A DNA stretch of 64,000 nucleotides, from the NCBI GenBank assembly GCA_963713955.1, contig OY970216.1, positions 209,934 through 273,933 on the forward strand. Direction: 5' to 3'. The number at the start of each line of letters is the position of its first letter. Positions within the stretch are counted from its first letter, which is position 1. The notes beneath the pieces were generated by a model. It was not told the DNA's origin. It did not search any database and saw nothing but the letters and a program-made list of their open reading frames with translations. The DNA comes from an uncultured bacterium. GTDB taxonomy: Bacteria > Patescibacteriota > Minisyncoccia > UBA6257 > GWB1-50-10. Shown here piece by piece: positions 1-64,000 of this stretch. Both the position numbers and the translations under genes were made by a program.

Positions 1-570
1 GTATCCGCCGAGTTCCACGTCGGCTTTGACCATCACGGAATCATACCCCTGGAGAATTGCGTAGAGGGATTCCAGGACCATGACGTCGCCGCCCGCATTG
101 ATGCGTTTCTCGAAATCTTCCCGTTTCATGATTTGGCTGATGCTTACCGCTTTGGTGATGGAAAGAAAGTTTTTCAAGCTTTTCCCGTGCCATTCGCTGT
201 TGTACCGGACCTCGGCCTTCTTGATGTCGATGACTTTTCCGGCCTGCTCGAGGTAGTGTTTCATGTTCGATTTTACTTCCTTTTCGGTAAGCGGTTTCCG
301 TTCGGCCGATTGCCCCGACGGGTCGCCGATTTGCGCCGTGAAATCGCCGATAATGAGAACCGCCTTATGTCCCAGTTCCTGGAATTCGCGAAGTTTCAAA
401 AGGGGAACGGTGTGTCCCAAATGGATATCCGGCTTCGTCGGATCGATGCCGAATTTCACGCGGAGTTTTCTGCCCGAGTTGAGTCTCTTGACGAGGCTTT
501 CCTTCTCGATGATTTCCTCAACCCCGCGATTCAAAACCCTTCGGATCAAATCATTTTTATCCTGTTCCAT
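1..570 (-). CDS. tyrS: Tyrosyl-tRNA synthetase, N-terminal 190 aa; C-terminus lies beyond the window start. Not in the ORF track because the ORF is open-ended.
   Basis: Minus-strand translation from ATG (revcomp cat 568-570) reads MEQDKN...KFGIDPTKPDIHLGHTVPL...LIIGDFTAQIGDPSG...KADVELGGY. The HIGH-like, GDFTA..GDP and KADVELGG(TDQ) motifs mark class I TyrRS. Open with no stops to position 1. Confidence 0.85.
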   Translation of the reverse strand, partial: MEQDKNDLIRRVLNRGVEEIIEKESLVKRLNSGRKLRVKFGIDPTKPDIHLGHTVPLLKLREFQELGHKAVLIIGDFTAQIGDPSGQSAERKPLTEKEVKSNMKHYLEQAGKVIDIKKAEVRYNSEWHGKSLKNFLSITKAVSISQIMKREDFEKRINAGGDVMVLESLYAILQGYDSVMVKADVELGGY

Positions 571-673
571 TGCCTCAATTTTAGCAGAAAATTATCTCTA
601 TTGCATTTATTTGTCAAAGATAAGGTCTTGTTGCAATTTTGAAGACGATAGGTCATTCCTCAAAATATTTAGA

Positions 674-705
674 GCCGGGCGGTAAGCCGCTCGGCCCTTT
701 TTTTC
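674..705 (+). terminator. Rho-independent terminator-like hairpin: gccgggcgg-taa-gccgctcggc, followed by c7T run.
   Basis: A 9-bp GC-rich stem (one G.U pair) followed by ccttttttt. No obvious + strand gene lies upstream in the window, so function is uncertain. It may end a transcript coming from the minus-strand side. Confidence 0.35.
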
Positions 706-1066
706 GCTAGCGAGATTTTCTATCTGTGAGCTAAATTCACTGAAGGGCGAATCCAGCTCTTGATCCTTACTCGCCGTCGAGGACATCTTCGCCACCGCAG
801 CTACTCTGCGTCATGTGGAGATACGCCATGCGTTCTGATCCCAGTAGGACCAGCTCGCGGAGCTGAAACACGAGTGGCGTCAGCTCGGCTTGCTTATCCA
901 TCTTATTCACTCCTTTCTTTGGCAAGCTGCCATTCTTATTTTAGAACTCTTTTATCTTATTATCAATGGTATGTAAATCTGGGAGTCTATTAAACTCTCG
1001 AGCGGCGCGGAGGGTAGTCACACCGCAATTTATCTGTCGCGGTTGTGATATAATGAATGCGCTCAT

Positions 1067-2443
1067 ATGGAAAGGGATTATGTAAAAGCAATTAAATATG
1101 CGACCAAGATTCTTGATTCTTGGTTGCCCTGGAAAATCCAGTATGACTCTGTTCCGGGTCTTGCTGTTGGTATCATTTATAATGGGAGACTTGTCTACCA
1201 AGAAGGTTTTGGATATGCAGACGTTGAATCGAAAGTTTTAGTAACGCCGAAAACTTGTTTTCGGATCGCTTCACTTTCCAAGACCTTTACTGCGACTGCC
1301 GTTATGCAATTGGTTGAGGAAGGCAAGCTCAGTCTCGATGATCAAGTAGAAAAGTATCTTCCGTGGTTTAAAGTACGAGCCAGCGATTTCGATTCGGCCC
1401 ATATAACCATTCGTCAGATACTTTCTCATACGGGTGGCATATGGAGAGACGGCAACATACCACGTTGGAAGAGTGACGATTTCCCCGATCTTGCCGGATT
1501 GAAAAAATCGATTTCTCCGGAAACTCTTGTATTCGAAAACTCAACACGGTTTAAATACTCAAATTTTGGTTTCGCATTGCTTGGCGAAGTTATCAAGGAA
1601 GTTAGCGATCTCAATTATGGTGAGTATGTATCAAAGCATATAATCAAGAAAATTGGCATGGAGCGAACAATTCCCGATCTCAAAGGAGAGCATGAAGATT
1701 GGTTTGCCAAAGGGTATTCTTATCCCATACCAAAGAAGGAGCGCAAGGCAGTTCCTTATTCTGAGGTAAAGGCATACGCCCCGGCTATCGGCTTTATATC
1801 AAACGTTCCCGATCTCGCGAAATACCTCGCTGCCATGTCTTTAAGACGGAAGAAATCTAATGTTTTGGTGGGTAGAGAGTCAAAGAAGGAAATGATGAGA
1901 GAGCATTGGGCTACCGATGAGGAAAATATATCATATGGACTGGGATTCTATATCCAGGAAATTGAAGGGAGAAAAGTTGTGGGGCATGGAGGCGGTTTTA
2001 ATGGATTCACTGCCCGAATTTCTCTTGATGTGGAAAATGATATTGGAGTAATTACTCTCGCCAATACCAATGATGGTTCTTGCATTTCAATTAATACTGG
2101 AATTTTCGAAACCATATACGAATTCATTGACAGGAGTAATAAATACAGCCGAGGGAAGAAAATTATTAGTCAAGAGAAGTTCGAGGGAGTATATCGTTCG
2201 CAATGGGATGACGTAATCGTTGTCGGCATTGATACCGTCCTTATTACTTTCAGGCCGAGATCGAACTCGCCCGTGAAGAGCGGGACACTGCTAAAAAGCG
2301 TGGCGAAGAACAAATTTTTAATGGAGACGGGATTCAATTTTGATTCCCCCGGCGAAATTGCCCATTTTATTTTCGAGCACAGAGCGAAGCGAGCGACCAA
2401 CGTTGTGTTTGGGGTAAAACCGTACGGGCGGTTAGAGGAATGA
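1067..2443 (+). CDS. Serine hydrolase of the beta-lactamase/PBP4-like family (class C beta-lactamase fold).
   Basis: 458 aa. Carries the S-x-x-K active-site motif ASLSKTF in the expected N-terminal context (FRIASLSKTFTATAVMQLVEEGKL). Also has YSNFGFALLG and HGGG-like (GHGGGFNG) elements typical of the family. Confidence 0.7.
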   Translation: MERDYVKAIKYATKILDSWLPWKIQYDSVPGLAVGIIYNGRLVYQEGFGYADVESKVLVTPKTCFRIASLSKTFTATAVMQLVEEGKLSLDDQVEKYLPWFKVRASDFDSAHITIRQILSHTGGIWRDGNIPRWKSDDFPDLAGLKKSISPETLVFENSTRFKYSNFGFALLGEVIKEVSDLNYGEYVSKHIIKKIGMERTIPDLKGEHEDWFAKGYSYPIPKKERKAVPYSEVKAYAPAIGFISNVPDLAKYLAAMSLRRKKSNVLVGRESKKEMMREHWATDEENISYGLGFYIQEIEGRKVVGHGGGFNGFTARISLDVENDIGVITLANTNDGSCISINTGIFETIYEFIDRSNKYSRGKKIISQEKFEGVYRSQWDDVIVVGIDTVLITFRPRSNSPVKSGTLLKSVAKNKFLMETGFNFDSPGEIAHFIFEHRAKRATNVVFGVKPYGRLEE

Positions 2444-2606
2444 GAGGTGAGAAATTTTGTGGGGCACGAGTATTCCATCGGGGTTGAATTCACCCCCGAG
2501 ACACTTTGACAATAAATTAAACAAGTGTTTTAATTGTTATTAGCATAAACAGGAACTATTTTGTTCTAGAAAAATCTTGAAATCATTAATATAAGGAGGA
2601 TTGAAA

Positions 2607-3593
2607 ATGAGTGAAAAGCCAGAATCCCGTCTGCTTGTGATTACGAGAGCGAAGGATGTGACAGCAGATCACGTGCTCCATCGGATGGCCGACCGAAACA
2701 TTTCTTACCTTCGTCTGAATGCCGAAAACTTCGAAGAAGCTGAGATTGCCTTGCAATTTCCGAATGTCCACGATTCTGTTCTTTCTATTGACCGTACGCG
2801 CGTTGCCATTGGTGAAATACAAGGGGTGTGGTTGCGGCGCCTCGTCAAACCAAAGGCATCCCAGATCCCCGAGTCGGAAGCAGAGGCACGGGTTTTTGCC
2901 GAGTCCGAGCTGGATTTCACGCTCCGTTGGTTTATCGACTTACTCAGCAACTATTGCCTCATTCTCGACGGCGAAGCAAATGTCTTGGAGGGACGGAATA
3001 AATTTGATCAGCTGGCCATCGCGGAAACGTTCGGTTTCCGTATTCCAGTAACCCTCGTTACTAATGACCCGGTGGTTGCAAAAGATTTTGTTGAACGACA
3101 TAAGACGGTTGCAATCAAGAGTGTTGCTGGATACGGACATCAAGTCGATGGTGGTTTTTATACGGTTTATACGAATATCGTTACGAAAGATGTCCTTGAT
3201 CGATTTGAATCTATCCGCGCGGCTCCGGTTTGCCTCCAAGAATATATCGAAAAGGCATTTGAGTTACGGATCACTGTGGTAGGGCAACAGGTGTTTAGTT
3301 GCCGAATTGATTCTCAAAGCACGGAACGGACGCAAACGGATTGGCGCCGACGTGATCGTGCAACACCCTATTCGGTATACGGCACCGATCATGAGTTAAG
3401 TGATCAACTCATTGCGATGATGAAGCACTACAGCGTCCGTTTTGCTTCGTTTGATCTGATCGTAACCCCAGATGGACAGACTATTTTTTTGGAGATGAAT
3501 CCGGCTACCCAATTTCTATGGATTGAGGAATTAACTGGAATGCCGATTACCGATGCTATTATTGACGAACTTCTCGTCCAATGTCGAGAATAG
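2607..3593 (+). CDS. ATP-grasp domain protein resembling RiPP (graspetide/microviridin-type) maturases. The preferred ATG is at 2607, 6 nt after RBS aaggagga; the ORF track starts at TTG 2601.
   Basis: N-terminus LLVITRAKDVTADHVLHRMADRNISYLRLNAENF resembles MdnB/MdnC-family maturase N-termini. C-terminal ATP-grasp motif FASFDLIVTPDGQTIFLEMNPATQFLWIEE. Upstream promoter-like ttgaca..N..attgtt. Confidence 0.5.
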   Translation: MSEKPESRLLVITRAKDVTADHVLHRMADRNISYLRLNAENFEEAEIALQFPNVHDSVLSIDRTRVAIGEIQGVWLRRLVKPKASQIPESEAEARVFAESELDFTLRWFIDLLSNYCLILDGEANVLEGRNKFDQLAIAETFGFRIPVTLVTNDPVVAKDFVERHKTVAIKSVAGYGHQVDGGFYTVYTNIVTKDVLDRFESIRAAPVCLQEYIEKAFELRITVVGQQVFSCRIDSQSTERTQTDWRRRDRATPYSVYGTDHELSDQLIAMMKHYSVRFASFDLIVTPDGQTIFLEMNPATQFLWIEELTGMPITDAIIDELLVQCRE

Positions 3594-3666
3594 CGAATTT
3601 CAGCGATGAGTCGAGAATGAGTGCTGGACAATCCCAAAGGATAAGAAAAAAGAAAGGAGATGGATC

Positions 3667-3876
3667 ACAGTGGTTATGATGTTTGGATCCCTAGAAAGAG
3701 TCATATCCATTATCGAAGGTAGGAACGGAGACGTGGATATTCTGACCCAAAGAGAGAAATCCGAGGAGTCCGATTCGGAAATCTTCGATGCCATATTGCG
3801 GGAGGCAGAGAGTTCTTCACAAAAGAACTCTGCGAGCCGCTATGGCGATGGACCTGGCCTGCCATGTTGCGGATAA
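3667..3876 (+). CDS. Small hypothetical ORF (68-70 aa) immediately downstream of the ATP-grasp gene. Speculative precursor peptide.
   Basis: RBS-like aaaggaga lies 9 nt before GTG 3667 (ATG at 3670). Acidic, Ser/Thr-rich middle (TQREKSEESDSEIFDAILREAESSSQKNSAS) and C-terminus GDGPGLPCCG. Followed directly by a strong hairpin terminator. Confidence 0.25.
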   Translation, partial: TVVMMFGSLERVISIIEGRNGDVDILTQREKSEESDSEIFDAILREAESSSQKNSASRYGDGPGLPCCG

Positions 3877-3884
3877 ACTACTTG

Positions 3885-3927
3885 GAGTCGACGAGGGGAA
3901 CCCCCACGTCGACTCTTTTATTTTTTC
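3885..3927. terminator. Hairpin gagtcgacg-aggggaaccccc-acgtcgactc plus ttttatttttt. A rho-independent terminator shared by convergent genes.
   Basis: Perfect 9-bp stem plus T-run on the + strand. It abuts the clpP stop (3918) on the other strand. Confidence 0.55.
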
Positions 3928-4502
3928 GTCCGTATGATTTCGTCTATGAGGCCGTATTCCTTGGCTTCTTGGGGCGTAAGATAAAAATCCCGATCGGTGT
4001 CGCGCTCTATCTTGTCTATTCTTTGTCCGGTGTGTTTAGCCAAAACCTGGTTTATTTTCTCCTTTATCTTGATGATGTGCTTGGCCGTTATCTCGATTTC
4101 AATTGCTTGGCCTTCCGCGCCGCCCATAACCTGGTGGAGAAGTATCTCGGAATTGGGGAGTGCGAATCTTTTGCCTTTCTGACCGGCGCTTAGGAGCACT
4201 GCCCCCATCGAGGCAGCCATCCCGATGCAGATTGTGGATACCGGGGCCTTGACATGCTGCATCGTGTCGTAGATTGCGAGTCCCGCCGTGACCGATCCGC
4301 CGGGAGTGTTCAAATAGAGCTTGATGTCTTTTTTGGAATCCTCGTGATCCAGAAAAAGGAGCTGGGCGATTACGCTGTTCGCGACGTCGTCCATGATGGG
4401 GCCGCCGAGGAAGACGATCCGCTCCATGAGGAGGCGGGAGTAGATATCGTAGGCCCGTTCGCCGTACGACGATTTTTCAATGACGGTTGGTATGAGATTC
4501 AT
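3918..4502 (-). CDS. clpP: ATP-dependent Clp protease proteolytic subunit ClpP.
   Basis: 194 aa. [16 protein letters not shown]..., [15 protein letters not shown]..., catalytic Ser context [20 protein letters not shown]. Canonical ClpP. Confidence 0.95.
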
Positions 4503-4589
4503 CCCGTTAGAAATTTAAAAATTTATTGCGACTGCAAAATTCAGGCCCCGCCGATAACCAAAGTGGATTTCTAGCGGGATTCATACGGA

Positions 4590-5090
4590 TTAGTATACAG
4601 AAAGAGTAATCTGCTTTGCAACAAAGCTGCCGGACGTCCTGATGTTTGAATCAGTGGTGATTACAACGACGTCGCCGCTCTTGAGGTCGGAAACGCTGAG
4701 GGAAGATTGAAGGGGCATTCCGGATTTATTCATTTTCGAATAATCCAATTTCACTATTTTCGTATTTTGATCGATAACTACCGTTTTCGCGACTTGCTTC
4801 TTGGGAGAGTTATCAAGGTGTGGAAGGTAGTCGCTTGGATCGTCCATCGAAATCGTAAGGTTGTTGCCCTGTATGCTTGTTATTTTGGTTCTCACTTGTG
4901 TAAGTACTGCCGGCGGCTCTGGAAAAGCCGCGTTTACTATCGGCTGGTATTTGGCTTCCGTCGCCGACGTGCCAGCCTGCTTGCCGTTCTCATTTCCGAT
5001 CCAGAATCCTATCAGAAATACGGCAACCGCTACCACGATACTCCCGACCGTTAAGATCGCTATTTTGTTTTTTGATTGTATTGGTTCCAT
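4590..5090 (-). CDS. Membrane-anchored hypothetical protein (one N-terminal TM helix, extracytoplasmic domain).
   Basis: 166 aa. Hydrophobic ILTVGSIVVAVAVFLIGFWIG near the N-terminus. No recognisable catalytic motif. Confidence 0.45.
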   Translation of the reverse strand: MEPIQSKNKIAILTVGSIVVAVAVFLIGFWIGNENGKQAGTSATEAKYQPIVNAAFPEPPAVLTQVRTKITSIQGNNLTISMDDPSDYLPHLDNSPKKQVAKTVVIDQNTKIVKLDYSKMNKSGMPLQSSLSVSDLKSGDVVVITTDSNIRTSGSFVAKQITLSVY

Positions 5091-5241
5091 ACCCTCTATT
5101 ATAGCACACGTATACCAAGAAAGTCTTCCAGTTTTCCCCTTAGAGGTGGTCCCGCCTCAAGGCCTTTTGAGCGCGCACGCGCGGGCGTGGTCTCTAACGG
5201 GGTGAATGTGCTATAATCTTTATGAGCTAAGAAAGTTTGCC

Positions 5242-6291
5242 ATGAAGAAACTATTTTCAAACCCGCTTTTCCATCTGGCTATTATCCTCTTTGTGGTTTT
5301 GGGATTGGAGGGGTACTTGATGGTTCATGCGCAATATATGCCGCCGGCAAACCAGCCGCCGTTTGATAGTTCTTATCCGCCACTTGATACGGGTTCTTCT
5401 CTACAGACCAAGTCAGGAAGCTTGGTGGTAGGCAATTCGTCTCAGGCGTTGCGGTTGCAATTGTCGCCAGCGGGCATTCAATGGGTTGACAGTAACGGCA
5501 ATGTAAGTAGTTCTATGACTTATGACATTAATCTGCAGGGCATAAGGGTAACTGCTGGGGGTTACTCTTCGGTCTTGGGGTATAATTGGCAATCATCCAA
5601 CGGCGGAGCTCTCATTTCCAATGGACCTCTTGTCGTTGGTGCGTCTAATCCTAATTCAGTGTCCAGTTTGAGCAGTGGTAATTTGGTAATCCCTGATTTA
5701 TCTGTCGTTGGTCCGGATGGGTCAAGTAGTTTGAATTTTTACGCGAACCCGCTGGGAAATGAAAACAGGCAAGGCTTGGGGCCGGTTATTTTGTCAGGGG
5801 GGTATTTTTCGACAAATTCTATGCTCGCCAAAAACGGCAATACTGCCGTTACGGGTCCAGAGTCGGGCATATTTGTCAACCCGGCCGGTGGTTTTATTGC
5901 CCTGGGAACCAGTATAGGTAGCACAAAGGATAGTTCTTTCAGCAACAGCTCTCTGTATTTTGCTGGACCAGTGTTAAAAATCTATGCGAACGGAGATGTG
6001 GATGCTCTGCAGGGTTCAGTCGAGTATGCAAGACCACCGGACTCAGCCAATGCGAGTGTTTTCTCAAAAATTGTGGCCGGTGGCGTCTCCGCCAACAGCC
6101 AGTTAATGACGCAATTATATAACAATACGTCCACTTATAATAATGACGTCCAGATTGTTGATCAGTCGGGAAGCATGGTCGAAAACTGCCCCGATGGATA
6201 CTTTGTGAGCGGTGTTGCATTTGGTCACGGTAAAAATGATACCAAGGAGGCGATAATGCTAATGTGCGCGCGTATGTTCCCATCGTTTTAA
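5242..6291 (+). CDS. Secreted paralog 1 of a tandem three-gene family (N-motif DTGSSLQTKSGSL, C-terminal CPDGYFVSG...C).
   Basis: Signal-peptide-like MKKLFSNPLFHLAIILFVVLGLEGYLMVHAQ (start 5242 by codon arithmetic; the ORF track starts at 5206). Shares N- and C-terminal motifs with the next two ORFs. Confidence 0.6.
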   Translation: MKKLFSNPLFHLAIILFVVLGLEGYLMVHAQYMPPANQPPFDSSYPPLDTGSSLQTKSGSLVVGNSSQALRLQLSPAGIQWVDSNGNVSSSMTYDINLQGIRVTAGGYSSVLGYNWQSSNGGALISNGPLVVGASNPNSVSSLSSGNLVIPDLSVVGPDGSSSLNFYANPLGNENRQGLGPVILSGGYFSTNSMLAKNGNTAVTGPESGIFVNPAGGFIALGTSIGSTKDSSFSNSSLYFAGPVLKIYANGDVDALQGSVEYARPPDSANASVFSKIVAGGVSANSQLMTQLYNNTSTYNNDVQIVDQSGSMVENCPDGYFVSGVAFGHGKNDTKEAIMLMCARMFPSF

Positions 6292-6294
6292 GTT

Positions 6295-7791
6295 ATGAAA
6301 AATTATCTGCCAATATTTTTGTTCGTCATCCTGATGTCAATCGCGTTCGCCTTTATCGCGCAAGCGATCAATGTTCCGCTTGATACCTCTTCAGCACCGC
6401 AGTCCAAGGCTGGTTCTCTACATTTTACTTCTTCCAGTATGGATTCCTATATCGGTGATCTCACAGGAGGTGATGTGTTGGGATTTGGCAATGGCGGTTC
6501 TTACGCGACTCTGAGACTCTCCAATGGAGTGTTTAGTGTTTTTTCACCTGCCCTGAATCAAAACTCTGAGGTGCCATTGTGGTTTGCCACGACAACCGGA
6601 ATTTATACGCCCCAAAACCTGTTTGTCACCACGAGTTCACTCGTTGGCAGCATCCCGGCGGATGCCAGTTCTTTAGAGATTTTGGGATTCACCCCGCTGC
6701 CTCCCGATAGTGGTAGCTACTGCGGTAACCAGTCGTACGGCGACAGATTGTTCGGCTGTTCTTCCACGACGCCGAACGTAGGTCTTTATGGTAGCTCATC
6801 GTGGGGTGAGGGAGCGATACTCTTTAATTTGTTTGCGAGTTCAACGGACGGATATGCAGCTAATTGGCCGGTGTCACCGGTAAATGGTAATCAGTCTTCG
6901 TTTGGGATCCTATTTGGTAATGCGTTGGGCAACGGTTTGTCGATAAACGCGTCGGCGCCATTAACCCAGGCTCAAAAAGATAATCAGAAAACTATCAGGG
7001 ATGTCTGGCGTGCAGGGCTTATGCTTGGTTTTGACGGAAGTGCTGTTTTAGGTGCACCTCCGTCCAGCGCAGAATATGCTTTTGAGATAATAACGAATAA
7101 AACCTGCGATGTCGGCAGCGGATGTACCGGGTTTGTAAAGATTGCCTCGAGTTCAGAAGACTTCTTCCGGTATGGTACTTCTGTGACTGCTGGCTATCCG
7201 GCGTACTTCGGCGCAAGAGAAAACTATGCCAGCGGAACGATCGGCTATTGTGATGACTGTACGACAAGCAATTTGAAACCGGAATATAGGTACAAGCGAA
7301 TAATGCAGCCAGCTGATACTACCGTTCGCGCACTCGACGTAGATTTGCTGAATCCATCGTGGAGTAACTGGTGGACCAGTTCGGCGGATCAGGATTGGTT
7401 AAATACTTTAAATCAGTTGGGACAAGGTATCACATGTGCGGGTACTAATAGCAAAGCGGTAAGTCAAAACGGGGCAGGCGGCATTATATTCTGGCCGACG
7501 GGGAGCGTCATTTGTAATTATGCGGGCGGTGGAGCATCGGCGCAGAGGATTTTTGAAACAAGTAATACGAGCTCTCATTACCTTGAGCCAGACTGGACTG
7601 ATTATAATCATATGACAACGAATTCAAGTCCAACATTTTTCACGAATACGTGGGCAACATGCCCACCAGGCTATTTTGTAAAAGGTATCAAGTATGGTAA
7701 ACGCACGTTGGCAACAAAGGGAGGAAGTCTCTTGGGAGAGAATTATTACGACGGTATAGTCCCATCAATAATGTGCGACAGATTGTGGTAG
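6295..7791 (+). CDS. Secreted paralog 2 (N-motif DTSSAPQSKAGSL, C-terminal CPPGYFVKG...C).
   Basis: 498 aa. Signal peptide MKNYLPIFLFVILMSIAFAFIAQA. Ser/Gly/Thr-rich, many Cys. Conserved motifs shared with flanking paralogs. Separated by 4 nt from paralog 1. Confidence 0.6.
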   Translation: MKNYLPIFLFVILMSIAFAFIAQAINVPLDTSSAPQSKAGSLHFTSSSMDSYIGDLTGGDVLGFGNGGSYATLRLSNGVFSVFSPALNQNSEVPLWFATTTGIYTPQNLFVTTSSLVGSIPADASSLEILGFTPLPPDSGSYCGNQSYGDRLFGCSSTTPNVGLYGSSSWGEGAILFNLFASSTDGYAANWPVSPVNGNQSSFGILFGNALGNGLSINASAPLTQAQKDNQKTIRDVWRAGLMLGFDGSAVLGAPPSSAEYAFEIITNKTCDVGSGCTGFVKIASSSEDFFRYGTSVTAGYPAYFGARENYASGTIGYCDDCTTSNLKPEYRYKRIMQPADTTVRALDVDLLNPSWSNWWTSSADQDWLNTLNQLGQGITCAGTNSKAVSQNGAGGIIFWPTGSVICNYAGGGASAQRIFETSNTSSHYLEPDWTDYNHMTTNSSPTFFTNTWATCPPGYFVKGIKYGKRTLATKGGSLLGENYYDGIVPSIMCDRLW

Positions 7792-7809
7792 ACAAAAATA
7801 GCAAAAATT

Positions 7810-9138
7810 ATGAATACAAATAAAATCCTAACAATTTTCGCATCAGTTCTGCTAGTTGCCGTGCTTTTTACCTGGAGAGCTATGGCCTACAATGAGCCAA
7901 GCTATCCCGCACCAGGCGGATCGGTAAATTCGGCGATAGACACCGGCCCCTATGCCCAGAGTAAAAGCGGTCGGCTCGACATTAACATAAACGGGGGTGA
8001 TCTTGTTTTGTCTACGTCATCCATGCCCCAGATCCAGTTCAGCGACAGCGGAGGGGAGGGCATTTTAGAAATGGCCCAAATACCCAATGTTGGTTATGTT
8101 CCTTCGCTTCAATGGAGTACCAATCCGCCGGTGGCTTTAGCGGGTGAGTGGTATGTAACGTCGACTCAAGGTGGTACTATCTTCTCCTACTCACCTTATA
8201 ATGTTGGTATATCAATCCCGCCTTTTACTAGTGGTCCTTCTCAAAGCGCTCTCGGTGAGCTGGTGATGGGAGATGGGAGCAATGCTGGGCTGGTTCTCAA
8301 TGCGGGAAACGGTGGAAACTACATAACATACGGCGCTCATTATGATAATTCGTCAGCGAGTTTAGGTTGGATAGCTAACTCTTCTTCGGGAAATTATCAT
8401 CCGATGCAGATTTATTTCTCGGGAGACGGCAATCAGCTGGCCTTGAGAGTCGGAGATTCCCAACCTGATACCAGTGTACTATGGAAGAGTTCGCTGGCTA
8501 TTGATTCTTCGAATTCTACTATAACATTCAGTGATAGGTATGCAGGTACTGTCATGGGCCCTCATTTTGAATATATGCCGCAAAGCATTCCGTCCGGAGC
8601 GACCGCGACAGATTATACCCAGCAGTTCCTGAGTAGTAATCCTAACGTTAAATCTTATACCGATATATCGGGAAATAGATGTATGGCCTATACGGAGAAC
8701 TTTCCCACTATTATCTCTTCGCCTCCGTCTAACTTGTGCAATGCTTCTGACTTTGGGAAGGATATATATGCCTATCTCAACCATGCTCAGTATGATGAGA
8801 ACGATAACCTCACCTGTGGTCTCACGGCTTACTACCGGTGTGTCGCCGATCAACAGGATCCTCGGAATAACACTTCGAAACTTTACGTCGGTGTTTTGGA
8901 GTTGAAAGACCAAAAATGGAGCGGCACAGTGGAAGCGAGTACGACTATAAGTGGCGATGCGCTCGAATTGAAACTCGGCAATTCATATTACGATTCCTGG
9001 GTCATGTGTCCAAACGGCTATTTCTTGAGTGGAATACACACCTCTGTCTTAAGTAAATCAGGACAATCAACGAGTTACAATATAGTCAACGATGGAAAGA
9101 ATGTAAATGATGCTTACATAGAATGCAGCAAATTATAG
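7810..9138 (+). CDS. Secreted paralog 3 (N-motif DTGPYAQSKSGRL, C-terminal CPNGYFLSG...C).
   Basis: 442 aa. N-terminal hydrophobic ILTIFASVLLVAVLF. Same conserved terminal motifs as paralogs 1 and 2. Confidence 0.6.
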   Translation: MNTNKILTIFASVLLVAVLFTWRAMAYNEPSYPAPGGSVNSAIDTGPYAQSKSGRLDININGGDLVLSTSSMPQIQFSDSGGEGILEMAQIPNVGYVPSLQWSTNPPVALAGEWYVTSTQGGTIFSYSPYNVGISIPPFTSGPSQSALGELVMGDGSNAGLVLNAGNGGNYITYGAHYDNSSASLGWIANSSSGNYHPMQIYFSGDGNQLALRVGDSQPDTSVLWKSSLAIDSSNSTITFSDRYAGTVMGPHFEYMPQSIPSGATATDYTQQFLSSNPNVKSYTDISGNRCMAYTENFPTIISSPPSNLCNASDFGKDIYAYLNHAQYDENDNLTCGLTAYYRCVADQQDPRNNTSKLYVGVLELKDQKWSGTVEASTTISGDALELKLGNSYYDSWVMCPNGYFLSGIHTSVLSKSGQSTSYNIVNDGKNVNDAYIECSKL

Positions 9139-9144
9139 ATTTTT

Positions 9145-11295
9145 ATGACTAGATTATCCATCAAAAAACTTTTCGTCTTCTTCGCTGGGGCAATTGTGGT
9201 AGGGGGAGCGTTTGTGATAACTGGCCATTATGTACTTGCCCTGACGACGGTGCCTGGGGGTAACAATGGCGGCGGGACGGCGGGGAATAATATATCAGTT
9301 CAGATACTGGTTAATGGGGCGTCGAACCTATCCGCCGGTTCGGTAATAGGAAGTAGGATAGACTGCGGAGAGGGAAGCAATATTTGCGGTGGCAGCATAC
9401 CGACGGGTGCAACGAGCGTCACCTTCACGGAGACCCCCGCATCAGGTTACATCTTCAATTCGTGGGGGGGCGATTGCAATAACACGACCGGTAACACGTG
9501 TACCGTGAGTTGGGGTCAAGATCCCACGCCGACGAGCATAAATGTTATTGCTAATTTTGTTTCTTCCCCGGTTCCGTCGCCAGTATCCAGTGCTCTATCT
9601 GTGCAAGTAACCGTCGGCGGGAGTGTCAATAACAGTGCTGGTGTAGTTTCAAGTACGGCGGCGAGCGCGGGAGTTCCTCCTATAAAGTGCGGTGGGAATT
9701 CAACAAACTGCAGCACTAGTTTGAAATTCCCCCCGTCGCAGCGGATTACCCTCACGGCTTCTCCAGCGGGAGGGTACACGTTCTCCGGGTGGAGTTTCTC
9801 AGGGGCTGCTGTTGATACCAATTGTCCGGCGACAGATCTTACTTGCATGGTCGCAAATGATGGGTGGACCACAGCAGGCACCGTCTCAGCCAACTTCACT
9901 AAAATAACCCCTGCTTTTGCCGGTAATATTACGGCGAACATCGTTTACGCGTCGACGACCGGCGGGACGGCGACGGTGTATTTGAGCTGGCCGGCGGCCA
10001 AGAACGCACCGGGAGTAACGTATGCCATTTCGAGAGGTAGCACTCCCGTGGGTAGTACAGCGTCAACCTCATACTATGATACGTCAGCGCCGTTAGGAAA
10101 TTCCGCTACGGTATACAGCATCACGGTAAGCGGTATAAGTGGTAGCATGACGTCTAATTCTCTTGACCTGAACTTACAGAAGGTGCTCACCGGTTATGCG
10201 TGGGCGAACGCCAATGCCTCCACGGTGAGTGGCAGCACTGTGACTACAAAATCGACAAAGTCCTATAACTGGAATAGCGCAAGCACTCCTTTCGATGTGA
10301 GCGGGAGCGCAAGTTCCAATTCTATTACTCTGAGTTTTTCCGAGCCGGCGTCAGGATCTTCTAATTGGTCGCAAGATCCTTCCGCTGATGAAGCCGTCTA
10401 TAGATGTCCGGATTCGGGTTATACTCTCAACTGCAAAAATGTAAGTCAATCTTTGAATGTAAACCCGGGTGGTACGTGGTCTTTTACTGATTCCAATTTG
10501 GTTTTTGCATCGACTTACTACTACGAAGTGGCAACTCATGACCAATATGGCAGCATGTACATAGTATATTTGGCTGCCACGACGAACAGCGCGGCCAACT
10601 ATCAAGGCATCGGCTGGATCAAATTCAGTTCGGACACAACCTCATCGCCGTCGGATACCAATCAGTACGGTGTGTATATTGATGACAAAGGGAATCTTTC
10701 CGGGTATGCCTGGAGCGGGATGCAGTGTCCTTCGGGCCAGAGCGGCAACTGCGGCTACGGTTGGCTCTCGTTCAACGAGAGCGATGCGTCCCATCAGCGT
10801 GGATCGTTCACAGGTGCCGGTCTCACGGATTGGGCAAGATTTCTCACGTTTGCAAACGGCGGGAGTTCCTGGGACGGCTGGGTGAATTTAGGCGGCGTTT
10901 CGTACGATCCTTCGACGAAGATGTTCGGCGGCAGAACGCCGACGTTGCCCGTGGATGTTCTGGGCCAGATGTCTTTCTGCGATCCGAATAACGGAGCGAA
11001 CTATTGCGTCAGGGGAACGCCACCACCGCAGCCGCCGATAATCAAGCCGGTCTCCGCCGTAACGTATAACAGCTTCACGGTGAACTGGACCAATCCGCAG
11101 AAGTATACGAAGATTGAAGTTTATGTCAGCAAGCCAAATAATTCCACTGATTTTAGTTCTCCTCCTGCCGACCAACCGGTATTTGCAACCACGAGTCAAA
11201 GCTACGTCAATGCGACGACAAGTATCCTCTCGGTCCCGGTAAATGCCCTCCCCAATATGCAATATGGCATGTTTGTCAGAGGATATCTAAAATAG
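9145..11295 (+). CDS. Large secreted/surface protein with divergent InlB B-repeat-like domains, GYAW...GWI(S/K)F repeats and a C-terminal fibronectin type III-like domain.
   Basis: 716 aa. N-terminal TM/signal FVFFAGAIVVGGAFVITG. InlB-B-like unit (GSVIGSRIDCGEGSNICGGS...GYIFNSWGGDCNNTTGNTCTV...VIANF). Repeats GIGWIKFSS..., GYAWSGMQCPSGQSGNCGYGWLSFNESDA. Fn3-like VTYNSFTVNWTNPQKYTKIEVYVS. Confidence 0.6.
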   Translation: MTRLSIKKLFVFFAGAIVVGGAFVITGHYVLALTTVPGGNNGGGTAGNNISVQILVNGASNLSAGSVIGSRIDCGEGSNICGGSIPTGATSVTFTETPASGYIFNSWGGDCNNTTGNTCTVSWGQDPTPTSINVIANFVSSPVPSPVSSALSVQVTVGGSVNNSAGVVSSTAASAGVPPIKCGGNSTNCSTSLKFPPSQRITLTASPAGGYTFSGWSFSGAAVDTNCPATDLTCMVANDGWTTAGTVSANFTKITPAFAGNITANIVYASTTGGTATVYLSWPAAKNAPGVTYAISRGSTPVGSTASTSYYDTSAPLGNSATVYSITVSGISGSMTSNSLDLNLQKVLTGYAWANANASTVSGSTVTTKSTKSYNWNSASTPFDVSGSASSNSITLSFSEPASGSSNWSQDPSADEAVYRCPDSGYTLNCKNVSQSLNVNPGGTWSFTDSNLVFASTYYYEVATHDQYGSMYIVYLAATTNSAANYQGIGWIKFSSDTTSSPSDTNQYGVYIDDKGNLSGYAWSGMQCPSGQSGNCGYGWLSFNESDASHQRGSFTGAGLTDWARFLTFANGGSSWDGWVNLGGVSYDPSTKMFGGRTPTLPVDVLGQMSFCDPNNGANYCVRGTPPPQPPIIKPVSAVTYNSFTVNWTNPQKYTKIEVYVSKPNNSTDFSSPPADQPVFATTSQSYVNATTSILSVPVNALPNMQYGMFVRGYLK

Positions 11296-11417
11296 CCCTA
11301 TAAATCAAGGTTATTTTGTTTCGTTTGATTTTTTCGTATATTTGTGGTATAATAGTAATCTAGAAATAAGAAGAACGTTTTTTAAAAACTAAAAAGCTCA
11401 GAAAGGAGCGATTCGAA

Positions 11418-12716
11418 ATGAAAACGATCATTCTTTCGGCTTTAATGCTCCTCATGAGCATTGCGCCGATAGATGTTTTGGGACAACAAAGTTCTGTGGC
11501 CCAAAAGGTGAACGGCTGTAACATCAGTCTCAAGTATAGTTGGTTCCCAGGCGGAGGCAGCATCAACGTGAGATCCGTGGCAGTTGTCAATGGAACCATC
11601 ATTGCTGGGACTACTGGCTGGAACGGGACAGCGTTCGTTGCGCCGGTGTATGTTTCTCAGGATACCGGCAAAACGTGGATTCCAATTGATTCCGCGAGAG
11701 GTCTCAATATTCCATGGAACCGGGTTTTCTCAGTATCTGCCGTGGATTCTCATCAGGTTATCATCGGAGCTGATTGTGGGATATACAAATCAATGGATTC
11801 CGGACTGCACTGGATTCAAGTTTATAATGATCCCAATGCTGGTTTTGGAGTATCCTACCTTGGCTACGATACTGTCATAGCCTGTGGTGGCCCCGGCGCC
11901 CTGAAGTCGAATGACAACGGTAATACTTGGCACTATGTAAGTAACGAGAACGTTGGCTGGGTAGTGAAAGCGCCAAATGGAAATCTGGTCAGTGGTATAG
12001 GAAGTGCTTTCGAGAGTGATGCTAAAGGTATCGTGATATCGTCTGATGGAGGGAATAATTGGGAGTCCTCCAACACGGGACTTACCAACAAAAACATATT
12101 TTCCCTGTCTGCCGATAGATCTGATGTCTATGCTGTCACTCATATCGGTGGCACATTTGTATCGCACGATGATGGCTCTTCATGGAGTCCGGTAACCAAT
12201 CTTCCTGATCAAGGGGAAGTTGTATCGACGATAAGTGGTTTGGGTGTGTTCGCTGGTTTCAGCCAGTCGGGTCAGCCAACCCTTTACTGGTCTCGTGACG
12301 GATCGAGTTGGTCTGCGGTCACCGTGTTCGACAATTGGCCGTTCTCGTTTGCTGAATTTGACTCAACCACCGTCGTTATCGGAACCGAAAGCGGCGTATG
12401 GATTGCGCACTTTGATAATCTCACTCCAGTTATCGAGCACCCTACAATTGCCACAAACTTCGCGTTATCCCAGAACTACCCGAACCCGTTCAACCCGACC
12501 ACTGCTATCAGATTCACGGTTTCAAAGAGAAGCTTTGTAACGCTCTCGGTCTACAACGTCCTTGGCCAGTTGGTGAAAACCCTGGTCAATGACGAGAAAA
12601 GTCCGGGAACTTACGAAGCAAGCTTTGACGGTACTTCACTCCCGTCGGGCACCTACATCTATCGTTTGCAAACTGATTTATACTCGCAGACGAAGAAAAT
12701 GGTTCTTTTAAAGTGA
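11418..12716 (+). CDS. BNR/Asp-box repeat beta-propeller protein (sialidase-like or Ycf48-like fold) with a type IX secretion system C-terminal sorting domain (Por_Secre_tail type).
   Basis: 432 aa. Signal peptide. Six S-x-D-x-G-x-(T/S)-W repeats (SQDTGKTW, SMDSGLHW, SNDNGNTW, SSDGGNNW, SHDDGSSW, SRDGSSW). C-terminus LSQNYPNPFNPTTAIRF...LSVYNVLGQLVKTLVN...SGTYIYRLQTD...KKMVLLK matches the T9SS CTD consensus. Extended -10 promoter ttgtggtataat and RBS aaaggag upstream. Confidence 0.75.
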   Translation: MKTIILSALMLLMSIAPIDVLGQQSSVAQKVNGCNISLKYSWFPGGGSINVRSVAVVNGTIIAGTTGWNGTAFVAPVYVSQDTGKTWIPIDSARGLNIPWNRVFSVSAVDSHQVIIGADCGIYKSMDSGLHWIQVYNDPNAGFGVSYLGYDTVIACGGPGALKSNDNGNTWHYVSNENVGWVVKAPNGNLVSGIGSAFESDAKGIVISSDGGNNWESSNTGLTNKNIFSLSADRSDVYAVTHIGGTFVSHDDGSSWSPVTNLPDQGEVVSTISGLGVFAGFSQSGQPTLYWSRDGSSWSAVTVFDNWPFSFAEFDSTTVVIGTESGVWIAHFDNLTPVIEHPTIATNFALSQNYPNPFNPTTAIRFTVSKRSFVTLSVYNVLGQLVKTLVNDEKSPGTYEASFDGTSLPSGTYIYRLQTDLYSQTKKMVLLK

Positions 12717-12727
12717 TCTTGTTCAAG

Positions 12728-12764
12728 GAGGTTCAGCTTAAAAACTGAACCTCTTTTCCGTTTT
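12728..12764 (+). terminator. Terminator hairpin gaggttcag-cttaaaaa-ctgaacctc plus ttttccgtttt. Copy 1 of a repeated terminator; the second copy is at about 19070.
   Basis: Perfect 9-bp stem immediately after the BNR gene stop, then a T-run. A near-identical element (cttgttcaa[a/g]gaggttcag...ctgaacc..ttttccgtttt) recurs at 19061-19108. Confidence 0.55.
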
Positions 12765-13119
12765 GCGCAGTCTAATTTCCAAAATCCCCACACTCGATGC
12801 TAGTTTTTGGAGAAGAGGGGCAAAAAGATGAGAAGTCATAGGGCTTTCTGGATTTGGTACCCCCTTCATTCTGGAGGTACCCGAGTGAAGCGGTGATTAA
12901 AGGGTTTTGAGAGGTCAGATTGAAGGGGTAGCTACTCCTCGAAATCGGGGTTATGCTGGTAAAAAGTTCGGATTTTGTCCAAGAGAGACAGCTCGCAAAG
13001 TTAGCCGATAAATCTTTGCTAAAATCCTCATCTTTAATAACGAAAGGTGGGTTAGAAGAAAAGTGCCCGGAACGATGAAGAGAAATGGGAGTTGAAATCA
13101 ACTCCCATTATAAACCTAC

Positions 13120-13590
13120 CTAAGAAACATTTTCAATCAAATAGCTACGATTGTTACAAGAGACCTCTTCTCCTTTCTTCCTGCCCATGCATGCACGGGC
13201 TAGCGGAGCAGATGGGGTAAGAGTGGTAACTACCGAGTTGTTCACTTGGATATTTTCCCCTCCGGCCCTCAAAACGATGAAGCAAATTCTGATACCGCCC
13301 GACGTTCCCTTATCTTTCAATTCAATCAATGAACCAACGCTTACAGTACCTTTGTTGTAGTGGATCGGCGTGGTAACAACATAGTTCAGGTCCTCCTGCG
13401 CCTTCTGCAATTGTTGTTGCAGTCCGGCAGCCAAGTGGCTGAGCTGGGATTTTGACGTATCAGAATGGCTCTCACTGCTGCTCGGCGCATCAATGGCGCG
13501 CTCTCTGGTGTCTTTTAAAGAGGCCTCCAATTCTTTCACGCGCCCTCTCAGCAGATCGGCCAGCGCTGAAACGATTTCCTCTTTATTCAT
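13120..13590 (-). CDS. GreA/GreB-family-like protein (C-terminal FKBP-like domain of transcript cleavage factors).
   Basis: 156 aa. C-terminal VSVGSLIELKDKGTSGGIRICFIVLRAGGENIQVNNSVVTTLTPSAPLARACMGRKKGEEVS resembles the GreA C-terminal domain pattern (GS.V.L.D..G....Y.IVG..EAD...G.IS..SPLA.AL.GK..GD.V). The N-terminus is not clearly a Gre coiled-coil, so assignment is moderate. A hairpin terminator (gggagttgatttcaactccc) follows at about 13085-13119. Confidence 0.45.
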   Translation of the reverse strand: MNKEEIVSALADLLRGRVKELEASLKDTRERAIDAPSSSESHSDTSKSQLSHLAAGLQQQLQKAQEDLNYVVTTPIHYNKGTVSVGSLIELKDKGTSGGIRICFIVLRAGGENIQVNNSVVTTLTPSAPLARACMGRKKGEEVSCNNRSYLIENVS

Positions 13591-13770
13591 GACAAATAGC
13601 TCCTTTCAAGCTTGAATAGTTACAAAATTATGTATACATTTTCCCGTAAACTCTGAACCCATAATGAGCAGGTAAAAAATATCAAATGATTAGGTTCTAA
13701 TAATTAGTAAATCACAAATATGAAGAAAGGTCAACTGCATTCTTCCTCGGAAGGTAATACAATCAAAACT

Positions 13771-14328
13771 ATGGATATTTATTTGGTGACAAGGAATAAA
13801 GGTAAATTGCTGGCAGCGAACAGCGCCTTCGATAACACGGGTATCTTTCTTAAGCCAGTAGAAAGAGACTATCCGGAAATCCAGGCTGATACCAGTGCAG
13901 AAATAGCAAAGTACACAGCCCTTGAGGCAGCTAAAAATTTGGGGGCTCCAGCCATTAGAGAGGATCACAGTTTGGTACTTAACGCACTAGACATCCCAGG
14001 GCCATACATGAACTATTTTGAAAAACATGTTCCTCCGGAGAAAATACTTAAAATATTAGAGCGTTTCAACGATCGCTCTGGTTATTTCGAAGTCGCAACT
14101 GCTTACGCGGAGCCGGATGGCGAAGTGCAGCAATTTTCATTCAGAGTTCCCTTCAGAATCAGCAAAGAGATGCGCGGGAAATTACAAACCGGCTGGAACA
14201 AAATCTTGGTTCTTGAGGGGGAAACGCGTACACTGGCTGAATATCCAGAAACGGAAAGAACGCATATCTGGAATAAAAACTATTTGGCGATAGTAAAATA
14301 TCTCAAGGAAAACTCTAAAATTTCCTGA
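13771..14328 (+). CDS. Ham1/RdgB-like non-canonical purine NTP pyrophosphatase (ITPase family), tentative. The ORF track begins at 13720; the ATG at 13771 gives MDIYLVTRNKGKL.
   Basis: IYLVTRNKGKLLAANSAF (compare TGNxGKxxE), REDHSLVLNALDIPGPYMNYF (compare DDSGLxVDALxGxPGxYSARY). Family-level similarity only. Confidence 0.4.
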   Translation: MDIYLVTRNKGKLLAANSAFDNTGIFLKPVERDYPEIQADTSAEIAKYTALEAAKNLGAPAIREDHSLVLNALDIPGPYMNYFEKHVPPEKILKILERFNDRSGYFEVATAYAEPDGEVQQFSFRVPFRISKEMRGKLQTGWNKILVLEGETRTLAEYPETERTHIWNKNYLAIVKYLKENSKIS

Positions 14329-15007
14329 ATACGCCACGGAAGACAGAACGCCATCCCGTATTTACCAAGCTCCTATAAGTTGCCACCTTACTCTCTGGTC
14401 TGATTTTTAATTCTCTAAGAAGACCGAGTATCCTCGATTTCGGCAAGAGTACCATATGCAAACCTTCCTTCGTAAGGAAAGTGAATTTGTCCACATTTAG
14501 TTTCTTAAAAGGAACCTTACTATTTTTTGCATAAAACATGTTTATGCAAACGTATCCTCCCCTTTTCAAAACCCTTGCCGTCTCTCCTACAGCCGCTCTC
14601 AACTCTGATAGAGAATCGACATTATGATAAATGCCATTGGCAATAATAACATTGAAGACCGAATCTTTAAAAGGGAGACGTTTCATATCGGCCATAACAA
14701 TTCTTTTATTAGTTTTATTCCTTAAATACTTTTTAGATTTTTCACGTGCACGCCGAACCATGGACTCGTGCAAATCGCAAGCCCACACGTCAAATCCCAT
14801 TTTGAGTAGTAACACGGTATTACGGCCAGCGCCACAACCTACATCTAAAACTTTCACTGACGCTGGATTTTCAAAGTTAGAAAAAAACTTTTCCCAGTAA
14901 GGAGGGGGTGGTAATAAAGAGAATTCCTCTACAATCTTAGGGTCATTCCAAAATAATTCTTCTGGGGATTTATACATTTTTAATGGCTTTGGTAACACGA
15001 TATCCAC
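14315..15007 (-). CDS. Class I SAM-dependent methyltransferase.
   Basis: 230 aa. Motif I VLDVGCGAGRNTVLLLKMGFDVWACDL, then the post-I acidic residue and motif II/III spacing. Confidence 0.7.
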   Translation of the reverse strand: MDIVLPKPLKMYKSPEELFWNDPKIVEEFSLLPPPPYWEKFFSNFENPASVKVLDVGCGAGRNTVLLLKMGFDVWACDLHESMVRRAREKSKKYLRNKTNKRIVMADMKRLPFKDSVFNVIIANGIYHNVDSLSELRAAVGETARVLKRGGYVCINMFYAKNSKVPFKKLNVDKFTFLTKEGLHMVLLPKSRILGLLRELKIRPESKVATYRSLVNTGWRSVFRGVFRKF

Positions 15008-16085
15008 CGTTCCAAATATGCGTGGAAAATGTTTTCATTCCCCTATCCCTAAAGGCCCTAATGCAAGTTCTAGGATTTTTAGTTATAGCGAATATTCCGG
15101 GTCCTACAGAAGATATTGCCAGAACATCGGCTATATTGTCTTTCTTCAAATACCTCAGGTCATCGCATAATTTGGTCAAACCGGGGTAGGTGAAAGAACA
15201 GTTTTCTATACTTCCCATTTCAAAGCGATATTTGTAAATAACATCACCTATTTTCGAGAGATCGTTACTGACCACCGATGGTAAGACCTCATGCAAGACT
15301 AGATATGCAATATCCTTTCCCCATTTTTTACCGGTAGCCACGAAGCGATGAAGATTTCTCTTTTCCATTGCCATAAGTTCCGCCGCATCAAGATCGGGGA
15401 CATCTTTCGGAATACCGATAACGACTTCGTAGCTCGCCGGTATTTTCATCTCAGCGATGGGAACACTTTCTCCGGCAAGCACTATCATTCCCGCTTTTTC
15501 TATACCACCGGCCGCCGAACCGCCGATGCACTGAACCGGAACGAGATACTCTTCATTGCCATCTATTTCCTCTCCGTGGTTTTGAGCAAGATACGTAATA
15601 AGTACCTGCCGAGGTATGGGATTCCCGTAAGCTTCATTGAACGCACAAGCCACAGCCGCGATAAGACTGCTGCTTGAACCGAGGCCGCAGTGTTTTATCT
15701 CGTTTTCGTTATCAACTTTGATATCGAATCCCTCTTTGAAACCTATAGCTCGTTTCATAAGGAAAGCCGAATGCATAATTAGTGATCGTCTCTTGGAAAA
15801 ATTATCGATAGCTATAGCGGAATCTTTACGTAGCGTTAATGTCACCTTTTTGAACAAGGGAACGACAAATAATATCTCTCCGGGGGTATACTTGAAATTC
15901 TTCTTGACGTCTATCTTACTGGGGTCTATAGCCATGGCATCAAGTCTGCTCGGATATAAAAGAACCAGCTTTCTGTACAAGAGACAGCAGCGTTTTACCT
16001 TTACTTTTATTGGATTAAAAAGGCTCCCCACTTTGAACAGTGAAGAGCCTTTAACTCTCGATAGATTTTTTTTAGTTTTGGGCAT
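14970..16085 (-). CDS. GHMP kinase family protein (beta-RFAP synthase / pantoate kinase-like). The ORF track begins with TTG at 16115; the first ATG is at 16085.
   Basis: GHMP signature HCGLGSSSSLIAAVACAF (P-x-G-S-G-L-G-SS-A-A type phosphate loop). N-terminal YPSRLDAMAIDPSKI resembles the TPSRLHFxLID start of the beta-RFAP-synthase subgroup. Overlaps the downstream methyltransferase by 38 nt. Confidence 0.55.
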   Translation of the reverse strand: MPKTKKNLSRVKGSSLFKVGSLFNPIKVKVKRCCLLYRKLVLLYPSRLDAMAIDPSKIDVKKNFKYTPGEILFVVPLFKKVTLTLRKDSAIAIDNFSKRRSLIMHSAFLMKRAIGFKEGFDIKVDNENEIKHCGLGSSSSLIAAVACAFNEAYGNPIPRQVLITYLAQNHGEEIDGNEEYLVPVQCIGGSAAGGIEKAGMIVLAGESVPIAEMKIPASYEVVIGIPKDVPDLDAAELMAMEKRNLHRFVATGKKWGKDIAYLVLHEVLPSVVSNDLSKIGDVIYKYRFEMGSIENCSFTYPGLTKLCDDLRYLKKDNIADVLAISSVGPGIFAITKNPRTCIRAFRDRGMKTFSTHIWNGGYRVTKAIKNV

Positions 16086-16644
16086 AATGCAGCTTTTGAA
16101 AGAGTATCTTGTCAAGGCTCTCCCGCAAACTTTCTAGATCACCGTTGTTCCATATGTTGAACTGGGCTATTTCACGGATAGTATTTAAGCCCATTCTGAC
16201 ATCCAGATCAAGAAGTTCGTTAAACTCGTCGTCAGAAAGATTCTTCTTCTCACGCGAGTTATAGCGTTCATGTAAAATCTTAAATGGAGCATCTAAAAAG
16301 ACAACTTGATTAGAATACCCATTGACCGATTTTATACGTTCGCTTATGAAAACTATACCACCTTTTGATCGATTGCCAACAATGACTATGTCTTTATGCA
16401 GTCTAGTTTCCTCAGCTCGCATTTTTGCCAATTTCAACTCGCAAACCAGAAGATCGTCCGTAAAGCGCTGGCCGTAATGCCTTTCCCCCTCAGTAATCCA
16501 ATCACCGAAAGAAAGATTAGTATCTTGTTTTTGGTGTATCTGTCTGAGGGTTGGCCCCGAGTCCACTGTCAAAAATCCATGTGGGGCAATTAAATTGGCG
16601 GAAAGGGTTTTGCCAGATCCATGAGGTCCTACAAGGAAGATCAT
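16072..16644 (-). CDS. P-loop NTPase, small nucleotide/nucleoside kinase-like. Start placed at MIFLVGPHGSGKT.
   Basis: Walker A IFLVGPHGSGKTLSANL. Size about 190 aa with a hydrophobic Walker B-like IVIVGNRSKGG. Resembles adenylate/dephospho-CoA-kinase-like folds. Specificity unknown. Confidence 0.5.
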   Translation of the reverse strand: MIFLVGPHGSGKTLSANLIAPHGFLTVDSGPTLRQIHQKQDTNLSFGDWITEGERHYGQRFTDDLLVCELKLAKMRAEETRLHKDIVIVGNRSKGGIVFISERIKSVNGYSNQVVFLDAPFKILHERYNSREKKNLSDDEFNELLDLDVRMGLNTIREIAQFNIWNNGDLESLRESLDKILFQKLHYAQN

Positions 16645-16821
16645 TGTCTTATTTCTCCTTTCGATTGACAAGTAAAACTTTTCCAAGAATACCACATAAA
16701 AACAATAATGTCAAAACATTTGGACTGACGATTTCAACATTGACATGCTAACAGAATTATTTAATAATAAAATTAGGCTCTTTTACAACCATCTAATCAG
16801 TCAGAAAGAAGGTGAAATACC

Positions 16822-17967
16822 ATGAGGGATACTAAAAGATCGTATCTCAGCATACCCTGCCACTGGAGCGAATCGATAATCAGTACAGTTATGAACGTCA
16901 AGCCGGTTAGAAACATTGACGTATCAGATGTATACGGAGTTATGGCAGATGGCGGGCCAGTTGGACATGGAAGGTCAAGAAACTCAGTTGTAGCTATAAG
17001 CAAAGAGCGCGCCGTAGAGTTTAGATCTTTCCTGAAACATAATGGCCTCAGATTTATTTACTTACTGAATGCTCCTTTCAGATTTGAAGGCAACGCAGAA
17101 CAGAAACAATCATTGGACAGCTATCTGGGGTGGATCATTGAAGATTTAGATCCCGATGCTGTAATGATCGCATCTCATGAACTAATGCGTTACGTAAGAG
17201 CTATCAACGAGCAAACTCCAATTCACATATCTACGATTGCCGGCGTCAGAAACAAAAAGGACCTCGTGAAATACTTAGATATAGTTCCCAGCCGCGTGGT
17301 TCTACACCATGATACCGGGAAAGAATTGGAAACGTTGCTGGAATTAGTGCAGTTCTGCCTTAGTGAAGGCATTGAAATTGAACTAATGGCAACAGAAAGT
17401 TGTTTGTTTCATTGTCCAGATAGGCAAAATCATTACGAATCGTTGGCGCATGGTCGTGAGGATAAGCCGTTTCATTCCGTATGTAACGCGAAGAAACTCA
17501 GTCATCCTCGCGAATTTCTTATGTCAGGCGGAACAATACGCCCAGAGGACATCGAGATCTACGAGGACATCGGTATCCATCATTTCAAAATCACTGGCCG
17601 TTCTAAACCAGCAGATTGGCTTCCGGATGTTGTACGAGCCTACAAGATAAGAGAATACAGAGGCAATCTAATCCGCCTGCTTGGCATAGATCCGCTCATC
17701 CACGCCGAGGATTGGATTTACATTGAAAATTCAGCCCTTTCTGGTTTTACAAAAGAACTGCTTGGCGCAAAATCACATCGCGAGAAGATAGCCTGTGCCG
17801 AAAGGTGGATTACCAAACTTTATGCATCTGGACAATTCAAGCTATTGGACGGTTCAGAATACGTGAATAAAGGTAACTATCTCGATTTACTCTCTTGCGG
17901 CAGAATGTCTGACTCGATTATTAACTGCTCTCAGCAAGAAAGTGATCAGTCAATACACCCCGGATGA
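16822..17967 (+). CDS. Hypothetical protein, possibly U32-peptidase-like TIM-barrel protein (low confidence). An alternative start is at 16891.
   Basis: 381 aa. Layout (IYLLNAPFRFEGNAEQKQSLDSYLGWIIEDLDPDAVMIASHELMRYV...IHISTIAGVRN...VVLHHDTGKELE...CLFHCPDRQ) is compatible with the U32 family architecture, but no diagnostic motif was confirmed. Confidence 0.3.
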   Translation: MRDTKRSYLSIPCHWSESIISTVMNVKPVRNIDVSDVYGVMADGGPVGHGRSRNSVVAISKERAVEFRSFLKHNGLRFIYLLNAPFRFEGNAEQKQSLDSYLGWIIEDLDPDAVMIASHELMRYVRAINEQTPIHISTIAGVRNKKDLVKYLDIVPSRVVLHHDTGKELETLLELVQFCLSEGIEIELMATESCLFHCPDRQNHYESLAHGREDKPFHSVCNAKKLSHPREFLMSGGTIRPEDIEIYEDIGIHHFKITGRSKPADWLPDVVRAYKIREYRGNLIRLLGIDPLIHAEDWIYIENSALSGFTKELLGAKSHREKIACAERWITKLYASGQFKLLDGSEYVNKGNYLDLLSCGRMSDSIINCSQQESDQSIHPG

Positions 17968-18011
17968 TGGCGATATCATTCGGGGTTGTCTATATAAACA
18001 ATATCCTCGTT

Positions 18012-18704
18012 TTACCGCTTCGCTACCTTTTTCGCAGTAGCGTCTGCAAAGATCTTCATCGTATCGTAAATTTTTAATCTTGGATGACGAGGAATCAATA
18101 ATTGTAAATCTGTGCAAGCCAATATTACATGCTCTATCCCCCTTTGCTCAAAACTGTTAATAATATCTACTAACTTTTTTCTGTCTTGATGGCCATGTTT
18201 ATTTGAGACTAAATGGTAAATTATCTCACCGATTTTAGCCTGTTCGTAATCATGGGGGATAACTTGCTCTATATCGTTCTTGACAAGGAACTTTTCGTAC
18301 AACTTTTTATTCAAGGTTATCCTGGTGGAAATAATTCCAACCCTAGAGATACCTTCTTCTTTCAAGAATTTTACCGTTTCTTCAATTATACTGAGTACGG
18401 GAATTTTGACTGAATTCCTAATGTCTTCAATAAAGGTATGTAAAGTATTGCACGGCATTGCTAAGAAATCAGCACCGGCAATTTCTAATCTTCTTGCGGC
18501 ATCTAGGATAAACGGATGGCACCTTTCTTCGCCAATCCCTTTTACAATTGCATCTTCTTCAACATCGTAGGGCAATGGAACGCTATAAATCAGAATCGGG
18601 GGCCTATTAATCTTGTTTAAATCCTGGCATCGAGAAATCAACTCTAAATAAAACTTGGAAGTTGTTTCAGGACCCAACCCACCTATTATGCCGACCGTTT
18701 TCAT
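18012..18704 (-). CDS. Aspartate/glutamate racemase family protein (Asp racemase-like).
   Basis: 230 aa. MKTVGIIGGLGPETTSKFYLELI (GIIGGMGP motif), two catalytic Cys contexts AMPCNTLHTF and ILACTDLQLL. Confidence 0.8.
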   Translation of the reverse strand: MKTVGIIGGLGPETTSKFYLELISRCQDLNKINRPPILIYSVPLPYDVEEDAIVKGIGEERCHPFILDAARRLEIAGADFLAMPCNTLHTFIEDIRNSVKIPVLSIIEETVKFLKEEGISRVGIISTRITLNKKLYEKFLVKNDIEQVIPHDYEQAKIGEIIYHLVSNKHGHQDRKKLVDIINSFEQRGIEHVILACTDLQLLIPRHPRLKIYDTMKIFADATAKKVAKR

Positions 18705-18726
18705 ATTTTTATTTATTGTCTGTCTA

Positions 18727-18909
18727 TTCTATCACAAAAACCGAAAACATAATTTCCATTGAAGGTGGCGACACTTTTCTCCGGTGTACAACAAACATCC
18801 CGGAAATTACGTTGCTACGTTTAACGGCAGCAAATTCGCAAGCGGTCTATACTTCTACCGCCTGCAAGCTGACGATCTTTCTCTTACCAAGGAAATGATC
18901 TTGATGAAG
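18727..18909 (+). pseudogene. Relic C-terminal fragment of a T9SS C-terminal-sorting-domain protein. Truncated, with an internal deletion.
   Basis: In-frame translation ...FSPVYNKHPGNYVATFNGSKFASGLYFYRLQADDLSLTKEMILMK* aligns to the last ~35 aa of the 11418 and 26777 gene products (SPGTYEASFDGTSLPSGTYIYRLQTD...KKMVLLK). An upstream in-frame TGA and no N-terminal body. About 150 nt downstream lies a copy of the terminator repeat. Confidence 0.6.
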
Positions 18910-19069
18910 TAGTTTCGAAAAGTCCGTGCGCTTCGCACCTCCGGGCTTTTCTGCGTTTACGCGGCTTGTTTCCTCCTTCCCCTAATTTCTCCAAAACTAT
19001 CCTTATACCACGATCGTGGTGTTAGGGGAGATTTTGGAATCATCCGCCTGTGAAGTGACCTTGTTCAAA

Positions 19070-19108
19070 GAGGTTCAGTCCTAAAAAACTGAACCCCTTT
19101 TCCGTTTT
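19070..19108 (+). terminator. Copy 2 of the gaggttcag...ctgaacc hairpin plus ttttccgtttt terminator repeat.
   Basis: ttgttcaaagaggttcag-tcctaaaaaa-ctgaacccc-ttttccgtttt. Compare with 12721-12764. Confidence 0.5.
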
Positions 19109-19319
19109 ATATACTAATATTTGGCCTCCCGCTCTCCATATACTAATACCCCCAGCAAAATTCGCCTTAACTATTGATGTCCGACGTCAATAGATTGTGG
19201 TTGCTTTAGAATTCCGCCTCCGCGCAAAGAGCTATGCGCAAAAGTGAGGCGCTATAACTAATCATAGCGCCCAATATATACTTGTTTTTCAGTAAATTTA
19301 ATGATATTATTGAAACAAT

Positions 19320-19535
19320 ATGAGCCGACAATTTACCGCCATTTATAAAAAGACCGGGAAATGGTATTCTGCTTGGGTAGAAGAAATTCCCGGCGTTAAT
19401 ACTCAAGGCCGCACACTAAAAGAAGCCAAAGAAAATCTCAAGGAAGCTCTGGTGCTTGTTTTAGAAACGAGTAAACTTTTGGTCAAAAGCTCTGATTCTA
19501 AGGTTTTAAGAGAACCGATTTCCGTGTCTTTATGA
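19320..19535 (+). CDS. hicB: HicB-family antitoxin (UPF0150 fold), cassette 1.
   Basis: 71 aa. FTAIYKKTGKWYSAWVEEIPGVNTQGRTLKEAKENLKEALVLVLE matches the HicB N-terminal domain pattern (..Y.A.VPELPGC.TQG.TLEEA..N.KEAI.L.LE). The sigma70-like promoter ttgttt-N17-tattat is directly upstream. Confidence 0.7.
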   Translation: MSRQFTAIYKKTGKWYSAWVEEIPGVNTQGRTLKEAKENLKEALVLVLETSKLLVKSSDSKVLREPISVSL

Positions 19536-19723
19536 AGAGGCGCGAACTTGTGAATCGTATCATGAAGCAAGGTTGCGTTTTTGTACGCGAGGGCGCTAAG
19601 CATAGCGTCTTTTTTAATCCCGAAACAAAAAGAATTTCGACGGTACCGCGTCATCAGGAAATCAATAATTTCTTAGCCGAGAAAATCTGTCAGGACTTGG
19701 GCATACCAAAGTCGAGGAAATAG
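19532..19723 (+). CDS. hicA: HicA-family mRNA interferase toxin, cassette 1.
   Basis: 63 aa. KRRELVNRIMKQGCVFVREGAKHSVFFNPETKRISTVPRHQEI fits HicA (YcfA-like: K..E..K.L...G....R..GSH..F.HP.....TVP.H). Overlaps hicB by 4 nt. Confidence 0.75.
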   Translation: MKRRELVNRIMKQGCVFVREGAKHSVFFNPETKRISTVPRHQEINNFLAEKICQDLGIPKSRK

Positions 19724-19810
19724 CGGCTACGGCTGGTTCTCGTTCAACTCGAGTGATGTCCAGGGATGCTCACGAAGTAATACTCAGTGTCAGCCAATCG
19801 TCAGCTTAAT

Positions 19811-20284
19811 ATGAACACCTATTTGAAGAAGTTCATCGACTCCGAGTTTGACAGACCAGGTAAGGCGTTGGATCTGGGGGCGGGAGATTTTTTTGACGTG
19901 GTTTGCCTAAAGCAGCTGAAATGGCAATGCGAAGGCGTAGATATAAAGACCGGCGTTGACTTAGAGAAGCCCTACCTTTCTCCAAGGAGACCGTTTGATC
20001 TTGTTTATTCCAACTACTTAATCCACAAACTCAAGAACAAAAAGCAACTTATCAAGACAGTATTCAACAATTTAAAAAGCGGGGGTTGGTTTTTCCTCCA
20101 CACTTTTGACAAGTCAGATCCTAACAGCCGGTCAACTATTACTGCTAAGTCTATAGAAAATCTATTGAACAAAGAAAGTTTTAAAAGCATTGGCACGCGG
20201 ATTTTCAGCTATTACGATAATGAAGAGGGCCACAAGCATTGGCATAGGATTCTGGAGGTTACCGCGCAGAAACAAGAAGCATAA
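19811..20284 (+). CDS. Small class I SAM-dependent methyltransferase. Start at MNTYLKKF; the ORF track gives 19787.
   Basis: Motif I ALDLGAGDFFDVVCL. Motif-IV-like SGGWFFLHTF. About 158 aa. Confidence 0.6.
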   Translation: MNTYLKKFIDSEFDRPGKALDLGAGDFFDVVCLKQLKWQCEGVDIKTGVDLEKPYLSPRRPFDLVYSNYLIHKLKNKKQLIKTVFNNLKSGGWFFLHTFDKSDPNSRSTITAKSIENLLNKESFKSIGTRIFSYYDNEEGHKHWHRILEVTAQKQEA

Positions 20285-20422
20285 AATGGGAGAAGGCTGA
20301 TACCTGCATCAGCCTTTTGAACTTCTTATTTGCCCGCGTGGTTTCACCACTGTTCCGGGCTTTTCTGCATTTAATGGAGCCACTATTGACAATTTTATTT
20401 CCACGCTTTAGTATACTAAAGT

Positions 20423-20725
20423 ATGAAAGAACAAGATAAATGGATGAATAGGAATAGCGACGCACTTTTTGAGGCCATTCTTAGGCTTAGGAATCTCAAT
20501 GAAACCAGGAGATTCTTCAGGGATCTCATGGCCGAGAAGGAAATCGCTGAATTCAGTAACCGGTGGAAGGCTGCGCGGATGCTTAACCAAAAGATGTCCT
20601 ACAAAAAGATAGCCAAGGAGACCGGCTTGAGCTCGACGACTATCGCACGAGTACAGAAGTGGCTCAAGGGGAATCTGGGCGGTTACCGGCTAATATTGAG
20701 AAGATCAGGACAGAACTATTTATGA
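20423..20725 (+). CDS. YerC/YecD-family TrpR-like DNA-binding protein.
   Basis: 100 aa. LFEAILRLRNLNETRRFFRDLMAEKEIAEFSNRWKAARMLNQKMSYKKIAKETGLSSTTIARVQKWLKGNLGGY is the characteristic YerC/YecD signature (HTH ...TG.S.ATIARV). A promoter-like ttgaca..N..agtatact lies upstream. Confidence 0.7.
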   Translation: MKEQDKWMNRNSDALFEAILRLRNLNETRRFFRDLMAEKEIAEFSNRWKAARMLNQKMSYKKIAKETGLSSTTIARVQKWLKGNLGGYRLILRRSGQNYL

Positions 20726-21264
20726 AAAAGTTACCAAGAAAGTTACAAATAGGCGTTGTGGGATCAGCCGCCGATCTGAAATACTCAAAGAAGATGCAGA
20801 GTATAGCTTATGAGGTAGGGAAAATGATTGCAGAGAGCGGGGCGATAGTGGTTTATGGCGCCGAGAAGGATTATGACTCCCTTTCCACGGCCGCTGCGAG
20901 GGGTGCAAAGGAAGCAGGCGGGATAACCGTTGGCATCACCTATGGGAGGGGGAAAAATATTTGGGACAAGAGTGGCTCGGCAAGTATCGTCATTGTAACA
21001 GGTGTTGAGCGAGGAGGGGGTAGGGAATTTGTCCTCGTGAACTCGTGTGATGTGATTATTGTTATATCAGGAGGATCGGGGACGCTCACCGAGATGGCGA
21101 TGGCGTACCAAATGGATATCCCTATCATCGCTGTAGCGGGGACTGGTGGATGGGCTGATAAGCTCGCTGGTAAGTATATAGATAAACGAAGACGACTAAG
21201 AATCTTGAAAGCAAGAACGCCTCGGCAAGCGGTAATATCAGCTCTCAATGTCGCAAGAACTTGA
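20722..21264 (+). CDS. LOG-family / TIGR00725-like Rossmann-fold nucleotide-binding protein. Start at MKKLPRK; the ORF track gives 20659.
   Basis: IGVVGSAADLKY..., VVYGAEKDYDS, and ISGGSGTLTEMAMAY (LOG PGGxGTxxE motif). About 180 aa. Confidence 0.55.
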   Translation: MKKLPRKLQIGVVGSAADLKYSKKMQSIAYEVGKMIAESGAIVVYGAEKDYDSLSTAAARGAKEAGGITVGITYGRGKNIWDKSGSASIVIVTGVERGGGREFVLVNSCDVIIVISGGSGTLTEMAMAYQMDIPIIAVAGTGGWADKLAGKYIDKRRRLRILKARTPRQAVISALNVART

Positions 21265-21273
21265 GAGCCCTCA

Positions 21274-22047
21274 ATGATTACTCCCCGCCAGAAACAAGTT
21301 CTCTTCATTGCCTGCACGCACGGCAACGAACCGATAGGGAAATTGGCAGTTGAGGGACTTTTGAAAAACAAAAATCTGTCGCGAAAATTCGATTGTGTCA
21401 TCGGGAACCCCAGGGCGTACGCTAGAAATATTCGCTTTACAGACTCTGATCTCAACCGATCTGCGCCTGGCAGGCAATACTCGAAAAAATATGAGGTGAG
21501 ACGCGCCTTTCAACTGATCCAGCTTTTCAAGAGGTACCGATACGTTATCGATCTCCATCAAACCAGGGCGAATAATCGGATAGTAGTCATTATTCCAAAG
21601 CTTACCCGCCGTTCTCTGGCGCTTGCTCTGGCCTTTGACGTAAGGGATGTTCTCATCTGGCCATCATCGTCCTCATTAAAATCACGACTCAGGCCGCTCA
21701 CCGAGTACAAAGACTATGGTATAGAGATAGAATCCGGGATCAAAGCAAATCCACGAAAAACCTTAATGAAGCTTACAGTGATCGTCTATGATTTCCTCAT
21801 GAAAGATTCGGGAGCGATATCGACAAACCTTGAAGATTTGAAGGAAAAAATTTGCAAGAGAAAGTTTTATTTAGTTTATGATCGCATTGGTATAGAGGAC
21901 ATTCAAGGTGCCACAGTCGAGGATTTCAAAGAGGTGGATACGGGAGAGAAAAAGTACATTGCTTTGCTCTTTGGGAGACGTCAGGGATTGATCGGATATA
22001 AGATGCGCCGCGTGAGTGAAAAGTGGATCAGTAATTCCATTTCTTAA
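21274..22047 (+). CDS. Succinylglutamate desuccinylase / aspartoacylase (AstE-AspA) family zinc hydrolase.
   Basis: 257 aa. N-terminal LFIACTHGNEPIGK (GxHGNExxG zinc-ligand motif) and the DLHQT second metal-ligand context. Confidence 0.65.
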   Translation: MITPRQKQVLFIACTHGNEPIGKLAVEGLLKNKNLSRKFDCVIGNPRAYARNIRFTDSDLNRSAPGRQYSKKYEVRRAFQLIQLFKRYRYVIDLHQTRANNRIVVIIPKLTRRSLALALAFDVRDVLIWPSSSSLKSRLRPLTEYKDYGIEIESGIKANPRKTLMKLTVIVYDFLMKDSGAISTNLEDLKEKICKRKFYLVYDRIGIEDIQGATVEDFKEVDTGEKKYIALLFGRRQGLIGYKMRRVSEKWISNSIS

Positions 22048-22049
22048 TC

Positions 22050-22805
22050 ATGGAATCCGGCAAGACAATCACCATCCTCTCGACTTTTACCGAGGATATA
22101 CTTGTGAACGAAGAAGGGGAAGTGATCAGGAAACAAAGAGGAGGACCGGCATTTTATCTCGAGCGGACCTTCAGGCGTGAGAAAGTAACGTCAGTTTTAA
22201 AGACTGGTCCCGAGATGGAAGTCAAAATCCTTGTGGCAAAAACAGGAGAGCTTGGCATGGTTTCACGGGGGTCGTCACCACAGAAAGTAAGATTCTCGGA
22301 CCTCAAAACACCATTTCTCCTTATTTCCACAGTGTTAAACGAATTTGATCTGACCGAGCTTCCGCAGTTCAGAGGATTTGTATTTCTCGATGTTCAAGGC
22401 TATGTAAGAAACGGCAGTCGTTTTGGAAAGAAGAAGCTATGGCGTCCCACCAATAGGGTGTTTAGCAGTATTTTCTGCCTCAAGGGCACTGGAGAAGAAT
22501 TGAAGAGTTTACCGGATCACTATCTTGAGACTCAAAGGGGAAAAATTCTCATAACCACGAATGGTAAAAGTGGTTGTGAAATTTTCACCTTCGGTAAACG
22601 TGATGTTGTAAAACCGAAAAGAATTGTCGTGACAGGAAACACGGTAGGGGCCGGCGATACATTTTTCGCTAATTTTATTTCCCATTTTACGAGGACAATG
22701 GATGCCTCCGTTAGTGCCAGGTACGCCGTGAAGGAAACCTCAGTTTTCCTCTCCGCAATAAGTTCGTGTAATCTTAAATGCAATCACCCTAATGAAACAA
22801 GATAG
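22050..22805 (+). CDS. PfkB-family carbohydrate/nucleoside kinase (ribokinase-like).
   Basis: 251 aa. N-terminal GGPAFYLE (GG motif) and C-terminal VVTGNTVGAGDTFFANFIS (DTxGAGDxF anion-hole motif). Confidence 0.7.
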   Translation: MESGKTITILSTFTEDILVNEEGEVIRKQRGGPAFYLERTFRREKVTSVLKTGPEMEVKILVAKTGELGMVSRGSSPQKVRFSDLKTPFLLISTVLNEFDLTELPQFRGFVFLDVQGYVRNGSRFGKKKLWRPTNRVFSSIFCLKGTGEELKSLPDHYLETQRGKILITTNGKSGCEIFTFGKRDVVKPKRIVVTGNTVGAGDTFFANFISHFTRTMDASVSARYAVKETSVFLSAISSCNLKCNHPNETR

Positions 22806-23504
22806 CAAGCTTATCATTTTTGATCTCGATGGGACTATCTATAAATTGGACGGCGGGTCTTATAAAAAATCCTCTTTACGGAGGGGCGTGTTGCGGAACG
22901 CAGTCAAATTCATCGGAGAAAGACTGTCTAGAAGTGAGGTAGAGGCTCAGAATGTACTCCGGACCATTAAAAAGAAATATGGTGAACAGATAAGTATCGG
23001 ATTGGAGAGAGAGTTTGGAATCGATCGCCATGATTACTTCAATACTGTTTGGGACATTCCGGCCCGTGATCTTGTTACAAAGAAAGACAGCGGGCGAAAA
23101 ATCCTACTAGCCCTGAGAAGGGAGTATGAAATGGCGCTTGTGTCTGATGCCCCACGTGTTTGGATAAACAACGTTCTAAAAGAGTTGGGAATTAAAACCT
23201 CTTTAGCGGTATGGTATTCTCTGGCGAGGGGAACCGACGCAAGGGTTTTGGTAATACTTTTGCGGATATCACACGAACTCTAAAAACCTCTCCACAAGAT
23301 TGTATTGTTATCGGTGATCAAGAGAATACAGACATTGTTCCTGCAAAGAGACTCGGCATGTACACTATCTTCGTCAGCCCAAAAAAACGTTCTCTCATAG
23401 CCGATGACACTATTTCATCCATTCGCGAACTCCCGGCGGCACTTAGAGCTGAGGCTCTTTTTAACTTCAACGAAAATCTACCAAAGGAAATTTTATTGCA
23501 GTGA
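22792..23504 (+). pseudogene. HAD-superfamily hydrolase split into two overlapping reading frames (22792-23283 and 23211-23504). Either a genuine frameshift pseudogene or an assembly indel.
   Basis: Frame A: MKQDSKLIIFDLDGTIY (HAD motif I DxDGT) ... ALVSDAP ... LKELGIKTS. Frame B continues ...FSGEGNRRKGFGNTFADI...CIVIGDQENTDIVPAKRLGMYTIFV (motif III Lys and IV GDxxxD). A single-base frame change near 23196-23215 would fuse them. Confidence 0.5.
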
Positions 23505-23699
23505 CTTTTGAAAAAACCCGCATGGTTTCACCACTGTTCCGGTTTTTCTGCGTTTACGCGGCTTGTTTCTCCCGCCAGCAGGCTCTTCGGTTTTCAAAAT
23601 TCCACCCTCGCGCAAAAGCTATGCCTGAAAGTGGGATGCTACAGTTAACTGTAGCAGCTCGGATTTCTCAGACTATGCCGCGTTTGCATTTGAACGAGC

Positions 23700-23963
23700 T
23701 TGTTGTATAATCTAGAAATGGCCAAGAAACAGCAGTTCAAAATTCTTATCGAGCAAGGTGATGACGGAATGTTTGTTGGGAGCGTTCCTTCCTTGCCTGG
23801 TTGTCATACGCAAGCTAAGACCCTCCCCGAGCTGAAGAAACGGATTCGGGAAGCGATTGAACTCTGTCTTGAAGTTGCCAAGGAAGATGCCAGCTACCGG
23901 GCGAGAATAAAACAGTTTGCTTACGAACCGACCTTCGTTGGCCTTGAGATGGTCAGCGTATGA
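23700..23963 (+). CDS. hicB: HicB-family antitoxin, cassette 2.
   Basis: 87 aa. FKILIEQGDDGMFVGSVPSLPGCHTQAKTLPELKKRIREAIELCLE is textbook HicB/UPF0150. Promoter ttgcat-N17-tataat lies 8 nt before the ATG (near-leaderless). Confidence 0.8.
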   Translation: MLYNLEMAKKQQFKILIEQGDDGMFVGSVPSLPGCHTQAKTLPELKKRIREAIELCLEVAKEDASYRARIKQFAYEPTFVGLEMVSV

Positions 23964-24187
23964 GCAGGCATCTACCTGTCTTGAAAGCAAAGGATGTTAT
24001 AAAGATTTTGAGAAAGCTGGGCTTTTATGAGGTGCGAACGAAAGGTTCGCACGTCTTTTTCAAGCATCCTGATGGCAGAGTGACGTTAGTCCCCGTGCAT
24101 AGGAGAGAAAATATAGGCAAAGTGCTCTTACATCAAATCATGAGAGAGGTTAAGATTACGCCTGAAGAATTCTCTAAGTTGTTATAA
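23960..24187 (+). CDS. hicA: HicA-family toxin, cassette 2.
   Basis: 75 aa. KAKDVIKILRKLGFYEVRTKGSHVFFKHPDGRVTLVPVHRRENIGKVLLHQIMREVKIT is the canonical HicA/YcfA signature. 4-nt overlap with hicB. Confidence 0.8.
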   Translation: MSRHLPVLKAKDVIKILRKLGFYEVRTKGSHVFFKHPDGRVTLVPVHRRENIGKVLLHQIMREVKITPEEFSKLL

Positions 24188-24522
24188 ATCCCTGCGGCTA
24201 CGGTTGGCTCTCTCTTTTCTCTTCAAGAGCTTCTTTGTTGAAAGAAATTTGGCAATCGGTTTCGCGCAGTTGGGACAAAAATCATAACTATCAAAACCAA
24301 TGCCGACGGAGATTGCTTCCCTCAGCTTCCTTAAACTCTTCCGACAGATATCACACTTGCGGATGATCATATCTTTTCTCTCGTGCAAGCAATTATACCA
24401 CGCCAAGATTTTTTTTCGAGGCCCTGTGGCTATGGTTTTCGAACAGCGCCGTTGGAGGATTCTTGGATTGCTCGTCGCCTCGGTGAAAACTCAATCTTCG
24501 TTTGCAAAGAGGCTAACAATGC

Positions 24523-25326
24523 TTAGCCTCTCTTTTTGTTTTTCTTCTGACAAATAAAAACCATTTGCTCGCTACCGGGTTTATACGGTTTCAGGCTGAA
24601 GTCGCCATAAACTTTTACCGGATACAAACCGACTTTTTCCAGTAAGGACTGTATTTCTATAAAATCTGCTTGATACCCAGATGCTGGATAATGCCAACGC
24701 CGAGTAACACTGTTAGCGTTTAAAATTTCCATAAAATAATGTATTTGAAAGATACGTCTCGCGGGAACCTGTATTGCGGAAAAAAGATTCCAAGTTTCAC
24801 TTTTTATTACCCGTGAGAAATGATATCTCACGGCATATTCCCTAGACAGATCATTAGGCGAGAACAGATCGAGAACAAATAGACCATTTTCATCGAGGTG
24901 CTCCGCTATGTTCTTGAGAGCTTTGTATTGTCTTTGTTGTATCTCTTCTGGTGAATAATATGCGTCGCCCTTCTGGGCAAGATATGCCAGACTATCAAAA
25001 GGCAGGAAAATGAGCTTGAATCGCTTGTTTCTAAACAGGGAGGAGGAAAACTCGACTAGATCGTCTTTGAAAATTTTAACTTTTCTGCCAGCTTTTAATG
25101 TTTTAACTTTTTTCCTGGCAATATCCAACATCGCAGCATTAGTATCGAAGCCCCAAATCTCCTTACCCGATTTCGCTATGGGAGCGAGAATACGACCAGC
25201 TCCGCAAGCACATTCCAATATCGGTCCATTAACCTTCTGAGCCAGGCGATAATAGAAATCTACATCATCTTTTTTATTCTCGTACTCCAGATCGTAAAAT
25301 TTTGCGTAAAGCTGCTCTCTGTTCAT
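24523..25326 (-). CDS. Class I SAM-dependent methyltransferase. Start at MNREQLYAKFY; the ORF track gives 25380.
   Basis: Motif I ILECACGAGRILAPIAKSGKEIWGFD, acidic DLVEF, motif-II-like LIFLPFDSLAY. Confidence 0.7.
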   Translation of the reverse strand: MNREQLYAKFYDLEYENKKDDVDFYYRLAQKVNGPILECACGAGRILAPIAKSGKEIWGFDTNAAMLDIARKKVKTLKAGRKVKIFKDDLVEFSSSLFRNKRFKLIFLPFDSLAYLAQKGDAYYSPEEIQQRQYKALKNIAEHLDENGLFVLDLFSPNDLSREYAVRYHFSRVIKSETWNLFSAIQVPARRIFQIHYFMEILNANSVTRRWHYPASGYQADFIEIQSLLEKVGLYPVKVYGDFSLKPYKPGSEQMVFICQKKNKKRG

Positions 25327-25454
25327 AACAGTTTTATTATACCAATAAAAGCCGAACGAACAATGAAGATATTCCACCACTCCTCATACTAAGAAGTGAT
25401 GGAGTATAAAAAGGCAGAAAAGTCCGGAGGTGCTAAGCACACGGACTTTTCGTA

Positions 25455-26777
25455 TCACTTCAAAAGCAGCATCTTCTTCGTCAGTGACAACCCATCAGAG
25501 GTTGTCAGACAATAGAAGTATGTGCCCGACGGAAAGTGACTTCCGTCGAACTGTACGACACGAATTCCTGGAGAAACAGTACCGTCCACCAATGTCGCTA
25601 CTTCTTGCCCGAGAACATTGTAAACCTTGAGGGTCACAAATGTTCTCAAAGCAACCGTATAGCTGATCGTCGTGGTCGGGTTGAACGGGTTCGGGTAGTT
25701 CTGGTTCAGGGTGAAGCCGTAGGGCTGGTTTGTTGTCGCATGGACTGCGGTTATAACACCATCGACACGCCACAGACCATTGGTAGTGCCGACGAGAAGC
25801 GAATGATTCTGAATCGCCAGACTCATCACTCCGATGGGAATGCCATTGATGCTATTTGGTACTACTTGCGTCCATCGTGCTCCGTCGTATTTGAATACAC
25901 CACCAGTTGCCGATCCCTGCCCACTGAAGCCGACGAAAATGGTATTCTTCTGGCCCACGAGAATAGTGGTCGCCTCTTTCTGAGACGAATCTATTCCTGT
26001 GATTTTCGTCCAGGTACCGCCGTTATCAATCGACTGATACACACCATCACCGGTACCGGTGAATGGGTTTCCGGTTCCGGCGTATAGGACACCGTTACTG
26101 TCAGCAGCTATGGCCTCAACATCTTGGAAGTTGATACCATTATCACTAGGCTGCCACGTTTTCCCTTCATTGGTGGAACAGAAAACGCTCGCACTATTCG
26201 CAATATTAACTGTCCCAGCAAAGATGAAACCTCTCGTATACACCAGAGTATTCACATACAGCGTGCTATCGTAGAAGATAGTTTTCCAATTTTCGCCGCC
26301 ATCAAATGATTGTAGGATGCCACCAGAAATGCCAGCCATAATTGCATCTCCTCTGATCAGGAAACATGTGATTGACGCACTATGCTTCCACGTTGTATAG
26401 GGTGACGGTGGAGAAGGTTGGGTCCAGCTTGAACCATTGTCGGTGGAACGGAATAACCCGTTCACGGTCCCGACAAGTATAGCGTTGGTCTTGGGATCGC
26501 GAACGACCGCATAGCTATAACGAGACCACCAATCGAGATTGATAGGCAATTGGGTCCATACTGCACCGTCATCCGTCGTCTGCATTATGCCCATATCAGC
26601 GGTAGCGGCAAGTATGTCATTGCTATCGCCGTCAACCCATAGTGAATTGACATTGATGCTCTGACCTATAAGACTGTCCGGCCAGATGTACGAGTAGGAA
26701 ACAGACGTACTGGATTGGCTTCTCGCGGACGAGATGCCAATCAGTACGGCTGCGAGAAACAATCCAATATTTTTCAT
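25455..26777 (-). CDS. Second BNR/Asp-box repeat beta-propeller protein with a T9SS C-terminal sorting domain. Start at MKNIGLFLAAVLIG.
   Basis: Signal peptide. Asp-box repeats (TTDDGAVWTQ, STDNGSSWTQ, SFDGGENWKT, STNEGKTWQP, SIDNGGTWTK). C-terminus LNQNYPNPFNPTTTISYTVALRTFVTLKVYNVLGQEVATLVDG...SGTYFYCLTTSDGLSLTKKMLLLK. 32 nt of the CTD coding sequence are identical (inverted) to gene 11418. Confidence 0.75.
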   Translation of the reverse strand: MKNIGLFLAAVLIGISSARSQSSTSVSYSYIWPDSLIGQSINVNSLWVDGDSNDILAATADMGIMQTTDDGAVWTQLPINLDWWSRYSYAVVRDPKTNAILVGTVNGLFRSTDNGSSWTQPSPPSPYTTWKHSASITCFLIRGDAIMAGISGGILQSFDGGENWKTIFYDSTLYVNTLVYTRGFIFAGTVNIANSASVFCSTNEGKTWQPSDNGINFQDVEAIAADSNGVLYAGTGNPFTGTGDGVYQSIDNGGTWTKITGIDSSQKEATTILVGQKNTIFVGFSGQGSATGGVFKYDGARWTQVVPNSINGIPIGVMSLAIQNHSLLVGTTNGLWRVDGVITAVHATTNQPYGFTLNQNYPNPFNPTTTISYTVALRTFVTLKVYNVLGQEVATLVDGTVSPGIRVVQFDGSHFPSGTYFYCLTTSDGLSLTKKMLLLK

Positions 26778-26872
26778 TTTCAACTCCTTTCTAAACTCTA
26801 TTATAACATAAATGCTCAATCTTTGCAACAAAAAGGCGATACGGTAAAAGAATATATGCTATAATACAAGAA

Positions 26873-29812
26873 ATGAGAAAAATACTACTATTTTCTCTAT
26901 CCATGTTGCTCCTCTACGGGGTGAGCAAGGTTTTTGCCTCGAACCTCGTCTCAAACTTCCAAGCAAATCCAACGAGTACCGGCGTTCAGGTACAGTGGGT
27001 GAATAACGGCAAGTATGAATACCAGGTGCTTACGAGATCAGATATCGTCCCGCCTATTCAACCATTGCAAACATACAAGAATCCCTCGGCGGGTTTACAA
27101 AGTTTTATCGATCCAAATCTCCCCACGACTCAGTCGGTACCCGGCGGTACGGTGGGTACGTATGCATATAAACTGCAGACGACTGACGCGAGCGGTAATC
27201 AAGTTCCTGATACCGCTTCTCTCGAGTACGCCGATTCGGAAGTCAAGTCTGTCACTACGCTCAGTAGTTACCAGTATTCGGCTTCTTGTCTTTCTGCCAC
27301 TCAATCCTCGATAACGGTGGGGTGGAACACGAATGATCCGAATGTCTCAGGCGTCACCTTGCAAAACGACAATCGATCACCCTATACAGGACTACTACCG
27401 TCGGGGAGCCAAGTAGACGGCGGTCTCACAAACAACACTTCTTACAATTATTCCGTCTCATTTGACAATAGCCATGGCTATACGATAGGGACTTCAACGG
27501 TAACGTGCCAAACGGGCGGCTCGAGCATCTATACTTATCTGTTCTCTTGCGGACCTTCTACGACTTCGAGCGTCACGTTGAGCTTCATCACTGCCGACCC
27601 GGCGGTAAGTTACATAAACATAAGCGGCGACTCTGTGCCAGGGAGAACGGCAAATCAACAGGTGTCGCCTCCTTGGGTGGCAAGCTACGTTGTGCCGAAT
27701 CTTTTACCGGGAACACTCTACTACTATACCGCGTCACTTGGGTATAATGGTTCACCAAATGGTACTCCGCCGACGGGCAGCCCTTCTGCACCAACCCCCT
27801 CGGCGTTACAGTGCCCGACTAAAGTCAATCAAGCCGCAACCACTCTCTCGGACGCGCCGAGCATGGCGCAGGCGTTCGCGAGCGATCCCTCGACGATCTA
27901 TCTCAACTGGAAAGACAACGCGACGTCAACCGCGGGATCGTATGAGTTTGTGGTGCAGCGGATGCAGATGACGCCGAATGTCCCGACATCAACCACGGCC
28001 GCCGCAGTCGAGGACAACTCCAACAACCTGTCGGTCAACGTGAACTGGAAAGATCTCACCACCTCGACGCCGTACTATGCGGTCGTCGAGCGGAGCACCG
28101 ATCCTTCCTTTGTGACCGCGACCTTTTTCCACTACGAAGGGGAAGTCGCCGATCTTGCGACGACGACCGCCGGCAGCTATACGCCGAATCCCGGCGACCA
28201 GAACCTCCATCCTTTTACCAATCCCGATAGTTCCGTAAGCGAAGCGACGACATACTACTACCGTGTCCGGGCATGTTCCCAGCTGGGCCTCGGCGGGTAC
28301 TACGCGTCGGGCGTTGGGAGCGAGATATTGAACAGCGGCCCCGACGGAGAGCCGATGTACCCCTGCACATGGCTCTCACCCGCTTTCGGAACGACCACGC
28401 CGCCCCTCGCGCCGATGAGTCTCACCGCGGCGGTGGACGTGCAGAATCCGACAGGGAAGGTGAATCTGCACTGGATCAACCCCTCCAAGAAAGCTTCCTA
28501 CCTCGAAATAGAGCGCGGCAGTCAAATCATCGCCACGAATCTTTCCACGACCACGACGTCGTATCCGGACGACAATAACGGCAACGGCTTGTCGGCGGGA
28601 ACATCCTACTCGTACGGCGTGAGAGCGTGCTACAACGTTGCCAAGGACTACGTGACGGGGGCGAGTTCCACTGCTTGCTCGAACTGGAGCGCTTCGGCGG
28701 CCACTACCACCAACTTCGTGGTGAACGTAGCGAGGAGCGGGACTGGCGGGGGGACGGTAATGAGCGACCCCTCCGGCATCAGTTGCGGGAGCACATGTTC
28801 GGCGAATTTCCCCGCCGGCACGTCGGTCGTGCTCTCGGCGACTCCTGACGGGAATTCGACGTTCGCCGGATGGGGCGGTGACTGCTCCGGAACGGGAACC
28901 TGCACCGTCTCTGGCAACACGAACGCCACCGCGACCTTCAATTCGAACAATAACACTCTTACCGTTGCGCTAAGTCCCCAGGTTGGGGCAGCTAATGTAG
29001 CTAAAGTTACCATCAATGCAAACGGCAGTAACGTCGTTGTTAGCACCAGTACAACCTTGAATTTGCCCTTGGGAACCCAAGTTACATTAACCGCCTGGTC
29101 CGATACGTCTCTTTATACATTCTCGAGCTGGACAGGTGACGCTTGCAATAATCAAACAGGTTTGGTTTGTACATTCATTTTTGATGCACCCTCTCAAGCA
29201 ACCGCAAACTTCGTCCACACAGTGGGATATAATCCCGATAATCTCATGGCTTCGTTGATGAGAATGATATCATCTACGATTAATTCGTCTCGCAACTTTG
29301 CAGAAAGCTTGACCGGAGGTATCTCTCGCATCGCAGGGAGCGTTGCGTCCGGCTTCAGCAAGGCAGTGGCTTACTTAACATCCCCGTCTACAGCCGAGGG
29401 CCAGACAGCGAGCGACAACGCCACCTACAATCCCTACTTTACAACTACCACCGTTATCACAAATACTGCGAGTCCGTACTGGCAAGATACAAACCTCCTG
29501 CCGGACACCACGTACGTGTATCGGGTGAAGGTTCTCTATAATGATGGGAGAGCGAGCGATTGGTCGAATTGGGCTGCGGCGAAAACGCTCTATAACAACA
29601 GTGGTGTCTCAGTTGGATTCATGCCCATTTGCACAGCGAACAGCGTTTGTAGGAGTGATATTCCAGGCGTGCAATCATCCGATTTGGGCCACTTCAACCG
29701 CAACCCGCAACTGAGTGGCCAGCAACCAGTCGAGAAATCCGAGCGGCAGTGCACGACGAACGCCGACTGCGTGAACGTGGGGCGGGTGAATCAGCTGTTC
29801 CAGGAGAAGTAG
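26873..29812 (+). CDS. Giant secreted surface protein (979 aa) with Fn3-like modules and divergent InlB B-repeat domains. Internally mosaic in composition.
   Basis: Signal peptide MRKILLFSLSMLLLYGVSKVFA. Fn3-like units (SATQSSITVGWNTND..., SAPSMAQAFASDPSTIYLNWKDN...). Classic InlB-B-like unit VVNVARSGTGGGTVMSDPSGISCGSTCSANFPAGTSVVLSATPDGNSTFAGWGGDCSGTGTCTVSGNTNATATF and a second one after it. Extended -10 promoter tatgctataat upstream. Confidence 0.65.
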   Translation: MRKILLFSLSMLLLYGVSKVFASNLVSNFQANPTSTGVQVQWVNNGKYEYQVLTRSDIVPPIQPLQTYKNPSAGLQSFIDPNLPTTQSVPGGTVGTYAYKLQTTDASGNQVPDTASLEYADSEVKSVTTLSSYQYSASCLSATQSSITVGWNTNDPNVSGVTLQNDNRSPYTGLLPSGSQVDGGLTNNTSYNYSVSFDNSHGYTIGTSTVTCQTGGSSIYTYLFSCGPSTTSSVTLSFITADPAVSYINISGDSVPGRTANQQVSPPWVASYVVPNLLPGTLYYYTASLGYNGSPNGTPPTGSPSAPTPSALQCPTKVNQAATTLSDAPSMAQAFASDPSTIYLNWKDNATSTAGSYEFVVQRMQMTPNVPTSTTAAAVEDNSNNLSVNVNWKDLTTSTPYYAVVERSTDPSFVTATFFHYEGEVADLATTTAGSYTPNPGDQNLHPFTNPDSSVSEATTYYYRVRACSQLGLGGYYASGVGSEILNSGPDGEPMYPCTWLSPAFGTTTPPLAPMSLTAAVDVQNPTGKVNLHWINPSKKASYLEIERGSQIIATNLSTTTTSYPDDNNGNGLSAGTSYSYGVRACYNVAKDYVTGASSTACSNWSASAATTTNFVVNVARSGTGGGTVMSDPSGISCGSTCSANFPAGTSVVLSATPDGNSTFAGWGGDCSGTGTCTVSGNTNATATFNSNNNTLTVALSPQVGAANVAKVTINANGSNVVVSTSTTLNLPLGTQVTLTAWSDTSLYTFSSWTGDACNNQTGLVCTFIFDAPSQATANFVHTVGYNPDNLMASLMRMISSTINSSRNFAESLTGGISRIAGSVASGFSKAVAYLTSPSTAEGQTASDNATYNPYFTTTTVITNTASPYWQDTNLLPDTTYVYRVKVLYNDGRASDWSNWAAAKTLYNNSGVSVGFMPICTANSVCRSDIPGVQSSDLGHFNRNPQLSGQQPVEKSERQCTTNADCVNVGRVNQLFQEK

Positions 29813-30097
29813 CTTTCGGAATAATTGTTTTCCTCTCACTCAAACCTCCAGGCGTTAAAATTCCTCTCGCTCGCACGCTCCTCGCCACCCAGCTCGCGCT
29901 CCGCCACCTGGCGTACGCTCGCGGGGCCTGGCTCGGTGACGCGGCTCGCTCGGGGATTTTGAAACGCCTTCCGGCAGAATCGTTTGAGAAAAACAATTAT
30001 TCCTTTTAGGTTGGATAGGGGGATTTATAATCTCGCCTCGACAAACCCGCTCAAAATAGAGTAAGTCCCCTCTATCGGTTTTATTGGTTTTGGGGGG

Positions 30098-30856
30098 TTA
30101 AGTCCTGGCGGCGGTAATGGCGATGATCTTCCGGGCGCCGTTCTTTTTGAGGAGCGCGGTGATTTCCGTGATCGTCGCACCGGACGTGAAAACGTCGTCA
30201 ACGACGAAGAAATTCCGCCCGGCAATCTCGGCGCCGCGCCGGACACTGAAAGAACCTTTCACATTTTCTCTCCGTTCTTTGTACGATTTTTGTTCCGTCT
30301 GCGATTTTGCCTTCCGGGATTTTACTAGGATATTTTCCTCTATCTCGAATTTCGGAAACGCGCCCCCGGCATCCATCTCCCCGATGAATCTTTTGAGATT
30401 CCGGGCTATGAGGAGAGATTGATTGAAACCTCTCCGCCTCTCTTTCGACGGGTGGAGCGGGACGGGAATCATCGTGAAATCCCCCTCGATCGGCTTTCCG
30501 GAGTTGAGAAACGTTTTGAGGAGATAGCCGGTCGTGAAGAACGCAAGCGGTACGGCCGCTTTTTTCACTCCGTCGTACTTCAGGACATGGATGAGCTTTT
30601 GGGTTGCCGATTCTTCGAACTTCAAGGGTGAGGCGAGGACGAATTTCGCGGAGCCGTGGCAGGTAACCTCCCGGGAAGGGAGTCTCCTCTTGCAAATTGG
30701 GCAGAAGAAACCATACGGGTAGGAGAATTTTTCCCTGCAGGAGCGGCAGAGCGAGAGTTCTCGTTCGTCTTTCTGAAGGATCTTTTCGCAGACGAGGCAA
30801 ATCGGCGGGAAAACTGCGTCGAAAAACGATTTCGCGAACTCGCTTAGCCCCTTCAT
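30098..30856 (-). CDS. comFC: ComF-family protein (ComFC-like phosphoribosyltransferase-domain competence protein).
   Basis: 252 aa. N-terminal zinc-finger-like PPICLVCEK...CRSC...CPIC. C-terminal PRTase motif NFFVVDDVFTSGATITE. Confidence 0.75.
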   Translation of the reverse strand: MKGLSEFAKSFFDAVFPPICLVCEKILQKDERELSLCRSCREKFSYPYGFFCPICKRRLPSREVTCHGSAKFVLASPLKFEESATQKLIHVLKYDGVKKAAVPLAFFTTGYLLKTFLNSGKPIEGDFTMIPVPLHPSKERRRGFNQSLLIARNLKRFIGEMDAGGAFPKFEIEENILVKSRKAKSQTEQKSYKERRENVKGSFSVRRGAEIAGRNFFVVDDVFTSGATITEITALLKKNGARKIIAITAART

Positions 30857-30885
30857 TTTGTGTTAAAATCATTATAACAAGCACC

Positions 30886-31989
30886 ATGAAGATAACCAGC
30901 GTTTTCTCGGATTTTTTCTCGGACGTTTTTAATTTCTTGAAAGCGAGGTTGGTTTTGGGTGTGGATATCGGCACCGCTTCGGTCAAAGTTGTGGCGGTCG
31001 GCGAGCGGGGCGGCAAGCTGAATCTTCAGAACTATGGAATCCTCGAAACCAGAGACTATCTCATCCATCCCGCGAAGGCGCTTCAGACAAGTTCCCTTCC
31101 CATTGATGAAAACGCGGCGGCTGAAGCACTCCGGATTCTCTTGAGAGAAGTTAAGCCGAAGACCGCGACGGCGGTAGCTTCAATACCGGCTTTTTCTTCG
31201 TTCGCGACGGTCATGGATATGCCTCTTCTTTCTCCGTCCGAAACGGCGAAGGCGGTCATGTTCCAGGCCCCCCAATATATCCCGATGCCGGTCGACGAGG
31301 TTACGATCGACTGGTTCAAGGTGGATGAATTCGCAAGCGATGCGGGGCAGAAGTATCAGCACGTTTTCGTCGTCGGCATTCCGAAAAGCGTGATCCAGAA
31401 ATACAAGAATATCCTGAAAATGGCCGGATTAAAACTCGTCTCCCTGGAGTTCGACGGGTTGGCCCTCGTGCGGAGTCTCGTGGATTCCGGCGACGATGAA
31501 ACCATTATCGTCGACATCGGCGCCGAAGAAACCGACATATTCATAGCCTCGCGGGGGCATTTGGAATACCTCGGCGAAACCGATTACAGCGGGATACACC
31601 TCACCCAATCGGTCGGCAGAAGCCTCGGCATAACCACGATGAGAGCGGAAGAGTTGAAGCGGAGGAGGGGACTCCTGTCGGAGGGGCCCGAATCTGAGTT
31701 ATCAACATTAACTATTCCGTTCTTGGATGTTATAATACAAGAAGTGAACCACGTGCGGGATGTTTATAAGAGAAGGTACGGAAAGGAGGCAAAAAAGATA
31801 ATGCTCGTCGGAGGAGGGGCCAACTTGATAGGCGTGGGGCGGTATTTTTCAAAGCAGACGGGACTCATCGAAACTAAACCGAGCATTTTCAGAAAAGTTT
31901 CTTATGATCTGCGCTTGGAACCGGTCCTCGCGCAACTTGAGAATGAACTCCCCGTAGCCGTGGGTTTAGCCGAGCGGTACTTTGAGTAG
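30886..31989 (+). CDS. pilM: Type IV pilus assembly protein PilM (actin-like ATPase fold). Start at MKITSV; the ORF track gives 30697.
   Basis: LVLGVDIGTASVKVVAV..., IDWF..., IVDIGAEETDIFIA..., MLVGGGANLIGV are typical PilM/FtsA-like motifs. Sits upstream of pilN/pilO. Confidence 0.75.
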   Translation: MKITSVFSDFFSDVFNFLKARLVLGVDIGTASVKVVAVGERGGKLNLQNYGILETRDYLIHPAKALQTSSLPIDENAAAEALRILLREVKPKTATAVASIPAFSSFATVMDMPLLSPSETAKAVMFQAPQYIPMPVDEVTIDWFKVDEFASDAGQKYQHVFVVGIPKSVIQKYKNILKMAGLKLVSLEFDGLALVRSLVDSGDDETIIVDIGAEETDIFIASRGHLEYLGETDYSGIHLTQSVGRSLGITTMRAEELKRRRGLLSEGPESELSTLTIPFLDVIIQEVNHVRDVYKRRYGKEAKKIMLVGGGANLIGVGRYFSKQTGLIETKPSIFRKVSYDLRLEPVLAQLENELPVAVGLAERYFE

Positions 31990-32047
31990 CGATGCGAATA
32001 ACGAAGAAAATAAATTTGTATAATTAGTATATTAGCATCGATACACC

Positions 32048-32620
32048 ATGGACGAACAACAAAATCAACAAAGAACCAACGCAGGGGTAAGCGAACAGTT
32101 CTTGAGTAACCCGGTCACCATCGGCACGCCGTGGCGGCTTTTTGTGTTTTCAGTGCTTCTCTTCGCCTTCTCGCTTTTGGTCTACTTCGGGCTGAAAGTC
32201 GGATACGAAAATTATCTGCAGTCGAGGTCGGATGCCTTGGATCAGAACCTTTCCCAGCTTTCAAGTTCGATCAGCCAGGAGGACGAGCAAAATTTCATCG
32301 CGGTGTATTCCCAGATTGTAAACCTGAAAAGCGTTCTCGGGAGTCACCTCTTCAGCGAGAATATTTTCCCGTTTCTCGAGAAAGATACGCTCCCCCAGGT
32401 GAGTTACTCGGAAGCAAAGTTTTCGAGCGACACGCGCACGCTGGAGCTCACGGGGCAATCGGTTTCGCTCCAAATCTTGGCTGAACAGATGGCCGAGTTC
32501 GAGAAAGCCTCGGAACTCGAGAGCGCGGTTCTTTCGGGAATGAATTTCAACCCCGGCGGCAACACCTCCTTCACCATAACCTTGACCTTCAAGGGCGATT
32601 ATTTGTCGAAGCCGGTGTAA
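32048..32620 (+). CDS. pilN: PilN-like pilus assembly protein (single TM, coiled-coil periplasmic region).
   Basis: 190 aa. TM RLFVFSVLLFAFSLLVYFGL after a short cytoplasmic N-terminus. Position between pilM and pilO. Confidence 0.55.
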   Translation: MDEQQNQQRTNAGVSEQFLSNPVTIGTPWRLFVFSVLLFAFSLLVYFGLKVGYENYLQSRSDALDQNLSQLSSSISQEDEQNFIAVYSQIVNLKSVLGSHLFSENIFPFLEKDTLPQVSYSEAKFSSDTRTLELTGQSVSLQILAEQMAEFEKASELESAVLSGMNFNPGGNTSFTITLTFKGDYLSKPV

Positions 32621-32627
32621 CCCTACC

Positions 32628-33206
32628 ATGAAAGCATCAACCAAAAGGGCTCTCAGCATTCTCTTCTCGCTTTTCTTTCTCATAGCGACCATCGTCGTCT
32701 ACACGAGCCTCATACAACCGGAGATTGGCGCCGCGAGTCAGTTGCAATCCGTCGTCGCTTCCAAGACCAACGCTTACCAGAATCAGAAAAACGCGGTATC
32801 TCAGGTTTCAAAGCTTATTAGCCAGTTCCAGAATGCGGGTTCACTCGAAAACACTCTTTCACTCGCGATGCCGATAGGGCCGAGCGTAACACAAGCCCTG
32901 AACCAGTGGTACACGGTTTCACAGACGAGCCAAGCGAGCGTCCAGACACTCGACATAAAAGTCGGGAACGCTTTCATCCAATCCAGCCAGCCTCTGGCCA
33001 AAGGCATGGGGACCGTGACCGTCGATCTGGGACTCCTCGGGACGTACGATTCGTTGAAGCAATTTTTGACCTCGATTGAGTCGAACGCGAGAGTGATCAA
33101 CGTCGATTCCCTGGACCTGAGGCCGGTGCAGTCGCAAAGCACGGCGGGCGGCGGGTCGCTCTACTCGCTCGGCCTCACCGTTGATACGTATTATCAATCG
33201 AACTAA
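32628..33206 (+). CDS. pilO: PilO-like pilus assembly protein.
   Basis: 192 aa. N-terminal TM ALSILFSLFFLIATIVVY, coiled-coil then periplasmic domain. Synteny. Confidence 0.5.
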   Translation: MKASTKRALSILFSLFFLIATIVVYTSLIQPEIGAASQLQSVVASKTNAYQNQKNAVSQVSKLISQFQNAGSLENTLSLAMPIGPSVTQALNQWYTVSQTSQASVQTLDIKVGNAFIQSSQPLAKGMGTVTVDLGLLGTYDSLKQFLTSIESNARVINVDSLDLRPVQSQSTAGGGSLYSLGLTVDTYYQSN

Positions 33207-33338
33207 TCCCTCACCCTTCGAGAATCGCGTATAATAAGAACAAAGACTACTATGAATAAGTTAAAAAACACAAATTTGAGACCAATAAGTAAAATGCTTC
33301 TTCGTCGCGAAGCCGAATCAATTCTTGAAGGGTGAGGG

Positions 33339-33629
33339 ATGGCGATCATCGTTGAACAAGAGAAGAAGCCGGTGAATTGGGTGAACGTCGTGGCTATCGT
33401 GGTTTTCGTGGTCCTGGTTTTCGCCGTGGCCTATTTCGTGTTTTTCAACAAGCCGGAACTCATCGACGTCGTTTTGCCGGGCGGACTCAGGAACATCAAC
33501 ACGTTGTCGCAGGTTCAGGTGGATCCGTCGCCCGTGGTCACGACGCTCCAGAAGTATTTCACGACCAACTACAATTCACCGATCACGATTCCGACTCCCG
33601 GCCGCACCAACCCCTTCGCGCCATTCTAA
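33339..33629 (+). CDS. Small membrane protein (96 aa) between pilO and pilB. Possible PilP-like or accessory pilus component.
   Basis: TM helix VNVVAIVVFVVLVFAVAYFVFF. Flanked on both sides by the tccctcacccttcgag / cttcgaagggtgaggg inverted repeats. Confidence 0.4.
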   Translation: MAIIVEQEKKPVNWVNVVAIVVFVVLVFAVAYFVFFNKPELIDVVLPGGLRNINTLSQVQVDPSPVVTTLQKYFTTNYNSPITIPTPGRTNPFAPF

Positions 33630-33754
33630 TCCCTCACCCTTCGAGGATCGCTTTGAGTCATTTTGGGAAGTACATGAAATTGGAGATTGTCGTAAAAAAG
33701 CTGAGAGAGAAAACTCCGAAGCCGCGGAGTTTATTAATCTTCGAAGGGTGAGGG

Positions 33755-35485
33755 ATGACCGATCAAGAATTAGTCAAAAAACTGGTTGAAAAGAAGCTGA
33801 TTTCGGAGCAAATCGGCTCGAGGATTTTGCGCGACGCCGAACTTCGGGGGCAGTCGGCGGAAGAAATGATTTATCAAAGCCGACTGGCCGATGAAACAGC
33901 CGTCGCGAAGGTGAAAAGCGAGCTCCTTGGCGTACCATACAAGAAAGTAGACGTGGGTGCGGTGACGAGCGATCTCATCGCTTTCATTCCCAAGGAAACG
34001 TCGAAAACCTACCAGGTTATTCCGCTCGAGAAAAACGGCGATATGCTGGTCGTGGGAATGCTCCGGCCCGACAGTTTGCAGGCGCAGGAGGCTCTGAAAT
34101 TCATAGCCAAGCAGGAACGGCTGAGTCTCGGCGTTTACCTCGTGACTCCTTCGGACATGGCGGCGGTGTGGAGGAAGTATGCGCCGTACAAAACCGAAGT
34201 CGAGTCAGCCGTGGAGGAAATCGGGAACGTGAGACAGGCTGATTCCTTCGCGGTTTCGCTCGAAGAAGAAGGAGGAACCGGCGAGGACGCGCCGATCATA
34301 AAAATAGTCGCCTCGACGCTCCGGGAGGCAGTCGAAGAGAAAGCTTCGGACATTCACATAGAACCGCAGCGGCTCCGGCTTCGCGTACGGTTCCGGATCG
34401 ACGGCGACCTCAAGGAAGTCGCTTCCCTCCCTCTTTCCTTGAGCCAACCCGTCATTTCGCGCGTCAAGGTTTTGGCAAGATTGAAACTCGACGAGACGAG
34501 GATTCCCCAGGACGGAAGGTTCAGGACTTTGATTTCCGGGAGGGATATTGATTTCAGGGTGGCGACGTTCCCGACTCCTTCAGGCGAGAAAGTGGTTTTG
34601 CGCGTTCTCGATCCGACAACCGGTCTCAAGGGTCTCCCGGAACTGGGGCTTAGCGATTACAACTTCAAGATATTGGAAGAGGCGCTCGGGTCTCCGTACG
34701 GCATGGTTTTGATCACCGGACCCACGGGTTCCGGCAAGACGACCACGCTCTACGCGATCATGCAGAAAATCAATTCCGAAAAGGTGAATATCGTGACTCT
34801 CGAGGATCCCGTCGAGTACTTCATGGATGGGATCAACCAATCTCAGGTAAAACCCGAGATCGGCTATGATTTTTCTTCCGGCCTCCGGCAGATTTTGCGG
34901 CAGGATCCGGACATCATCATGGTCGGCGAGGTCAGGGATTCGGAGACCGCCAATTTGGCCGTGAATGCGGCCTTGACCGGACACCTTATGCTCTCGACTC
35001 TTCATACCAACAATTCCATCGGCGTCATTCCGCGGCTCATCGATCTCGGCGTGCCGGGATTTCTTCTTGCGTCTTCCCTGAATCTCATGCTCGCCCAACG
35101 TCTCGTGGGGAGGCTGTGTCCCGAGTGCAAGAAGGAGCGGCCGGTGTCCGCCGGTCTTGAGAAAGTGGTGGAGGAATCTCTCGCGAAGCTTCCCGAAAGC
35201 GTGCGTGCGGGCCTCAAGTACAAAAAGCCCTACTCCTCGTGGTATGTCGAGCCGAATCCGAGTTGCAACGTCTGCAACGGGAAGGGGACGGTGGGGAGGG
35301 TGGCGGCATTCGAAATCTTCAGGATGACGAGGGAATTGGTGGACATCGTAAGCCGAGGATTCACCGAGAACGCGCTCATCGACGAGGCAAAGCGGCAGGG
35401 CATGGTCTCGATGAGAGAAGACGGCGTCCTGAAAGCACTTCAGGGCGAAGTGATGCTGGAAGAAGTGGTGAGGGAAACGGAGTAA
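33755..35485 (+). CDS. pilB: Type IV pilus assembly ATPase PilB (GspE family).
   Basis: 576 aa. N-terminal GSPII-like domain. Walker A GPTGSGKTTTLYA. Asp box and His box (TLEDPVEY..., LRQDPDIIMVGEVRD, STLHTN). Tetracysteine CPECKK...CNVCNGKG. Confidence 0.9.
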   Translation: MTDQELVKKLVEKKLISEQIGSRILRDAELRGQSAEEMIYQSRLADETAVAKVKSELLGVPYKKVDVGAVTSDLIAFIPKETSKTYQVIPLEKNGDMLVVGMLRPDSLQAQEALKFIAKQERLSLGVYLVTPSDMAAVWRKYAPYKTEVESAVEEIGNVRQADSFAVSLEEEGGTGEDAPIIKIVASTLREAVEEKASDIHIEPQRLRLRVRFRIDGDLKEVASLPLSLSQPVISRVKVLARLKLDETRIPQDGRFRTLISGRDIDFRVATFPTPSGEKVVLRVLDPTTGLKGLPELGLSDYNFKILEEALGSPYGMVLITGPTGSGKTTTLYAIMQKINSEKVNIVTLEDPVEYFMDGINQSQVKPEIGYDFSSGLRQILRQDPDIIMVGEVRDSETANLAVNAALTGHLMLSTLHTNNSIGVIPRLIDLGVPGFLLASSLNLMLAQRLVGRLCPECKKERPVSAGLEKVVEESLAKLPESVRAGLKYKKPYSSWYVEPNPSCNVCNGKGTVGRVAAFEIFRMTRELVDIVSRGFTENALIDEAKRQGMVSMREDGVLKALQGEVMLEEVVRETE

Positions 35486-35502
35486 GTGCTATTATTACCA
35501 CA

Positions 35503-36582
35503 ATGGCAACAGATTCTAATAAACAAAGACTGAACAATCTCTTGGTCATGACCGCGAAGCAGAACGCATCGGATCTGCACTTGGCCGTCGGGAGGAGGCC
35601 GACCGTGAGAGTCGACAGCGTCTTGATCCCGATAGCCGAGGAGCCGATCTTGACCAAGGAAGATGCGGAGGGACTCGTGTTCGCGCTCTTGACCGAGGAG
35701 CAGAAAGTTTCTTTCCTTGATCGGAAACAGCTTGATTTTTCGTATAATTACGAGGACAAGGCCCGATTCCGGGTGAACGCATATTTCCAGCGGGGATTCG
35801 TGGCCGCGGCGCTTCGCTTGATACCGGGCGAGATAAAGACGGTGGAAGAATTGAATCTGCCGCCGATACTCCACGATTTCACGAAGTTGAACCAGGGATT
35901 CATTCTCGTCGTGGGGCCCGCGGGGCACGGAAAGTCAACGACCTTGGCCGCCCTCCTCGACGAAGTGAATCACAGGAGAAATGATCACATCATCACCATC
36001 GAAGATCCGATCGAATACATATTTTCCCAAGACCGGTGCATCATCTCGCAGCGGGAAGTCGGGGCCGACACGATTTCTTTCAATTCGGCGCTCCGGGCGG
36101 TCTTGCGACAGGATCCGGACGTTATCATGATCGGCGAGATGCGCGATGCCGAAACGATCGCGACGGCCATGACGGCCGCCGAAACGGGTCACTTGGTGTT
36201 CTCAACGCTCCACACCAATTCTGCTTCGCAAACCATCGACCGGATCATCGACAGTTTTCCCCCGAACCAACAGGGACAAATCGTTTCCCAGCTCGCCTCA
36301 ACCTTGGTTGCCATCGTTTCCGAACGGCTAATACCCAGGATGGGGGGCGGGAGAATACCTTCGATGGAAATCATGATCGTGAATCCCGCCATAAGGAACC
36401 TCGTACGGGAACGGAAGATTTATCAGATAGATTTGGTGATAGAGACGAGCGTTCAGGAAGGCATGATATCCTTGAACCGCTCCCTCGTGAACCTCATCAA
36501 AAAGAAGGAAGTATCTCTCGAGCAAGCCGAGTCGTATTCGCTGAACCCGGCGGAGCTCAGAATACTTTTGGAAAGGACGTGA
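35503..36582 (+). CDS. pilT: Twitching motility ATPase PilT. The ORF track's longer 35239 start is an out-of-context frame extension overlapping pilB.
   Basis: LHLAVGRRPTVRVDSVLIP, RFRVNAYFQRG, Walker A VGPAGHGKSTTLAALL, ITIEDPIEY, VLRQDPDVIMIGEMRD, FSTLHTNSA. The PilB stop at 35485 is 18 nt before the ATG at 35503. Confidence 0.9.
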   Translation: MATDSNKQRLNNLLVMTAKQNASDLHLAVGRRPTVRVDSVLIPIAEEPILTKEDAEGLVFALLTEEQKVSFLDRKQLDFSYNYEDKARFRVNAYFQRGFVAAALRLIPGEIKTVEELNLPPILHDFTKLNQGFILVVGPAGHGKSTTLAALLDEVNHRRNDHIITIEDPIEYIFSQDRCIISQREVGADTISFNSALRAVLRQDPDVIMIGEMRDAETIATAMTAAETGHLVFSTLHTNSASQTIDRIIDSFPPNQQGQIVSQLASTLVAIVSERLIPRMGGGRIPSMEIMIVNPAIRNLVRERKIYQIDLVIETSVQEGMISLNRSLVNLIKKKEVSLEQAESYSLNPAELRILLERT

Positions 36583-36696
36583 TATAATGAAAGCTATATA
36601 ACACCAACAACGCGAACATATGCGAACAACACGAACGGCTAAGTACATTTGTGTCATTCGTGCGGTTCGTATTGTGCAGTTTGCGTCATTCGTGCC

Positions 36697-37902
36697 ATGA
36701 AATTCGGCTACAAGGCGAGAACTAAAGAAGGGGAGCTGCAGGTGGGAAACGTTGAGGCCGCGTCTCGGGAAGCGGCTCTTGCGATTTTACTGAGTCACGG
36801 CTTGTTCGTTTTGAGTGTGGAACCCGTTGTCGAAAACACGTGGGCCTCGAGGATTCTGGAATTCTTCAAGAGAGTCAAGATGCAGGATCTCATGATCTTC
36901 ACGAGGCAATTCGCGACGCTCCTTGCCTCGCAAGTTCCGCTCTCGGACAGTTTGGCGAGCCTCTACAAACAGACGACCAAGCCGGTTCTCAAGGAGGCGA
37001 TCTACGAAGTGGCGAGCGACATCGATGCGGGCTTTTCCCTCTCCCAAGCCCTCGGCAGGCATCCGGGGATATTTTCCGAGTTCTACGTGAACATGGTCAA
37101 GTCCGCCGAGGTGACGGGGCGCTTGAGCGAAGTTCTGAACTTCCTCGCCGATTATCTGGAGAAGCAAACGACGCTCATGGGCAAGGTCAAAAACGCGCTC
37201 ACGTATCCGGCTTTCATCATCGTCCTTTTCGTCATCGTTGTCATCGTCATGGTCACGATGGTTTTTCCTCAAATCGTGCCGATACTCAAGGAATCGAATG
37301 TTCAGCTTCCCATCTACACCCAGATACTCCTCGGGGTCAGTAATTTCATGATCAGCTGGTGGTGGACGGTCGTGATCGTCTTCGCCGCCGTCATTTTGAT
37401 CCTCGTCGATTATTTCCAGACCAAGGAAGGAAAAGTCGTTTTGGATACAATTGCCTTGAAAACGCCGATTGTCGGGAAGCTCCTCCAAAAGCTCTACGTT
37501 TCAAGGTTCGCCGAGTCGGCGAGAGTCCTCATCAAGGGCGGGCTCACCATTCCCCAGGCAGTTGAGATTTCCTCGCGCGTCATCGGGAGCAGCATCTATG
37601 AGGAACTTCTCCATGATGCTGCGGAGCAGATTCGGAAAGGGAGACTCCTGTCCCAGGCCTTAGCTCCCATGCCGGAATTCCCGCCTCTGGTTTCGCAGCT
37701 CATAAGCGTGGGCGAATCAACCGGGCGCATTGAGGAACTCCTCGGGAAAATAAACGATTTTTATTCCCGGGAAGTCGAAAACACGGTCGAAAATCTTGTT
37801 TCTCTCATCCAGCCGATTCTCATGGTCGTGATCGGCGTCATCATTGCGTTCCTCTTCGCGTCGATTCTCTTGCCGATCTATAACCTATCCCAGACATTCT
37901 AG
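36697..37902 (+). CDS. pilC: Type IV pilus platform protein PilC (GspF family). Start at MKFGYKART.
   Basis: Two GspF repeats (LATLLASQVPLSDSLASLY..., FAESARVLIKGGLTIPQAVEIS...). Three TM regions. Confidence 0.85.
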   Translation: MKFGYKARTKEGELQVGNVEAASREAALAILLSHGLFVLSVEPVVENTWASRILEFFKRVKMQDLMIFTRQFATLLASQVPLSDSLASLYKQTTKPVLKEAIYEVASDIDAGFSLSQALGRHPGIFSEFYVNMVKSAEVTGRLSEVLNFLADYLEKQTTLMGKVKNALTYPAFIIVLFVIVVIVMVTMVFPQIVPILKESNVQLPIYTQILLGVSNFMISWWWTVVIVFAAVILILVDYFQTKEGKVVLDTIALKTPIVGKLLQKLYVSRFAESARVLIKGGLTIPQAVEISSRVIGSSIYEELLHDAAEQIRKGRLLSQALAPMPEFPPLVSQLISVGESTGRIEELLGKINDFYSREVENTVENLVSLIQPILMVVIGVIIAFLFASILLPIYNLSQTF

Positions 37903-37984
37903 AGTAATCGCCAATGATGCGAATGACTGCAAATAACGCGAATATGATATAATAAGAACAAATGGTCGATGAATAAAAAAACAA

Positions 37985-38371
37985 ATGTTTAAAGCAAAAG
38001 AAGGTTTCACCTTGATAGAAATGCTCGTCGTGATCGCGATGATCGGGCTTCTCTCGGCCGTTATCCTGGTCGCCCTCGGCCCCTCGAGAACCAAAGCCAA
38101 GGACACGAGAGTTATCTCGGACATAAACCAGATGAGGAGTTTGATGGAGTCAAGCTTCAATCCAAGTACAAGCCAATACGGTTCACCCGCCACGAGCAGC
38201 TTGGTGAACGACATAATCAGTCAAGGATCCTCTTTACAAGGTAGTGCATCTTCGACGGCTTACTGGTTCTACGCCTCGTTGCCGTCCGGCTCGGGAATGT
38301 ACTGCGTCGATAGTACTGGGTACTCGGGCATCGTAACTTCAACTAATACCGCAAGCTCTACTTGCCAATAA
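37985..38371 (+). CDS. Type IV pilin (prepilin with class III signal peptide).
   Basis: MFKAKEGFTLIEMLVVIAMIGLLSAVILVALGP has the G|FTLIEM cleavage/N-methylation motif. C-terminal Cys pair. Confidence 0.8.
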   Translation: MFKAKEGFTLIEMLVVIAMIGLLSAVILVALGPSRTKAKDTRVISDINQMRSLMESSFNPSTSQYGSPATSSLVNDIISQGSSLQGSASSTAYWFYASLPSGSGMYCVDSTGYSGIVTSTNTASSTCQ

Positions 38372-38378
38372 GCATAAG

Positions 38379-38849
38379 ATGAGAAAAAAAGGTTTCACTC
38401 TCATCGAAATGCTCATCGTGATCGCGATGATCGGAATTCTCTCGACGGTTATTTTGATTGCCCTCGGCCCCTCAAGGACCAAGGCGAAGGATACGAGGAT
38501 AATTTCGGACGTTAATCAGATAAGATCTCTTGGAGAAACATACTACGATCCCATAACGGGCCAGTACGATCTTGCGGGCGTGGCCGCGGCGGCTTCCTCC
38601 ACATTAGCTGACATGAGTGCTATGAATGGCGGAACATGGCAGCCGGACTGTCCATTTGGAAATCCCGACAACGGCATTAAGCCGTGGAGTGGCGATTCTG
38701 ATATTCAGGGAGTAGAGTGCCCCACCTCATTTGATAAATTTTCTGTTTACGGTAAGCTAGTTAGCCCCTCGGTTACTACCTACTACTGTGTGGACAGTTC
38801 AGGAAATACTGCCAACCTGAATCATGTGCCGGGCGTTACCTGTCAATAA
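38379..38849 (+). CDS. Type IV pilin.
   Basis: MRKKGFTLIEMLIVIAMIGILSTVILIALGP. Four Cys in the C-terminal half. Confidence 0.8.
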   Translation: MRKKGFTLIEMLIVIAMIGILSTVILIALGPSRTKAKDTRIISDVNQIRSLGETYYDPITGQYDLAGVAAAASSTLADMSAMNGGTWQPDCPFGNPDNGIKPWSGDSDIQGVECPTSFDKFSVYGKLVSPSVTTYYCVDSSGNTANLNHVPGVTCQ

Positions 38850-39331
38850 TGCGTCCCTTACACTATATAATGTGTAGAAATTCTAAGTCTGGTTTCACTC
38901 TCATTGAAATGCTCGTCGTGATCGCGATGATTGGTCTCCTCTCGGCTGTCATCCTGGTCGCCCTCGGCCCCTCGAGAACCAAAGCCAAGGACACGAGGGT
39001 GATTTCGGATGTGAACCAGGTCCGGGTGTTGGCAGAGAACTTGTTTGACATTTCCACTAGTAAGTACCCGACGTGTATTTGTAACAACTACCCGTGGGAC
39101 GATTGCAAACCCGATCCTGGCTTCTCGGCACTTAAGTCGGACGTGGCGAACGATGGTGGTTCATTCAGTGCAGGCTGCAATAACAAAAATACAGTTGCAG
39201 TTTTTTATTCCAGTCTACCGAGCGGCGGTGGCTATTGTGCTGATACCGCAGGGGGTGCCATTTCCGGTACGGTAGCCTCCAGTTCTCCACCCGGAACCCC
39301 AAATATAGGTGATGTTTGCCCAGAGCAGTAA
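38849..39331 (+). CDS. Type IV pilin. An alternative start is at ATG 38870 (MCRNSKSGFTLIEM).
   Basis: ..NSKSGFTLIEMLVVIAMIGLLSAVILVALGP. The nucleotide sequence of the N-terminal region is nearly identical to pilin 37985. Confidence 0.75.
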   Translation: MRPLHYIMCRNSKSGFTLIEMLVVIAMIGLLSAVILVALGPSRTKAKDTRVISDVNQVRVLAENLFDISTSKYPTCICNNYPWDDCKPDPGFSALKSDVANDGGSFSAGCNNKNTVAVFYSSLPSGGGYCADTAGGAISGTVASSSPPGTPNIGDVCPEQ

Positions 39332-39461
39332 GATGTAATATTATTAAACAATCCAGATGGTGAGAAAATATTTTTCTAAATCAGGCTTTACCCCGCACCG
39401 AGCCAAGCGCTGCAACGCTCTCGCGTTTTCAACAATGACAAGGGATAAGCTGGAACCAACA

Positions 39462-39986
39462 ATGGACATCAAGAGCCGAAATCACCCGTCAGCTGCGAGC
39501 GTTGAAAACGAAGCGCTTGATCTGGTGTCGGGGTTTACCTTAATCGAAATGCTCGTCGTCGTGGCTGTCATCGGGCTTCTTTCGTCCATTCTGTTGAACG
39601 CGTTGGGGCCTGCGAAGGACAAAGCGAAAGACGCAAGGATCATGCAGGAAGTGAATCAGGTGAGAGACATCGCCGAGACCTTGTACAACGGTACGTATAC
39701 CAATTTGCCCTCCATATCCGCCGGCACGACCCAGGTGAATAATGCCAATCTCCAATCGCTCACTTCTGACATTGATCTCCAGGGAGGGGAGCTGCACGTC
39801 GTTTTGTCATCTGACGTGAGAACCTACGTGGCTTACTCCAAACTGAACACAATGGTGCCGGATCCGGTAACAGGTACCCCGACGACCCAGTACTACTGCG
39901 TCGACAGCTCGGGAAAAGCGGTTTTTCTCACGACCCAGCCCAATGACAATAGAATAAGCAATTCTTCGCCGGCCACGTGCGATTAG
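39462..39986 (+). CDS. Type IV pilin with a long leader (MDIKSRNHPSAASVENEALDLVSG|FTLIEM). The ORF track starts at 39357 and includes a degenerate partial copy of a pilin N-terminus (KSGFTPHRAK).
   Basis: SGFTLIEMLVVVAVIGLLSSILLNALGP. The upstream in-frame stretch aaatcaggctttacc... mimics the first codons of pilin 38870 and then diverges. Confidence 0.65.
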   Translation: MDIKSRNHPSAASVENEALDLVSGFTLIEMLVVVAVIGLLSSILLNALGPAKDKAKDARIMQEVNQVRDIAETLYNGTYTNLPSISAGTTQVNNANLQSLTSDIDLQGGELHVVLSSDVRTYVAYSKLNTMVPDPVTGTPTTQYYCVDSSGKAVFLTTQPNDNRISNSSPATCD

Positions 39987-40110
39987 ACATGCCCCGTAGG
40001 ACAACTTCGAACGGGGTATTTCGGAGCGTTTACTTAAGGATTGGGGAGTGAGCTAAGGTCCCGTAGAGAGTTAAAAGGTCTATCATGCAAACAAGAAATA
40101 ATTCGAAGTT

Positions 40111-41022
40111 GTGCTACAGGGTATGATCGGGTTCCTGCTTCTTTTCTTCCTTGGCTTGTCGTTCGGCAGTTTCTTCAACGTTTTGATTCTGCGGTACGAT
40201 CCGGAGGGTAAATTCTTCGATATCAAGAAATTGAGCGGCCGGTCGCATTGCCCGAAATGCATGAGGACGCTCGGCCCCGGGGAACTCATCCCCGTTTTCA
40301 GTTTCATATTTCTCGGAGGGAAATGCTTGCACTGCAGGGAAAGAATATCCTTCTTCTATCCTTTTACCGAACTTTTGACCGGCATTGTTTTTGCCGGCAT
40401 CCCGTATTTCTTGAACGGTTTCTACGGCATAAGCAACGCGGTTTTTTGGATTTTTGCGTTGCCGACGTGGTATTACACCCTTGTTCTTTTCTGGCTCATC
40501 GCGATTGTGACGCTTGTTCTGATTGCCCTTGTCGATTTCAAGTACTATCTCATCCCGGACGAACTAGAGGTAATTCTCTTCCTCGCGGGTGCGGCCGTGT
40601 CGCTTTTGCTCTTTTACTGCGGATCGACGCTCATTGAACCCTTCCGCGATTCATTCCTCAAAAATTATGCCATCATCTTTTCACCGACGCAAAATGTCCT
40701 CATAAGTCATGCCTTTGGAGCCCTTATCGGGGGATTATTCTTTTTGCTGCTTGTTGTCCTGAGTCGCGGGCGGGGGATCGGCTTCGGGGATGTGAAGCTC
40801 GCTTTCGCTTCCGGCGCGGTTCTGGGTTGGCCGGACATAGGTCTTGCAGTTGTTCTCTCGTTCATCCTGGGAGGCATCGTAGGCGTGATTCTTCTTGCCT
40901 TGAGGAGCAGGGGCATGAAGGACAAGGTCCCGTACGCGCCGTTTTTTGTCATCGGCGTCCTCCTCACGGTCGTTTTGGGTCACGCCATCATTTTCAATTA
41001 CTTCCGCCTGTTTGGCATGTAG
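40111..41022 (+). CDS. pilD: Prepilin peptidase PilD (A24 family). GTG start in the ORF track; an ATG at 40123 is also possible.
   Basis: Zn-binding tetracysteine CPKC...CLHC near the N-terminus. Multi-TM. Catalytic Asp contexts (YYLIPDELEV..., IGFGDVKLAFASG). Confidence 0.85.
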   Translation: MLQGMIGFLLLFFLGLSFGSFFNVLILRYDPEGKFFDIKKLSGRSHCPKCMRTLGPGELIPVFSFIFLGGKCLHCRERISFFYPFTELLTGIVFAGIPYFLNGFYGISNAVFWIFALPTWYYTLVLFWLIAIVTLVLIALVDFKYYLIPDELEVILFLAGAAVSLLLFYCGSTLIEPFRDSFLKNYAIIFSPTQNVLISHAFGALIGGLFFLLLVVLSRGRGIGFGDVKLAFASGAVLGWPDIGLAVVLSFILGGIVGVILLALRSRGMKDKVPYAPFFVIGVLLTVVLGHAIIFNYFRLFGM

Positions 41023-41038
41023 GGTATAATAAACCCTA

Positions 41039-41548
41039 ATGAAGGAAGGATTCACTCTCATAGAGACATTGATCGTTCTCGCGATAACGGCGATCCTCTC
41101 GACCATATTCTTGGCCTACAACAGTTCTTCGAACGGCCAAGTCGCGCTCTATACGGAGCGGGCGCAAGTGGTGGGAGCGCTCCAAAGAGCTAAGACGCTC
41201 GCTCTCGACAAATACATGGTGAGCCCCGGGAGCACCTCTTCCTGCGCTTTCGGCGTTCATTTCCAAACCTCGACGGGAGTTTACTCCATTTATGGAAAAT
41301 ACCCGCCGCCCGGCAGCACCGATTGCACCGCCGGTTACGGCTTCATGGGCAACTCAAGTGACACGGTGGTGCAAAGCTTGCAACTCCAGGGAAAGGTTGG
41401 ATTTGTCGATCCCACCCCGTCAGACATTTATTTCGTCCCGCCGTATTTCATCGCAAACGCGACCGGCACTATCACCCTCAAGAGCAACGATAGCGGTGCC
41501 ACGGCGTCCATCGAGGTCACTCAAGGAGGGAGCATTTCATCTCTTTGA
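41039..41548 (+). CDS. Minor pilin / pseudopilin-like protein (FimT/GspH-like).
   Basis: MKEGFTLIETLIVLAITAILSTIFLAY has a class III signal. 169 aa. Confidence 0.7.
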   Translation: MKEGFTLIETLIVLAITAILSTIFLAYNSSSNGQVALYTERAQVVGALQRAKTLALDKYMVSPGSTSSCAFGVHFQTSTGVYSIYGKYPPPGSTDCTAGYGFMGNSSDTVVQSLQLQGKVGFVDPTPSDIYFVPPYFIANATGTITLKSNDSGATASIEVTQGGSISSL

Positions 41549-42081
41549 CGAATATGAGAATAACGCGTCTTAAAAACCGGGAAGGCAGCCTTATGATAGA
41601 AGCCATCGTGGCGGCGAGCCTCGTCGTCGTGGGTCTCTTGGGACTTTTCAATTTGATTTACAACTCGACGGTCAGGGACAAAGACGTAATCCACAAACTC
41701 CAGGCGACGTACTTAGCAGCGGAGGGAATAGAAGTGGTAAAAAACTTCATAGATCAAAACGTCGCTAGCGGAACTCAATGGAACGCCAATCTGTACACAG
41801 GGGATTATCAAGATGTTTCGTTCGATAATCTGGGTCAGGTCGGGACTGGGGATAGCGCCGTTTATTTTGCGACAACCACGGGACTTTTTACCGGATATAG
41901 TTCGGTGTTCACCGCTTTTTCCGGCGGGTCGAGAGAGTTGGCGCTCTTTTCCCGGGTCGTATCGTTGAATGTCGGAACGAATCAAATCAGCGTCACGTCG
42001 ACCGTTTCCTGGTCGGAAGAAGGGAAAAGTGAGTCGGTGAGCTTAGACGACATCTTCTATAATTGGAGGAAACCAAGTTAA
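41545..42081 (+). CDS. Minor pilin-like protein with an atypical prepilin N-terminus.
   Basis: REGSLMIEAIVAASLVVVGLLGLF (G-SLMIEA variant of the cleavage motif). 178 aa. Confidence 0.5.
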   Translation: MTNMRITRLKNREGSLMIEAIVAASLVVVGLLGLFNLIYNSTVRDKDVIHKLQATYLAAEGIEVVKNFIDQNVASGTQWNANLYTGDYQDVSFDNLGQVGTGDSAVYFATTTGLFTGYSSVFTAFSGGSRELALFSRVVSLNVGTNQISVTSTVSWSEEGKSESVSLDDIFYNWRKPS

Positions 42082-42147
42082 ACTTTGTAATATGTTTTTT
42101 GGAATTCATTTCAAAACACCTCTCTGGGTGAAAAAATGCGTGAGGAT

Positions 42148-42228
42148 GCAGACTCAGGAGGGCAAAAAAGTGGGTAAGACTTGGCCTAGCGGCCCGGAGC
42201 GCACACCTTTTTGGCTTCCTGAGTCTGC
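42148..42228. repeat. Copy 1 of a structured palindromic intergenic element: 37-nt conserved core (42170-42206) flanked by A6/T5 runs and a 12-nt inverted repeat gcagactcagga / tcctgagtctgc.
   Basis: Core gtgggtaagacttggcctagcggcccggagcgcacac. Also present at 47461-47497 (+) and 45376-45412 (reverse complement). Confidence 0.6.
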
Positions 42229-42265
42229 AATTATTACCTTTAAAGAGAAGAAGTTACAGAAATAC

Positions 42266-42826
42266 ATGGGTTTCACCATCGTTGAGCTTCTGGTCGCGAT
42301 GGCCGTTTTCGTCATCGTGGTCACGGTCGCGACAGCCATCTTCATACGGTCGCTCCAGAACCAGCGGCGCCTGGTGACGGTCATGGGCATGCAAACAAAT
42401 CTCGACACGGCCCTCGAGCAGATGGCGAGGGAGGTGAGGGGAGGATATTTGTTCTCAGCAAGTACCCTTACATGCGCGAATTCAGTGTCGTTCGACACCG
42501 CGAGCGGTACCGCGGTGTCTTACGGACTATCCAGTAGTTCTATCGTGAGGAACGGGCAGCCGATAACGTCGAGCGACGTCAAGGTTTCGAATCTTTGCTT
42601 TATAGTTTCGCAGGCTCCATTGGGAGATGCGGGCATGTATACCAATCCAGGGAGTCCTTGTAATCCCTGGAGAGTGACGGTAGCCGCCGAGGTTGAGCCG
42701 AGAGTAGCGGGACAATCGAATAATATAGAGCCGTTTTACCTCCAAACCACCGTGAGCTCGCGGGTTTTGCCAAAGGACATGCCGGCGGATATAAAGGGGC
42801 AATATGGATACACATCTTGTCAGTAA
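42266..42826 (+). CDS. PilW/GspJ-like minor pilin. Start at MGFTIVELL; the ORF track 42092 start spans an intergenic repeat element.
   Basis: MGFTIVELLVAMAVFVIVVTVATAIFIRSLQNQRR has prepilin-type N-terminal cleavage/methylation. About 186 aa. Confidence 0.6.
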   Translation: MGFTIVELLVAMAVFVIVVTVATAIFIRSLQNQRRLVTVMGMQTNLDTALEQMAREVRGGYLFSASTLTCANSVSFDTASGTAVSYGLSSSSIVRNGQPITSSDVKVSNLCFIVSQAPLGDAGMYTNPGSPCNPWRVTVAAEVEPRVAGQSNNIEPFYLQTTVSSRVLPKDMPADIKGQYGYTSCQ

Positions 42827-43211
42827 AAATTTAAGGAAAGCTCAGGCTATGATGGTGGTAACCATTCTCATGGGAGGCTTATTTTTGGTTGGCACCGCCG
42901 TTGCGGGCCTTCTCATGCTTTACCAGCTGAAACAATCTTCCGACGCCGTGAGTTCCGGCGCGGCTGTCTTCGCGGCCGATGCCGGGACCGAGGCCAGTCT
43001 TTTCTGCTACTATACGACCTCGACGCCGTCGACTATCTGCGGTATAGGGTACCTCTGCCCGACTTCCGTAAAGCTGCCGAATGGCGCTTCCGCTTCCTCA
43101 ACGCTTCTCTTTCACTGTGACGGGGGATCGCCATCGTATTTCACGGCCGTGAGTTACGGGTATGCCGGCACGTCCGAACGGGTCGTGCAGTCTAACTTCT
43201 CGTTGGAATAG
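42804..43211 (+). CDS. Pilus-associated membrane protein (PilX-like minor component), hypothetical.
   Basis: 135 aa. N-terminal TM MMVVTILMGGLFLVGTAVAGLLML. Cys-rich C-terminus. Last gene of the pilus cluster. Confidence 0.4.
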   Translation: MDTHLVSKNLRKAQAMMVVTILMGGLFLVGTAVAGLLMLYQLKQSSDAVSSGAAVFAADAGTEASLFCYYTTSTPSTICGIGYLCPTSVKLPNGASASSTLLFHCDGGSPSYFTAVSYGYAGTSERVVQSNFSLE

Positions 43212-43219
43212 AAGAGGGT

Positions 43220-45352
43220 ATGACGAAAAACGAAGCCCGGGAACGGATCGAAAAACTGAAGAAAGAAATAAACAAATACCGCTATGCGTATCACGTACTC
43301 GATCGGGAACTTATTTCTCCCGAGGCGCTGGACTCGCTGAAGAAAGAACTTTTCGATCTGGAGCACGAATTTCCGGAATTCGTGACGCCGGATTCCCCAA
43401 CGCAGCGCGTTGAGGGGAAGCCCTTGAAGGCGTTCAAGAAAGTGCCTCACGAGCGGCCCATGATTTCGTTCGACGATTCGTTCTCCGAGGGGGACATGCA
43501 AGCGTGGCTTTCCCGCTTGGAAAATTTTTTGGGGAGGGGAATAGCCGATGCTCACGAGGCGCTGGGAGAAAAACCGTACCGGAGGGGAGACAAAAAACCT
43601 CCTGTCTTTTATTGCGAACTCAAAATCGACGGACTGGCGATCGAGCTCGTGTACGAGCATGGCGTTCTGGTCCAGGGTTCGACGCGAGGAAACGGGCTCA
43701 TCGGCGAAGACGTGACACAGAATTTGAGAACCATCGAAGCCATTCCCTTGAATCTTTTGCCTTCCGAAGAAGCAGCCGAGAACTTGCGGAAGCTCGGCGT
43801 AAACCCTAAACCCTATACCCTAAACCCTCGGCGTCTCGTTGTTCGCGGCGAAGCGTTCATCGCGAGGAAAGAATTTGAGAGGATAAACAGAGAACGATTG
43901 AAGCGGCACGAAAAAGCATACGCGAATCCACGGAACATCGCCGCTGGATCGATACGGCAGCTTGATCCCAAAATCACGGCGTCGCGGAAACTGGATTCTT
44001 TCCAGTATGCGCTCTTCACCGACATCGGACAGAAATTCCATGAAGAGGAACATCTGCTCCTCAAAGCTTTCGGCTTCAAGACCAATCCCCACAACAAAGG
44101 TGTGAGTTCCCTGAAAGAAGCATTCGCATTCAGGGATTACTGGGTGGATCATCGGAACGAAATATCGTATGAAATCGACGGGACAGTGGTTCTCGTGAAC
44201 AGCAACAAGATTTTCAACGAGGCGGGGGTCGCAGGAAAAGCGCCGCGCGGCGCGATGGCCTATAAATTTTCCCCCCGGGAGGCGACCACCAGAGTTTTGG
44301 ATATCGTGGTTCAGGTCGGCCGTACCGGCGTTTTGACGCCCGTCGCCGTCATGGAGCCAGTCGGAGTCGGTGGCGTTACGATCACGCACGCGACGCTTCA
44401 CAATGAAGACGAGGTGGAGCGCCTTGACCTCCGGGTAGGCGACACGATTGTCGTTTCCCGCGCCGGAGACGTCATTCCGCAGGTGACGCAAGTTCTGAAA
44501 AATTTGCGGACCGGCCACGAGAGGAAGTTCAAAATGCCATCCGTTTGCCCGGTTGACGGCGGCCGCGTTGCAAAAATCGGCGCCCTCACAAAGTGTACGA
44601 ACCCCGACTGCGGCGCGAAACACAAGGAGTCGCTCTACCATTTCGTTTCCCGGACTGCCTTCGACATCCGCGGACTCGGACCGAAGATTCTGGACAAGTT
44701 CTTGGACGAAGGACTCATTTCCGATGCGGCCGACATCTTTGAGGTGAAAGAAGGGGACATCGAAGCCTTGCCGCGGTTCGGCGAAAAATCGGCCGAAAAC
44801 ATCGTCCGGGAGGTAAGTCAGAAGAGAAAAACGAGCTTGCCGAGGTTTTTGTACGCTCTCGGGATTCTTCATGTCGGCGAGGAAACGGCGGTCCTCTTGG
44901 CGCAAGCAATTTCAAGACCGAAATTCCGAATTTCGAAGCCAACCGATGTGGGCGAAGTTACGAAGTCCTTCTCGCTGGAGGAGCTTCAAGAATTGCCCGA
45001 TATCGGGCCGATCGTCGCGAAGAGTATTTACGACTGGTTCCGTACCGCGAAAAATGCGAGGTTCTTGGAGAGATTGGAAAAAGCGGGGGTGGAAATAGAG
45101 CGGATTAAATCGACAGACAAAAGCCAAAAGTTGAAAGGACGGACGTTCGTCTTGACCGGCACCCTGTCTTCAATGTCCCGCGACGAAGCGAAGGATAAGA
45201 TAAGGGAACTAGGCGGTGACGTTTCTGAAACCGTTTCGACAAAAACCACTTTTGTCGTCGTGGGAGAAAATCCGGGATCGAAGTACGACCGGGCAGAAAA
45301 ACTAGGTGTCCAAATCTTAGACGAAGAAGAGTTTAGAGAGCTTATTAGTTGA
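43220..45352 (+). CDS. ligA: NAD-dependent DNA ligase LigA.
   Basis: 710 aa. Adenylation motif KIDGLAIELVYEHG (KxDG). Zn-finger CPVDGGRV...C..C. HhH motifs and C-terminal BRCT (GRTFVLTGTLSSMSRDEAKDKIRELGGDVSETVS). Confidence 0.95.
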   Translation: MTKNEARERIEKLKKEINKYRYAYHVLDRELISPEALDSLKKELFDLEHEFPEFVTPDSPTQRVEGKPLKAFKKVPHERPMISFDDSFSEGDMQAWLSRLENFLGRGIADAHEALGEKPYRRGDKKPPVFYCELKIDGLAIELVYEHGVLVQGSTRGNGLIGEDVTQNLRTIEAIPLNLLPSEEAAENLRKLGVNPKPYTLNPRRLVVRGEAFIARKEFERINRERLKRHEKAYANPRNIAAGSIRQLDPKITASRKLDSFQYALFTDIGQKFHEEEHLLLKAFGFKTNPHNKGVSSLKEAFAFRDYWVDHRNEISYEIDGTVVLVNSNKIFNEAGVAGKAPRGAMAYKFSPREATTRVLDIVVQVGRTGVLTPVAVMEPVGVGGVTITHATLHNEDEVERLDLRVGDTIVVSRAGDVIPQVTQVLKNLRTGHERKFKMPSVCPVDGGRVAKIGALTKCTNPDCGAKHKESLYHFVSRTAFDIRGLGPKILDKFLDEGLISDAADIFEVKEGDIEALPRFGEKSAENIVREVSQKRKTSLPRFLYALGILHVGEETAVLLAQAISRPKFRISKPTDVGEVTKSFSLEELQELPDIGPIVAKSIYDWFRTAKNARFLERLEKAGVEIERIKSTDKSQKLKGRTFVLTGTLSSMSRDEAKDKIRELGGDVSETVSTKTTFVVVGENPGSKYDRAEKLGVQILDEEEFRELIS

Positions 45353-45356
45353 TAAA

Positions 45357-45431
45357 GAATCGGTGAATTAAAAAAGTGTGCGCTCCGGGCCGCTAGGCCA
45401 AGTCTTACCCACTTTTTTACCTCACCGATTC
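45357..45431. repeat. Copy 2 (reverse orientation) of the 37-nt-core palindromic element, flanked by the inverted repeat gaatcggtgaa / ctcaccgattc. Sits between convergent ligA and the PHP gene.
   Basis: gtgtgcgctccgggccgctaggccaagtcttacccac at 45376-45412 is the exact reverse complement of the core. A6 and T6 runs flank it. It would act as a bidirectional terminator-like structure. Confidence 0.6.
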
Positions 45432-45435
45432 TTCC

Positions 45436-46131
45436 TCAGCGAAACAAGTTCAGGGTGGTTTTGAGGAGTATCCTCATGACGTATTCGTCCGTGAGTCTCG
45501 CGGGCGGCGAGATGATTTTTATTTTTCCTTCCTTCACGGCTTTTGCGATGGACGGGAACGAACTGTCGTCGGCTTCCAGAATTGAGTAGCTTCCGTCGAG
45601 CCAATCGAGGTCGTGGGTATCGGACGTGGCGACGATCGGCAGGTTGTGTGTGAGAGCGAAATGACCCGCCTCTTTGTTGAGATTCAAGAACTTGAAGTGG
45701 AACCACGAGTACTCCACAGCGTCGAAAAGCTCCACGTGTTCCTTGAGCTTCCTGCCTAATGAAACTCCCCCGCCGAAGAACGGGTGGGGGGCGATAATGA
45801 GCACTTCCGGATGGGCTTCTTTGTATTTCTTCAAGTCGGAAAACGTTTCTACGTTTTCCGCCGATTTATCGACATTCAACATGATGACATCCTTTCCTTC
45901 CACGCTCTTTTCTATGCCTTGAATGAGGTTTATGCCGAGACTCTTCGCGTATTCGTGGTATTTTTCGTCGTCCGTCACGAAATTGTGGCACGTGACCGCG
46001 AGAGCATCGAAGCCGAGCTCCTTGGCCTTGCGAAGCCCCTCAAAGAGGCTGTGCTTCGCGACGAGTGCCGCTCGTTCCTTGTCTTCCACGTCGTCTTTCG
46101 TGTGAAAATGAAGATTTGTTTTAATTTTCAT
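45436..46131 (-). CDS. PHP-domain metal-dependent phosphoesterase.
   Basis: 231 aa. N-terminal NLHFHTKDD (HxH), AVTCHN, IIAPHPFF, ATSDTHDLD metal-ligand contexts typical of the PHP family. Confidence 0.7.
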   Translation of the reverse strand: MKIKTNLHFHTKDDVEDKERAALVAKHSLFEGLRKAKELGFDALAVTCHNFVTDDEKYHEYAKSLGINLIQGIEKSVEGKDVIMLNVDKSAENVETFSDLKKYKEAHPEVLIIAPHPFFGGGVSLGRKLKEHVELFDAVEYSWFHFKFLNLNKEAGHFALTHNLPIVATSDTHDLDWLDGSYSILEADDSSFPSIAKAVKEGKIKIISPPARLTDEYVMRILLKTTLNLFR

Positions 46132-46190
46132 GAGGAATTTGCTATAATGAGATTAATAATAAAAGGTCGTTTAATAATAAGCTATAAGAG

Positions 46191-46871
46191 ATGTTTATTC
46201 AAGATTGGACGTCTATCGTTGCGACTTCGCTCCAAAATCTTTGGATCGGGTTCATAAACGCAGTCGCCGGCATCATCGGGGCGCTCATCGTCCTTATCAT
46301 AGGGCTTATCGTCGCGTCTCTCTTGGGTACGCTCGTGGAAAAGATAGTGAACGTCATCCAGTTGGACAAATTGTTGTCCAATTTGGGGCTCGGCGAATAT
46401 TTCGAGAGGGCGGGGTTGAGTCTGAAGAGCGGAAAATTCTTCAAGAAGCTCGTATATTGGTTCCTGGTTGTCGTGTTCCTCTTAGCCGCTTCCGATATAC
46501 TCGGCTTTTATTCGCTTTCCTCGTTCCTCGAGAGCGTGCTCCTCTACGTTCCCAACGTGATCGTGGCGGTTCTCATCATGCTTGCCGCGTTCGTCATCGG
46601 CCATTTCTTGAGAAACCTGGTAGCCGCTTCCATAAAAGCTTCGAAGCTTCACGGAGCGGGATTCCTGGGTTCTCTCACGTGGTGGGCGATTGTCGTCTTC
46701 GGATTCCTCGCATCGCTCTCACAGCTCGGCATTGCGGTTACCATCATTAACGCGCTCGTGACGGGGTTGATTGCCATGCTCGCTATTGCCTTCGGTTTGG
46801 CCTTTGGGTTGGGGGGCAAAGGGTATGCCGAACATCTGATAGAAAAGCTGAGGGATCGGACGGAAAGGTAG
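46191..46871 (+). CDS. Polytopic membrane protein with conserved TM-helix repeats (MscS-associated TM_helix-like), function unknown.
   Basis: 226 aa. At least five hydrophobic helices (IGFINAVAGIIGALIVLIIGLIVASLLG, etc.). Followed by hairpin terminator cccgtcccgattctgatcgggacggg plus tttt at about 46896-46930. Confidence 0.45.
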   Translation: MFIQDWTSIVATSLQNLWIGFINAVAGIIGALIVLIIGLIVASLLGTLVEKIVNVIQLDKLLSNLGLGEYFERAGLSLKSGKFFKKLVYWFLVVVFLLAASDILGFYSLSSFLESVLLYVPNVIVAVLIMLAAFVIGHFLRNLVAASIKASKLHGAGFLGSLTWWAIVVFGFLASLSQLGIAVTIINALVTGLIAMLAIAFGLAFGLGGKGYAEHLIEKLRDRTER

Positions 46872-47118
46872 AATCGGCAAGAATCATTTCGCGTGAAAAC
46901 TATCCCGTCCCGATTCTGATCGGGACGGGATTTTCTTGCCCCGTCACCAGATCAAGCGTTTCGCTCCCAGCGCCGGAGACCAGCTTGGGGATAGGAGGAA
47001 TCTTGCAATTGCTCCTCGCCTTGATTATCCCAAGGAACGCTGGAAGCGACAGGCGCTGCAGTGCTTGGCTCGGTACGGGGCTTGCCCCTTTGGCGAACCT
47101 TGTGATACCCTAGAAGGC

Positions 47119-47436
47119 ATGAATGATTTTGCCGTAGTCGTGACCGGCGGAAAACAGTACAAGGTCAAAGCCGGGGACAAGCTGAAAATCGAGAAGATAA
47201 GCGGTGAGCCGGGCCAGCCTTTTTCTTTTGACAAAGTACTCTTGGTTTCGAAAGGGGAAAACACCGCGATAGGCACTCCCTACCTCGCGGATGCGTCGGT
47301 CACGGCGAAAATCGTCTCTGGCGGCAGGGACGATAAGAAGATTGTCTTCAGATTCCATTCCAAAACCAGGTACCGGAAACTTAAGGGGCATCGGCAGCAC
47401 TACACCGAGGTCTCTGTTAGTAAAATAAACCTCTAG
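47119..47436 (+). CDS. rplU: 50S ribosomal protein L21. Start at MNDFAVVV; the ORF track 46936 start lies within the leader.
   Basis: MNDFAVVVTGGKQYKVKAGDKLKIEKI...FDKVLLV...GRDDKKIVFRFHSKTRYRKLKGHRQHYTEV matches the L21 family consensus (GGKQY, GHRQ.YT). Confidence 0.85.
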   Translation: MNDFAVVVTGGKQYKVKAGDKLKIEKISGEPGQPFSFDKVLLVSKGENTAIGTPYLADASVTAKIVSGGRDDKKIVFRFHSKTRYRKLKGHRQHYTEVSVSKINL

Positions 47437-47440
47437 GGAA

Positions 47441-47517
47441 GAGCTCGGCGAGGCGAAAACGTGGGTAAGACTTGGCCTAGCGGCCCGGAGCGCACACATT
47501 TTCGGCTTGCCGAGCTC
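47441..47517. repeat. Copy 3 of the 37-nt-core palindromic element, flanked by the inverted repeat gagctcggc / gccgagctc. Sits between convergent rplU and recR.
   Basis: Core at 47461-47497 is identical to copy 1. The outer stems differ from copies 1 and 2 but remain self-complementary. Confidence 0.6.
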
Positions 47518-47519
47518 TT

Positions 47520-48119
47520 TTACGTCCTCTTCTCGAATGAGTGGAGAAGGGTTGTCTCGTCGGCAAATTCTACCTCGCCTCCCGTGGGGAGTCCCCGGCC
47601 GAGCCGGGTTATTTTTTTTGCCAGATTCTTAAAATCCTCCCGTATGAGATCGGACGTAAAGTCGCCGATCGACGTGGCATTCAGGGCTACGATGATTTCC
47701 TCAGCCTTCCCGCCGAGCTCTTTTTTTATCCTCTCTTTCAGCTTTTCCAGACGGTCTTTTTGCTCTTGTCCCAAGATCCCCTTTTCGGCCAAGTTCCCGA
47801 GGATGAGGTAGTGTCCGTTGAACTTGCTTATTTTCTCGAACGTCAGGAGATCGGTTTCTCTTTCGACGACAGCCACGATGTGCGAGTCCCTCTCGGGGTC
47901 AGAGCAAATTCGGCACAATTTTTCGTTTCTCTCTTTTACGAAGAAACAGCGTTCGCAGACATCGAGTTTCGTGAGCCCTTCGAGGGCTGCAACCGTATTT
48001 TCGAGGTCCACCTTTTCCATCTGGAGAAAGAAAAAAGCCAGCCGCGTTGCCTGCCGCGGCCCCAAGATAGGCAGTTTTGAAAAACGGTCTATAAATCTTT
48101 TTATTTCCTCTGGTATCAT
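47520..48119 (-). CDS. recR: Recombination protein RecR. Start at MIPEEIKRF.
   Basis: HhH LPILGPRQATRLAFFFL. C4 zinc finger CERC...CRIC. Toprim domain (HIVAVVERETD, ILGNLAE), then the C-terminal region. Confidence 0.8.
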   Translation of the reverse strand: MIPEEIKRFIDRFSKLPILGPRQATRLAFFFLQMEKVDLENTVAALEGLTKLDVCERCFFVKERNEKLCRICSDPERDSHIVAVVERETDLLTFEKISKFNGHYLILGNLAEKGILGQEQKDRLEKLKERIKKELGGKAEEIIVALNATSIGDFTSDLIREDFKNLAKKITRLGRGLPTGGEVEFADETTLLHSFEKRT

Positions 48120-48132
48120 CCGGTTTGCGATT

Positions 48133-49509
48133 TTACTGCAATGCATCGAGCGAGGCGTGGGATGTGTCCAAGTTCTTGAAACTGACTTTTTCTTTGTCGA
48201 AGATGAGTTTCACGGATCCCGTCGGCCCGTTCCGGTGTTTGGCTATGATGATCTCGACTGTGTTGTCTTCCATGAGATCGTCCTCCATCGTCGATCTTTC
48301 CTTGTCCTTCCGGTATATGAAGAGAACGACGTCGGCGTCCTGTTCCAAACTGCCGGATTCTCTGAGGTCTGACAAGCGCGGTATTTTTATGTCTCTCTTG
48401 TCCACGTCCCGCGAAAGCTGGGAGACGGCAATGACCGGGACGTTCAATTCCCGCGCGAGCGACTTCAGGCTCCTCGAAATTTCCGTAACCTGTTGTACCA
48501 TGTTGTCACTCGTGGTCCGCGGCTGTATGAGTTGGAGATAGTCCACAATGATCATGTCTATGCCGTGTTCCAATTGGAGGCGTCTCGCCATGGAACGCAT
48601 CTGGAGCACGGTGGGAGAAGGGGTGTCGTCTATGAAGATTTTGGCGTTCGAGAGCTCCTCGAGTGCCTGCTGGACCAGCGAGAATTCCATGTCGTCCGAT
48701 ATCTTTCCGGTCCGTAAACGCCAGAGCGGTATCTGGGCTTGGCTTGAGATCAGCCGGTCTATGACCTGCTCCCGGGACATCTCTATCGAGAATATTCCCA
48801 CCGATTTTTTGCCCATCGTGGCCGCCTGCCGCGCCATATCGAGAACGAGGGCCGTTTTCCCGTAGGAAGGTCTGGCTCCGATGATCACGAGATCCGACGG
48901 CTGGAAACCGGAGAGGAACCGGTCGAGATCGTGGAAAAAAGTGGGAACGCCCCTCAAGGTTTCTTTTCCGCCGCGGTGCAGTTTTTCGAAGCGTTCGTAA
49001 GCTTCCGGCAGTTCGTCTTTCAGGGGAACGAATTTCTGGGGCCGTGATCTCTGCGAGATTCCGAATATTCTCTGTTCGACTGATTCAAGGAGTTCTTCGA
49101 AATTGCGGAGCCCGAAAGCCTTTTCGCTGATGTCCGACGCCGCTTCGATGAGATCCCTCCGCACGCGTTGTTCCTTGACTATGTTCGCGTAGTGAGCCAC
49201 GTGAGCGGACGTAGGAACGCTGTCGGTAAGTTCGGTCAAATAGTCGAGCCCGCCGGTTTCATCGAGCTGTTTTTTTGCCTTGAGGTCATGGGAAACGGTC
49301 AGGAGATCGACCGGTTCGCCTTTGCTCCAGAGATTCACGATACTCTCGTATATCTTCCGATGCTTGGATTCGTAGAAGTCGCTCGGTGCCAAAAAATCGG
49401 CGACCTGGACGATCGCGTTTTTGTCGAGCATCAAGGCTCCGAGGACTGAGCGCTCCGCCTCGATGTCCTGCGGCGGTAATTTTAACTGACTCGTTTCTTT
49501 CTTCGCCAT
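48133..49509 (-). CDS. dnaB: Replicative DNA helicase DnaB.
   Basis: 458 aa. N-terminal DIEAERSVLGALML. Walker A GARPSYGKTALVLDMA. SIEMS, Walker B IIVDYLQL, and the arginine finger region. Confidence 0.95.
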   Translation of the reverse strand: MAKKETSQLKLPPQDIEAERSVLGALMLDKNAIVQVADFLAPSDFYESKHRKIYESIVNLWSKGEPVDLLTVSHDLKAKKQLDETGGLDYLTELTDSVPTSAHVAHYANIVKEQRVRRDLIEAASDISEKAFGLRNFEELLESVEQRIFGISQRSRPQKFVPLKDELPEAYERFEKLHRGGKETLRGVPTFFHDLDRFLSGFQPSDLVIIGARPSYGKTALVLDMARQAATMGKKSVGIFSIEMSREQVIDRLISSQAQIPLWRLRTGKISDDMEFSLVQQALEELSNAKIFIDDTPSPTVLQMRSMARRLQLEHGIDMIIVDYLQLIQPRTTSDNMVQQVTEISRSLKSLARELNVPVIAVSQLSRDVDKRDIKIPRLSDLRESGSLEQDADVVLFIYRKDKERSTMEDDLMEDNTVEIIIAKHRNGPTGSVKLIFDKEKVSFKNLDTSHASLDALQ

Positions 49510-49511
49510 GA

Positions 49512-50951
49512 TTATTTATAGATGAAAGGCCCCAAAGGCGTATCGTCTATCTTGTATCCTAATTCTTTTATTTTATTTCTCAAGGCGTCGGAGCGGACAA
49601 ACTGTTTATTGCCTCGGGATAACTCACGCTCGGCTGCCAATTTCCTTACGGCAAGCGGTATTTTGTCCTTCCGGGAGAGTTCAAGCCCCAGGACGGAATC
49701 GATTTCAATCACGGCTTTTCTCGTCTCCGAAGCTCTCCGTTTTCCTACCCGCCCGGCGAATAAGTCATCGACGTAGCTTTTGACGAAGGAACGGGTGAGA
49801 GCTATGGCAACGGGCGTATTCAGATCGTTCTCCATCGACGTTTTAAATGAATTCCGGAATTGTTTTACTGCTTCGCGCCAATCCGGCCTTTCGTCTTTGT
49901 CTCTGGAATTGAACGTGAAAAGATAACCGGTTTGGTTCTTGAGTTCCCGGTAGGCCTTTTCGGCCGCGGTCATTGCCTTCCAGGTGAAATTGAGTTGAGA
50001 GCGATAGTGGGCGGTCAGAACAAAGTAACGGTAATTTAAGGGGTAAAACCCTTCCTTGAGGAGCGTTTGGAGCGTTATGAAATTGCCGAGCGACTTTCCC
50101 ATCCGGCTCTCATTCACGATGAGGAATTCGCCATGGAGCCAATAGTGCGCCAGGGGCTTTCCTTCGGCCGCCTCCGATTGGGCAATCTCGTTCGTGTGAT
50201 GCAGCGATATGTGATCGATGCCCCCCGTGTGGATGTCGAATGGCTGGCCAAGGAAATGGGTGGAAATGGCCGAGCACTCGACGTGCCAGCCGGGGAACCC
50301 CTTCCCCCACGGCGACGGCCACTGGAGGATGTGATTTTTAAAAAGTCCGACCAATTTGAACCAAAGGACGAAATCCGCCGGATTGCGTTTTTCGTCGTCC
50401 GTGACGATGTCTTCCCGGGCGCCGGTTATTTTTTCGGAGAGTTTTTGATGCGAGAGTCTCGTGTAGCCGGGAAATTTGCTCACGTCAAAATATATCGCCT
50501 TCGAGGTTTCGTACGCGAATCCCTTTCTCTCGAGTTTTTTTATCAGTTTTATCTGCTGGGGTATATACTTTGTTGCTGGTGCTATAATTTGGGGCTTCCG
50601 GGCGTTCAGCTTTTCCAGATCACCGAGAAACGCTTTGGTGTAAAAGCGGGCAATATCCTTCACGGATTTTTTCTCTTTTTCCGCTTCCTTTTGCAACTTG
50701 TCCTGCCCCGTGTCGGCATCGGAGGTAAGATGCCCGACGTCGGTTATGTTCATGACGCGTTTTACGCGATAGCCGCAATAGTTCAATGTCCTTTCGAGCA
50801 CATCCTCGAAAATATAGGTGCGGAGGTTGCCGACGTGAGCGTAGTTGTAAACCGTCGGCCCGCAGGTATAGAGACCAACCCGTCCTTTTCTGATGGGTCT
50901 AAAAGCCTCTTTTCTTCTCGTGAGCGTGTTATAAAAAAACATCAAAGCCAT
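49512..50951 (-). CDS. cysS: Cysteinyl-tRNA synthetase.
   Basis: 479 aa. LYTCGPTVYNYAHVGNLRT (HIGH-like HVGN), Zn-ligand contexts, RMGKSLGN (KMSKS). C-terminal anticodon-binding helices. Confidence 0.9.
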   Translation of the reverse strand: MALMFFYNTLTRRKEAFRPIRKGRVGLYTCGPTVYNYAHVGNLRTYIFEDVLERTLNYCGYRVKRVMNITDVGHLTSDADTGQDKLQKEAEKEKKSVKDIARFYTKAFLGDLEKLNARKPQIIAPATKYIPQQIKLIKKLERKGFAYETSKAIYFDVSKFPGYTRLSHQKLSEKITGAREDIVTDDEKRNPADFVLWFKLVGLFKNHILQWPSPWGKGFPGWHVECSAISTHFLGQPFDIHTGGIDHISLHHTNEIAQSEAAEGKPLAHYWLHGEFLIVNESRMGKSLGNFITLQTLLKEGFYPLNYRYFVLTAHYRSQLNFTWKAMTAAEKAYRELKNQTGYLFTFNSRDKDERPDWREAVKQFRNSFKTSMENDLNTPVAIALTRSFVKSYVDDLFAGRVGKRRASETRKAVIEIDSVLGLELSRKDKIPLAVRKLAAERELSRGNKQFVRSDALRNKIKELGYKIDDTPLGPFIYK

Positions 50952-51847
50952 CGTTTCTTCCTGAATATGAAGGCGAGAATTGCCACGATCGCGCAGACCA
51001 CAAGGAGATCGACCCAGAAATCGGCCGGGCTTTTGAAGAGCGTCGGTTCCACCGTCGGCTGGAGCGCGATCGTCGTGAAAAGCAGGAGGGGAAACGTGAG
51101 AAAACCCAAAATCGAGAACCTCCTCATGACTTCGGACGTTTCCGATTGGAATATCTGGGAAACGGTCTCGCTGTAGGAAACGACGGTCATGCGAAGCGTT
51201 TCAAGGAGGTAATGAACCTTCGAAAAACTTCCCATGAGGTCGGAGAAATAGATCTTGGACTGCTCGCCGTAAAAGTCTCCGCCGACCGCGAGGAGCGACT
51301 CGAGGGTGGTTTTTTCCGATGCCGCGGTTATTTCAAATTCGAACAAATCCCGCTTGATGTACGAGAGATCCTCCAGAAGTTTTCGGTCGCTCACGCCGAA
51401 TAATTGCTCTCCGACGGCGTTGACTTTTTCTTCAACGTGCCGGAGCTGCCGTAGGGAAAAGGTGTTGACTTCCTGGAAGAGATAATAAATCATCTGCGGA
51501 ACGCTTTGGATTTTGCCGTCGAGCCTCTGGGAAAGATCGGATTCGAACTGAGTGAGCGGCTCTATGTCTTCGTAACTGTACGTGAGGATCACGTCTTTCG
51601 TCGAGAGGAAATCTATCTCCGTTCTCCTCGCTGCCTTATTTCTTTCGTCGTACCGGTGCAAATGGTAAACGGCAAAAAGATAGTTTCCGTAGCTTTCTAT
51701 CTTGCTCCGGTCCGACGGACGCTCGAGCTCCTTCAATATCAAAGGGTGGGCCTTGATAAGAGAGATGGTTTCCACAATGTCGTCTCCGTCGGGATTCTGG
51801 AAATGGACCCATCGCACCTTGCCTATTTTTTCTTCGTACTTCTTCAT
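50942..51847 (-). CDS. CorA-like divalent cation transporter. The GMN motif is degenerate.
   Basis: 301 aa. Soluble N-terminal domain, then two C-terminal TM helices (MRRFSILGFLTFPLLLFTTIAL ... WVDLLVVCAIVAILAFIF) and a basic tail. The canonical YGMNF is not recognisable, so the assignment is tentative. Confidence 0.45.
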   Translation of the reverse strand: MKKYEEKIGKVRWVHFQNPDGDDIVETISLIKAHPLILKELERPSDRSKIESYGNYLFAVYHLHRYDERNKAARRTEIDFLSTKDVILTYSYEDIEPLTQFESDLSQRLDGKIQSVPQMIYYLFQEVNTFSLRQLRHVEEKVNAVGEQLFGVSDRKLLEDLSYIKRDLFEFEITAASEKTTLESLLAVGGDFYGEQSKIYFSDLMGSFSKVHYLLETLRMTVVSYSETVSQIFQSETSEVMRRFSILGFLTFPLLLFTTIALQPTVEPTLFKSPADFWVDLLVVCAIVAILAFIFRKKRWL

Positions 51848-51931
51848 CTACCAATAATAACACCAACGACGCAAACGTACACGAATGACGCGAACGCTGC
51901 CCGTATCATTCGTGTTGTTGATATTGTAAAT

Positions 51932-52906
51932 TCATTTCGAGAAATCGAGGATAATATTGTCGACGCGGGGGGTCGAGTTCTGAAGGGAGTTCGTCTGGAG
52001 CATGAGCTCGTACCTGAAATAGCGGTAGTTGCTGAAATAAGTCGGGTTTACGCAAATCGGCGTACCTGGCGCGGGACAGGATGACAGCGTTCCTCCCGTG
52101 AGACTCTGGCTGCACGGCGCGCCGTACCAATTGCTTCCCGTGCCCGAGGGACCGATGTAATTCCAGGAGCTGCTTGTGCTATTCGAAGCCGCGATCTGGA
52201 ATCCCAATGCGGTCCCGGCAAGGCCACACGATCCTTGCCACACGATGCTCTGGAGAGTTGCTGGCCCGCCTGCGTCTATCGTGTACGATGTGAGATAACC
52301 CACGGTACTCGTTGATCTCCAACTGGTATTCACGAGATACGGCGCTGCCGAGCAATTGCCGCCGCCCGGATTCGAGCAGTTGAAACTAATCCATCCCGCG
52401 AGATCGTTCCACGCCCAGCCGTTGAAGTTGCCATTCGAGTCTATCGAGACGTCGTAGCTCACCGAACCGGGGCAGACGGCCGAATTTTGCCCGCCGCAGA
52501 AACTAATCCATCCCACGAGATCGTTCCACGCGAAACCGCTCAAAGCTCCCGTCGCGTCCGCGCCGCTGCAGGAACCGTCGGCGTTGTGCGTCGCGTTCGT
52601 GCCGTTGCAGATGCCGTAGTTTGAGGTGCCGCACAGGTTTCCGTTTCTGGTTGTGAAGCAATCGAGAGAGAGGTCGCCCACGGAAGAACTGGCATAGCCG
52701 CTTATTTTGGTGCCTGCGACAAGGACGGCTTGAGTCCCGTAAAAATCCCAAAAGCCGTCAAGCGGGTCGTAAGCCGACGAGCTGGTCGGTGAAGATGCTA
52801 TGTTGGTGCTTGCAGCAGCCGACGGGGCGCCGGAGAGTATCAAAAACAGGGTCATCGCGACGACAATCGCGACGAGTATCCAGAAAACGATCTTGACCGG
52901 TTTCAT
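51932..52906 (-). CDS. Secreted Cys-rich protein with GFAWNDLVGWISF / GWAWNDLAGWISFN repeats. Same repeat family as in the 9145 protein.
   Basis: 324 aa. Signal/TM IVFWILVAIVVAMTLFLILSG. Ser/Thr-rich linker. Two copies of G[FW]AWNDL[VA]GWISF followed by Cys clusters. Confidence 0.5.
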   Translation of the reverse strand: MKPVKIVFWILVAIVVAMTLFLILSGAPSAAASTNIASSPTSSSAYDPLDGFWDFYGTQAVLVAGTKISGYASSSVGDLSLDCFTTRNGNLCGTSNYGICNGTNATHNADGSCSGADATGALSGFAWNDLVGWISFCGGQNSAVCPGSVSYDVSIDSNGNFNGWAWNDLAGWISFNCSNPGGGNCSAAPYLVNTSWRSTSTVGYLTSYTIDAGGPATLQSIVWQGSCGLAGTALGFQIAASNSTSSSWNYIGPSGTGSNWYGAPCSQSLTGGTLSSCPAPGTPICVNPTYFSNYRYFRYELMLQTNSLQNSTPRVDNIILDFSK

Positions 52907-53000
52907 TTCTTCAATTATATATCAAAAATTTGTTTTATGTTATAATGGGGAAACCCCGCGCCCGAGGAGGCACGGGAAAAGGTCAAATTTCTTTTTAAAA

Positions 53001-53444
53001 ATGAAAGACAAGTTAAATAGGATACTCTTGGCGATCGTGATAGTTCTTTTTTTGGTCTTGGTCGGGATTTTGTACTGGAAGTTCTGGGGGAGCGGGGAGT
53101 CGTCGTATTACGCAGTGTATCTCCGGACGGGAGATCTCTACTTCGGGGAACTCAGCACTTTTCCGTCGTTCCAACTGACCCATGTCTACATGCTCCAGGT
53201 GAACTCCCAGAACCAGGAGAATCCGGTGAGCGTCCAGAAGTTCGCGAGTGTTTTCTGGGGACCGGAAGATTCGATAAAGATAAACAAGGACGACATCGTA
53301 TGGTACACCAAGCTTGCTTCCACGAGCCGGCTCCTTGGGCTTATTAAATCCAACCCGTCGCTCGCGTCGGGGACGCCGTCCGAGAACATTCCGCCGAGTA
53401 ATCAGACGTCAACGGTGGAAGTGCCCGTTGAGGGATCCAAATAG
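53001..53444 (+). CDS. Membrane-anchored hypothetical protein. Start at MKDKLNR; the ORF track gives 52800.
   Basis: N-terminal TM ILLAIVIVLFLVLVGILYW. About 147 aa. Directly upstream of the pilin-like gene. Confidence 0.4.
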   Translation: MKDKLNRILLAIVIVLFLVLVGILYWKFWGSGESSYYAVYLRTGDLYFGELSTFPSFQLTHVYMLQVNSQNQENPVSVQKFASVFWGPEDSIKINKDDIVWYTKLASTSRLLGLIKSNPSLASGTPSENIPPSNQTSTVEVPVEGSK

Positions 53445-53494
53445 AGTTGTTTGGCTCGCCGAACCTGCGCCGTTCAAGATTCTCCGTTTTTGTT

Positions 53495-53941
53495 ATGATG
53501 AAAGGTATGTCACCGGATCGTGTGAAAAAAGGAAACTCGGGCCAAACAGCGCTGCCGTTCATATTACTCGTGAGTGGTATTATCATTGAAATAGTGGTGG
53601 CAGGGACTCTCACGTCTTACTTCGCGAGTGGTTCCGGCTTCGGGGAGAGGTTGGATGCGAGAGCTGTGGCAGCCGCCTCTTCGGGGATCAACGACGCTCT
53701 GATGCAACTCACGAAGAACAAGGATTTCGGCTCCTCCAATCCCACGTACGGAGTCGGTGTGGGGAGTGATGCGGCAACGGTCACCTTCACAAGCGCTCTC
53801 TCGAACGGCTACTACAACTATACGGTTACTTCACTCGGAATCGCTGGGACGAGGCAAAAGAAAATAGTCGCCACGGTCGCGGTCGATGCCTCAACCGGCA
53901 GCATGAGCCTCACTTCTCTCGGGGAGGTTCCAATCCAATAG
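53495..53941 (+). CDS. Prepilin/TadE-like small membrane protein, tentative. The ORF track starts at 53447.
   Basis: KKGNSGQTALPFILLVSGIIIEIVVAG resembles TadE/pseudopilin N-termini (RGQxAVEFALVLP). Gly/Ser-rich remainder. Confidence 0.35.
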   Translation: MMKGMSPDRVKKGNSGQTALPFILLVSGIIIEIVVAGTLTSYFASGSGFGERLDARAVAAASSGINDALMQLTKNKDFGSSNPTYGVGVGSDAATVTFTSALSNGYYNYTVTSLGIAGTRQKKIVATVAVDASTGSMSLTSLGEVPIQ

Positions 53942-53955
53942 AAACAAATGGAAAA

Positions 53956-55470
53956 ATGAAAATAAGAGAACTATTACAAAAGGCGGTTAAATTATTTGAG
54001 AAACTGAGCTCAAAACCCAGAATAGACGGCCTGGAGATAACCGGCAGTACTCTCAAGTACGCGTGGTTGGAAGGCGGGAGCGTGAGAACCGCGGGTGTGA
54101 AGCTTGCGCCGGGGATCATCGTCGAAGGCAAACTGCGCGACCGAGAGGGTTTTTTGAAAGCGCTCGCTGCTCTCAAATCTGCGATTGTAATCGGCAGGAA
54201 AGATAAAACGCTCCGGATCAATGTCGTTCTTCCCACCCCCATTATTTTTACCCAGAGTTTTTCGGTTCCAAACCTGAGCGCCGGGGAATTGGAAGAATCC
54301 GTTAACCTCAATCTGCAGATGATATCCCCCATAGCGAGGGAGGAAGCCAATATGAGCGCCCAGATAGTTTCGGAACGCGACTTCAATTATGAATTTTTTG
54401 GTGCTTTCGCCGAGCGAAAGGAGGTTGCGAACTACGAATCGGCTCTCGTGGAAGGCGGCTTCGCGCCGGTTTCGTTTGAGTTCCAAGCGTTATCCCTCGC
54501 GCGATTTATAAGAAATTTTTCCGTTGCTTCGGAGGGGCTCGTTTTGGTTTTCAGCCTGTCTCCCGACGGCATCGAATTGTTTCTCATCGTGGATGGCAAC
54601 ACGCATTTCAGTTACTTTAGGTCGTGGCAGTCGATTCAGGGGAATCTGCCATCTCTCTCGAGGAGTTTGTTCGAGGAGGTTATTGCCGAGGAAGTTGTCA
54701 AGGTCGTGAATTTTTCGTCCGGCAAATTCGGTCTTTCTCCCGGATCGCTTCTCTTCTTGGCTCCCGGCTTTGAGGAAGAAATGGGGAAGCTCGCGGAGAG
54801 CAGACTGGGGATAAAATCCGCTCCGATATTCTCTCCCCGCCTCAAGGCTCAACCCCTCTTTTATTCCGCGGTCGGTGCCGCGATGCGGTGGCAGGATGAA
54901 AAAGAAAACGGAGACTTGAAGGCCATAAACCTGGGCGGAGAAGATCTCGTGAGGGTCATCTATGAAGAGCAATTCCTGAATTTCACGTCGTTGTGGCGCG
55001 GAATACTGTCAGGCGTTTTTGGTTTTCTCCTCCTCGCGTACGTGGGGGGGTCTCTTTTCGTCATTGGTCAATACAAATCGGTGAATGCGGATATCTCCTC
55101 GTTCAATCCGCCGCTTGATGAAACGAAACTCACTGACATGACGAATAAGGTTACCACCTTCAATAATCTGGTGAAAGAACTCGGAACCATCCGGGGTTCG
55201 AGCGAAGATTTCTACAGTCCCTTGAAGCACTTATCCGACCTCACGAAGGCAAGTGAAATCAAGATTCTTTCGCTTAACGTAACCTCGCTTTCTTCTCCCG
55301 TCACCATCTCCGCGAACGCTCCGAGCTACAACACGGTTTTGGAGTTCAAAAACAAGATTTCTTCAGATGCCATGTTTGCTAATATCGATCTGCCGTTGAC
55401 TGAGATAATAACCCAGAGTGACGGATCGGTTAACTTCTCCCTCTCCTTCAGTTTCAACCTGAGCCATTAA
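53956..55470 (+). CDS. PilM-like (actin-fold) domain fused to a TM plus periplasmic PilN/PilO-like C-terminal region. Second pilus-assembly-type module.
   Basis: 504 aa. N-terminal GLEITGSTLKYAWLEGGSV... and LVLVFSLSPDGIELFLIVDGN resemble PilM subdomains. TM ILSGVFGFLLLAYVGGSLFVIGQY at about residue 345. C-terminal coiled/beta region. Confidence 0.45.
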   Translation: MKIRELLQKAVKLFEKLSSKPRIDGLEITGSTLKYAWLEGGSVRTAGVKLAPGIIVEGKLRDREGFLKALAALKSAIVIGRKDKTLRINVVLPTPIIFTQSFSVPNLSAGELEESVNLNLQMISPIAREEANMSAQIVSERDFNYEFFGAFAERKEVANYESALVEGGFAPVSFEFQALSLARFIRNFSVASEGLVLVFSLSPDGIELFLIVDGNTHFSYFRSWQSIQGNLPSLSRSLFEEVIAEEVVKVVNFSSGKFGLSPGSLLFLAPGFEEEMGKLAESRLGIKSAPIFSPRLKAQPLFYSAVGAAMRWQDEKENGDLKAINLGGEDLVRVIYEEQFLNFTSLWRGILSGVFGFLLLAYVGGSLFVIGQYKSVNADISSFNPPLDETKLTDMTNKVTTFNNLVKELGTIRGSSEDFYSPLKHLSDLTKASEIKILSLNVTSLSSPVTISANAPSYNTVLEFKNKISSDAMFANIDLPLTEIITQSDGSVNFSLSFSFNLSH

Positions 55471-55552
55471 AATCTGTCTCGAGACCCACCTTTTCGCCTC
55501 ACCGAGTCCTTGTTTTGTGCACTCTCATCTTGGAGGGGGGTTGAGATGGGTT

Positions 55553-56083
55553 CTAGATTCCCAGTTCCGCCTTGATCGACTGAAAAACTTCCGTGAGTTT
55601 TTGGAGCGAACGCGCATCAATGGTTCTCAAAACAAAGTCACCGGCTTTTTTTCGCCGCCTTTCGCCTTCGTTCCTGATACCGATCCTCACTCTCCAGAAA
55701 TCCCTCGTTTTCATCTCCGCTATCGCCGATGAGACACCCCGGTGTCCCGCTGGCCCCCTCCCGAACTGTATGCGATATTCGCCGAGCGGAATGTCGGCAT
55801 CATCGTGGACGAACGCCGTTTCCGCGGGGGTCGATTTGAAATAAGAGATGGCTTTCTTGGCTGCCTTTCCCGATTCATTCATGAGAAAGGAATCTGTTTT
55901 CACGAGCGCGAAGGGGCCGTATTTGAAATAAGAGAACGAGGGGCCTGACCTCCAGGCGGCTTCTTCGCCGGAGAGAAAATCCAGAAATTTAAACCCGGCG
56001 TTGTGAAACGTGTCCTTGTACTCTTTCCCGGGATTGCCGAGACCTATGATTACTCTCAGATTATTTGCTTTTTTACTTTCCAT
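55553..56083 (-). CDS. pth: Peptidyl-tRNA hydrolase.
   Basis: LRVIIGLGNPGKEYKDTFHNAGFKFLD (GLGNPG, HN). VHDDADIPLGEYRIQFGRGPAGHRGVSS (HDE.D...G..R.K.GG...GHNG). Confidence 0.9.
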   Translation of the reverse strand: MESKKANNLRVIIGLGNPGKEYKDTFHNAGFKFLDFLSGEEAAWRSGPSFSYFKYGPFALVKTDSFLMNESGKAAKKAISYFKSTPAETAFVHDDADIPLGEYRIQFGRGPAGHRGVSSAIAEMKTRDFWRVRIGIRNEGERRRKKAGDFVLRTIDARSLQKLTEVFQSIKAELGI

Positions 56084-56135
56084 TGAATAGAATTTACCCA
56101 GTAGTGAAAACTCGCCTCTATCATTATATTACATT

Positions 56136-56690
56136 ATGAAGAAAATATTTTGGTCCATCGCCGAAATGCTCGAGACCATCGCGATAGCGGTGGTAGCCGT
56201 CCTCGTCGTCCGGACATTCGTCGCCCAGCCGTTTTTGGTCAGCGGTTCAAGCATGGAGCCGACCTTCAACAACGGTGATTACCTTCTGGTCGACGAACTT
56301 ACCTATCATTTCCGATTCCCGGAACGGGGAGAGGTGATCGTTTTGAAATACCCCAAAGATCCCAGTTCTTATTTCATCAAGAGAGTTATCGGCTTGCCGG
56401 GGGAAACAGTCGTTATTAAGAATGGCGAGGTTACCGTCGTCGATCAGGGGAAGAAGGAGGTCTTGAACGAGCCGTACCTGGATCAGCCGATGGTGCCGGG
56501 CGACTTCGAGGAGACGCTGGGCCCCAATCAGTATTTCGTAATGGGAGACAACAGGAACTACAGCTACGACTCAAGGAGCTGGGGACCGGTACCGTCGAGC
56601 GACGTCGTGGGAGTGGTGAGACTGCGCTTGTGGCCTCTCGCGACCGCCATGGCTTTCGGAACCCCTTCCTATGGTACGAGTACCCCATGA
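56136..56690 (+). CDS. lepB: Signal peptidase I.
   Basis: TM then catalytic Ser SGSSMEPTF. Lys box VIGLPGETV. GDNRNYSYDSRSWGPV. Confidence 0.85.
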   Translation: MKKIFWSIAEMLETIAIAVVAVLVVRTFVAQPFLVSGSSMEPTFNNGDYLLVDELTYHFRFPERGEVIVLKYPKDPSSYFIKRVIGLPGETVVIKNGEVTVVDQGKKEVLNEPYLDQPMVPGDFEETLGPNQYFVMGDNRNYSYDSRSWGPVPSSDVVGVVRLRLWPLATAMAFGTPSYGTSTP

Positions 56691-57970
56691 AGGCAAAGCA
56701 GAAAAATCAGCAGGTCTTTTTGGGGCTCGAGGCGATGCCCGATGCCCTCCCGCGCCTCCAAGGGTACTGGAGACAAGTCTGGGAGACGGGGAGAGCGGTC
56801 TCCGAGCTCCATGATTTTTATCTCATGGAACCTGCCATGCTCGAGCGGTATGAGGTTTTCGAGGATGCTTTCGGCAGCGACCGGGAACTCCTGAAGGACA
56901 AAATTTTTTCCCTGAAAATGGGAAAGATGAAAGCAGCTCTCCGGTTCAGTTTCCGGGAATCGGTTCTCCGGAGTTTCATCGACCATAAACTGGCTTATTT
57001 CGCATACCCCCTCAAAGTTTTCCACTTCGGTCCGGTTTTCAGGAACGTGAAGGCGGACGAATATTTTCTGAAGGAATTTCACGAACTTGGCTTCCAAGTC
57101 GTGGGGGAAACCGATCCCATCTATGACGGGGAAATCATCATGGCTTTCTACGATTTTTTCAAAAGTTTGAGACTTTCCGGCGTCATGCTGAAGATCGGAA
57201 GCTCCGGCTGCCGCGCCTGCCGCGGATCTTTCAGGCAAAAACTTGTCAATTACTACAAGGGGAAAATGAAAGACGTTTGCAAAGGGTGCGCCAAGAATTT
57301 CGAGGTAAATCCGTTCCTTCTCCTCACTTGCGAGAAGGAAGAGTGCCGGGCCGTCCGGCAAAACGGGCCGATTATGTTCGATTATTTGTGCCAGGGCTGC
57401 AACAATCATCTGAAGTCTGTTCTCGAACTCGTGGAGGACAACGGCATCGCGTACGAGCCGGATGCTAACCTCGTTTCCACGAACGAGCTCAACGACCGGA
57501 CCATCTTCGAGTTCAGAGTTCCGGAAATGCCCTACCCCTTGGCTTTCGGTTCGCGTTATGACTACGTCTCCGAGGCGGTTTTCAAAAAACAGATTCCGGC
57601 CGTGGGAGGGAATCTGGGAGTGGAAAGGACCATTGAGGCGATGGCGCGGCAGGGAATAGAACCGAGATTCAAGTCCAAACCGAGAGTGTTCTTTCTCGTC
57701 ATCGGCGATCAAGCCAAGAAAGGAGCGCTGCGCCTCATGAACAAGTTAAGACTTGCCGGCGTCGCCGTCGTCGAGGTCGTCGGCAAGAAAACGTTGAAAG
57801 CCCAAGTGAAGACCGCCGAGAAGATGGGAATCAAATTAGCCCTTCTCCTCGGGCAGAAGGAGATTTTCGACGGGACGGTCATCTTACGGGACATGACATC
57901 GGGGATACAGGAAACCATTCTCGTCGACAAGCTGGTGGAAGAGGTGAAGAAAAGGTTGAATAATGAATAA
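56687..57970 (+). CDS. hisS: Histidyl-tRNA synthetase-like class II aaRS with a divergent N-terminal/motif-1 region. Start at MKAKQKN, overlapping the lepB stop (ATGA).
   Basis: Motif 2-like FHFGPVFRNVKADEYFLKEFHELGFQVVGE. Motif 3-like AFGSRYDYVSEAVFKKQIPAVGGNLGVERTIEAM (GGRYD...AVGFA.G.ER pattern). C-terminal anticodon-binding domain (VFFLVIGDQAKKGALRL...VAVVEV...). HisZ paralog not excluded. Confidence 0.65.
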   Translation: MKAKQKNQQVFLGLEAMPDALPRLQGYWRQVWETGRAVSELHDFYLMEPAMLERYEVFEDAFGSDRELLKDKIFSLKMGKMKAALRFSFRESVLRSFIDHKLAYFAYPLKVFHFGPVFRNVKADEYFLKEFHELGFQVVGETDPIYDGEIIMAFYDFFKSLRLSGVMLKIGSSGCRACRGSFRQKLVNYYKGKMKDVCKGCAKNFEVNPFLLLTCEKEECRAVRQNGPIMFDYLCQGCNNHLKSVLELVEDNGIAYEPDANLVSTNELNDRTIFEFRVPEMPYPLAFGSRYDYVSEAVFKKQIPAVGGNLGVERTIEAMARQGIEPRFKSKPRVFFLVIGDQAKKGALRLMNKLRLAGVAVVEVVGKKTLKAQVKTAEKMGIKLALLLGQKEIFDGTVILRDMTSGIQETILVDKLVEEVKKRLNNE

Positions 57971-58391
57971 GATGGATTGCTTGTTCTGCAAAATAGTGAA
58001 AGGCGAAATTCCGGCGCACGTCGTTTACGAGAGCGATGCGGCTTTGGGAATTCTCGATGTAAATCCCAAAGCCCCCGGCCATGCGATGGTGATACCGAAG
58101 ATCCACGCCGAAAACGTATTGGACCTGCCGGCGGAATCCGTGGGCCCCGTGTTTTTGGCTGTCAAGGAAACAACGGAGAAGCTCAAGAAAGCTTTTTCGC
58201 CGGACGGTTTTACGATAGGGATCAATCATGGCCGCGTTTCGGGGCAGTCGGTTAACCATCTGCACATCCATATCATGCCGCGGTGGTTTTCCGACGGAGG
58301 CGGTTCGGTGCACGGCGTCGTTTCGAATCCTCCCCGCGAGACGTTGGAGGAGATCAAAGACAGGATACTAAGGTCGAACAAGGAAAAGTAG
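57963..58391 (+). CDS. HIT-family (histidine triad) nucleotide hydrolase.
   Basis: CLFCKIVKGEIPAHVVYESD..., histidine triad VNHLHIHIMPR. Confidence 0.85.
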   Translation: MNKMDCLFCKIVKGEIPAHVVYESDAALGILDVNPKAPGHAMVIPKIHAENVLDLPAESVGPVFLAVKETTEKLKKAFSPDGFTIGINHGRVSGQSVNHLHIHIMPRWFSDGGGSVHGVVSNPPRETLEEIKDRILRSNKEK

Positions 58392-58396
58392 TTACC

Positions 58397-58612
58397 ATGG
58401 AAATCAGAAAAAGAAAAAACGAAAGCGTAGGAACCTTTCTCTACCGCTTCAACAAAAGAGTCCAGCAAAGCGGGATCCTGAAAGAAGTGAAAAAAAGGAA
58501 AGCGGTCACGAGGCCGCAAAACAGGAGGAAGAGAAGAATATCGGCCATTTACCGGTACCGGCGGGAAAAAGAAATCAAACGATCCCGCAAGTTGGGGTAC
58601 ACCGGTCGGTGA
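58397..58612 (+). CDS. rpsU: 30S ribosomal protein S21. Start at MEIRKRKNES; the ORF track 58283 start is an upstream extension.
   Basis: MEIRKRKNESVGTFLYRFNKRVQQSGILKEVKKRKAVTRPQNRRKRRISA fits the S21 consensus (V.V..NE....ALRRFKR..E..G.L.E.R.R..YEKP...RKRK). Confidence 0.8.
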   Translation: MEIRKRKNESVGTFLYRFNKRVQQSGILKEVKKRKAVTRPQNRRKRRISAIYRYRREKEIKRSRKLGYTGR

Positions 58613-58631
58613 TTTTATCCGCGTTTCCTCT

Positions 58632-59093
58632 ATGTCCCTCATCAAGGAAAAAATAGAAGGCGATTTAAAGGATGCGATGAAAGGAAGGGATGACTTCAAA
58701 GTCGGGGCTTTGCGTTTTCTCCTCTCGAGCATCCAGGGGAAGGAAATAGACAAGAGGGGCAAGGGTTTCGCGGAAACGCTCTCCGACGAAGAAGCGGAAG
58801 ACGTCTTGAGAAAGGAATACAAAAAGAGGAAGGAATCCTTCGAAATTTATTCCCGGAGCGGCCGGAGCGACCTCGCGTCCGGGGAAGAAAAGGAAATGGC
58901 CGTCATCGAGAGCTATCTCCCGCCCCGGGTGTCCTCCGCGGAGGTGAGGAAAATAATCGATGACGCCGTCGCCGCGATTCAGCTTTCCGGCCCCGGGGAC
59001 TTCGGGCGCGTGATGGGCGAAGTCATGAAGAAAGCGAAGGGCGCCGACGGTTCGGAGGTTTCCCGGATCATAAAGGAAAAACTCGCGGGTTAG
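58632..59093 (+). CDS. yqeY: GatB/YqeY domain protein.
   Basis: KEKIEGDLKDAMKGRDDFKVGALRFLLSSIQGKEID...EAEDVLRKEYKKRKESFEIYSRSGRSDLASGEEKEMAVIESYLP matches YqeY. Confidence 0.8.
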   Translation: MSLIKEKIEGDLKDAMKGRDDFKVGALRFLLSSIQGKEIDKRGKGFAETLSDEEAEDVLRKEYKKRKESFEIYSRSGRSDLASGEEKEMAVIESYLPPRVSSAEVRKIIDDAVAAIQLSGPGDFGRVMGEVMKKAKGADGSEVSRIIKEKLAG

Positions 59094-59096
59094 GCC

Positions 59097-59522
59097 ATGA
59101 ATCGGAATCTAGTCTCATTCGGAGTGTCTAAAAAGAGGTTTACAAAGTACGAAAGAGCTGTGAGAGAAGCAGCTCTTCTTTCGTTGAAGGTTCTCGGCAA
59201 GAACAAGAAAGCTCTGGATATTTTCCTCGTCCCCGACGGTGAGATGAAAAAGCTCAATCGCCGATTCAGAGGCAGGAACAAGGTGACGGACGTCCTGAGT
59301 TTCCCTGCTGACCCCCCGTTTCCGCGGCCCGATCTCGGGAAGCGGGATTTCATCGGGGAGATTTTCCTGGCGCCGGACTTCGTTGAAACGGAAAAAGAAG
59401 ACATCCGTTTTCTCACGGTGCACGCCACGTTGCACCTTCTCGGGTATACCCATTCCGCCCGGAAAGATAGTATAATGATGAATAAGCTGGAACGTAAAAT
59501 TTGGCCATGTCGAAAATATTAA
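59097..59522 (+). CDS. ybeY: rRNA maturation endoribonuclease YbeY.
   Basis: ALDIFLVPDGEMKKLNRRFRGRNKVTDVLSFP and zinc-binding HATLHLLGYTH (H..LHL.GYDH). Confidence 0.8.
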   Translation: MNRNLVSFGVSKKRFTKYERAVREAALLSLKVLGKNKKALDIFLVPDGEMKKLNRRFRGRNKVTDVLSFPADPPFPRPDLGKRDFIGEIFLAPDFVETEKEDIRFLTVHATLHLLGYTHSARKDSIMMNKLERKIWPCRKY

Positions 59523-60724
59523 CAAGCTTGGATTTGGGTTCATCGCAATTCAAGGGCATCGTCGTCGAAGAAAAAAAAGACGGCTTCCTTTCCGTAATAT
59601 CCGCTTTCAAGCAGCCGTCGGACGGTTTCCGGAAAGGCGTCCTCGTTGATTTCGAGGAGGCCGCGGATTCTTTGGGGAAAATTTTTTCCGACTTGTCCAA
59701 AATCTCGAAGAAGGCGGTCCAGAATGTTTTCATAAACGTGGCGAGCGAATACATAAGACCGCGTCCCTCGCGGGGAGCGGTCGCCATTTCGAACGTAAGC
59801 CGCGAGATAAAGAGCGACGACGTGGAGAAGGTGAATCAGCTTTCCCTGGCTTTCAAGGCAAGTCCCAACTCGTTCGTGCTCCACAACATAACCAAGGAAT
59901 ACATCGTGGATGACATCGGGGATATCTTGGACCCCGTGGGCATGGCCGGCAACCGGCTCGAGGTTGAGACGCTTATCGTCGAGGGGGTATCGTCGCAGGT
60001 GAATCCGCTCATAAGGCTCTTCGATTCTGTGGATGCCACGGTCGGGGGATTGGTTTTCAATCCTCTGGCCGCCGCCGAGGCCGTGCTTTCCAAGAAACAA
60101 AAGAACCTCGGGGTGATGATGATAGATTTCGGATCGGGAACCACAAACGTCGCCGTTTTCGAAGAAGGGAAAATCCTCCATGCGAAGACCATACCCATCG
60201 GATCGTCGTACATCACGAACGACATCGCAATCGGCCTCAAAGTTTCCGTCGATCTGGCTGAAAAACTCAAGTTGAGCTACAGCTCGGCGACTTCCTCGGG
60301 CGTCGGGAAGCGGGACGTCGTACGCCTCATGGACGTTGATGGAAAGAGTGAGGGAGAAATATCGAGGAAATTCCTCTCCGAAATAATAGAAGTCAGGGTT
60401 GCAGAAATTCTGGATTTAATAAATAATGAGGTGAAGGCGATAGGCCGGAGTATACAGCTTCCGGGCGGGGTGGTAGCAACGGGGGGCGGCGTCAAGCTCT
60501 ATAAAATGGACGAGATTTTAAGGGAAGAAATGCGTCTCCCGGCCCAGGTAGGATTCCCCAATCTAAACCGCTTCGAGGTCATGAATCCGGCTCACAAGGA
60601 GATGATCGACGATCCGGAATTCGCCGTGGCGGTGGGGCTCATGCTGAAAGCTTCCGAGGAAGACGGCCGGCCTGTCCAAAAAATAAGGTCAATTAAAGAT
60701 TTCTTAAGGAATCTCCTTCCTTAA
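59507..60724 (+). CDS. ftsA: Cell division protein FtsA.
   Basis: ILTSLDLGSSQFKGIVVE..., IDFGSGTTNVAVFEEG, VATGGGVKL. Actin-like ATPase. Located upstream of ftsZ. Confidence 0.85.
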   Translation: MSKILTSLDLGSSQFKGIVVEEKKDGFLSVISAFKQPSDGFRKGVLVDFEEAADSLGKIFSDLSKISKKAVQNVFINVASEYIRPRPSRGAVAISNVSREIKSDDVEKVNQLSLAFKASPNSFVLHNITKEYIVDDIGDILDPVGMAGNRLEVETLIVEGVSSQVNPLIRLFDSVDATVGGLVFNPLAAAEAVLSKKQKNLGVMMIDFGSGTTNVAVFEEGKILHAKTIPIGSSYITNDIAIGLKVSVDLAEKLKLSYSSATSSGVGKRDVVRLMDVDGKSEGEISRKFLSEIIEVRVAEILDLINNEVKAIGRSIQLPGGVVATGGGVKLYKMDEILREEMRLPAQVGFPNLNRFEVMNPAHKEMIDDPEFAVAVGLMLKASEEDGRPVQKIRSIKDFLRNLLP

Positions 60725-60731
60725 CATAGCA

Positions 60732-61976
60732 ATGGATAAAAAAAATAGGAGTGTAAAAAAGAGGAGAAAGAACTTCTCGAGGGCGCGGGAGCCGAAATCA
60801 AAAAGAACGGAAGGCGTAACCAAGATAAAAGTCGTGGGAATCGGCGGGGCCGGGAATCACATCGTCTCGAGAATGATGGAGAGCGAGCGTCCGAGAGGCG
60901 TCGAGTTTGTCGCCGTGAACACCGATACGCAGGATTTGGATTATACGACGGCTCACCGGAAACTCTACATCGGTAAGGCTCTGACCAAGGGTTTGGGAGC
61001 GGGAATGAATCCCGAGATCGGCAAACAGGCGGCCGAGGAAAACCGTTCCGAGATTGGAGAAGCGCTCGAGGGAGCGGACATCGTTTTCATAACCGCCGGC
61101 ATGGGCGGAGGAACCGGCAGCGGTTCCGCCCCGGTTGTGGCGGAGATCGCCAAAGAAAAAGGAATCCTGACCATCGCCGTTGTAACGAAGCCGTTCGGTT
61201 TTGAAGGAACGCAGCGCGCGGTGATCGCCCAGGAAGGCATCACGAGGCTCAAGGATAAAGTCGATGCACTGGTCGTGATCCCCAACGACAGGATTTTCAC
61301 GGTGATACAAAAAGACACGCCGGTTTTGAAAGCCTTCTCTTACATCGACGATGTTCTGAAACAAGCCGTGCGGGCGCTCGCGGAACTCATCAACACGCCG
61401 GGGCTCATCAACGTGGACTTCGCGGACATAAGATCGGTCTTGAAGGAATCCGGAACGACGTTGATCGGAATCGGAATTGCCTCGGGTCAGGATCGGGGGA
61501 TCAAGGCGGTGAGTTCGGCCGTCAATTCCCCGCTTCTTGAAGTGACGCTCGACGGCGCGAAAGGCGTCTTGTTCTCGATCGCCGGCAGCCGCGATCTCAA
61601 GATGTCCGAAATCAACGACATCGCGAAAGCAATCTCGGCGAGCCTCGACTCGGGGGCCAAAGTGATCTTCGGTGCCTACTATGACCGAGGCTTGAAAGAT
61701 AAAGCGCTCAAAGTTACCGTCATCGCGACAGGCTTTAACGGGATGTTTTCCGAGAAGAGAGCTATTCCGAATCTCTTCATGGTTGGTGAGAGCCCGAAAC
61801 GCGGTGATGAAAACCAAAACTCCCTGAGGAAGGAACCGGAATCGAAAAAACAAATTGAGACTGAGATCTCGTCCGGCGAGAAAGCGAATGAAAACCTAAA
61901 GCCGAGCAAGGAACCTAAGGTGGAAAAACCGGAGCCGTGGGAAATACCCGCGTTCCTCCGGAAAAAGAAAAAATAA
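60732..61976 (+). CDS. ftsZ: Cell division GTPase FtsZ.
   Basis: IKVVGIGGAGNHIVSRM, tubulin signature FITAGMGGGTGSGSAPVVAEIAKE, T7 loop NVDFADI, basic C-terminal tail. Confidence 0.95.
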   Translation: MDKKNRSVKKRRKNFSRAREPKSKRTEGVTKIKVVGIGGAGNHIVSRMMESERPRGVEFVAVNTDTQDLDYTTAHRKLYIGKALTKGLGAGMNPEIGKQAAEENRSEIGEALEGADIVFITAGMGGGTGSGSAPVVAEIAKEKGILTIAVVTKPFGFEGTQRAVIAQEGITRLKDKVDALVVIPNDRIFTVIQKDTPVLKAFSYIDDVLKQAVRALAELINTPGLINVDFADIRSVLKESGTTLIGIGIASGQDRGIKAVSSAVNSPLLEVTLDGAKGVLFSIAGSRDLKMSEINDIAKAISASLDSGAKVIFGAYYDRGLKDKALKVTVIATGFNGMFSEKRAIPNLFMVGESPKRGDENQNSLRKEPESKKQIETEISSGEKANENLKPSKEPKVEKPEPWEIPAFLRKKKK

Positions 61977-62005
61977 TCCCGGGATTTAGTCAAATTTTCA
62001 GTCGA

Positions 62006-62040
62006 AAAATCCGCCGCTGAGGCGGATTTTCGGTTTCTTT
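62006..62040 (+). terminator. Rho-independent terminator after ftsZ (aaaatccgcc-gctga-ggcggatttt plus tcggtttcttt).
   Basis: 10-bp perfect stem, 5-nt loop, T-rich tail. Confidence 0.6.
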
Positions 62041-62139
62041 GAGTTATCCACTGTTGACCCCCTGGCTTTGGGTTTAAAATTATCTATGCCAAAAAGCTTT
62101 CAAAATAAAGAGTCGCCCAAATCTAATTTATAAAACAAA

Positions 62140-64000
62140 ATGTTGTTCACGTCGGTGAAAAAGCGCGAAGGTCAGGTCGTTCCCTTTGATCAGGGGAGAA
62201 TCACGAAAGCGATCGCGAAGGCCATGGAGGCCACGGGAGAAGGAAACGGAAAAGATGCCGAAAAAATTTCTGGGAGCGTCGTAAAAACCCTGGAAAAAAA
62301 TTATTCCCCCGATCGCGTCCTTGGGATAGAGGAGATACAGGATGTAGTCGAAGAGGAACTCATGGGAGCAGGCTTTTCGCAGACGGCCAAGGCGTACATT
62401 CTGTACCGCGAAGAGCGGACGAAATTGAGAGACGCGAAAAGATCCATCCCGGAGTACGTTCACGACCTCGCGACGGAAAGTAAAAAATATTTCCGGAACC
62501 CCTTGGGAGAATTTATTTACTACCGATCGTATTCACGCTGGCTCGAAAGTGAAGGGCGGCGAGAAACATGGATCGAGACCGTCGAACGGTACGTCGCGTT
62601 CATGAAAAAGAAATTGGGCGACAAGCTGACGGGAGAAGAATACGAAGAAGTGAAACAAGCGATCCTCCGGCAGGATGTCATGCCGTCGATGCGGCTCCTC
62701 TGGAGTGCGGGCCCGGCGGCGGAGGCCACCAATGTCTCCGCGTATAATTGTTCTTTCATCGCGCCGACGAAGCTCCGCGATTTGGGAGAGATCATGTATC
62801 TTTCGATGTGCGGTGCCGGTGTCGGCTTTTCTGTCGAACATCAGACGGTGGAGCAGTTTCCGCAGATCAAAAAACAAGCCGGAGAAAAATTGCCGACCTT
62901 CGTCATCAAAGACAGTAAAGAAGGATGGGCCGATGCGTTGGTCTTCGGCCTCGAAACGTGGTTCGATGGCAAGGACGTTGACTTCGATTTTTCGGAGCTC
63001 CGCCCCCAGGGAGCGCGTTTGAAAACAATGGGCGGGAGAAGTTCCGGGCCGGAACCCTTGCGGGCGGTTCTCGAATTCTCCCGGAGGAAAATATTAGCCA
63101 AGCAGGGCCGGAGGCTTTCTCCACTCGACGTCCATGACGTCATCTGCAAGATCGGGGAAGTCGTCGTGATGGGAGGCGTGCGGCGGACTGCCTTGATATC
63201 CCTCTCCGATCTGGACGACAAGGAAATGCAGATGGCGAAGTTCGGACAATTTTATCTCACGGAACCCCAGCGATCGATGGCGAACAATTCCGCCGTTTAC
63301 AGTGAGAAGCCGTCGGCCGCCGTTTTCTTGGAAGAGTGGCTTGCCCTCGCGAAGAGCGGCAGCGGCGAGCGGGGGATTTTCAACCGGGGCGGCCTCGAAC
63401 GCCAGCTTCCCGAAAGGCGGTGGAAACTTTTCAAGAGTCACGCGCTGACGTCGGGGACCAACCCCTGCGGCGAGATCGTCCTCAGGTCCAAGGAGTTCTG
63501 CAACCTGTCCGAAATAGTGGCCCGTTTCGAGGACACCGAAGAAACTCTTTTGAGGAAAGCGCGCCTCGCCTCGATCATCGGTACCTACCAATCAATGCTC
63601 ACCGATTTCAACTATCTTTCTCCCGAGTGGAAGAAAAACTGCGAAGAAGAAAGGCTCCTCGGCGTTTCGATAACTGGCCAGTGGGACTCGCCGGCGGTGC
63701 GGAATTCCCAAACTATGGAGAAACTGAGAGGGATAGCCGTCGAAACGAACAAGATTTACGCTAAGAAATTCGGCATCAACCAGTCGGCGGCCGTGACCTG
63801 CGTGAAGCCGTCCGGGACTGTTTCTCAGCTCGTCGATGCCGCCTCCGGTCTCCACCCGCGGCATGCCCCGTATTACATCCGGCGGGTGAGAATCTCCGCG
63901 ACTGACAGTCTCTTCAAGATGCTTCGTGACCAAAAGGTACCTTTCCATCCGGAGGTGGGACAGTCGGACGAAAACGCGACGACCTATGTCCTTGAATTCC
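62140..64000 (+). CDS. nrdJ: Ribonucleotide reductase, class II (adenosylcobalamin-type NrdJ-like) with an N-terminal ATP-cone. 3' end beyond the window.
   Basis: ATP-cone VKKREGQVVPFDQGRITKAIAKA. Then RNR catalytic core (NCSFIAPTKL, MCGAGVGFS, NPCGEIVL, CNLSEIV, SGTVSQL). Open to the window end. Confidence 0.8.
   Translation, partial: MLFTSVKKREGQVVPFDQGRITKAIAKAMEATGEGNGKDAEKISGSVVKTLEKNYSPDRVLGIEEIQDVVEEELMGAGFSQTAKAYILYREERTKLRDAKRSIPEYVHDLATESKKYFRNPLGEFIYYRSYSRWLESEGRRETWIETVERYVAFMKKKLGDKLTGEEYEEVKQAILRQDVMPSMRLLWSAGPAAEATNVSAYNCSFIAPTKLRDLGEIMYLSMCGAGVGFSVEHQTVEQFPQIKKQAGEKLPTFVIKDSKEGWADALVFGLETWFDGKDVDFDFSELRPQGARLKTMGGRSSGPEPLRAVLEFSRRKILAKQGRRLSPLDVHDVICKIGEVVVMGGVRRTALISLSDLDDKEMQMAKFGQFYLTEPQRSMANNSAVYSEKPSAAVFLEEWLALAKSGSGERGIFNRGGLERQLPERRWKLFKSHALTSGTNPCGEIVLRSKEFCNLSEIVARFEDTEETLLRKARLASIIGTYQSMLTDFNYLSPEWKKNCEEERLLGVSITGQWDSPAVRNSQTMEKLRGIAVETNKIYAKKFGINQSAAVTCVKPSGTVSQLVDAASGLHPRHAPYYIRRVRISATDSLFKMLRDQKVPFHPEVGQSDENATTYVLEF

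Follow-up and report, generated by a model that had tools for sequence, protein, structure and literature searches.

Type A T9SS C-terminal domains on conserved BNR-propeller proteins of a patescibacterial lineage

Two proteins encoded in the stretch of DNA analysed here (64,000 nucleotides of contig OY970216.1, hereafter the window) carry genuine C-terminal domains (CTDs) of the T9SS type A family, and the organism that encodes them belongs to the Patescibacteria (CPR; Parcubacteria/Paceibacteria, near Jorgensenbacteria). This CTD is taken as dependable evidence for T9SS cargo and for FCB-group biology, and we know of no function for it outside any T9SS. The T9SS itself has been described as limited to the FCB superphylum/Bacteroidota (PMC11205867, PMC10994853). 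The CTD is under purifying selection in the CPR proteins, whose genes occupy the same syntenic block in related genomes. The two proteins are probably Sec-exported surface or secreted binding proteins that act independently of a T9SS, belonging to a BNR-CTD family acquired long ago, with the CTD kept for a role of its own.

Domain architecture of BNR1 and BNR2

The gene for BNR1 (11418..12716, plus strand) encodes a secreted protein of 432 residues, with domains assigned from Pfam and NCBIfam matches above cut-off, AF2 models and Foldseek. It comprises a signal peptide (residues 1-23; 11418-11486), a seven-bladed BNR/Ycf48-like propeller (residues 26-333; 11493-12416), a flexible linker (residues 337-357) and a type A T9SS CTD (residues 354-432; 12477-12713). 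Its 440-residue paralogue BNR2 (25455..26777, minus strand; CTD at about 25458-25697) has the same architecture and lies on the opposite strand, at the right edge of a low-GC island. The BNR2 reading frame spans 25455-26831 on the minus strand, with position 26777 (MKNIGLF...) as the likely true start. The two proteins are about 30% identical overall, 63-64% in the CTD and 24% in the propeller. Judged by eye from the sequence, the N-termini MKTIILSALMLLMSIAPIDVLG and MKNIGLFLAAVLIGISSARS are putative Sec signal peptides, with cleavage directly before QQ and Q, respectively.

Residues 354-429 of BNR1 match Por_Secre_tail (PF18962) with 42.6 bits (gathering cut-off 27), and the TIGR04183 score is 43.2 bits (cut-off 23); BNR2 scores 31.2 bits against PF18962 (cut-off 27). 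The match in BNR1 stops three residues before the stop codon, which places the domain at the extreme C-terminus. All 16 homologues from a CPR context match TIGR04183 (E <= 0.001). The initial annotation, made from the sequence alone, had reported two full CTD genes and one relic, and this is correct (for the relic, see below). Every motif that it quoted (NYPNPFNP, VYNVLGQ, G.Y.Y.L and K..LLK) is present, and its reservation that the tails might fail TIGR04183 or PF18962 can be set aside, as they pass.

The AF2 model of full-length BNR1 (pLDDT 81) consists of the propeller and a seven-strand sandwich, and the model of the CTD alone (pLDDT 83) also has seven strands. The predicted domain is a seven-strand Ig-like β-sandwich like those of the solved CTDs. 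The Foldseek matches of the CTD model include 8GL8_D (RemZ CTD), 8QB1 (mirolase CTD), 8GL6_D and 8GLJ_D with TM values of about 0.5-0.65 and E of about 3e-3, in a comparison for which the Ig-like fold is poorly discriminating.

For the full model the top Foldseek matches were PorZ and Ycf48. The best match, PorZ of Porphyromonas gingivalis (PDB 5M11, E 2.9e-12), belongs to the attachment complex of the T9SS at the cell surface and likewise consists of β-propeller followed by CTD. Identification of BNR1 as PorZ was rejected, since BNR1 has one propeller instead of two, is 14% identical to 5M11 and has no PorZ NCBIfam match; most likely the similarity reflects an architecture in common, not orthology. 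Single seven-bladed BNR propellers of the Ycf48/HCF136 and DAIP types have the same fold as BNR1 (TM 0.63-0.70 to Ycf48). The profile matches of BNR1 are to GH74 xyloglucanases (E 2.6e-32), sortilin (VPS10 domain) and Ycf48, and BNR2 has a Sortilin-Vps10 match of 35.7 bits. None of the Ycf48/HCF136, DAIP-type, GH74 and sortilin proteins has a T9SS CTD. The catalytic cleft of GH74 enzymes needs two tandem seven-bladed propellers, and the profile match is limited to the C-terminal propeller of the GH74 structures. With the only propeller of BNR1 at residues 26-333, its assignment as a xyloglucanase was therefore rejected, and binding is a likelier role than hydrolysis.

The type A cargo of Bacteroidota and Ignavibacteria includes proteins of about 700 residues with two BNR propellers and a CTD. 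BNR1 and BNR2 share with this cargo the signal peptide, the BNR/Asp-box propeller, the seven-strand C-terminal sandwich, all type A motifs and the C-terminal lysine, with 30-33% identity across propeller and CTD. They differ in having one propeller instead of two, in their patescibacterial host and CPR-specific syntenic block, and in a setting with no T9SS gene in view in the window and a secretin-less pilus. One-propeller forms also occur among the Ignavibacteria/Bacteroidota-type donors, in which two propellers and a CTD are usual.

Host lineage and the search for T9SS components

The host was placed with ligA (43220..45352, plus strand). LigA is 84% identical to its top genome match, a Patescibacteria MAG, and the best 80 genome matches are without exception Patescibacteria/Parcubacteria. 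Together with other core genes, LigA places the contig close to Jorgensenbacteria, and an FCB-related candidate phylum, one of the origins considered in the initial annotation, is thereby dismissed. Neither Rfam models nor a tRNA scan found a match in the window, which thus offers no rRNA for the placement. An exact 48-mer search showed that the window is not part of any GTDB representative genome.

Directly before ligA, a ComF-like gene (minus strand) and a type IV pilus cluster occupy 30098..43211. The cluster runs pilM, pilN, pilO, x, pilB, pilT, pilC, four GFTLIEM pilins, pilD and further pilin-like genes, confirming the compact, CPR-like arrangement noted at the outset, and contains no secretin.

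The T9SS has as its core parts barrels in the outer membrane and rings in the periplasm. A scan of about 55 open reading frames of the window against Pfam or NCBIfam found no T9SS component, in agreement with the first inspection, and the Pfam listings precomputed for 12 related loci (about 150 kb) contain no T9SS family. The lack of a secretin in the pilus cluster agrees with a cell without an outer membrane, and a monoderm architecture is what the few descriptions of CPR cells to date have shown (PMC8871954). Together with the LigA matches, these features speak against a diderm host from the FCB superphylum.

A conserved block of surface genes next to the pilus cluster

Upstream of BNR1, the gene for ClpP (3918..4502, minus strand) is followed by four fast-evolving genes (5206..11295, plus strand), whose products of 361, 498, 442 and 716 residues have hydrophobic N-termini; the 716-residue protein contains Flg_new_2 repeats and resembles fn3 in its C-terminal region. 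A low-GC insertion (13120..25380) separates BNR1 from BNR2 and encodes GreA-like, Ham1, methyltransferase, GHMP kinase, U32 peptidase, racemase, SLOG, AstE, PfkB and HAD proteins. The GC content of the island genes is 0.38-0.49, mostly 0.38-0.44, and that of BNR1 and BNR2 is 0.48-0.49. To the right of BNR2 lies the gene for a 979-residue Flg_new_2/fn3 surface protein (26873..29812, plus strand), a conserved neighbour with 49-50% identity in relatives.

The BNR-CTD gene is found in the same block in seven or more further assemblies from related CPR genomes. With small variations, the order is IF2-RbfA-TyrRS-ClpP, secreted proteins, BNR-CTD, a large fn3/Flg_new_2 protein, ComF and pilMNO-pilBT(C), and equivalents of the four fast-evolving genes always lie upstream of the BNR-CTD gene. 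The block is present in GCA_027423705.1, GCA_021825465.1, GCA_009712145.1, GCA_023380715.1, GCA_027423645.1 and GCA_021814805.1, and in several ENA, Logan and JGI assemblies. Single contigs of several independent assemblies carry ClpP (89-91% identical) to the left and PilB (82%) to the right of the gene, and the 30 kb contig JAKAHT010000006.1 carries it together with ligA. LigA of the syntenic relatives is from 84% down to at least 75% identical to that of the window. The island is absent in relatives L082, L089, L173 and L174, and the BNR-CTD gene occupies the same place in relatives without it.

The window is reproduced by an ENA contig of 133 kb, which is nearly identical, and by a Logan contig. 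A 3-base indel and one mismatch in a 99.98%-identical ENA contig explain why the recorded BNR1 product has 431 and not 432 residues; the 432-residue form had no exact match among recorded proteins. NCBI names proteins of Jorgensenbacteria and Patescibacteria relatives 'T9SS type A sorting domain-containing protein', and these automatic names are the only record of an association between T9SS CTDs and Patescibacteria: the literature searched yielded nothing linking T9SS CTDs with Patescibacteria, CPR or Parcubacteria, nor Jorgensenbacteria with Ignavibacteria.

Conservation and decay of the CTD

Across eight proteins from a CPR context, identity is 61% in the CTD and 32% in the propeller. The dN/dS ratio of the CTD is 0.13-0.24, as expected for a domain under purifying selection. 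Lys427 of BNR1 is kept in at least 90% of the sequences in both alignments (A1 and A3). The near-invariant C-terminal lysine of T9SS CTDs contacts PorV, and what the strongly conserved motifs of the CTD determine is mainly its fold (PMC10994853); conservation thus does not reveal the role of the domain in CPR bacteria. The same CTD is found on other passengers in CPR loci, namely a 1172-residue fn3-repeat protein (L086) and a 488-residue protein (L090). A search of 80 ligA-centred CPR loci with our own CTD HMM found no CTD, an outcome that says little about the clade since these loci end short of the BNR position.

Some copies of the CTD are decaying. In one homologue, P0024, the domain is disrupted. 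Within the island, a 49-codon reading frame (18763..18909, plus strand) encodes only the last 40 or so residues of a type A CTD (18793-18909), which are 54% identical to the final 39-40 residues of the domain (tblastn, E 1.6e-10) and match our CTD HMM at model positions 46-85 only (E 9.6e-12). No upstream remnant is present in any frame. The adjoining UPF0150/HicB-like gene (19320..19535, plus strand) has an 86%-identical counterpart in L090, after the intact gene for the 488-residue CTD protein, and this common neighbour identifies the relic as a truncated orthologue of that gene.

Origin of the gene family

The nearest relatives of BNR1 and BNR2 are CPR proteins, not FCB proteins; the best match of BNR2 is P0091, from a CPR context. 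In a neighbour-joining tree of the propellers only, 12 CPR-type sequences fall among forms of about 700 residues, some of which are named as Ignavibacteria, Melioribacteraceae or Bacteroidota. Most one-propeller CPR forms, not all, group among these Ignavibacteria/Bacteroidota proteins. The exact CPR clade was recovered in 41 of 100 bootstraps, with BNR2 and P0093 changing position, and more than one transfer is possible given this modest support. A protein search with the CTD alone returned short fragments only, with Ignavibacteria as the closest named matches, and a scan of metagenome contigs gave, among at least 600 matches listed, FCB-type loci only, without CPR markers, which served as a contrast.

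The clustering of the CPR propellers among Ignavibacteria/Bacteroidota forms suggests an old lateral acquisition, and an origin of the BNR-CTD family from this type is likely. The initial annotation had coupled lateral acquisition to the low-GC island. The first part of that proposal, a laterally acquired family and CTD of the Ignavibacteria/Bacteroidota kind, is likely to be right; the coupling is not, because both the GC content of the genes and the synteny in relatives without the island indicate an acquisition that was old and independent of it.

Discussion

We propose that the BNR-CTD family was most likely taken long ago from an Ignavibacteria/Bacteroidota-type donor, and that the gene was then stably and vertically inherited, at times duplicated or eroded, in a block of surface-protein genes beside the pilus cluster. 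BNR1 and BNR2 would pass the single cytoplasmic membrane via Sec by means of a cleavable signal peptide, and outside the cell they may bind glycan or protein ligands without a T9SS. The CTD would be kept as a folded Ig-like module with a role of its own, for example in surface retention or partner binding.

A bolder possibility is that this presumably monoderm, ultra-small CPR clade keeps the CTD, captured from Ignavibacteria/Bacteroidota, on several surface proteins to engage T9SS parts, either PorV or the attachment complex on the surface of a host, or some as yet unrecognised route of CTD-dependent sorting that works without an outer membrane. We regard this as unlikely. In its host-directed form, which we consider distinctly improbable, the CTD proteins of a CPR episymbiont would mimic cargo and dock on PorV loops or the attachment complex of a T9SS-bearing Ignavibacteria/Bacteroidota host. 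Substrate CTDs bind extracellular loops of PorV, mainly through their fold and one lysine (PMC10994853), and the CPR proteins retain the PorV-contacting lysine on a CTD subtype closest to those of Ignavibacteria. The genes are always neighbours of the type IV pilus cluster and of further surface-protein genes, several different passengers share the tag, and selection preserves the CTD while the passenger evolves fast. However, the argument is inferential throughout, and the searched literature offers no link between these lineages. Moreover, the interior of the SprA pore provides over half of the CTD surface that is buried, and a lower affinity is expected for free PorV (PMC10994853).

There is only a slight chance that the lineage has CTD-recognising export or sorting machinery of its own, be it a T9SS that is reduced or divergent or some unrelated system, with the BNR proteins as true cargo. 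Several types of cargo under one highly conserved tag are indeed the pattern of organisms that have such machinery. Yet the scanned reading frames of the window and the Pfam listings of the related loci contain no T9SS family, and the outer-membrane and periplasmic parts of a T9SS core contrast with the monoderm CPR cells described (PMC8871954) and with the secretin-less pilus.

Equally doubtful, and largely refuted, is the reading that the genes arrived recently by lateral transfer, along with the low-GC island, and that the CTD is a functionless passenger with its decay still to come. BNR2 borders the island, the relic lies within it, and the relic and P0024 show that copies can decay. Against this stand the difference in GC content between the two genes and the island, the relatives that carry the gene at the same place without the island, the CPR affiliation of the nearest relatives of both genes, and the low dN/dS of the CTD. 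Finally, a chimera of an FCB and a CPR fragment, suspected initially and suggested by a GC step near 27 kb (about 0.45 before it, about 0.52 after it), is refuted by the synteny, with the same junctions on single contigs that were assembled independently, from different samples and by different assemblers, CPR markers on both flanks of the gene, ligA joined to it in JAKAHT010000006.1, and two further contigs that reproduce the window.

Conserved and selected CTD proteins are present here in a lineage that should lack the means for the known use of the tag. Counts of T9SS cargo that are based on the CTD alone therefore call for caution, and the CPR proteins provide a natural test of CTD function without a T9SS. 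Since CPR bacteria live mostly as episymbionts of unknown hosts, a tag borrowed from Ignavibacteria/Bacteroidota could point to the donor or the host, and to the mechanism of attachment. If mimicry of host tags were true, the CTD would be used for episymbiotic attachment, and would also point to the host.

Domain composition and structure models

BNR1 is encoded by the ORF at 11418-12716 (+) and comprises 432 residues. Its N-terminus (MKTIILSALMLLMSIAPIDVLG, followed by QQ) is hydrophobic and signal-peptide-like as judged by eye, the middle part gives weak matches to BNR, Sortilin-Vps10 and BNR_2, and residues 354-429 clearly match Por_Secre_tail, the type A T9SS C-terminal sorting domain (CTD), with 42.6 bits for PF18962 (gathering cut-off 27 bits) and 43.2 bits for TIGR04183 (cut-off 23 bits). 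A tblastn search with the BNR1 protein returned two further sites within the window. The first is a full paralogue, BNR2, in the ORF at 25455-26831 (-); from the probable start, ATG 26777, the protein begins MKNIGLFLAAVLIGISSARS, followed by Q, and its PF18962 score is 31.2 bits. The second is a relic at 18793-18909 (+), where 39 residues matching the end of the CTD lie within a 49-codon ORF; upstream of it there is no recognisable remnant in any frame. The domain matches and the tblastn hits thus bear out the initial annotation, which had described two full genes and one relic with CTD motifs, and scores above the cut-offs of both T9SS models show that the domain call was right.

An AlphaFold2 model of BNR1, built on a 22-sequence alignment (mean pLDDT 81), contains a helix (residues 2-15), a 7-bladed propeller (26-333), a disordered linker (337-357) and a beta-sandwich (361-430). 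The first Foldseek match in the PDB is PorZ of P. gingivalis (5M11, E 2.9e-12), which has two propellers plus a CTD, whereas BNR1 has one propeller plus a CTD; Ycf48 comes next (TM up to 0.70). A profile search of PDB sequences found the C-terminal propeller of GH74 xyloglucanase (E 2.6e-32), sortilin and Ycf48. When modelled separately (pLDDT 83), the CTD forms seven strands, and its PDB matches include the solved T9SS CTDs of RemZ (8GL8_D, from the SprA-PorV translocon structure), mirolase (8QB1), RemA (8GL6_D) and FspA (8GLJ_D), with modest statistics (E ~3e-3, TM ~0.5-0.65).

Identity of the host

The window encodes LigA, DnaB, CysS, RecR, L21, Pth, signal peptidase I, HisS, YbeY, FtsA and FtsZ. 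Its LigA is 84% identical to that of a 'Patescibacteria group bacterium' MAG, and the best 80 LigA loci in 185,579 species genomes all belong to Patescibacteria, Parcubacteria, Paceibacterota, Jorgensenbacteria, Minisyncoccia or unclassified MAGs. The pilus cluster (pilM-N-O-x-pilB-pilT-pilC, four GFTLIEM pilins, pilD and more pilin-like genes), correctly recognised as CPR-like from the start, contains no secretin, and no T9SS components were found among the ~55 window ORFs scanned. Therefore, the host is a CPR bacterium and not a relative of the FCB group, and the proposal of an FCB-related candidate phylum is wrong. The few CPR cells described so far are monoderm (PMC8871954), and published accounts restrict the T9SS, an outer-membrane system, to the FCB superphylum or Bacteroidota (PMC11205867, PMC10994853).

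A second PilM-like protein (53956-55470 (+), 504 aa, weak TIGR01175 match) is encoded at a distance from the main pilus cluster, beside small unannotated ORFs. The L21 ORF (46936-47436 (+), 166 aa) matches the L21 domain only at residues 65-165, and has either an N-terminal extension or an internal true start.

A conserved block around the BNR-CTD genes

BNR1 is most closely related to one-propeller proteins of 430-460 aa. NCBI annotates two of these, from 'Candidatus Jorgensenbacteria' and 'Patescibacteria group', as T9SS type A sorting-domain proteins. The loci around these homologues were retrieved from GCA_027423705.1, GCA_021825465.1 (the MAG of LigA locus L002), GCA_009712145.1 (two contigs), GCA_023380715.1, GCA_027423645.1 (a 465 kb contig) and GCA_021814805.1, and from several ENA, JGI and Logan assemblies. 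All share a common block with small variations. It opens with IF2-RbfA-...-TyrRS-ClpP on one flank and runs on through 3-4 unannotated genes whose products have hydrophobic N-termini, a ~720-755 aa protein with an fn3-like end and the BNR-CTD gene. After this gene, and after a Glyco_hydro_cc gene where a genome has one, the block continues with a large Flg_new_2/fn3 protein, ComF and pilMNO-x-pilB-pilT. Identities to the window's proteins are 89-91% for ClpP, 82% for PilB and 73% for PilM.

A chimera of FCB and CPR fragments, the assembly or binning error suggested initially, is highly improbable and was the wrong explanation, given a 133 kb ENA contig 99.98% identical to the window over 21.3 kb, a Logan assembly that reproduces the window's left end with IF2-RbfA-TyrRS just upstream, the recurrence of the block across related CPR assemblies, and the presence of a BNR-CTD gene and ligA (75% identity to the window copy) on the single 30.2 kb contig JAKAHT010000006.1.

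The Glyco_hydro_cc gene, weakly GH10-like, directly follows the BNR-CTD gene in related loci L082 (11544-12842), L089 (11466-12773) and L174 (11544-12848). The window lacks this gene and has the low-GC island at the corresponding position. In the relatives L174 (99-809) and L175 (180-809), the cupredoxin-TyrRS-ClpP block has a LAGLIDADG-like ORF (faint Pfam match) upstream of it. Relative to related CPR genomes, the window has an insertion between TyrRS and ClpP, comprising a serine beta-lactamase-family gene (1067-2443 (+)), an adjoining MvdD/MvdC-like ATP-grasp RiPP maturase gene (2601-3593 (+); TIGR04187 222 bits, below the cut-off of 350) and a 66-codon ORF ending ...GDGPGLPCCG (3676-3876 (+)). 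The inserted genes could constitute a CPR graspetide cluster.

The island and the origin of the family

Genes of the island (13120-25380) have a GC content of 0.38-0.49, mostly 0.38-0.44, compared with 0.48-0.49 for BNR1 and BNR2, as in the adjoining surface-protein genes, and 0.50-0.56 for core genes. The 13-25 kb segment is absent from the relatives L082, L089, L173 and L174. Therefore, the island was inserted later, between BNR1 and the conserved Flg_new_2 gene, and is not the vehicle of the CTD genes. It encodes GreA-like, Ham1, 3-4 SAM methyltransferases, a GHMP kinase, a P-loop kinase-like protein, a U32 peptidase, an Asp/Glu racemase, SLOG/LDcluster4, AstE/AspA-like, PfkB and HAD proteins, and looks like a small-molecule modification cluster.

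Matches beyond the CPR-type proteins are ~700 aa long, with two propellers plus a CTD, and the named ones belong to Ignavibacteria, Melioribacteraceae and Bacteroidota. The context of one such locus, L092, is typical of diderms, with LPS heptosyltransferases and a run of four consecutive CTD genes. Compared on its own, the CTD has its nearest named relatives among Ignavibacteria CTDs. In a neighbour-joining (distance-based) tree of 110 propeller sequences, from which the CTD was left out, twelve CPR-type sequences group together (bootstrap 41/100 for the exact clade, 72/100 for a clade of <=14 taxa), with unstable placement of BNR2 and the homologue P0093. These sequence relationships would fit an ancient transfer from a donor of Ignavibacteria/Bacteroidota type, as judged from named matches only, followed by vertical descent and duplication; more than one transfer is also compatible with the propeller tree, which is too weak to exclude it. 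Of the suggestion that the cargo genes arrived laterally with the island, the lateral origin is probably right, but as an old event independent of the island.

Conservation, gain and loss of the CTD

Eight proteins whose CPR context is verified or given by name average 61% identity in the CTD and 32% in the propeller; a syntenic orthologue from a genome with 83% identical LigA is 37% identical overall but 79% identical in the CTD. The CTD has a dN/dS of 0.13-0.24 at dS ~0.9-1.35 (Nei-Gojobori); synonymous sites of the propeller are saturated except in the closest pair. In CPR contexts the CTD also occurs on a 1172 aa protein with about ten fn3-like repeats (L086, 15604-19122), on a 488 aa protein of unknown type (L090, 14134-15600) and as a CTD-only ORF of 127 aa (L091, 7169-7552); TIGR04183 matches 16 of the 16 CPR-context CTD proteins. 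Because the UPF0150/HicB-like antitoxin-type gene after the relic (19320-19535 (+)) is 86% identical to the one after the intact 488-aa CTD gene (L090, 15708-15920), in a locus otherwise arranged differently, the relic is, judging by sequence, a truncated orthologue of that gene. The conservation and dN/dS of the CTD, its varied passengers and the relic thus indicate that copies have been gained, kept and sometimes lost, with the tag itself evidently under purifying selection. That the tag was recently transferred and is functionless is unlikely.

The CTD of P0024, a CPR-type homologue, is out of register after VFNTLGQEVAV (columns ~560-602 of alignment A1), which looks like a frameshift or decay and a second case of CTD erosion besides the relic. 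In one gene pair, 12456-12716 compared with P0005 of L082, synonymous divergence (pS) is lower in the CTD (0.59) than in the saturated propeller (0.77); constraint at the codon level might explain this, as might CTD exchange or gene conversion between genes.

Possible function

We propose that BNR1 and BNR2 are most likely exported across a single membrane via Sec. Neither has a C-terminal membrane anchor or an LPXTG motif, both ending ...TKKM.LLK, so they would either leave the cell or stay attached to its surface non-covalently. A lone propeller is unable to build the GH74 cleft, which takes two, and the one in these proteins resembles binding propellers such as Ycf48 and DAIP; by this analogy the most likely role would be binding of a glycan or protein ligand. 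The BNR genes neighbour other secreted-protein genes and the pilus cluster, and in relatives also a glycoside hydrolase, a context that points to the cell surface or a host interface as the site of action.

For the CTD we favour, with moderate confidence, a T9SS-independent role in structure, retention or partner binding. In the T9SS translocon structures, the conserved type A motifs serve mostly to define the fold, and a single near-invariant Lys near the C-terminus is all that contacts PorV (PMC10994853). This Lys is kept in BNR1 as K427 and is at least 90% conserved in alignments A1 and A3; conservation of the CTD alone cannot identify T9SS parts as the selective agent. We consider it unlikely that the CTD mimics the cargo tag of a T9SS-bearing host and docks on its PorV, and slightly less likely still that the CPR cell has an unrecognised CTD-dependent system of its own.

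We found no description of T9SS-tagged Patescibacteria proteins in the literature searched, and databases already label such proteins automatically. The CTD proteins described here make up a conserved 'orphan' set, T9SS-tagged, within one Patescibacteria clade.

Follow-up and report, generated by a model that had tools for sequence, protein, structure and literature searches.

HicA toxins are ribosome-independent mRNA-cleaving enzymes with a catalytic histidine, which lies in the β-strand after the first helix (G-x-H). In the classical HicAB systems, represented by E. coli hicAB, Burkholderia pseudomallei HicAB (6G26/6G1N) and Streptococcus pneumoniae HicBA (PMC6159526), a dsRBD-like HicA is covered by the N-terminal partial RNase H fold of HicB, and the C-terminal RHH or HTH domain of HicB binds palindromic operators in the promoter. 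Class 2 hicBA modules were defined by an upstream hicB of 63–103 codons without a recognisable DNA-binding domain (DBD), a HicA of 60–85 aa, and close or overlapping genes, which suggest translational coupling (Gerdes 2024, mBio 15:e03293-23, PMC10865869). Class 2 is described as the most prevalent HicA context, and the regulation of class 1/2 operons lacking a DBD is an acknowledged open question (PMC10865869).

The window, the 64-kb stretch of DNA analysed here, carries two hicBA pairs on the same strand, hicB1/hicA1 at 19320–19723 and hicB2/hicA2 at 23718–24187 (repeat copies, promoters and gene remnants described below lie on the plus strand unless marked with a minus). Pfam and PDB matches bear out the original prediction of two HicB–HicA pairs in one orientation, with the start of hicB2 moved from a TTG at 23700 to the better ATG at 23718. 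HicB1 (19320–19535, 71 aa) is a single-domain antitoxin with a partial RNase H-like fold. It scores 27.0 bits against Pfam UPF0150 (PF21748), just under the cut-off of 27.3, and 19.3 bits against PF15919 (HicB_lk). Its assignment draws support from a match to residues 6–50 of the PDB HicB 6G1C/6G1N (E 1e-4), from 1846 homologues in a protein search, several with the name HicB in their sources, and from the hicA gene that overlaps it. HicB2 (23718–23963, 81 aa), also single-domain, scores 34.8 bits against PF15919 (E 2e-8, cut-off 27), covering only profile positions 1–72 of 123, and 29.7 bits against PF21748, above the cut-off; in the PDB it matches TTHA1756 (2YZT, E 2e-7) and residues 3–77 of 6G1N (E 1e-3). 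HicA1 (19532–19723, 63 aa) scores 39.0 bits against PF07927 (E 9e-10, gathering cut-off 27), and its His24 in REGAKHSVFF (GAKH24SVFF) is kept in the orthologues of three other species, L006, L010 and L012. HicA2 (23960–24187, 75 aa) reaches 68.9 bits (E 4e-19, cut-off 27) and matches 1WHZ (E 3.5e-11), its KGSH31VFF aligning to KGGHRLY of that structure (G-x-H/GSH motif).

In both units hicB precedes hicA, and the hicA start overlaps the hicB stop by 4 nt (ATGA). Neither HicB has an RHH or HTH domain, as judged by a Pfam search and by the alignment to the 142-aa 6G1N, which ends at residue 50 or 77. Their matches are confined to the toxin-binding N-terminal domain of Burkholderia HicB (6G1N/6G26) and to the small proteins TTHA1756 and TTHA1013; unlike classical HicBs, they stop before the operator-binding domain. 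Their single-domain relatives, together with those of the toxins, include Thermus thermophilus TTHA1756 (2YZT), TTHA1013 (1WV8) and the HicA-like 1WHZ. Every class 2 feature tested, namely antitoxin-first order, the lengths of HicB and HicA, the missing DBD and the gene overlap, was found in both pairs, and we assign both to ordinary class 2 hicBA on this sequence evidence. The genes themselves are of a kind already classified. What is unusual is solely the genomic frame, in which two unrelated members are surrounded by like repeats and gene stumps, a modest curiosity.

Each operon would be a compact unit of ~450–530 nt, with a sigma-70-type promoter of its own at one end and the hicA stop codon at the other. 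The hicBA1 promoter region (19273–19319) contains an extended −10 element, TGaTATTAT at 19302–19310 as read from the sequence, 9 nt before the ATG, and a TGnTAnnnT element is also found 8–9 nt before the ATG in L006, L010 and L012. The hicBA2 promoter (23683–23717), TTTGCA-17-TATAAT, has 10/12 matches in a promoter scan, and its −10 ends 6 nt before the ATG. Since the −10 lies so near the ATG in both operons, the hicBA1 and hicBA2 transcripts are probably leaderless. From such a two-gene leaderless mRNA, translation of hicA would be coupled to that of hicB via the ATGA overlap, and the single-domain HicB would neutralise HicA through direct binding. Having no DNA-binding domain, HicB cannot repress its own promoter by itself.

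Downstream, both hicA genes run into fragments of a GYGW surface-protein gene. The reference GYGW motif (CGYGWLSFNESD, 10749–10786) lies within the intact surface-protein gene 9145–11295 (gene 9145). GYGW remnant 1 (19722–19814) is a 5'-truncated GYGW (Flg_new_2/fn3) surface-protein gene of 31 codons that begins at the hicA1 stop codon and, in the frame 19719–19814, reads NSGYGWFSFNSSDVQGCSRSNTQCQPIVSLI followed by a stop. The predicted fusion of this pair to a GYGW gene remnant holds, 19723–19758 being identical to gene 9145 (10751–10786) at 31/36 nt; at the protein level the remnant shares 13/24 aa with an intact L006 GYGW gene (E 2e-8) and 10/14 aa with gene 9145. The second fragment (24192–24212, CTGCGGCTACGGTTGGCTCTC, 21 nt encoding CGYGWLS), which had been missed earlier, lies 5 nt after the hicA2 stop and is 21/21 identical to 10749–10769 in gene 9145 (E 3e-6). 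On the opposite strand it provides the last codons of a small Zn-ribbon ORF, 24182–24406(−). In L006 (GCA_021824045.1), the DNA downstream of the hicBA1 orthologue still holds 185 intact codons from the 3' part of a GYGW gene. They align to residues 537–716 of gene 9145, and the alignment begins precisely at GYGW (42% identity, E 2e-31). A Por (Por_Secre_tail) gene comes next, so that the gene order equals that of 9145 and 11418 in the window. L006 5955–6430 is 85.5% identical to window 19273–19747. The hicA1/GYGW junction is therefore old, as the sister species has it too. The stump downstream of hicA would since have been worn down, measuring 594 nt in the sister species, 93 nt in copy 1 and 21 nt in copy 2. 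A protein search for other truncated GYGW genes with the C-terminal 181 aa of gene 9145 gave one weak match. A diversity-generating retroelement was considered and rejected from a reading of the sequence: the differences among GYGW copies show no adenine specificity, and a reverse transcriptase is missing.

Gene fragments also crowd the upstream side, where a Por C-terminal-domain stump, a second Por stump consisting of stop plus terminator, and a frameshifted HAD gene are found. The first stump (18784–18912) represents the last 38–42 codons of a surface-protein gene with a Por_Secre_tail (T9SS-type C-terminal sorting) domain; its 38-aa alignment with the C-terminus of 25455–26831(−) shows 58% identity (E 2e-11), and there is DNA similarity to 25410–25521. 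The second (19053–19108) comprises a last codon, a stop and a terminator detected by the terminator scan (GGTTCAGT...ACTGAACC plus a T run), and is 89% identical over 56 nt to 12711–12764, the end of gene 11418–12716 with its terminator. Por sequences adjoin hicBA in other species as well: in L012 a Por C-terminal domain, reduced to its final 24 codons, follows hicA within 10 nt, and in L010 hicBA is flanked by a complete Por gene on one side and a Por-type terminator on the other. Among the ORFs and called genes examined in the 64-kb window and 3.4 kb upstream of it, none encodes an integrase, transposase or site-specific recombinase. Type IV pilus and core genes are present in the window, and many homologues carry the name Patescibacteria.

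Two blocks, modules (i) and (ii), recur upstream of the pairs. The copies of module (i) expected at about 18945 and 23545 and, in part, at about 20355 were all recovered, and a minus-strand relative was added at 25410–25452. Copy 1 (18913–18975) consists of a T1 hairpin (18917–18951, GAAAAGTCCG...CGGGCTTTTC) and a small T2 hairpin (18951–18964) with a T-rich tail; it folds at −20.2 kcal/mol (z −2.3) and is flagged by the terminator scan. Copy 2 (23512–23569), made of T1 variant 2 and T2, lies directly 3' of the HAD-hydrolase gene and is 26/26 identical to copy 1 across the tail (18947–18972 versus 23544–23569). Copy 3 (20332–20373) has T1 variant 2 only and follows the methyltransferase gene 19811–20284 and its own terminator; 20333–20373 and 23517–23556 agree at 37/41 positions. 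T1 variant 1 is also the terminator (25410–25454, minus; −18.9 kcal/mol, z −6.0) of the intact Por_Secre_tail gene 25455–26831(−), 39/43 identical over 25410–25452 to 18916–18958. The module (i) hairpins have energies of −14 to −20 kcal/mol and are each followed by CUUUUC, T2 is flagged by the terminator scan, and all copies (4/4) directly follow a stop codon or gene stump. There are no further copies in the 64-kb window at ≤3 mismatches, and a scan of viral contigs for the tail gave nothing. We regard module (i) as a local family of predicted intrinsic-terminator hairpins derived from neighbouring gene ends.

Module (ii) is likewise shared by both pairs as originally proposed, its two copies aligning far above shuffles: 19205–19268 and 23593–23655 are ~75% identical, with a local score of 26.5 versus 8.0 ± 1.4 (0/500 dinucleotide shuffles reached 26.5). 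Copy 1 (19196–19272) has the core TATG-N4-AAAGTGAGGCGCTA-N10-TAGCGC and an 8-bp stem in which GGCGCTAT (19248–19255) pairs with ATAGCGCC (19264–19271). Copy 2 (23596–23659) pairs ATTCCAC (23599–23605) with GTGGGAT (23631–23637) in helix P1 and GCTACAG (23638–23644) with CTGTAGC (23649–23655) in the hairpin; it folds at −22.9 kcal/mol (z −2.9; 0/200 shuffles as stable). The self-complementarity ascribed to these palindromes is real, although they had been placed 4 nt and 18 nt away from their true positions. Covariance-model scores are 57.2 bits for copy 1 and 57.3 bits for copy 2. In ~12 kb of the related species L006 there are two mutually identical 65-nt copies, 8907–8971 and 11385–11449 (cores at 8916–8960 and 11394–11438), one of them 3' of a Por gene and ahead of a peptide/radical-SAM operon, the other between two minus-strand genes. 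Neither L006 copy adjoins hicBA or a GYGW fragment, whereas both copies of the 64-kb window adjoin hicBA. The stem varies yet always pairs, with T-A in copy 1 and C-G in copy 2 and L006; perfect 7–8 bp stems with compensatory differences suggest that the hairpin is kept for some function. We interpret module (ii) as a short interspersed hairpin repeat of ~45–65 nt, intergenic and lineage-specific, and not as a hicBA signal.

Module (ii) may descend from a coding fragment of the Por C-terminal domain, a link of moderate strength. Compared with this domain, copy 2 gives p 0.005 and the L006 copy is matched by 0/400 shuffles, while copy 1 is not significant (18 tests); the best non-self covariance-model match is at 18791–18835. 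Two other assignments were discarded. Module (ii) as the 'GYAWSGM' part of a GYGW gene, under a clean insertion model, gave p 0.0055 for copy 2, 0.93 for copy 1 and 0.60 for L006, so that the similarity of copy 2 is probably due to chance. The 23-nt stretch on the left of the L006 cassette shows no significant similarity that would make it an eroded module (ii) (p 0.66 and 0.30). A scan of genome contigs for GCGCAAA-N0-1-AGCTATGC-NNN-AAAGTG returned four matches, and the three examined (L002–L004) are chance occurrences in coding regions of unrelated bacteria. All five matches to AAAGTGAGGCGCTA-N10-TAGCGC in metagenome contigs are unrelated terminator-type hairpins of other organisms, and scans of viral contigs for module (ii) and for the 48-nt core of the other repeat found nothing. 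Rfam gave no match to the window at gathering thresholds, and relaxing the limit to E 5 for 18.7–24.5 kb brought up nothing but noise.

Interspersed intergenic palindromic repeats are known from several bacteria, such as REP/BIME in enterobacteria, BOX/RUP in pneumococci and Correia/NEMIS in Neisseria. Like these, the modules of the window are short imperfect intergenic palindromes. They resemble REP/BIME-type repeats also in the mosaic combinations of T1 variant 1, T1 variant 2, T2 and module (ii), and in lying at gene 3' ends, beside terminators, in more than one species of the lineage. By contrast, module (ii) has only 2 + 2 copies, at non-homologous intergenic sites (64-kb window and 12 kb of L006), may derive from a coding fragment, and is unrelated in sequence to described families (no Rfam match); no RAYT or transposase was identified.

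What has to be explained is that two cargos without DNA similarity are framed alike: on the left each is bounded where the module (ii) hairpin ends, and on the right the GYGW motif follows the hicA stop, after 0 nt in one case and 5 nt in the other. We give somewhat better than even chances to the explanation that these are ordinary hicBA modules in a recombination-prone surface-protein gene array, amid gene debris and interspersed repeats. The location would be a lower-GC, rearrangement-prone stretch of the core chromosome, within an array of paralogous GYGW/Flg_new_2 and Por_Secre_tail genes. The shared flanks would be local debris and repeats of this array and not TA-specific signals, and the right border would be a 5'-truncated GYGW gene. 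Two cargos could have come to lie in one frame by recombination among the repeats, or by allelic replacement at a hot spot. The coincidence of the borders is left unexplained by debris and repeats.

If one hicBA locus had recently been duplicated, in tandem or as a segment, and had then diverged, as in the 'duplicated cassette' of the original prediction, this would account for the equal orientation and order of flanking modules in both units and for the 26/26 identity of the T2 tail, but we consider it extremely improbable. The pairwise alignment that had been proposed as a check finds the flanks alike beyond chance and the cargo not. The non-coding flanks are 75–100% identical, with local scores of 26.5–28.5 versus 8–10.6 for shuffles. 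By contrast, protein identity is 39% between the two HicBs (38 aa aligned) and 28% between the two HicAs (60 aa aligned), and the promoter-plus-gene DNA of the two units is at shuffle level (local score 11 versus 12.3 ± 1.5). Recent duplication, under which the cargo should be at least as similar as the flanks, is refuted by this cargo score, which falls below the shuffle mean. Moreover, both HicBs have closer relatives elsewhere, in separate large families, with identities of 74–92% for HicB1 and 70–80% for HicB2. The flanks are not shared with the hicB2 relatives L013–L017 (73–80% aa identity), in which similarity is limited to coding DNA, and the hicB1 relatives L024–L028 (77–79% aa identity) lie between housekeeping genes, again with coding similarity alone. 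We thus view the two operons as independent and distantly related. Even a simple duplication of the scaffold is insufficient, because the GYGW fragment of copy 2 matches gene 9145 and not the fragment of copy 1. It is also very unlikely that the variable palindrome is a cis-regulatory site, whether as an operator bound by HicB, HicBA or some other factor, or as a hairpin formed in the transcribed RNA. Its position upstream of both window operons, the retention of the stem through compensatory changes and the open question of how DBD-less class 1/2 hicBA operons are controlled (PMC10865869) would fit such a role. However, neither HicB has an RHH, HTH or other DNA-binding domain, the hairpin occurs at the two non-TA loci in L006, and none of the hicBA1 orthologues in L006, L010 and L012 has it upstream. 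It also lies at unequal distances from the −10 (33 nt in copy 1, 49 nt in copy 2), upstream of the −35 and outside the predicted leaderless transcript, unlike the operator palindrome of classical HicAB, which is in the promoter. Its occurrence away from hicBA in a related species and its place upstream of the promoters speak against the HicB operator that had been proposed. A palindrome common to two unrelated operons had seemed a candidate answer to the question of how hicBA operons with DBD-less HicBs are regulated, and the comparative data say no.

Alternatively, the hicBA pairs would be exchangeable cargos of a slot bounded by the module (ii) hairpin on the left and by GCGGCTACGG(Y)TGG of GYGW genes on the right, in effect a TA cassette system aimed at surface-protein genes. 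Exchange would rely on recombination, either site-specific or guided by microhomology, or on transformation with allelic replacement via the short flanks. Cargo exchange between conserved borders is known from the minimal mobile elements of Neisseria, the TA cassettes of chromosomal integrons and pdif modules, and the two hicBA pairs resemble these in being different cargos between equal borders. Unlike in those systems, the borders of the two pairs are only 20–130 nt of gene stumps or repeats instead of intact conserved genes, and no attC, dif-like site or integrase was found in the window. Such a slot agrees with the sharp change, at both borders, from significant flank similarity to no cargo similarity, with the similarity of hicBA1 to the L006 cassette starting exactly at 19273, the end of module (ii), and with three hicA/GYGW junctions having three different downstream continuations. 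The isolated 21-nt patch of copy 2 identical to gene 9145, the L012 hicA stop abutting a truncated Por gene, and the likeness of the hairpin 5' arm (GCGCTACGG in L006) to GCGGCTACGG point the same way. Nevertheless, we judge the slot unlikely. No recombinase is among the genes examined in 64 kb, and no att-like core or empty site was found; the orthologous L006 cassette has another left flank without module (ii), and module (ii) also stands alone in L006, without cargo and away from GYGW fragments. Each junction has only a 3' gene fragment and never the matching 5' part, so that the junctions look like deletion or duplication joints, not insertions. The closest hicBA2 relatives (≤80% aa identity) share no flank, and scans of public genome, metagenome and viral contigs gave no further family members. 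An integron-like cassette array with modules (i) and (ii) as attC sites is almost certainly wrong, even though same-orientation small genes lie between imperfect palindromic repeats and TA cassettes are common in chromosomal integrons. No IntI or tyrosine recombinase is among the genes examined in the window, and no RYYYAAC...GTTRRRY core pair was seen around the repeats when read by eye; GTTCAAC in the GYGW fragment of copy 1 has no matching GTTRRRY partner, and copy 2 lacks both. One 'cassette' holds five genes in an operon under a promoter and operator of its own, and the repeats lie upstream of the TA promoter, not after the ORF as an attC would. The attC reading was rejected on the missing integrase (window plus 3.4 kb upstream), the missing core pair and the misplaced repeats.

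With ordinary class 2 modules amid the debris of a surface-protein gene array as the preferred explanation, the remaining interest lies in unrelated TA cargos in an identical frame, and in hicA ends that touch surface-gene debris across four related species. It is a doubtful but specific idea, to which we give a rather low probability, that cargos of such a slot are exchanged without a cassette-encoded recombinase in this piliated small-genome bacterium, by a site-specific system of the host, by joining guided by hairpins or microhomology, or by transformation with replacement through short flanks, the TA pairs marking and stabilising breakpoints of surface genes. If this were a mechanism, and not the history of one scrambled locus, it would offer TA modules a way of spreading and persisting in tiny, streamlined genomes that needs no mobile-element machinery, and would tie them to the turnover of surface-protein gene arrays.

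Both HicB-HicA pairs lie on the plus strand in the same orientation, in agreement with the original prediction. The ORF list and Pfam searches place hicB1 at 19320-19535 and hicA1 at 19532-19723 (hicBA1), and hicB2 at 23718-23963 and hicA2 at 23960-24187 (hicBA2); in each pair, the hicB stop and hicA start codons overlap in an ATGA. HicA1 and HicA2 match the Pfam family HicA with 39 and 68.9 bits, respectively (cut-off 27), and HicB2 scores above the cut-off for HicB_lk_antitox (34.8 bits). HicB1 falls slightly under the UPF0150 cut-off (27.0 versus 27.3 bits); it has 1846 homologues, several of them named HicB, and also matches a Burkholderia HicB in the PDB. In 6G1N, a HicB with two domains, both antitoxins align only with the toxin-binding region at the N-terminus, and they otherwise match the small single-domain proteins TTHA1756 and TTHA1013; no RHH or HTH domain was detected in either by Pfam or PDB comparison. 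Class 2 hicBA modules have a reversed gene order, a HicB of 63-103 codons without a DNA-binding domain, and overlapping genes; classes 1 and 2 are the most prevalent and their regulation is still unexplained (PMC10865869). By this published classification (PMC10865869) both pairs are class 2 modules, and both presumably share the HicA toxin mechanism. They are not duplicates of each other, contrary to the initial view of a duplicated cassette. Identity is 39% between HicB1 and HicB2 (38 residues) and 28% between HicA1 and HicA2 (60 residues), and each HicB has much closer relatives in other metagenomes, forming large separate families with many members from genomes named Patescibacteria. The DNA of promoters and genes (19273-19723 versus 23660-24187) has no similarity, with a score of 11 against 12.3 +/- 1.5 for dinucleotide shuffles.

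The flanks of the two pairs are nevertheless alike, as had been proposed. In local alignments compared with 500 dinucleotide shuffles each, the upstream regions score 28.5 versus 10.6 +/- 1.4, the two copies of module (ii), a hairpin repeat upstream of the promoters, 26.5 versus 8.0 +/- 1.4, and the DNA 3' of the hicA stop codons 15 versus 7.5 +/- 1.2; none of the shuffles scored as high in any comparison. Both units thus have the same order: module (i), module (ii), their own promoter, hicB, hicA and a stump of a GYGW surface-protein gene, the short motif of which reads GCGGCTAYGGNTGG. At hicBA2 the GYGW fragment, CTGCGGCTACGGTTGGCTCTC at 24192-24212, begins 5 nt past the hicA2 stop codon and had previously been overlooked; it is identical in 21 of 21 positions to 10749-10769 within gene 9145, the intact GYGW gene. 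No further copies of modules (i) and (ii) are present within the 64-kb window at up to three mismatches, and the modules are therefore not generic to every gene end there.

Module (i) forms a hairpin whose left foot is rich in A and whose right foot is rich in U (GAAAAGTCCG...CGGGCTTTTC), and represents a local family of intrinsic terminators. Copy 1 (18913-18975, +) lies 3' of the stump of a Por gene, a surface-protein gene with a C-terminal Por_Secre_tail domain, copy 2 (23512-23569, +) 3' of a HAD gene, and copy 3 (20332-20373, +) 3' of a methyltransferase gene; a relative (25410-25454, -) follows the intact Por gene 25455-26831. Copies 1 and 2 carry an extra small hairpin with a T-rich tail after the main one. 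The copies are mosaics, since there are two inner variants and the second hairpin is either present or absent. Another long hairpin element occurs in three copies, at 42143-42238 (+), 45355-45447 (-) and 47433-47522 (+), all at gene 3' ends (after 41545-42081, between ligA and a PHP gene, and between rplU and recR). Its 48-nt apical core is near-invariant (AAAAAAGTGGGTAAGACTTGGCCTAGCGGCCCGGAGCGCACAC); its outer stem of 13-15 bp is different in each copy and always pairs, with double compensatory changes at 10 pairs. It matches neither Rfam nor viral contigs and may represent a structured RNA, or else a small element that resides in the loops of terminators.

Module (ii) has the core TATG-N4-AAAGTG-RG-RY-GCTA-N10-TAGC, also written AAAGTGRGRYGCTA-N10-TAGC. 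The comparative evidence comprises about 12 kb from a single sister species, plus short contigs of two further species. The sister species is represented by four contigs that are 99.9% identical to each other, including L006 (GCA_021824045.1), which has two mutually identical 65-nt copies of module (ii), at 8907-8971 and 11385-11449. One of these is found after a Por gene, upstream of a small-peptide/radical-SAM operon, and the other between two minus-strand genes. Neither adjoins hicBA, so module (ii) is not specific to hicBA and, judging from its distribution, appears to be a lineage-specific interspersed hairpin repeat, resembling REP/BIME or BOX elements, rather than a hicBA signal. Every copy has a perfect stem of 7-8 bp in which one pair differs in a compensatory way, being C-G in copy 2 and L006 and T-A in copy 1; the loops bear no relation to one another. 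With a covariance model derived from three copies, only the two L006 and two window copies scored highly (52-57 bits), and when genome- and metagenome-contig collections were scanned, the matches examined were all unrelated. The best non-self match of the model falls on the coding DNA of a Por C-terminal-domain stump (18796-18860). The same stretch resembles copy 2 (p 0.005) and the L006 copy (0/400 shuffles as high), out of 18 comparisons in all; in its frame, copy 2 and the L006 repeat read ..ATVN(G/C)S.. versus ..ATFNGS.. in the stump. Copy 1 alone shows no significant likeness to it. Derivation of module (ii) from a Por coding fragment is plausible.

The hicBA2 promoter (TTTGCA-17-TATAAT) ends 6 nt before the ATG, and hicBA1 has an extended -10 element (TGaTATTAT, 19302-19310) 9 nt before it; TGnTAnnnT is found 8-9 nt before the ATG in the hicBA1 orthologues of L006, L010 and L012, the latter two being contigs of other related species. 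Since the promoter elements are so near the start codons, the hicBA mRNAs are probably leaderless. The module (ii) hairpins stop short of the -10 elements by 33 nt in copy 1 and 49 nt in copy 2, and so lie upstream of them, outside the predicted transcripts and at unequal spacing. HicB has no DNA-binding domain and the element also turns up at loci without hicBA; together with the hairpin positions, this leaves little support for the suggestion that the palindromes act as HicB operators or RNA hairpins. A far better operator candidate, for a TrpR-like repressor, would be the perfect 16-bp palindrome CTTTAGTATACTAAAG (20406-20421, region 20386-20421), which overlaps the -10 element of the TTGACA-17-TAGTAT promoter serving the TrpR-family gene 20423-20725, the first in a SLOG/AstE-AspA/PfkB/HAD operon. 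Extended -10 promoters (TGnTATAAT) appear to be usual in this organism (19273-19320, 11330-11360 and 24385-24410 (-)), and the hicB promoters of the window, L006, L010 and L012 lie 6-9 nt before the start without a Shine-Dalgarno sequence, which suggests that leaderless mRNAs may be frequent in it.

The predicted fusion of copy 1 to a GYGW-gene remnant was borne out, and the junction extends to the sister species. The orthologous cassette of L006 is 85.5% identical to 19273-19747; directly 3' of its stop codon stands GGCGGCTATGGCTGGCTGTCGTTCAAT, followed by an unbroken 185-codon ORF that aligns with residues 537-716 of the gene 9145 product (42% identity, E 2e-31), starting exactly at GYGW. 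A Por_Secre_tail gene comes next, the same gene order as in 9145-11295 and 11418-12716 of the window. Being common to both, the hicA1|GYGW junction predates the split of the two species. In the window, 31 codons of the GYGW gene are left after hicA1; the rest of the stump was presumably eroded since the split. Past the motif, the window stump (SFNSSDVQGCSRSNTQCQP) is similar to the other GYGW gene of L006, which is intact (SFNTSDFNGCPTGAPNCAP), and the L006 stump is of the gene 9145 type; evidently, GYGW paralogues have recombined on the 3' side of the motif, unless the junctions are not orthologous in the strict sense. In two further species, hicBA1 relatives are likewise linked to the surface-gene array. 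In L012, the final 24 codons of a Por C-terminal domain come within 10 nt after the hicA stop (67% identity, E 1e-10). In L010, the pair is flanked by a complete Por gene and by a hairpin of the kind found at the ends of other Por genes in this species (GGGTGGTATAATTAATTATACCACCC; 1617-1654, 2782-2828 and 6434-6473); this species-specific terminator is repeated 3' of two Por_Secre_tail genes, with a slightly diverged copy 24 nt past hicA, suggesting that hicBA separates a Por gene from the terminator it originally had. More distant hicBA1 relatives lie between housekeeping genes.

A small zinc-ribbon ORF without a Pfam match (24182-24406, -; CxxC...CxxC, 62-74 aa) runs towards hicA2 so that the two stop codons abut (TTATAA). 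Its C-terminus was probably created by the hicA2|GYGW junction, because the 21-nt GYGW patch, read on the other strand, supplies its last codons (RANRSRRDL). The unannotated gene 51932-52906 (-) contains a 33-nt direct repeat (52382-52414 and 52499-52531, 32/33 identical) encoding a GFAWNDLVGWISF-type motif, another GW-type-repeat protein like that of gene 9145. In L006 (3192-4792 and 9215-10666), each small lysine-rich peptide ORF (for example, MKKIAVVKKPKKVVSGKISDGNRASTFGCCSNTRILSK) has a radical-SAM (SPASM) enzyme after it. These couples, which alternate with the surface-protein genes and hicBA, probably encode RiPP precursors and their maturases.

The window is core chromosome. Besides a type IV pilus cluster, it has genes for FtsA/FtsZ, DnaB, LigA, RecR, ribosomal protein L21 and three aminoacyl-tRNA synthetases. 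At 37985-39986, four pilin-like genes stand in tandem; their products carry N-terminal methylation motifs, and the paralogues have 5' segments of about 130 nt that are 80-88% identical (38003-38131, 38391-38519, 38891-39019). GC content is 39-46% at 13-25.5 kb, versus 49% in the whole window and 51-60% nearby. Debris at 18.7-24.5 kb includes two Por 3'-end stumps and the HAD-hydrolase gene at 22792-23504, the last of a five-gene operon, which is split into two overlapping frames (22792-23283 and 23211-23504); it is a pseudogene with a frameshift, or else the sequence contains an error.

Two unrelated cargos thus lie between the same borders on both sides, and it is gene 9145, not copy 1, to which the GYGW patch of copy 2 is identical. 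A dedicated cassette-slot mechanism would also place unrelated cargos within the same borders; we consider it unlikely, since mobility genes are absent among those examined nearby (no integrase, transposase or site-specific recombinase among the examined ORFs and called genes of the window) and since the junctions, unlike clean insertions, show 3' fragments only. As the matching 5' part is missing at every one of them, their appearance is that of joints left by deletion or duplication. We lean towards a passive origin, in which the two cargos would have come into the same frame by recombination among local repeats or, alternatively, by allelic replacement at a hot spot, the organism being piliated and possibly transformable.

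What the first reader, a model, noticed from the sequence alone, without database searches (positions are those of the whole stretch)
23515..24215. HicB-HicA cassette, copy 2, ending at a near-exact 21-nt match to the GYGWLSF repeat of the 9145 surface-protein gene
Immediately after the hicA stop (24187) lies ccctgcggctacggttggctctctc. This matches 21 of 22 nt of tgcggctacggttggctctcgttc at 10747-10770, which is codons CGYGWLSF inside gene 9145. Together with copy 1, this gives two independent TA cassettes, each abutting the same short coding repeat. That argues for site-specific recombination or homology-driven capture rather than coincidence.
Basis: seen in the sequence. Interest (0 to 1): 0.55.

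Follow-up and report, generated by a model that had tools for sequence, protein, structure and literature searches.

The report
hicBA modules abutting truncated surface-protein genes
The 21-base match is real: it is the stump of a cut-off copy of a surface-protein gene that lies directly after a toxin-antitoxin pair. The same toxin-to-stump junction occurs in related Patescibacteria genomes, so it marks an old, reused insertion slot, not a recombinase target.

Summary
hicB2 (23718-23963) and hicA2 (23960-24187) are followed by CTGCGGCTACGGTTGGCTCTC (24192-24212). This is identical to 10749-10769 inside gene 9145-11295, at codons CGYGWLS, with 0 matches expected by chance. Copy 1 (hicBA 19320-19723) abuts a similar stump.

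The window comes from a Patescibacteria (CPR) genome. In relatives, the GYGW gene, a BNR/Por_Secre_tail gene, a large adhesin-like gene, comFC and pilM are contiguous. Here about 14 kb of low-GC DNA (about 12.8-26.9 kb) splits that order, and both hicBA copies lie inside it.

Each copy sits in the same kind of slot. On the left is the terminator and intergenic DNA normally found after BNR genes. On the right is a 5'-truncated GYGW gene that starts at the motif.

The slot predates this genome. One relative has the orthologous hicBA1 junction with a 198-codon truncated gene still intact. Another has the same truncated paralogue behind a different hicA. That ORF shows dN/dS of about 0.08 between the two relatives.

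No recombinase, att-like, dif-like or attC-like structure was found. The most likely mechanism is cassette turnover by homologous recombination at multicopy native flanks, but this is inferred. Why three unrelated hicA types end within about 6 nt of the motif is unresolved.

The parts
23512..23572 (+). Left repeat, copy 2: an A-tract/hairpin/T-tract terminator-like element followed by the 26-mer TTTTCTGCGTTTACGCGGCTTGTTTC.
   Evidence: The 26 nt at 23544-23569 are exact to 18947-18972, and 20 nt are exact to 20339-20358. The fold is shown. It belongs to the same family as the terminator of BNR gene 25455-26831(-).
23589..23657 (+). Conserved intergenic block with the palindrome TGCTACAGTTAACTGTAGCA, shared with copy 1 (19199-19272).
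   Evidence: Local alignment scores 39, against 16.7 +/- 2.2 for 500 shuffles, at about 75% identity. The equivalent hairpin element (CCGCCCTCC...GTGCTACAAA..TTTGTAGCAC) lies downstream of BNR genes and upstream of hicB in L129/L133.
23683..23711 (+). Promoter-like site for hicBA2: TTTGCA, 17-nt spacer, TATAAT.
   Evidence: Consensus scan only.
23718..23963 (+). hicB2 antitoxin, 81 aa.
   Evidence: Pfam HicB_lk_antitox 2e-08 and UPF0150 6e-07.
23960..24187 (+). hicA2 toxin, 75 aa.
   Evidence: Pfam HicA_toxin 4e-19. Its closest relatives are 72% identical and lie in other Patescibacteria, in other genomic contexts.
24189..24212 (+). Stump of a 5'-truncated GYGW-family gene: CCC TGC GGC TAC GGT TGG CTC TC, encoding PCGYGWLS.
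   Evidence: 21 nt are exact to 10749-10769. It shares the GGT codon only with window gene 9145 and site 24419; all other family copies seen have GGC.
24182..24406 (-). Small CxxC...CxxC (zinc-ribbon-like) ORF lying between the two motif copies. It has its own promoter-like site at 24419-24392.
   Evidence: No Pfam or NCBIfam hit.
24419..24445 (+). Second, decayed stump: CCC TGT GGC TAT GGT T..TTC(G)AAC. It differs from the first stump only at synonymous positions over PCGYG.
   Evidence: An 18-mer with at most 2 mismatches is expected about 0.003 times in the window by my calculation.
18784..18912 (+). Stump of the 3' end of a BNR/T9SS-tail gene, the last 42 codons (...GLYFYRLQADDLSLTKEMILMK*).
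   Evidence: tblastx to the tail of the L132 and L129 BNR genes.
18917..18972 (+). Left repeat, copy 1: terminator-like hairpin plus the 26-mer.
   Evidence: It is 92% identical over 39 nt to 25414-25452(-).
19053..19108 (+). Second BNR-gene terminator relic, a copy of 12711-12764.
   Evidence: It is 89% identical to 12711-12764. The element is conserved after the BNR genes of L131 and L132 and before the large gene in L130.
19199..19272 (+). Conserved intergenic block, copy 1, with hairpin GGCGCTAT..ATAGCGCC.
19273..19723 (+). hicBA1 cassette: promoter, hicB1 (19320-19535) and hicA1 (19532-19723).
   Evidence: Pfam. It is 85.5% identical at the DNA level to L133 3234-3709, and the match runs through the junction.
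19725..19765 (+). Stump of the y-type truncated GYGW gene (GYGWFSFNSSDV...).
   Evidence: It is orthologous to the 198-codon truncated ORF of L133/L129 and the 66-codon one of L126.
20325..20375 (+). Left repeat, copy 3. It follows a methyltransferase gene and is not next to a TA module.
9145..11295 (+). Intact GYGW-repeat surface-protein gene (716 aa, N-terminal TM segment, InlB B-repeat domains). The motif lies at 10749-10769.
   Evidence: Orthologues sit at the syntenic position in L062, L131 and L132.
11418..12765 (+). BNR/Sortilin + Por_Secre_tail gene (BNR-1) and its terminator.
25395..26831 (-). BNR/Sortilin + Por_Secre_tail paralogue (BNR-2) with a terminator of the left-repeat family.
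   Evidence: terminator fold z = -5.8.
12770..26870 (.). Roughly 14-kb low-GC segment. It interrupts the gene order GYGW gene, BNR gene, large adhesin-like gene (26873-29812), comFC(-), pilM that is contiguous in relatives L131 and L132.
   Evidence: GC is 0.39-0.46 here, against mostly 0.50-0.60 downstream and 0.43-0.51 upstream. Synteny is shown.

Best explanation
What it is. The 21-mer after hicA2, and the roughly 35-nt match after hicA1, are the 5'-most remains of truncated paralogues of the surface-protein gene 9145. They are not recognition sites.

The slot. This Patescibacteria lineage has a variable region next to its type IV pilus/competence locus. Within that region, hicBA toxin-antitoxin pairs occupy a recurring slot. 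The left wall of the slot is the terminator and intergenic DNA that normally follows a BNR/Por_Secre_tail gene. The right wall is a GYGW-family gene whose first 1.6 kb or so is missing, so that it begins at the CGYGWLSFN codons.

Age. The slot is older than this genome, because it is present in at least two related genomes. In this window it occurs twice, and the truncated gene has decayed to 7-14 codons.

Likely mechanism (inferred). Both walls are native sequences present in several copies per genome and conserved across the clade. DNA taken up from relatives can therefore recombine at them, swapping or spreading the hicBA cargo without any dedicated recombinase. This is the logic of a minimal mobile element. 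The hicBA pairs would act as addiction modules that help the variable region persist.

Shown: the junctions, the homologies, the synteny, the selection signature and the absence of recombinases among the ORFs scanned.

Inferred: recombination at the walls as the turnover mechanism, transformation as the route, and stabilisation as the role of hicBA.
For: Stump identity. The match is in the GYGW reading frame. Copies differ mainly at synonymous positions: TAC/TAT, GGT/GGC, AAC/AAT, AGT/TCC.

Inherited junction.
- L133/L129/L143 carry a HicA that is 86% identical to HicA1. Its TAG stop is followed directly by GGC GGC TAT GGC TGG..., and the 9145-like frame then runs 198 codons to its natural end, followed by a BNR gene.
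- L126 (=L078) has a different, frameshifted hicA. Its TAA stop is followed by AAC TGC GGC TAC GGC TGG and 66 codons of the same y-type paralogue. That stretch is 75% identical at the protein level to the L133 copy.
- Between those two copies dN/dS is 0.08 and pS is 0.68.

Synteny and hotspot. L131 and L132 have GYGW gene, BNR gene, large gene, comFC and pilM contiguous. The window has a 14-kb insert at that point, L128/L129 have about 5 kb of other cargo, and L130 has further cargo including a Y1_Tnp gene.

Left wall is native BNR-downstream DNA.

Cargo is more similar than core. hicBA1 plus junction is 85.5% identical to L133, against 71-77% for the pilM, pilB, pilT and pilC genes.

No recombinase was found among the roughly 50 window ORFs scanned with Pfam, including the larger ORFs of the 12.8-26.9 kb island.

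The locus adjoins comFC and type IV pilus genes. Natural competence has been shown experimentally for Saccharibacteria (PMC10633639).

Precedents: hicAB was first described as an insertion in the H. influenzae pilus gene cluster (PMC11594946). hicAB sits at structural-variation hotspots in ANME-1 (PMC13385816). Minimal mobile elements are exchanged through conserved flanks (PMC3787668).
Against: Three non-orthologous HicA types end 0-6 nt before the same codons: HicA1, HicA2, and the L126 type, which is 25% identical to HicA2 and has no detectable match to HicA1. Flank-mediated exchange can move a cassette that already sits in a slot. It does not explain how each type first came to lie exactly there.

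No donor with the hicBA2 cassette in this slot was found; the nearest relatives are only 72% identical and lie in other contexts.

The truncated ORF in relatives is under strong purifying selection and has no conserved start codon. A simple decaying relic would not show this.

Recombination and transformation in this lineage are inferred, not observed.

The contig of L126 ends just upstream of its hicA, so its left wall is unknown.
Confidence: 0.55

Rival explanations
1. Targeted insertion. hicBA cassettes are mobilised by a trans-acting enzyme encoded outside the window, for example an HUH/Y1 transposase or a tyrosine recombinase. That enzyme recognises the CTGCGGCTACGG...-type DNA of GYGW genes, so several different hicBA cassettes have landed independently at the same nucleotide positions.
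For: Three unrelated HicA types sit at junctions that differ by only 0-6 nt.

The 16-nt core CCCTGYGGCTAYGGTT is directly repeated on both sides of the small zinc-ribbon gene, as after a site-regenerating insertion.

A 248-aa Y1_Tnp gene lies at the syntenic hotspot in L130, and a Y1_Tnp fragment lies next to a HicA2-like cassette in L135.

The left repeat contains CTGCGTTTACG, which resembles CTGCGGCTACG at 9 of 11 positions (my inspection).
Against: No such enzyme was found among the window ORFs scanned.

The two cassettes share no internal end sequences; all conserved DNA lies outside the cargo.

The motif has no dyad symmetry.

The 5' half of the gene is never found upstream.

About 17 intact family genes show no insertion.

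Related hicBA cassettes abut recO, T4SS genes or a T9SS-tail stump instead.

At least the copy-1 junction is inherited, not new.
Confidence: 0.12
2. Functional truncated gene. The 5'-truncated GYGW copy is kept on purpose. It could be a promoterless silent cassette that donates or receives sequence by gene conversion with the expressed surface-protein gene, giving pilS-like antigenic variation. Alternatively it could be a third gene of the hicBA operon, translated by readthrough or reinitiation at the hicA stop. Under either version hicBA stabilises it, and the window's two stumps are decayed versions.
For: dN/dS is 0.08 over 64 codons between the L133 and L126 copies, with an in-frame indel only.

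The 198-codon ORF in L133 is intact although the junction is at least as old as the 14.5% DNA divergence of its hicBA from the window's copy.

The first 8 codons after the stop differ only synonymously between L133 and L126.

The hicA stop is in frame with the truncated ORF in both genomes where the ORF is intact.

Allele L143 is mosaic: 96.5% identical to L133 for 742 nt, then unrelated.

The GGT codon is shared by three motif copies within the window genome only, which suggests intragenomic conversion.
Against: There is no conserved start codon. The truncated product would have no signal peptide. The cut falls inside the repeat domain, not at a domain boundary.

In-frame in 2 of 2 cases has a chance probability of 1 in 9.

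In this window the stumps are 7-14 codons long and out of frame, so nothing functional is left here.

No intact y-type expression gene was seen in any locus.

The selection signal could be imported by conversion from intact paralogues.
Confidence: 0.2
3. Single ancient junction with no cassette turnover. One hicBA was placed next to the motif once, the unit was duplicated, and the hicBA copies simply diverged.
For: The copy-2 junction and the L126 junction lie directly upstream of the same large gene in their genomes. Both read TAAA[A/T]C(CC)TGCGGC, which is compatible with one ancestral junction. The flanks of copies 1 and 2 are homologous.
Against: HicA1 and HicA2 are 28% identical. Each has relatives at 70-79% identity scattered across other Patescibacteria lineages, so they are old, separate subfamilies. 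The flanks are 75-100% identical while the cargo shows no DNA similarity, which is incompatible with co-divergence.
Confidence: 0.05
4. Coincidence, a common simple motif, or an assembly chimera at a repeat.
For: The 19-mer occurs in 105 unrelated genomes, mostly as GYGWLS codons in GC-rich genes.
Against: No matches were found in 100 shuffles of the window.

The junction is reproduced in independent assemblies: the 804-kb contig and Logan contig L001 for the window, and NCBI L128, ENA L129, L133 and L143 from different samples for the relative.

The homology extends in frame beyond the motif.
Confidence: 0.02

Closest known systems
Minimal mobile elements and integration hotspots (Neisseria MMEs; Saunders & Snyder 2002, as described in PMC3787668)
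   Same: The content between conserved flanks varies among close relatives. There is no self-mobility gene. Exchange is presumed to occur by homologous recombination in the flanks after DNA uptake. The region lies in a lineage with competence and type IV pilus genes.
   Different: The flanks here are not single-copy core genes. They are multicopy sequences: a gene-family terminator/intergenic element and an internal coding motif of a truncated surface-protein paralogue. The cargo is always a hicBA pair, and the right-hand boundary is fixed to within about 6 nt.
hicAB at the Haemophilus influenzae hif pilus cluster (first description of hicAB, PMC11594946) and hicAB at structural-variation hotspots in ANME-1 (PMC13385816)
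   Same: A HicAB-family module is inserted beside a pilus or surface-structure gene cluster and is associated with local insertions, deletions and gene remnants.
   Different: The gene order here is hicB then hicA. The organism is Patescibacteria. The distinctive feature, a repeated junction with one coding motif of a truncated adhesin-like gene, is not mentioned in the passages of those papers that I read.
Toxin-antitoxin cassettes in chromosomal integron arrays
   Same: Small TA operons are scattered through a variable array, each followed by a short conserved sequence, and are presumed to stabilise the array.
   Different: No IntI was found. The conserved sequence is a coding-gene stump with no attC-like imperfect palindrome or R''/R' cores. 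The cassettes carry their own promoters. Neighbouring genes are on both strands.
Silent cassettes of antigenic-variation systems (Neisseria pilS, Anaplasma msp2 pseudogenes); comparison from general knowledge
   Same: These are promoterless, 5'-truncated copies of a surface-protein gene. In relatives the copies remain open reading frames under purifying selection and have mosaic alleles.
   Different: No expression-site variation has been shown. There is only one truncated copy per relative as far as could be seen. The window's copies are too short to donate sequence. Adjacency to a TA module is not a feature of those systems.

Membership tests
HicAB type II toxin-antitoxin | Toxin with a HicA (dsRBD-like) domain, including the conserved His. 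| tested here: met
   PF07927 scores 4e-19 for HicA2 and 9e-10 for HicA1. The motifs KGSHVFF and GAKHSVFF are visible in the translations.
HicAB type II toxin-antitoxin | Adjacent antitoxin with the HicB N-terminal fold, in one operon. | tested here: met
   PF15919 and PF21748 hits. The genes overlap by 4 nt (ATGA) in both copies. A promoter-like site lies upstream of hicB2.
HicAB type II toxin-antitoxin | HicA toxicity that is neutralised by HicB. | not testable with these tools
   This needs expression experiments.
Integron gene cassette / attC | An IntI tyrosine recombinase with attI nearby. | tested here: not met
   No recombinase domain was found among the roughly 50 window ORFs scanned. 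The rest of the 804-kb genome was not searched.
Integron gene cassette / attC | A 3' attC site: an imperfect inverted repeat with RYYYAAC ... GTTRRRY cores. | tested here: not met
   The sequence after each hicA is a coding stump without dyad symmetry. GTTCAAC is present in copy 1, but there is no partner core or hairpin downstream.
IS200/IS605-type or REP/RAYT element | Conserved subterminal hairpins at both element ends, shared by all copies, plus a Y1 transposase. | tested here: not met
   The two cassettes share no DNA between the left block and the motif. There is no Y1_Tnp in the window; one is present only in relatives L130 and L135.
Xer/dif (pdif-type) modules | Flanking 28-bp sites with two inverted 11-bp arms around a 6-bp spacer. 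| tested here: not met
   The motif CCCTGCGGCTACGGTTGGCTCTC has no inverted arms (inspection).
Minimal mobile element / recombination hotspot | Variable gene content between the same conserved flanks in close relatives. | tested here: met
   The window, L128/129, L130, L131 and L132 differ in content between the BNR gene and the large gene. Different hicA types sit at the same junction.
Minimal mobile element / recombination hotspot | No self-encoded mobility function. | tested here: met
   for the window ORFs that were scanned.
Minimal mobile element / recombination hotspot | Exchange by homologous recombination in the flanks. | tested here: inconclusive
   The cassette plus junction is 85.5% identical to L133, against 71-77% for core genes, and the homology stops at the native flanks. 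No donor-recipient pair was observed.
Silent cassette for antigenic variation | A promoterless truncated copy maintained as an ORF. | tested here: inconclusive
   Met in relatives: 198 codons intact and dN/dS 0.08. Not met in the window, where only 7-14 codons remain and they are out of frame.
Silent cassette for antigenic variation | Sequence exchange with an expressed full-length locus. | not tested
   Only hints exist: the mosaic allele L143 and the GGT codon shared within the window genome. No y-type full-length gene was found.

The most novel reading that the evidence does not exclude
In a clade of Patescibacteria, hicBA plus a 5'-truncated surface-protein gene may form a conserved functional unit. 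The truncated gene begins exactly at the hicA stop codon. It is in frame with that stop in both genomes where the ORF is intact, and it is kept under strong purifying selection (dN/dS about 0.08).

Two functions are conceivable. It could be a silent donor or recipient cassette for recombinational variation of a cell-surface protein. Or it could be a product made by readthrough or reinitiation after hicA.

Under this reading the TA pair guards the unit, and TA types are swapped in and out of a fixed docking position.
Probability: 0.15. Interest if true: 0.65.

Novelty: new variant of a known kind. Interest (0 to 1): 0.4.

Why it matters
Patescibacteria have tiny genomes, and little is known about how they vary their surface proteins or acquire genes. 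This locus shows a concrete, comparable architecture: a hotspot beside the pilus/competence genes where accessory DNA accumulates, with hicBA pairs sitting at a fixed boundary made of native multicopy sequence.

If flank-mediated exchange is confirmed, it would show gene-content turnover in this group without mobile-element enzymes. If the truncated gene proves functional, it would be an early candidate for a recombination-based surface-variation system in the group.

For this genome scan the practical lesson is that a short coding repeat next to a TA module is most simply a gene stump in a rearrangement hotspot, not an att site.

Tried and rejected
Integron/attC reading: rejected. No IntI was found, there is no attC structure, and the cassettes have their own promoters.

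dif/Xer modules and IS200/IS605 ends: rejected on sequence architecture.

Known RNA or tRNA-fragment att site: Rfam at gathering threshold on the whole window, and at E-value threshold on 18.6-24.7 kb, gave nothing relevant. There are no tRNAs.

Genome-wide mapping of the motif: the genome-contig scan with GCGGCTACGGYTGGYTCTC returned 105 loci. Most were unrelated GC-rich genes, and 5 were family genes, one with a hicA junction. The source species itself was not among the hits.

Metagenome scan with a degenerate GYGW[LF]SFN pattern: only 19 loci, about 12 of them intact family genes, and no new junction.

Search for the left wall of the L126/L078 slot: the contig ends just upstream of hicA.

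Search for the 5' half of the gene upstream of hicBA in L133: methyltransferase and rSAM genes were found instead.

Search for an intact y-type gene: none in any fetched locus.

Representative-library search with the C-terminal 182 aa of gene 9145: only 28 hits. There were no HicA fusions and one further truncated y-type ORF, P0278 = L143.

PADLOC and NCBIfam: no known defence system beyond a weak HicA-like hit. The methyltransferase hits are below the curated cut-offs.

Comparison of the two methyltransferases next to the stumps: unrelated.
Full report
**1. Checking the observation**

The region reads as described. hicB2 (23718-23963, 81 aa) overlaps hicA2 (23960-24187, 75 aa) by 4 nt. Pfam gives HicB_lk_antitox at 2e-08 and HicA_toxin at 4e-19.

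After the TAA stop comes ATCC CTGCGGCTACGGTTGGCTCTC. A self-comparison of the window shows an exact 21-nt repeat, 24192-24212 = 10749-10769. None of 100 dinucleotide-preserving shuffles gave a 22-mer match with up to 3 mismatches.

At 10750 the sequence is TGC GGC TAC GGT TGG CTC TCG TTC AAC. This encodes CGYGWLSFN in the frame of ORF 9145-11295, a 716-aa protein with an N-terminal membrane segment and InlB B-repeat domains.

Copy 1 is also real. It comprises hicB1 (19320-19535) and hicA1 (19532-19723). Its TAG stop is followed by C GGC TAC GGC TGG TTC TCG TTC AAC TCG AGT GAT, which encodes GYGWFSFNSSD.

The two TA pairs are far apart in sequence. The toxins are 28% identical, and the antitoxins are 39% identical over 38 aa.

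**2.

The left sides of both cassettes are conserved as well.
- A terminator-like hairpin with A and T tracts, followed by the 26-mer TTTTCTGCGTTTACGCGGCTTGTTTC, lies at 18917-18972 and at 23512-23572.
- A third copy lies at 20325-20375, next to no TA module.
- A fourth is the terminator of the BNR/Por_Secre_tail gene 25455-26831 on the minus strand.

A block of about 55 nt ending in a hairpin precedes both hicB promoters, at 19199-19254 and 23589-23641. Its alignment score is 39, against 16.7 +/- 2.2 for shuffles.

Upstream of copy 1 there are two relics of BNR-gene 3' ends. One is the last 42 codons of a T9SS-type tail (18784-18912). The other is a copy of the terminator of gene 11418-12716, at 19053-19108, which is 89% identical to 12711-12764.

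Downstream of copy 2, a small zinc-ribbon-like ORF on the minus strand has its own promoter-like site. It is bracketed by the motif and by a second, decayed copy, CCCTGTGGCTATGGTT at 24419-24436. That copy differs from the first only at two synonymous positions.

About 50 of the window's larger ORFs were scanned with Pfam, including the large ORFs of the 12.8-26.9 kb island. None has an integrase, transposase or recombinase domain. There is no tRNA and no Rfam match.

**3. Organism and synteny**

PilM (30697-31989) finds relatives named Patescibacteria, Jorgensenbacteria and Paceibacterota, and the source contig is 804,691 bp long.

In relatives L131 and L132 the order GYGW gene, BNR/Por_Secre_tail gene, large Flg_new_2/fn3 gene, comFC(-), pilM is uninterrupted.

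In the window the same order is split between 12.77 and 26.87 kb by about 14 kb of DNA at GC 0.39-0.46. The flanks are mostly 0.50-0.60 downstream and 0.43-0.51 upstream. Both hicBA copies and all the relics lie inside this segment.

The same position holds about 5 kb of other cargo (rSAM enzymes) in L128/L129. In L130 it holds yet other genes, including a Y1_Tnp gene. The position is therefore a hotspot.

**4. The junction exists in relatives**

A genome-collection scan for the 19-mer returned mostly unrelated GC-rich genes. It also returned five true family genes, and one of these, L078, has a hicA stop directly before AAC TGC GGC TAC GGC TGG.

L078 (=L126) is syntenic with the window at 70-73% DNA identity. 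Its hicA and stump sit directly upstream of the orthologue of gene 26873-29812.

A closer relative (L128/L129; PilM 76% identical) has a HicA that is 86% identical to HicA1. Its TAG stop is followed by GGC GGC TAT GGC TGG CTG TCG TTC AAT. There the 9145-like frame continues for 198 codons to the normal C-terminus and is followed by a BNR gene.

Contig L133, from the same organism in another sample, shows what lies upstream of hicBA. It is a methyltransferase, an rSAM-SPASM gene and a copy of that genome's own BNR-downstream intergenic element. It is not the 5' half of the GYGW gene.

The window and L133 are 85.5% identical from 19273 to 19747. That stretch covers the promoter, hicB, hicA, the junction and the motif, and it ends at the native flanks on both sides. 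The core pilus genes of the same two genomes are 71-77% identical.

**5. The truncated gene in relatives is not simply decaying**

The L133 and L126 copies belong to one paralogue, which I call y-type. They are 75% identical to each other at the protein level but only about 42-49% identical to gene 9145.

Over 64 codons they differ with pS = 0.68, pN = 0.13 and dN/dS = 0.08, plus one in-frame indel. The first eight codons after the hicA stop differ only synonymously.

In both genomes the hicA stop is in frame with the truncated ORF. A strain variant, L143, is 96.5% identical to L133 for 742 nt and then unrelated in the last 180 nt or so, so it is a mosaic allele.

No intact y-type gene was seen anywhere. 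In the window the y-type stump after hicA1 is down to about 14 codons, and the stump after hicA2 to 7 codons. The hicA2 stump shares the GGT codon only with the window's own gene 9145 and with the 24419 copy.

**6. Tests of a specific link between hicBA and the motif**

Related cassettes elsewhere do not carry the motif.
- A 79%-identical HicA1 relative (L134) is followed by a stump of a T9SS-type tail.
- 71%-identical relatives are followed by recO.
- HicA2 relatives (67-72% identical) lie next to T4SS genes or between copies of a different repeat.

Conversely, about 17 intact GYGW-family genes in genomes and metagenomes have no insertion at the motif. The association is therefore confined to this clade and this hotspot.

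**7. Interpretation**

The 21-mer is a gene stump. Each hicBA sits in a slot. The left wall of the slot is native BNR-downstream DNA, and the right wall is a GYGW gene truncated at the CGYGWLSFN codons.

The slot predates the divergence of the window genome from at least two relatives.

Three points favour turnover of cassettes by homologous recombination at these multicopy, clade-conserved walls:
- the cargo differs (three HicA types) while the walls are conserved;
- hicBA1 plus its junction is more similar between genomes than the core genes are;
- no recombinase was found among the ORFs scanned.

Turnover probably follows DNA uptake. The locus adjoins comFC and pilus genes, and competence has been demonstrated in Saccharibacteria (PMC10633639). 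This is the logic of minimal mobile elements (PMC3787668). It also echoes the original description of hicAB as an insertion in a pilus gene cluster (PMC11594946) and the location of hicAB at structural-variation hotspots (PMC13385816).

The mechanism is inferred, not shown.

**8. What remains unexplained**

Flank-mediated exchange does not explain how three unrelated hicA genes each came to end within about 6 nt of the same codons.

It also does not explain why the truncated ORF stays under purifying selection in relatives. Three explanations are possible for that: a function for the truncated gene (silent cassette or readthrough product), conversion from intact paralogues, or recurrent targeted insertion. 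I rate these readings at about 0.2 for a functional truncated gene and 0.12 for targeted insertion. Conversion from intact paralogues is compatible with my main explanation and is not rated separately.

**9. Verdict**

In kind, this is a variant of known hotspot or minimal-mobile-element behaviour with TA cargo. Its unusual features are a sharply defined boundary and an apparently selected truncated surface-protein gene. Interest is moderate.

Noticed in passing
window 42164-42206 (+), 45376-45418 (inverted), 47461-47497 (+): A 37-43-nt repeat, AAAAAAGTGGGTAAGACTTGGCCTAGCGGCCCGGAGCGCACAC, occurs three times in both orientations near the DNA ligase and neighbouring genes. It may be a REP- or MITE-like element or a shared terminator.
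   Followed up: no
window 33203-33222, 33626-33645, with inverted partners at 33327-33341 and 33741-33757: The short repeat CTAATCCCTCACCCTTCGAG and its reverse complement form paired inverted repeats in the intergenic regions between the pilO-like and pilB genes.
   Followed up: no
window 11418-12716 (+) and 25455-26831 (-); L128-L132: BNR/Sortilin proteins in a Patescibacteria genome carry a Por_Secre_tail (T9SS type-A sorting) domain, and this is conserved in relatives. T9SS sorting tails are characteristic of Bacteroidota-type diderms, so their presence here is unexpected.
   Followed up: partly
window 22792-23283 and 23211-23504: A HAD-family hydrolase is split into two overlapping ORFs. 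This is either a frameshifted pseudogene or a sequencing error, and it lies directly upstream of the copy-2 left repeat.
   Followed up: no
L133 472-2875; L129 3118-7560; window 24182-25380 (-): Hotspot cargo in relatives looks RiPP-like: a small peptide ORF, an rSAM-SPASM enzyme and a methyltransferase. The window methyltransferase 24523-25380(-) has a sub-threshold hit to the daptide-type RiPP methyltransferase and sits next to the small zinc-ribbon ORF.
   Followed up: partly
L130 6172-6918 (-); L135 3390-3626: A 248-aa Y1_Tnp (HUH transposase-like) gene sits exactly at the syntenic hotspot in one relative. A Y1_Tnp fragment lies just upstream of a HicA2-like cassette in a distant Patescibacteria contig.
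   Followed up: partly
L135 about 3650-3680 and 4240-4270; L137 about 5250-5280: HicA2-like cassettes in distant Patescibacteria are flanked by a different short repeat, GG(T/G)GTCAACTCTATTTTT. This suggests that hicBA cassettes sit between repeats in other lineages too.
   Followed up: no
L134 2382-2470: A hicBA pair 79% identical to hicBA1 is followed directly by the last 26 codons or so of a T9SS-type tail (..SGIYIYRLQAGSFTQTRKMVLVK*). This is another case of hicA abutting a 5'-truncated surface-protein gene, but a different gene.
   Followed up: partly
window 37985-39986: Several adjacent pilin-like genes share near-identical N-terminal coding segments, with 26-47-nt exact repeats such as GAAATGCTCGTCGTGATCGCGATGAT. 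This is consistent with prepilin leader and N-methylation regions.
   Followed up: no
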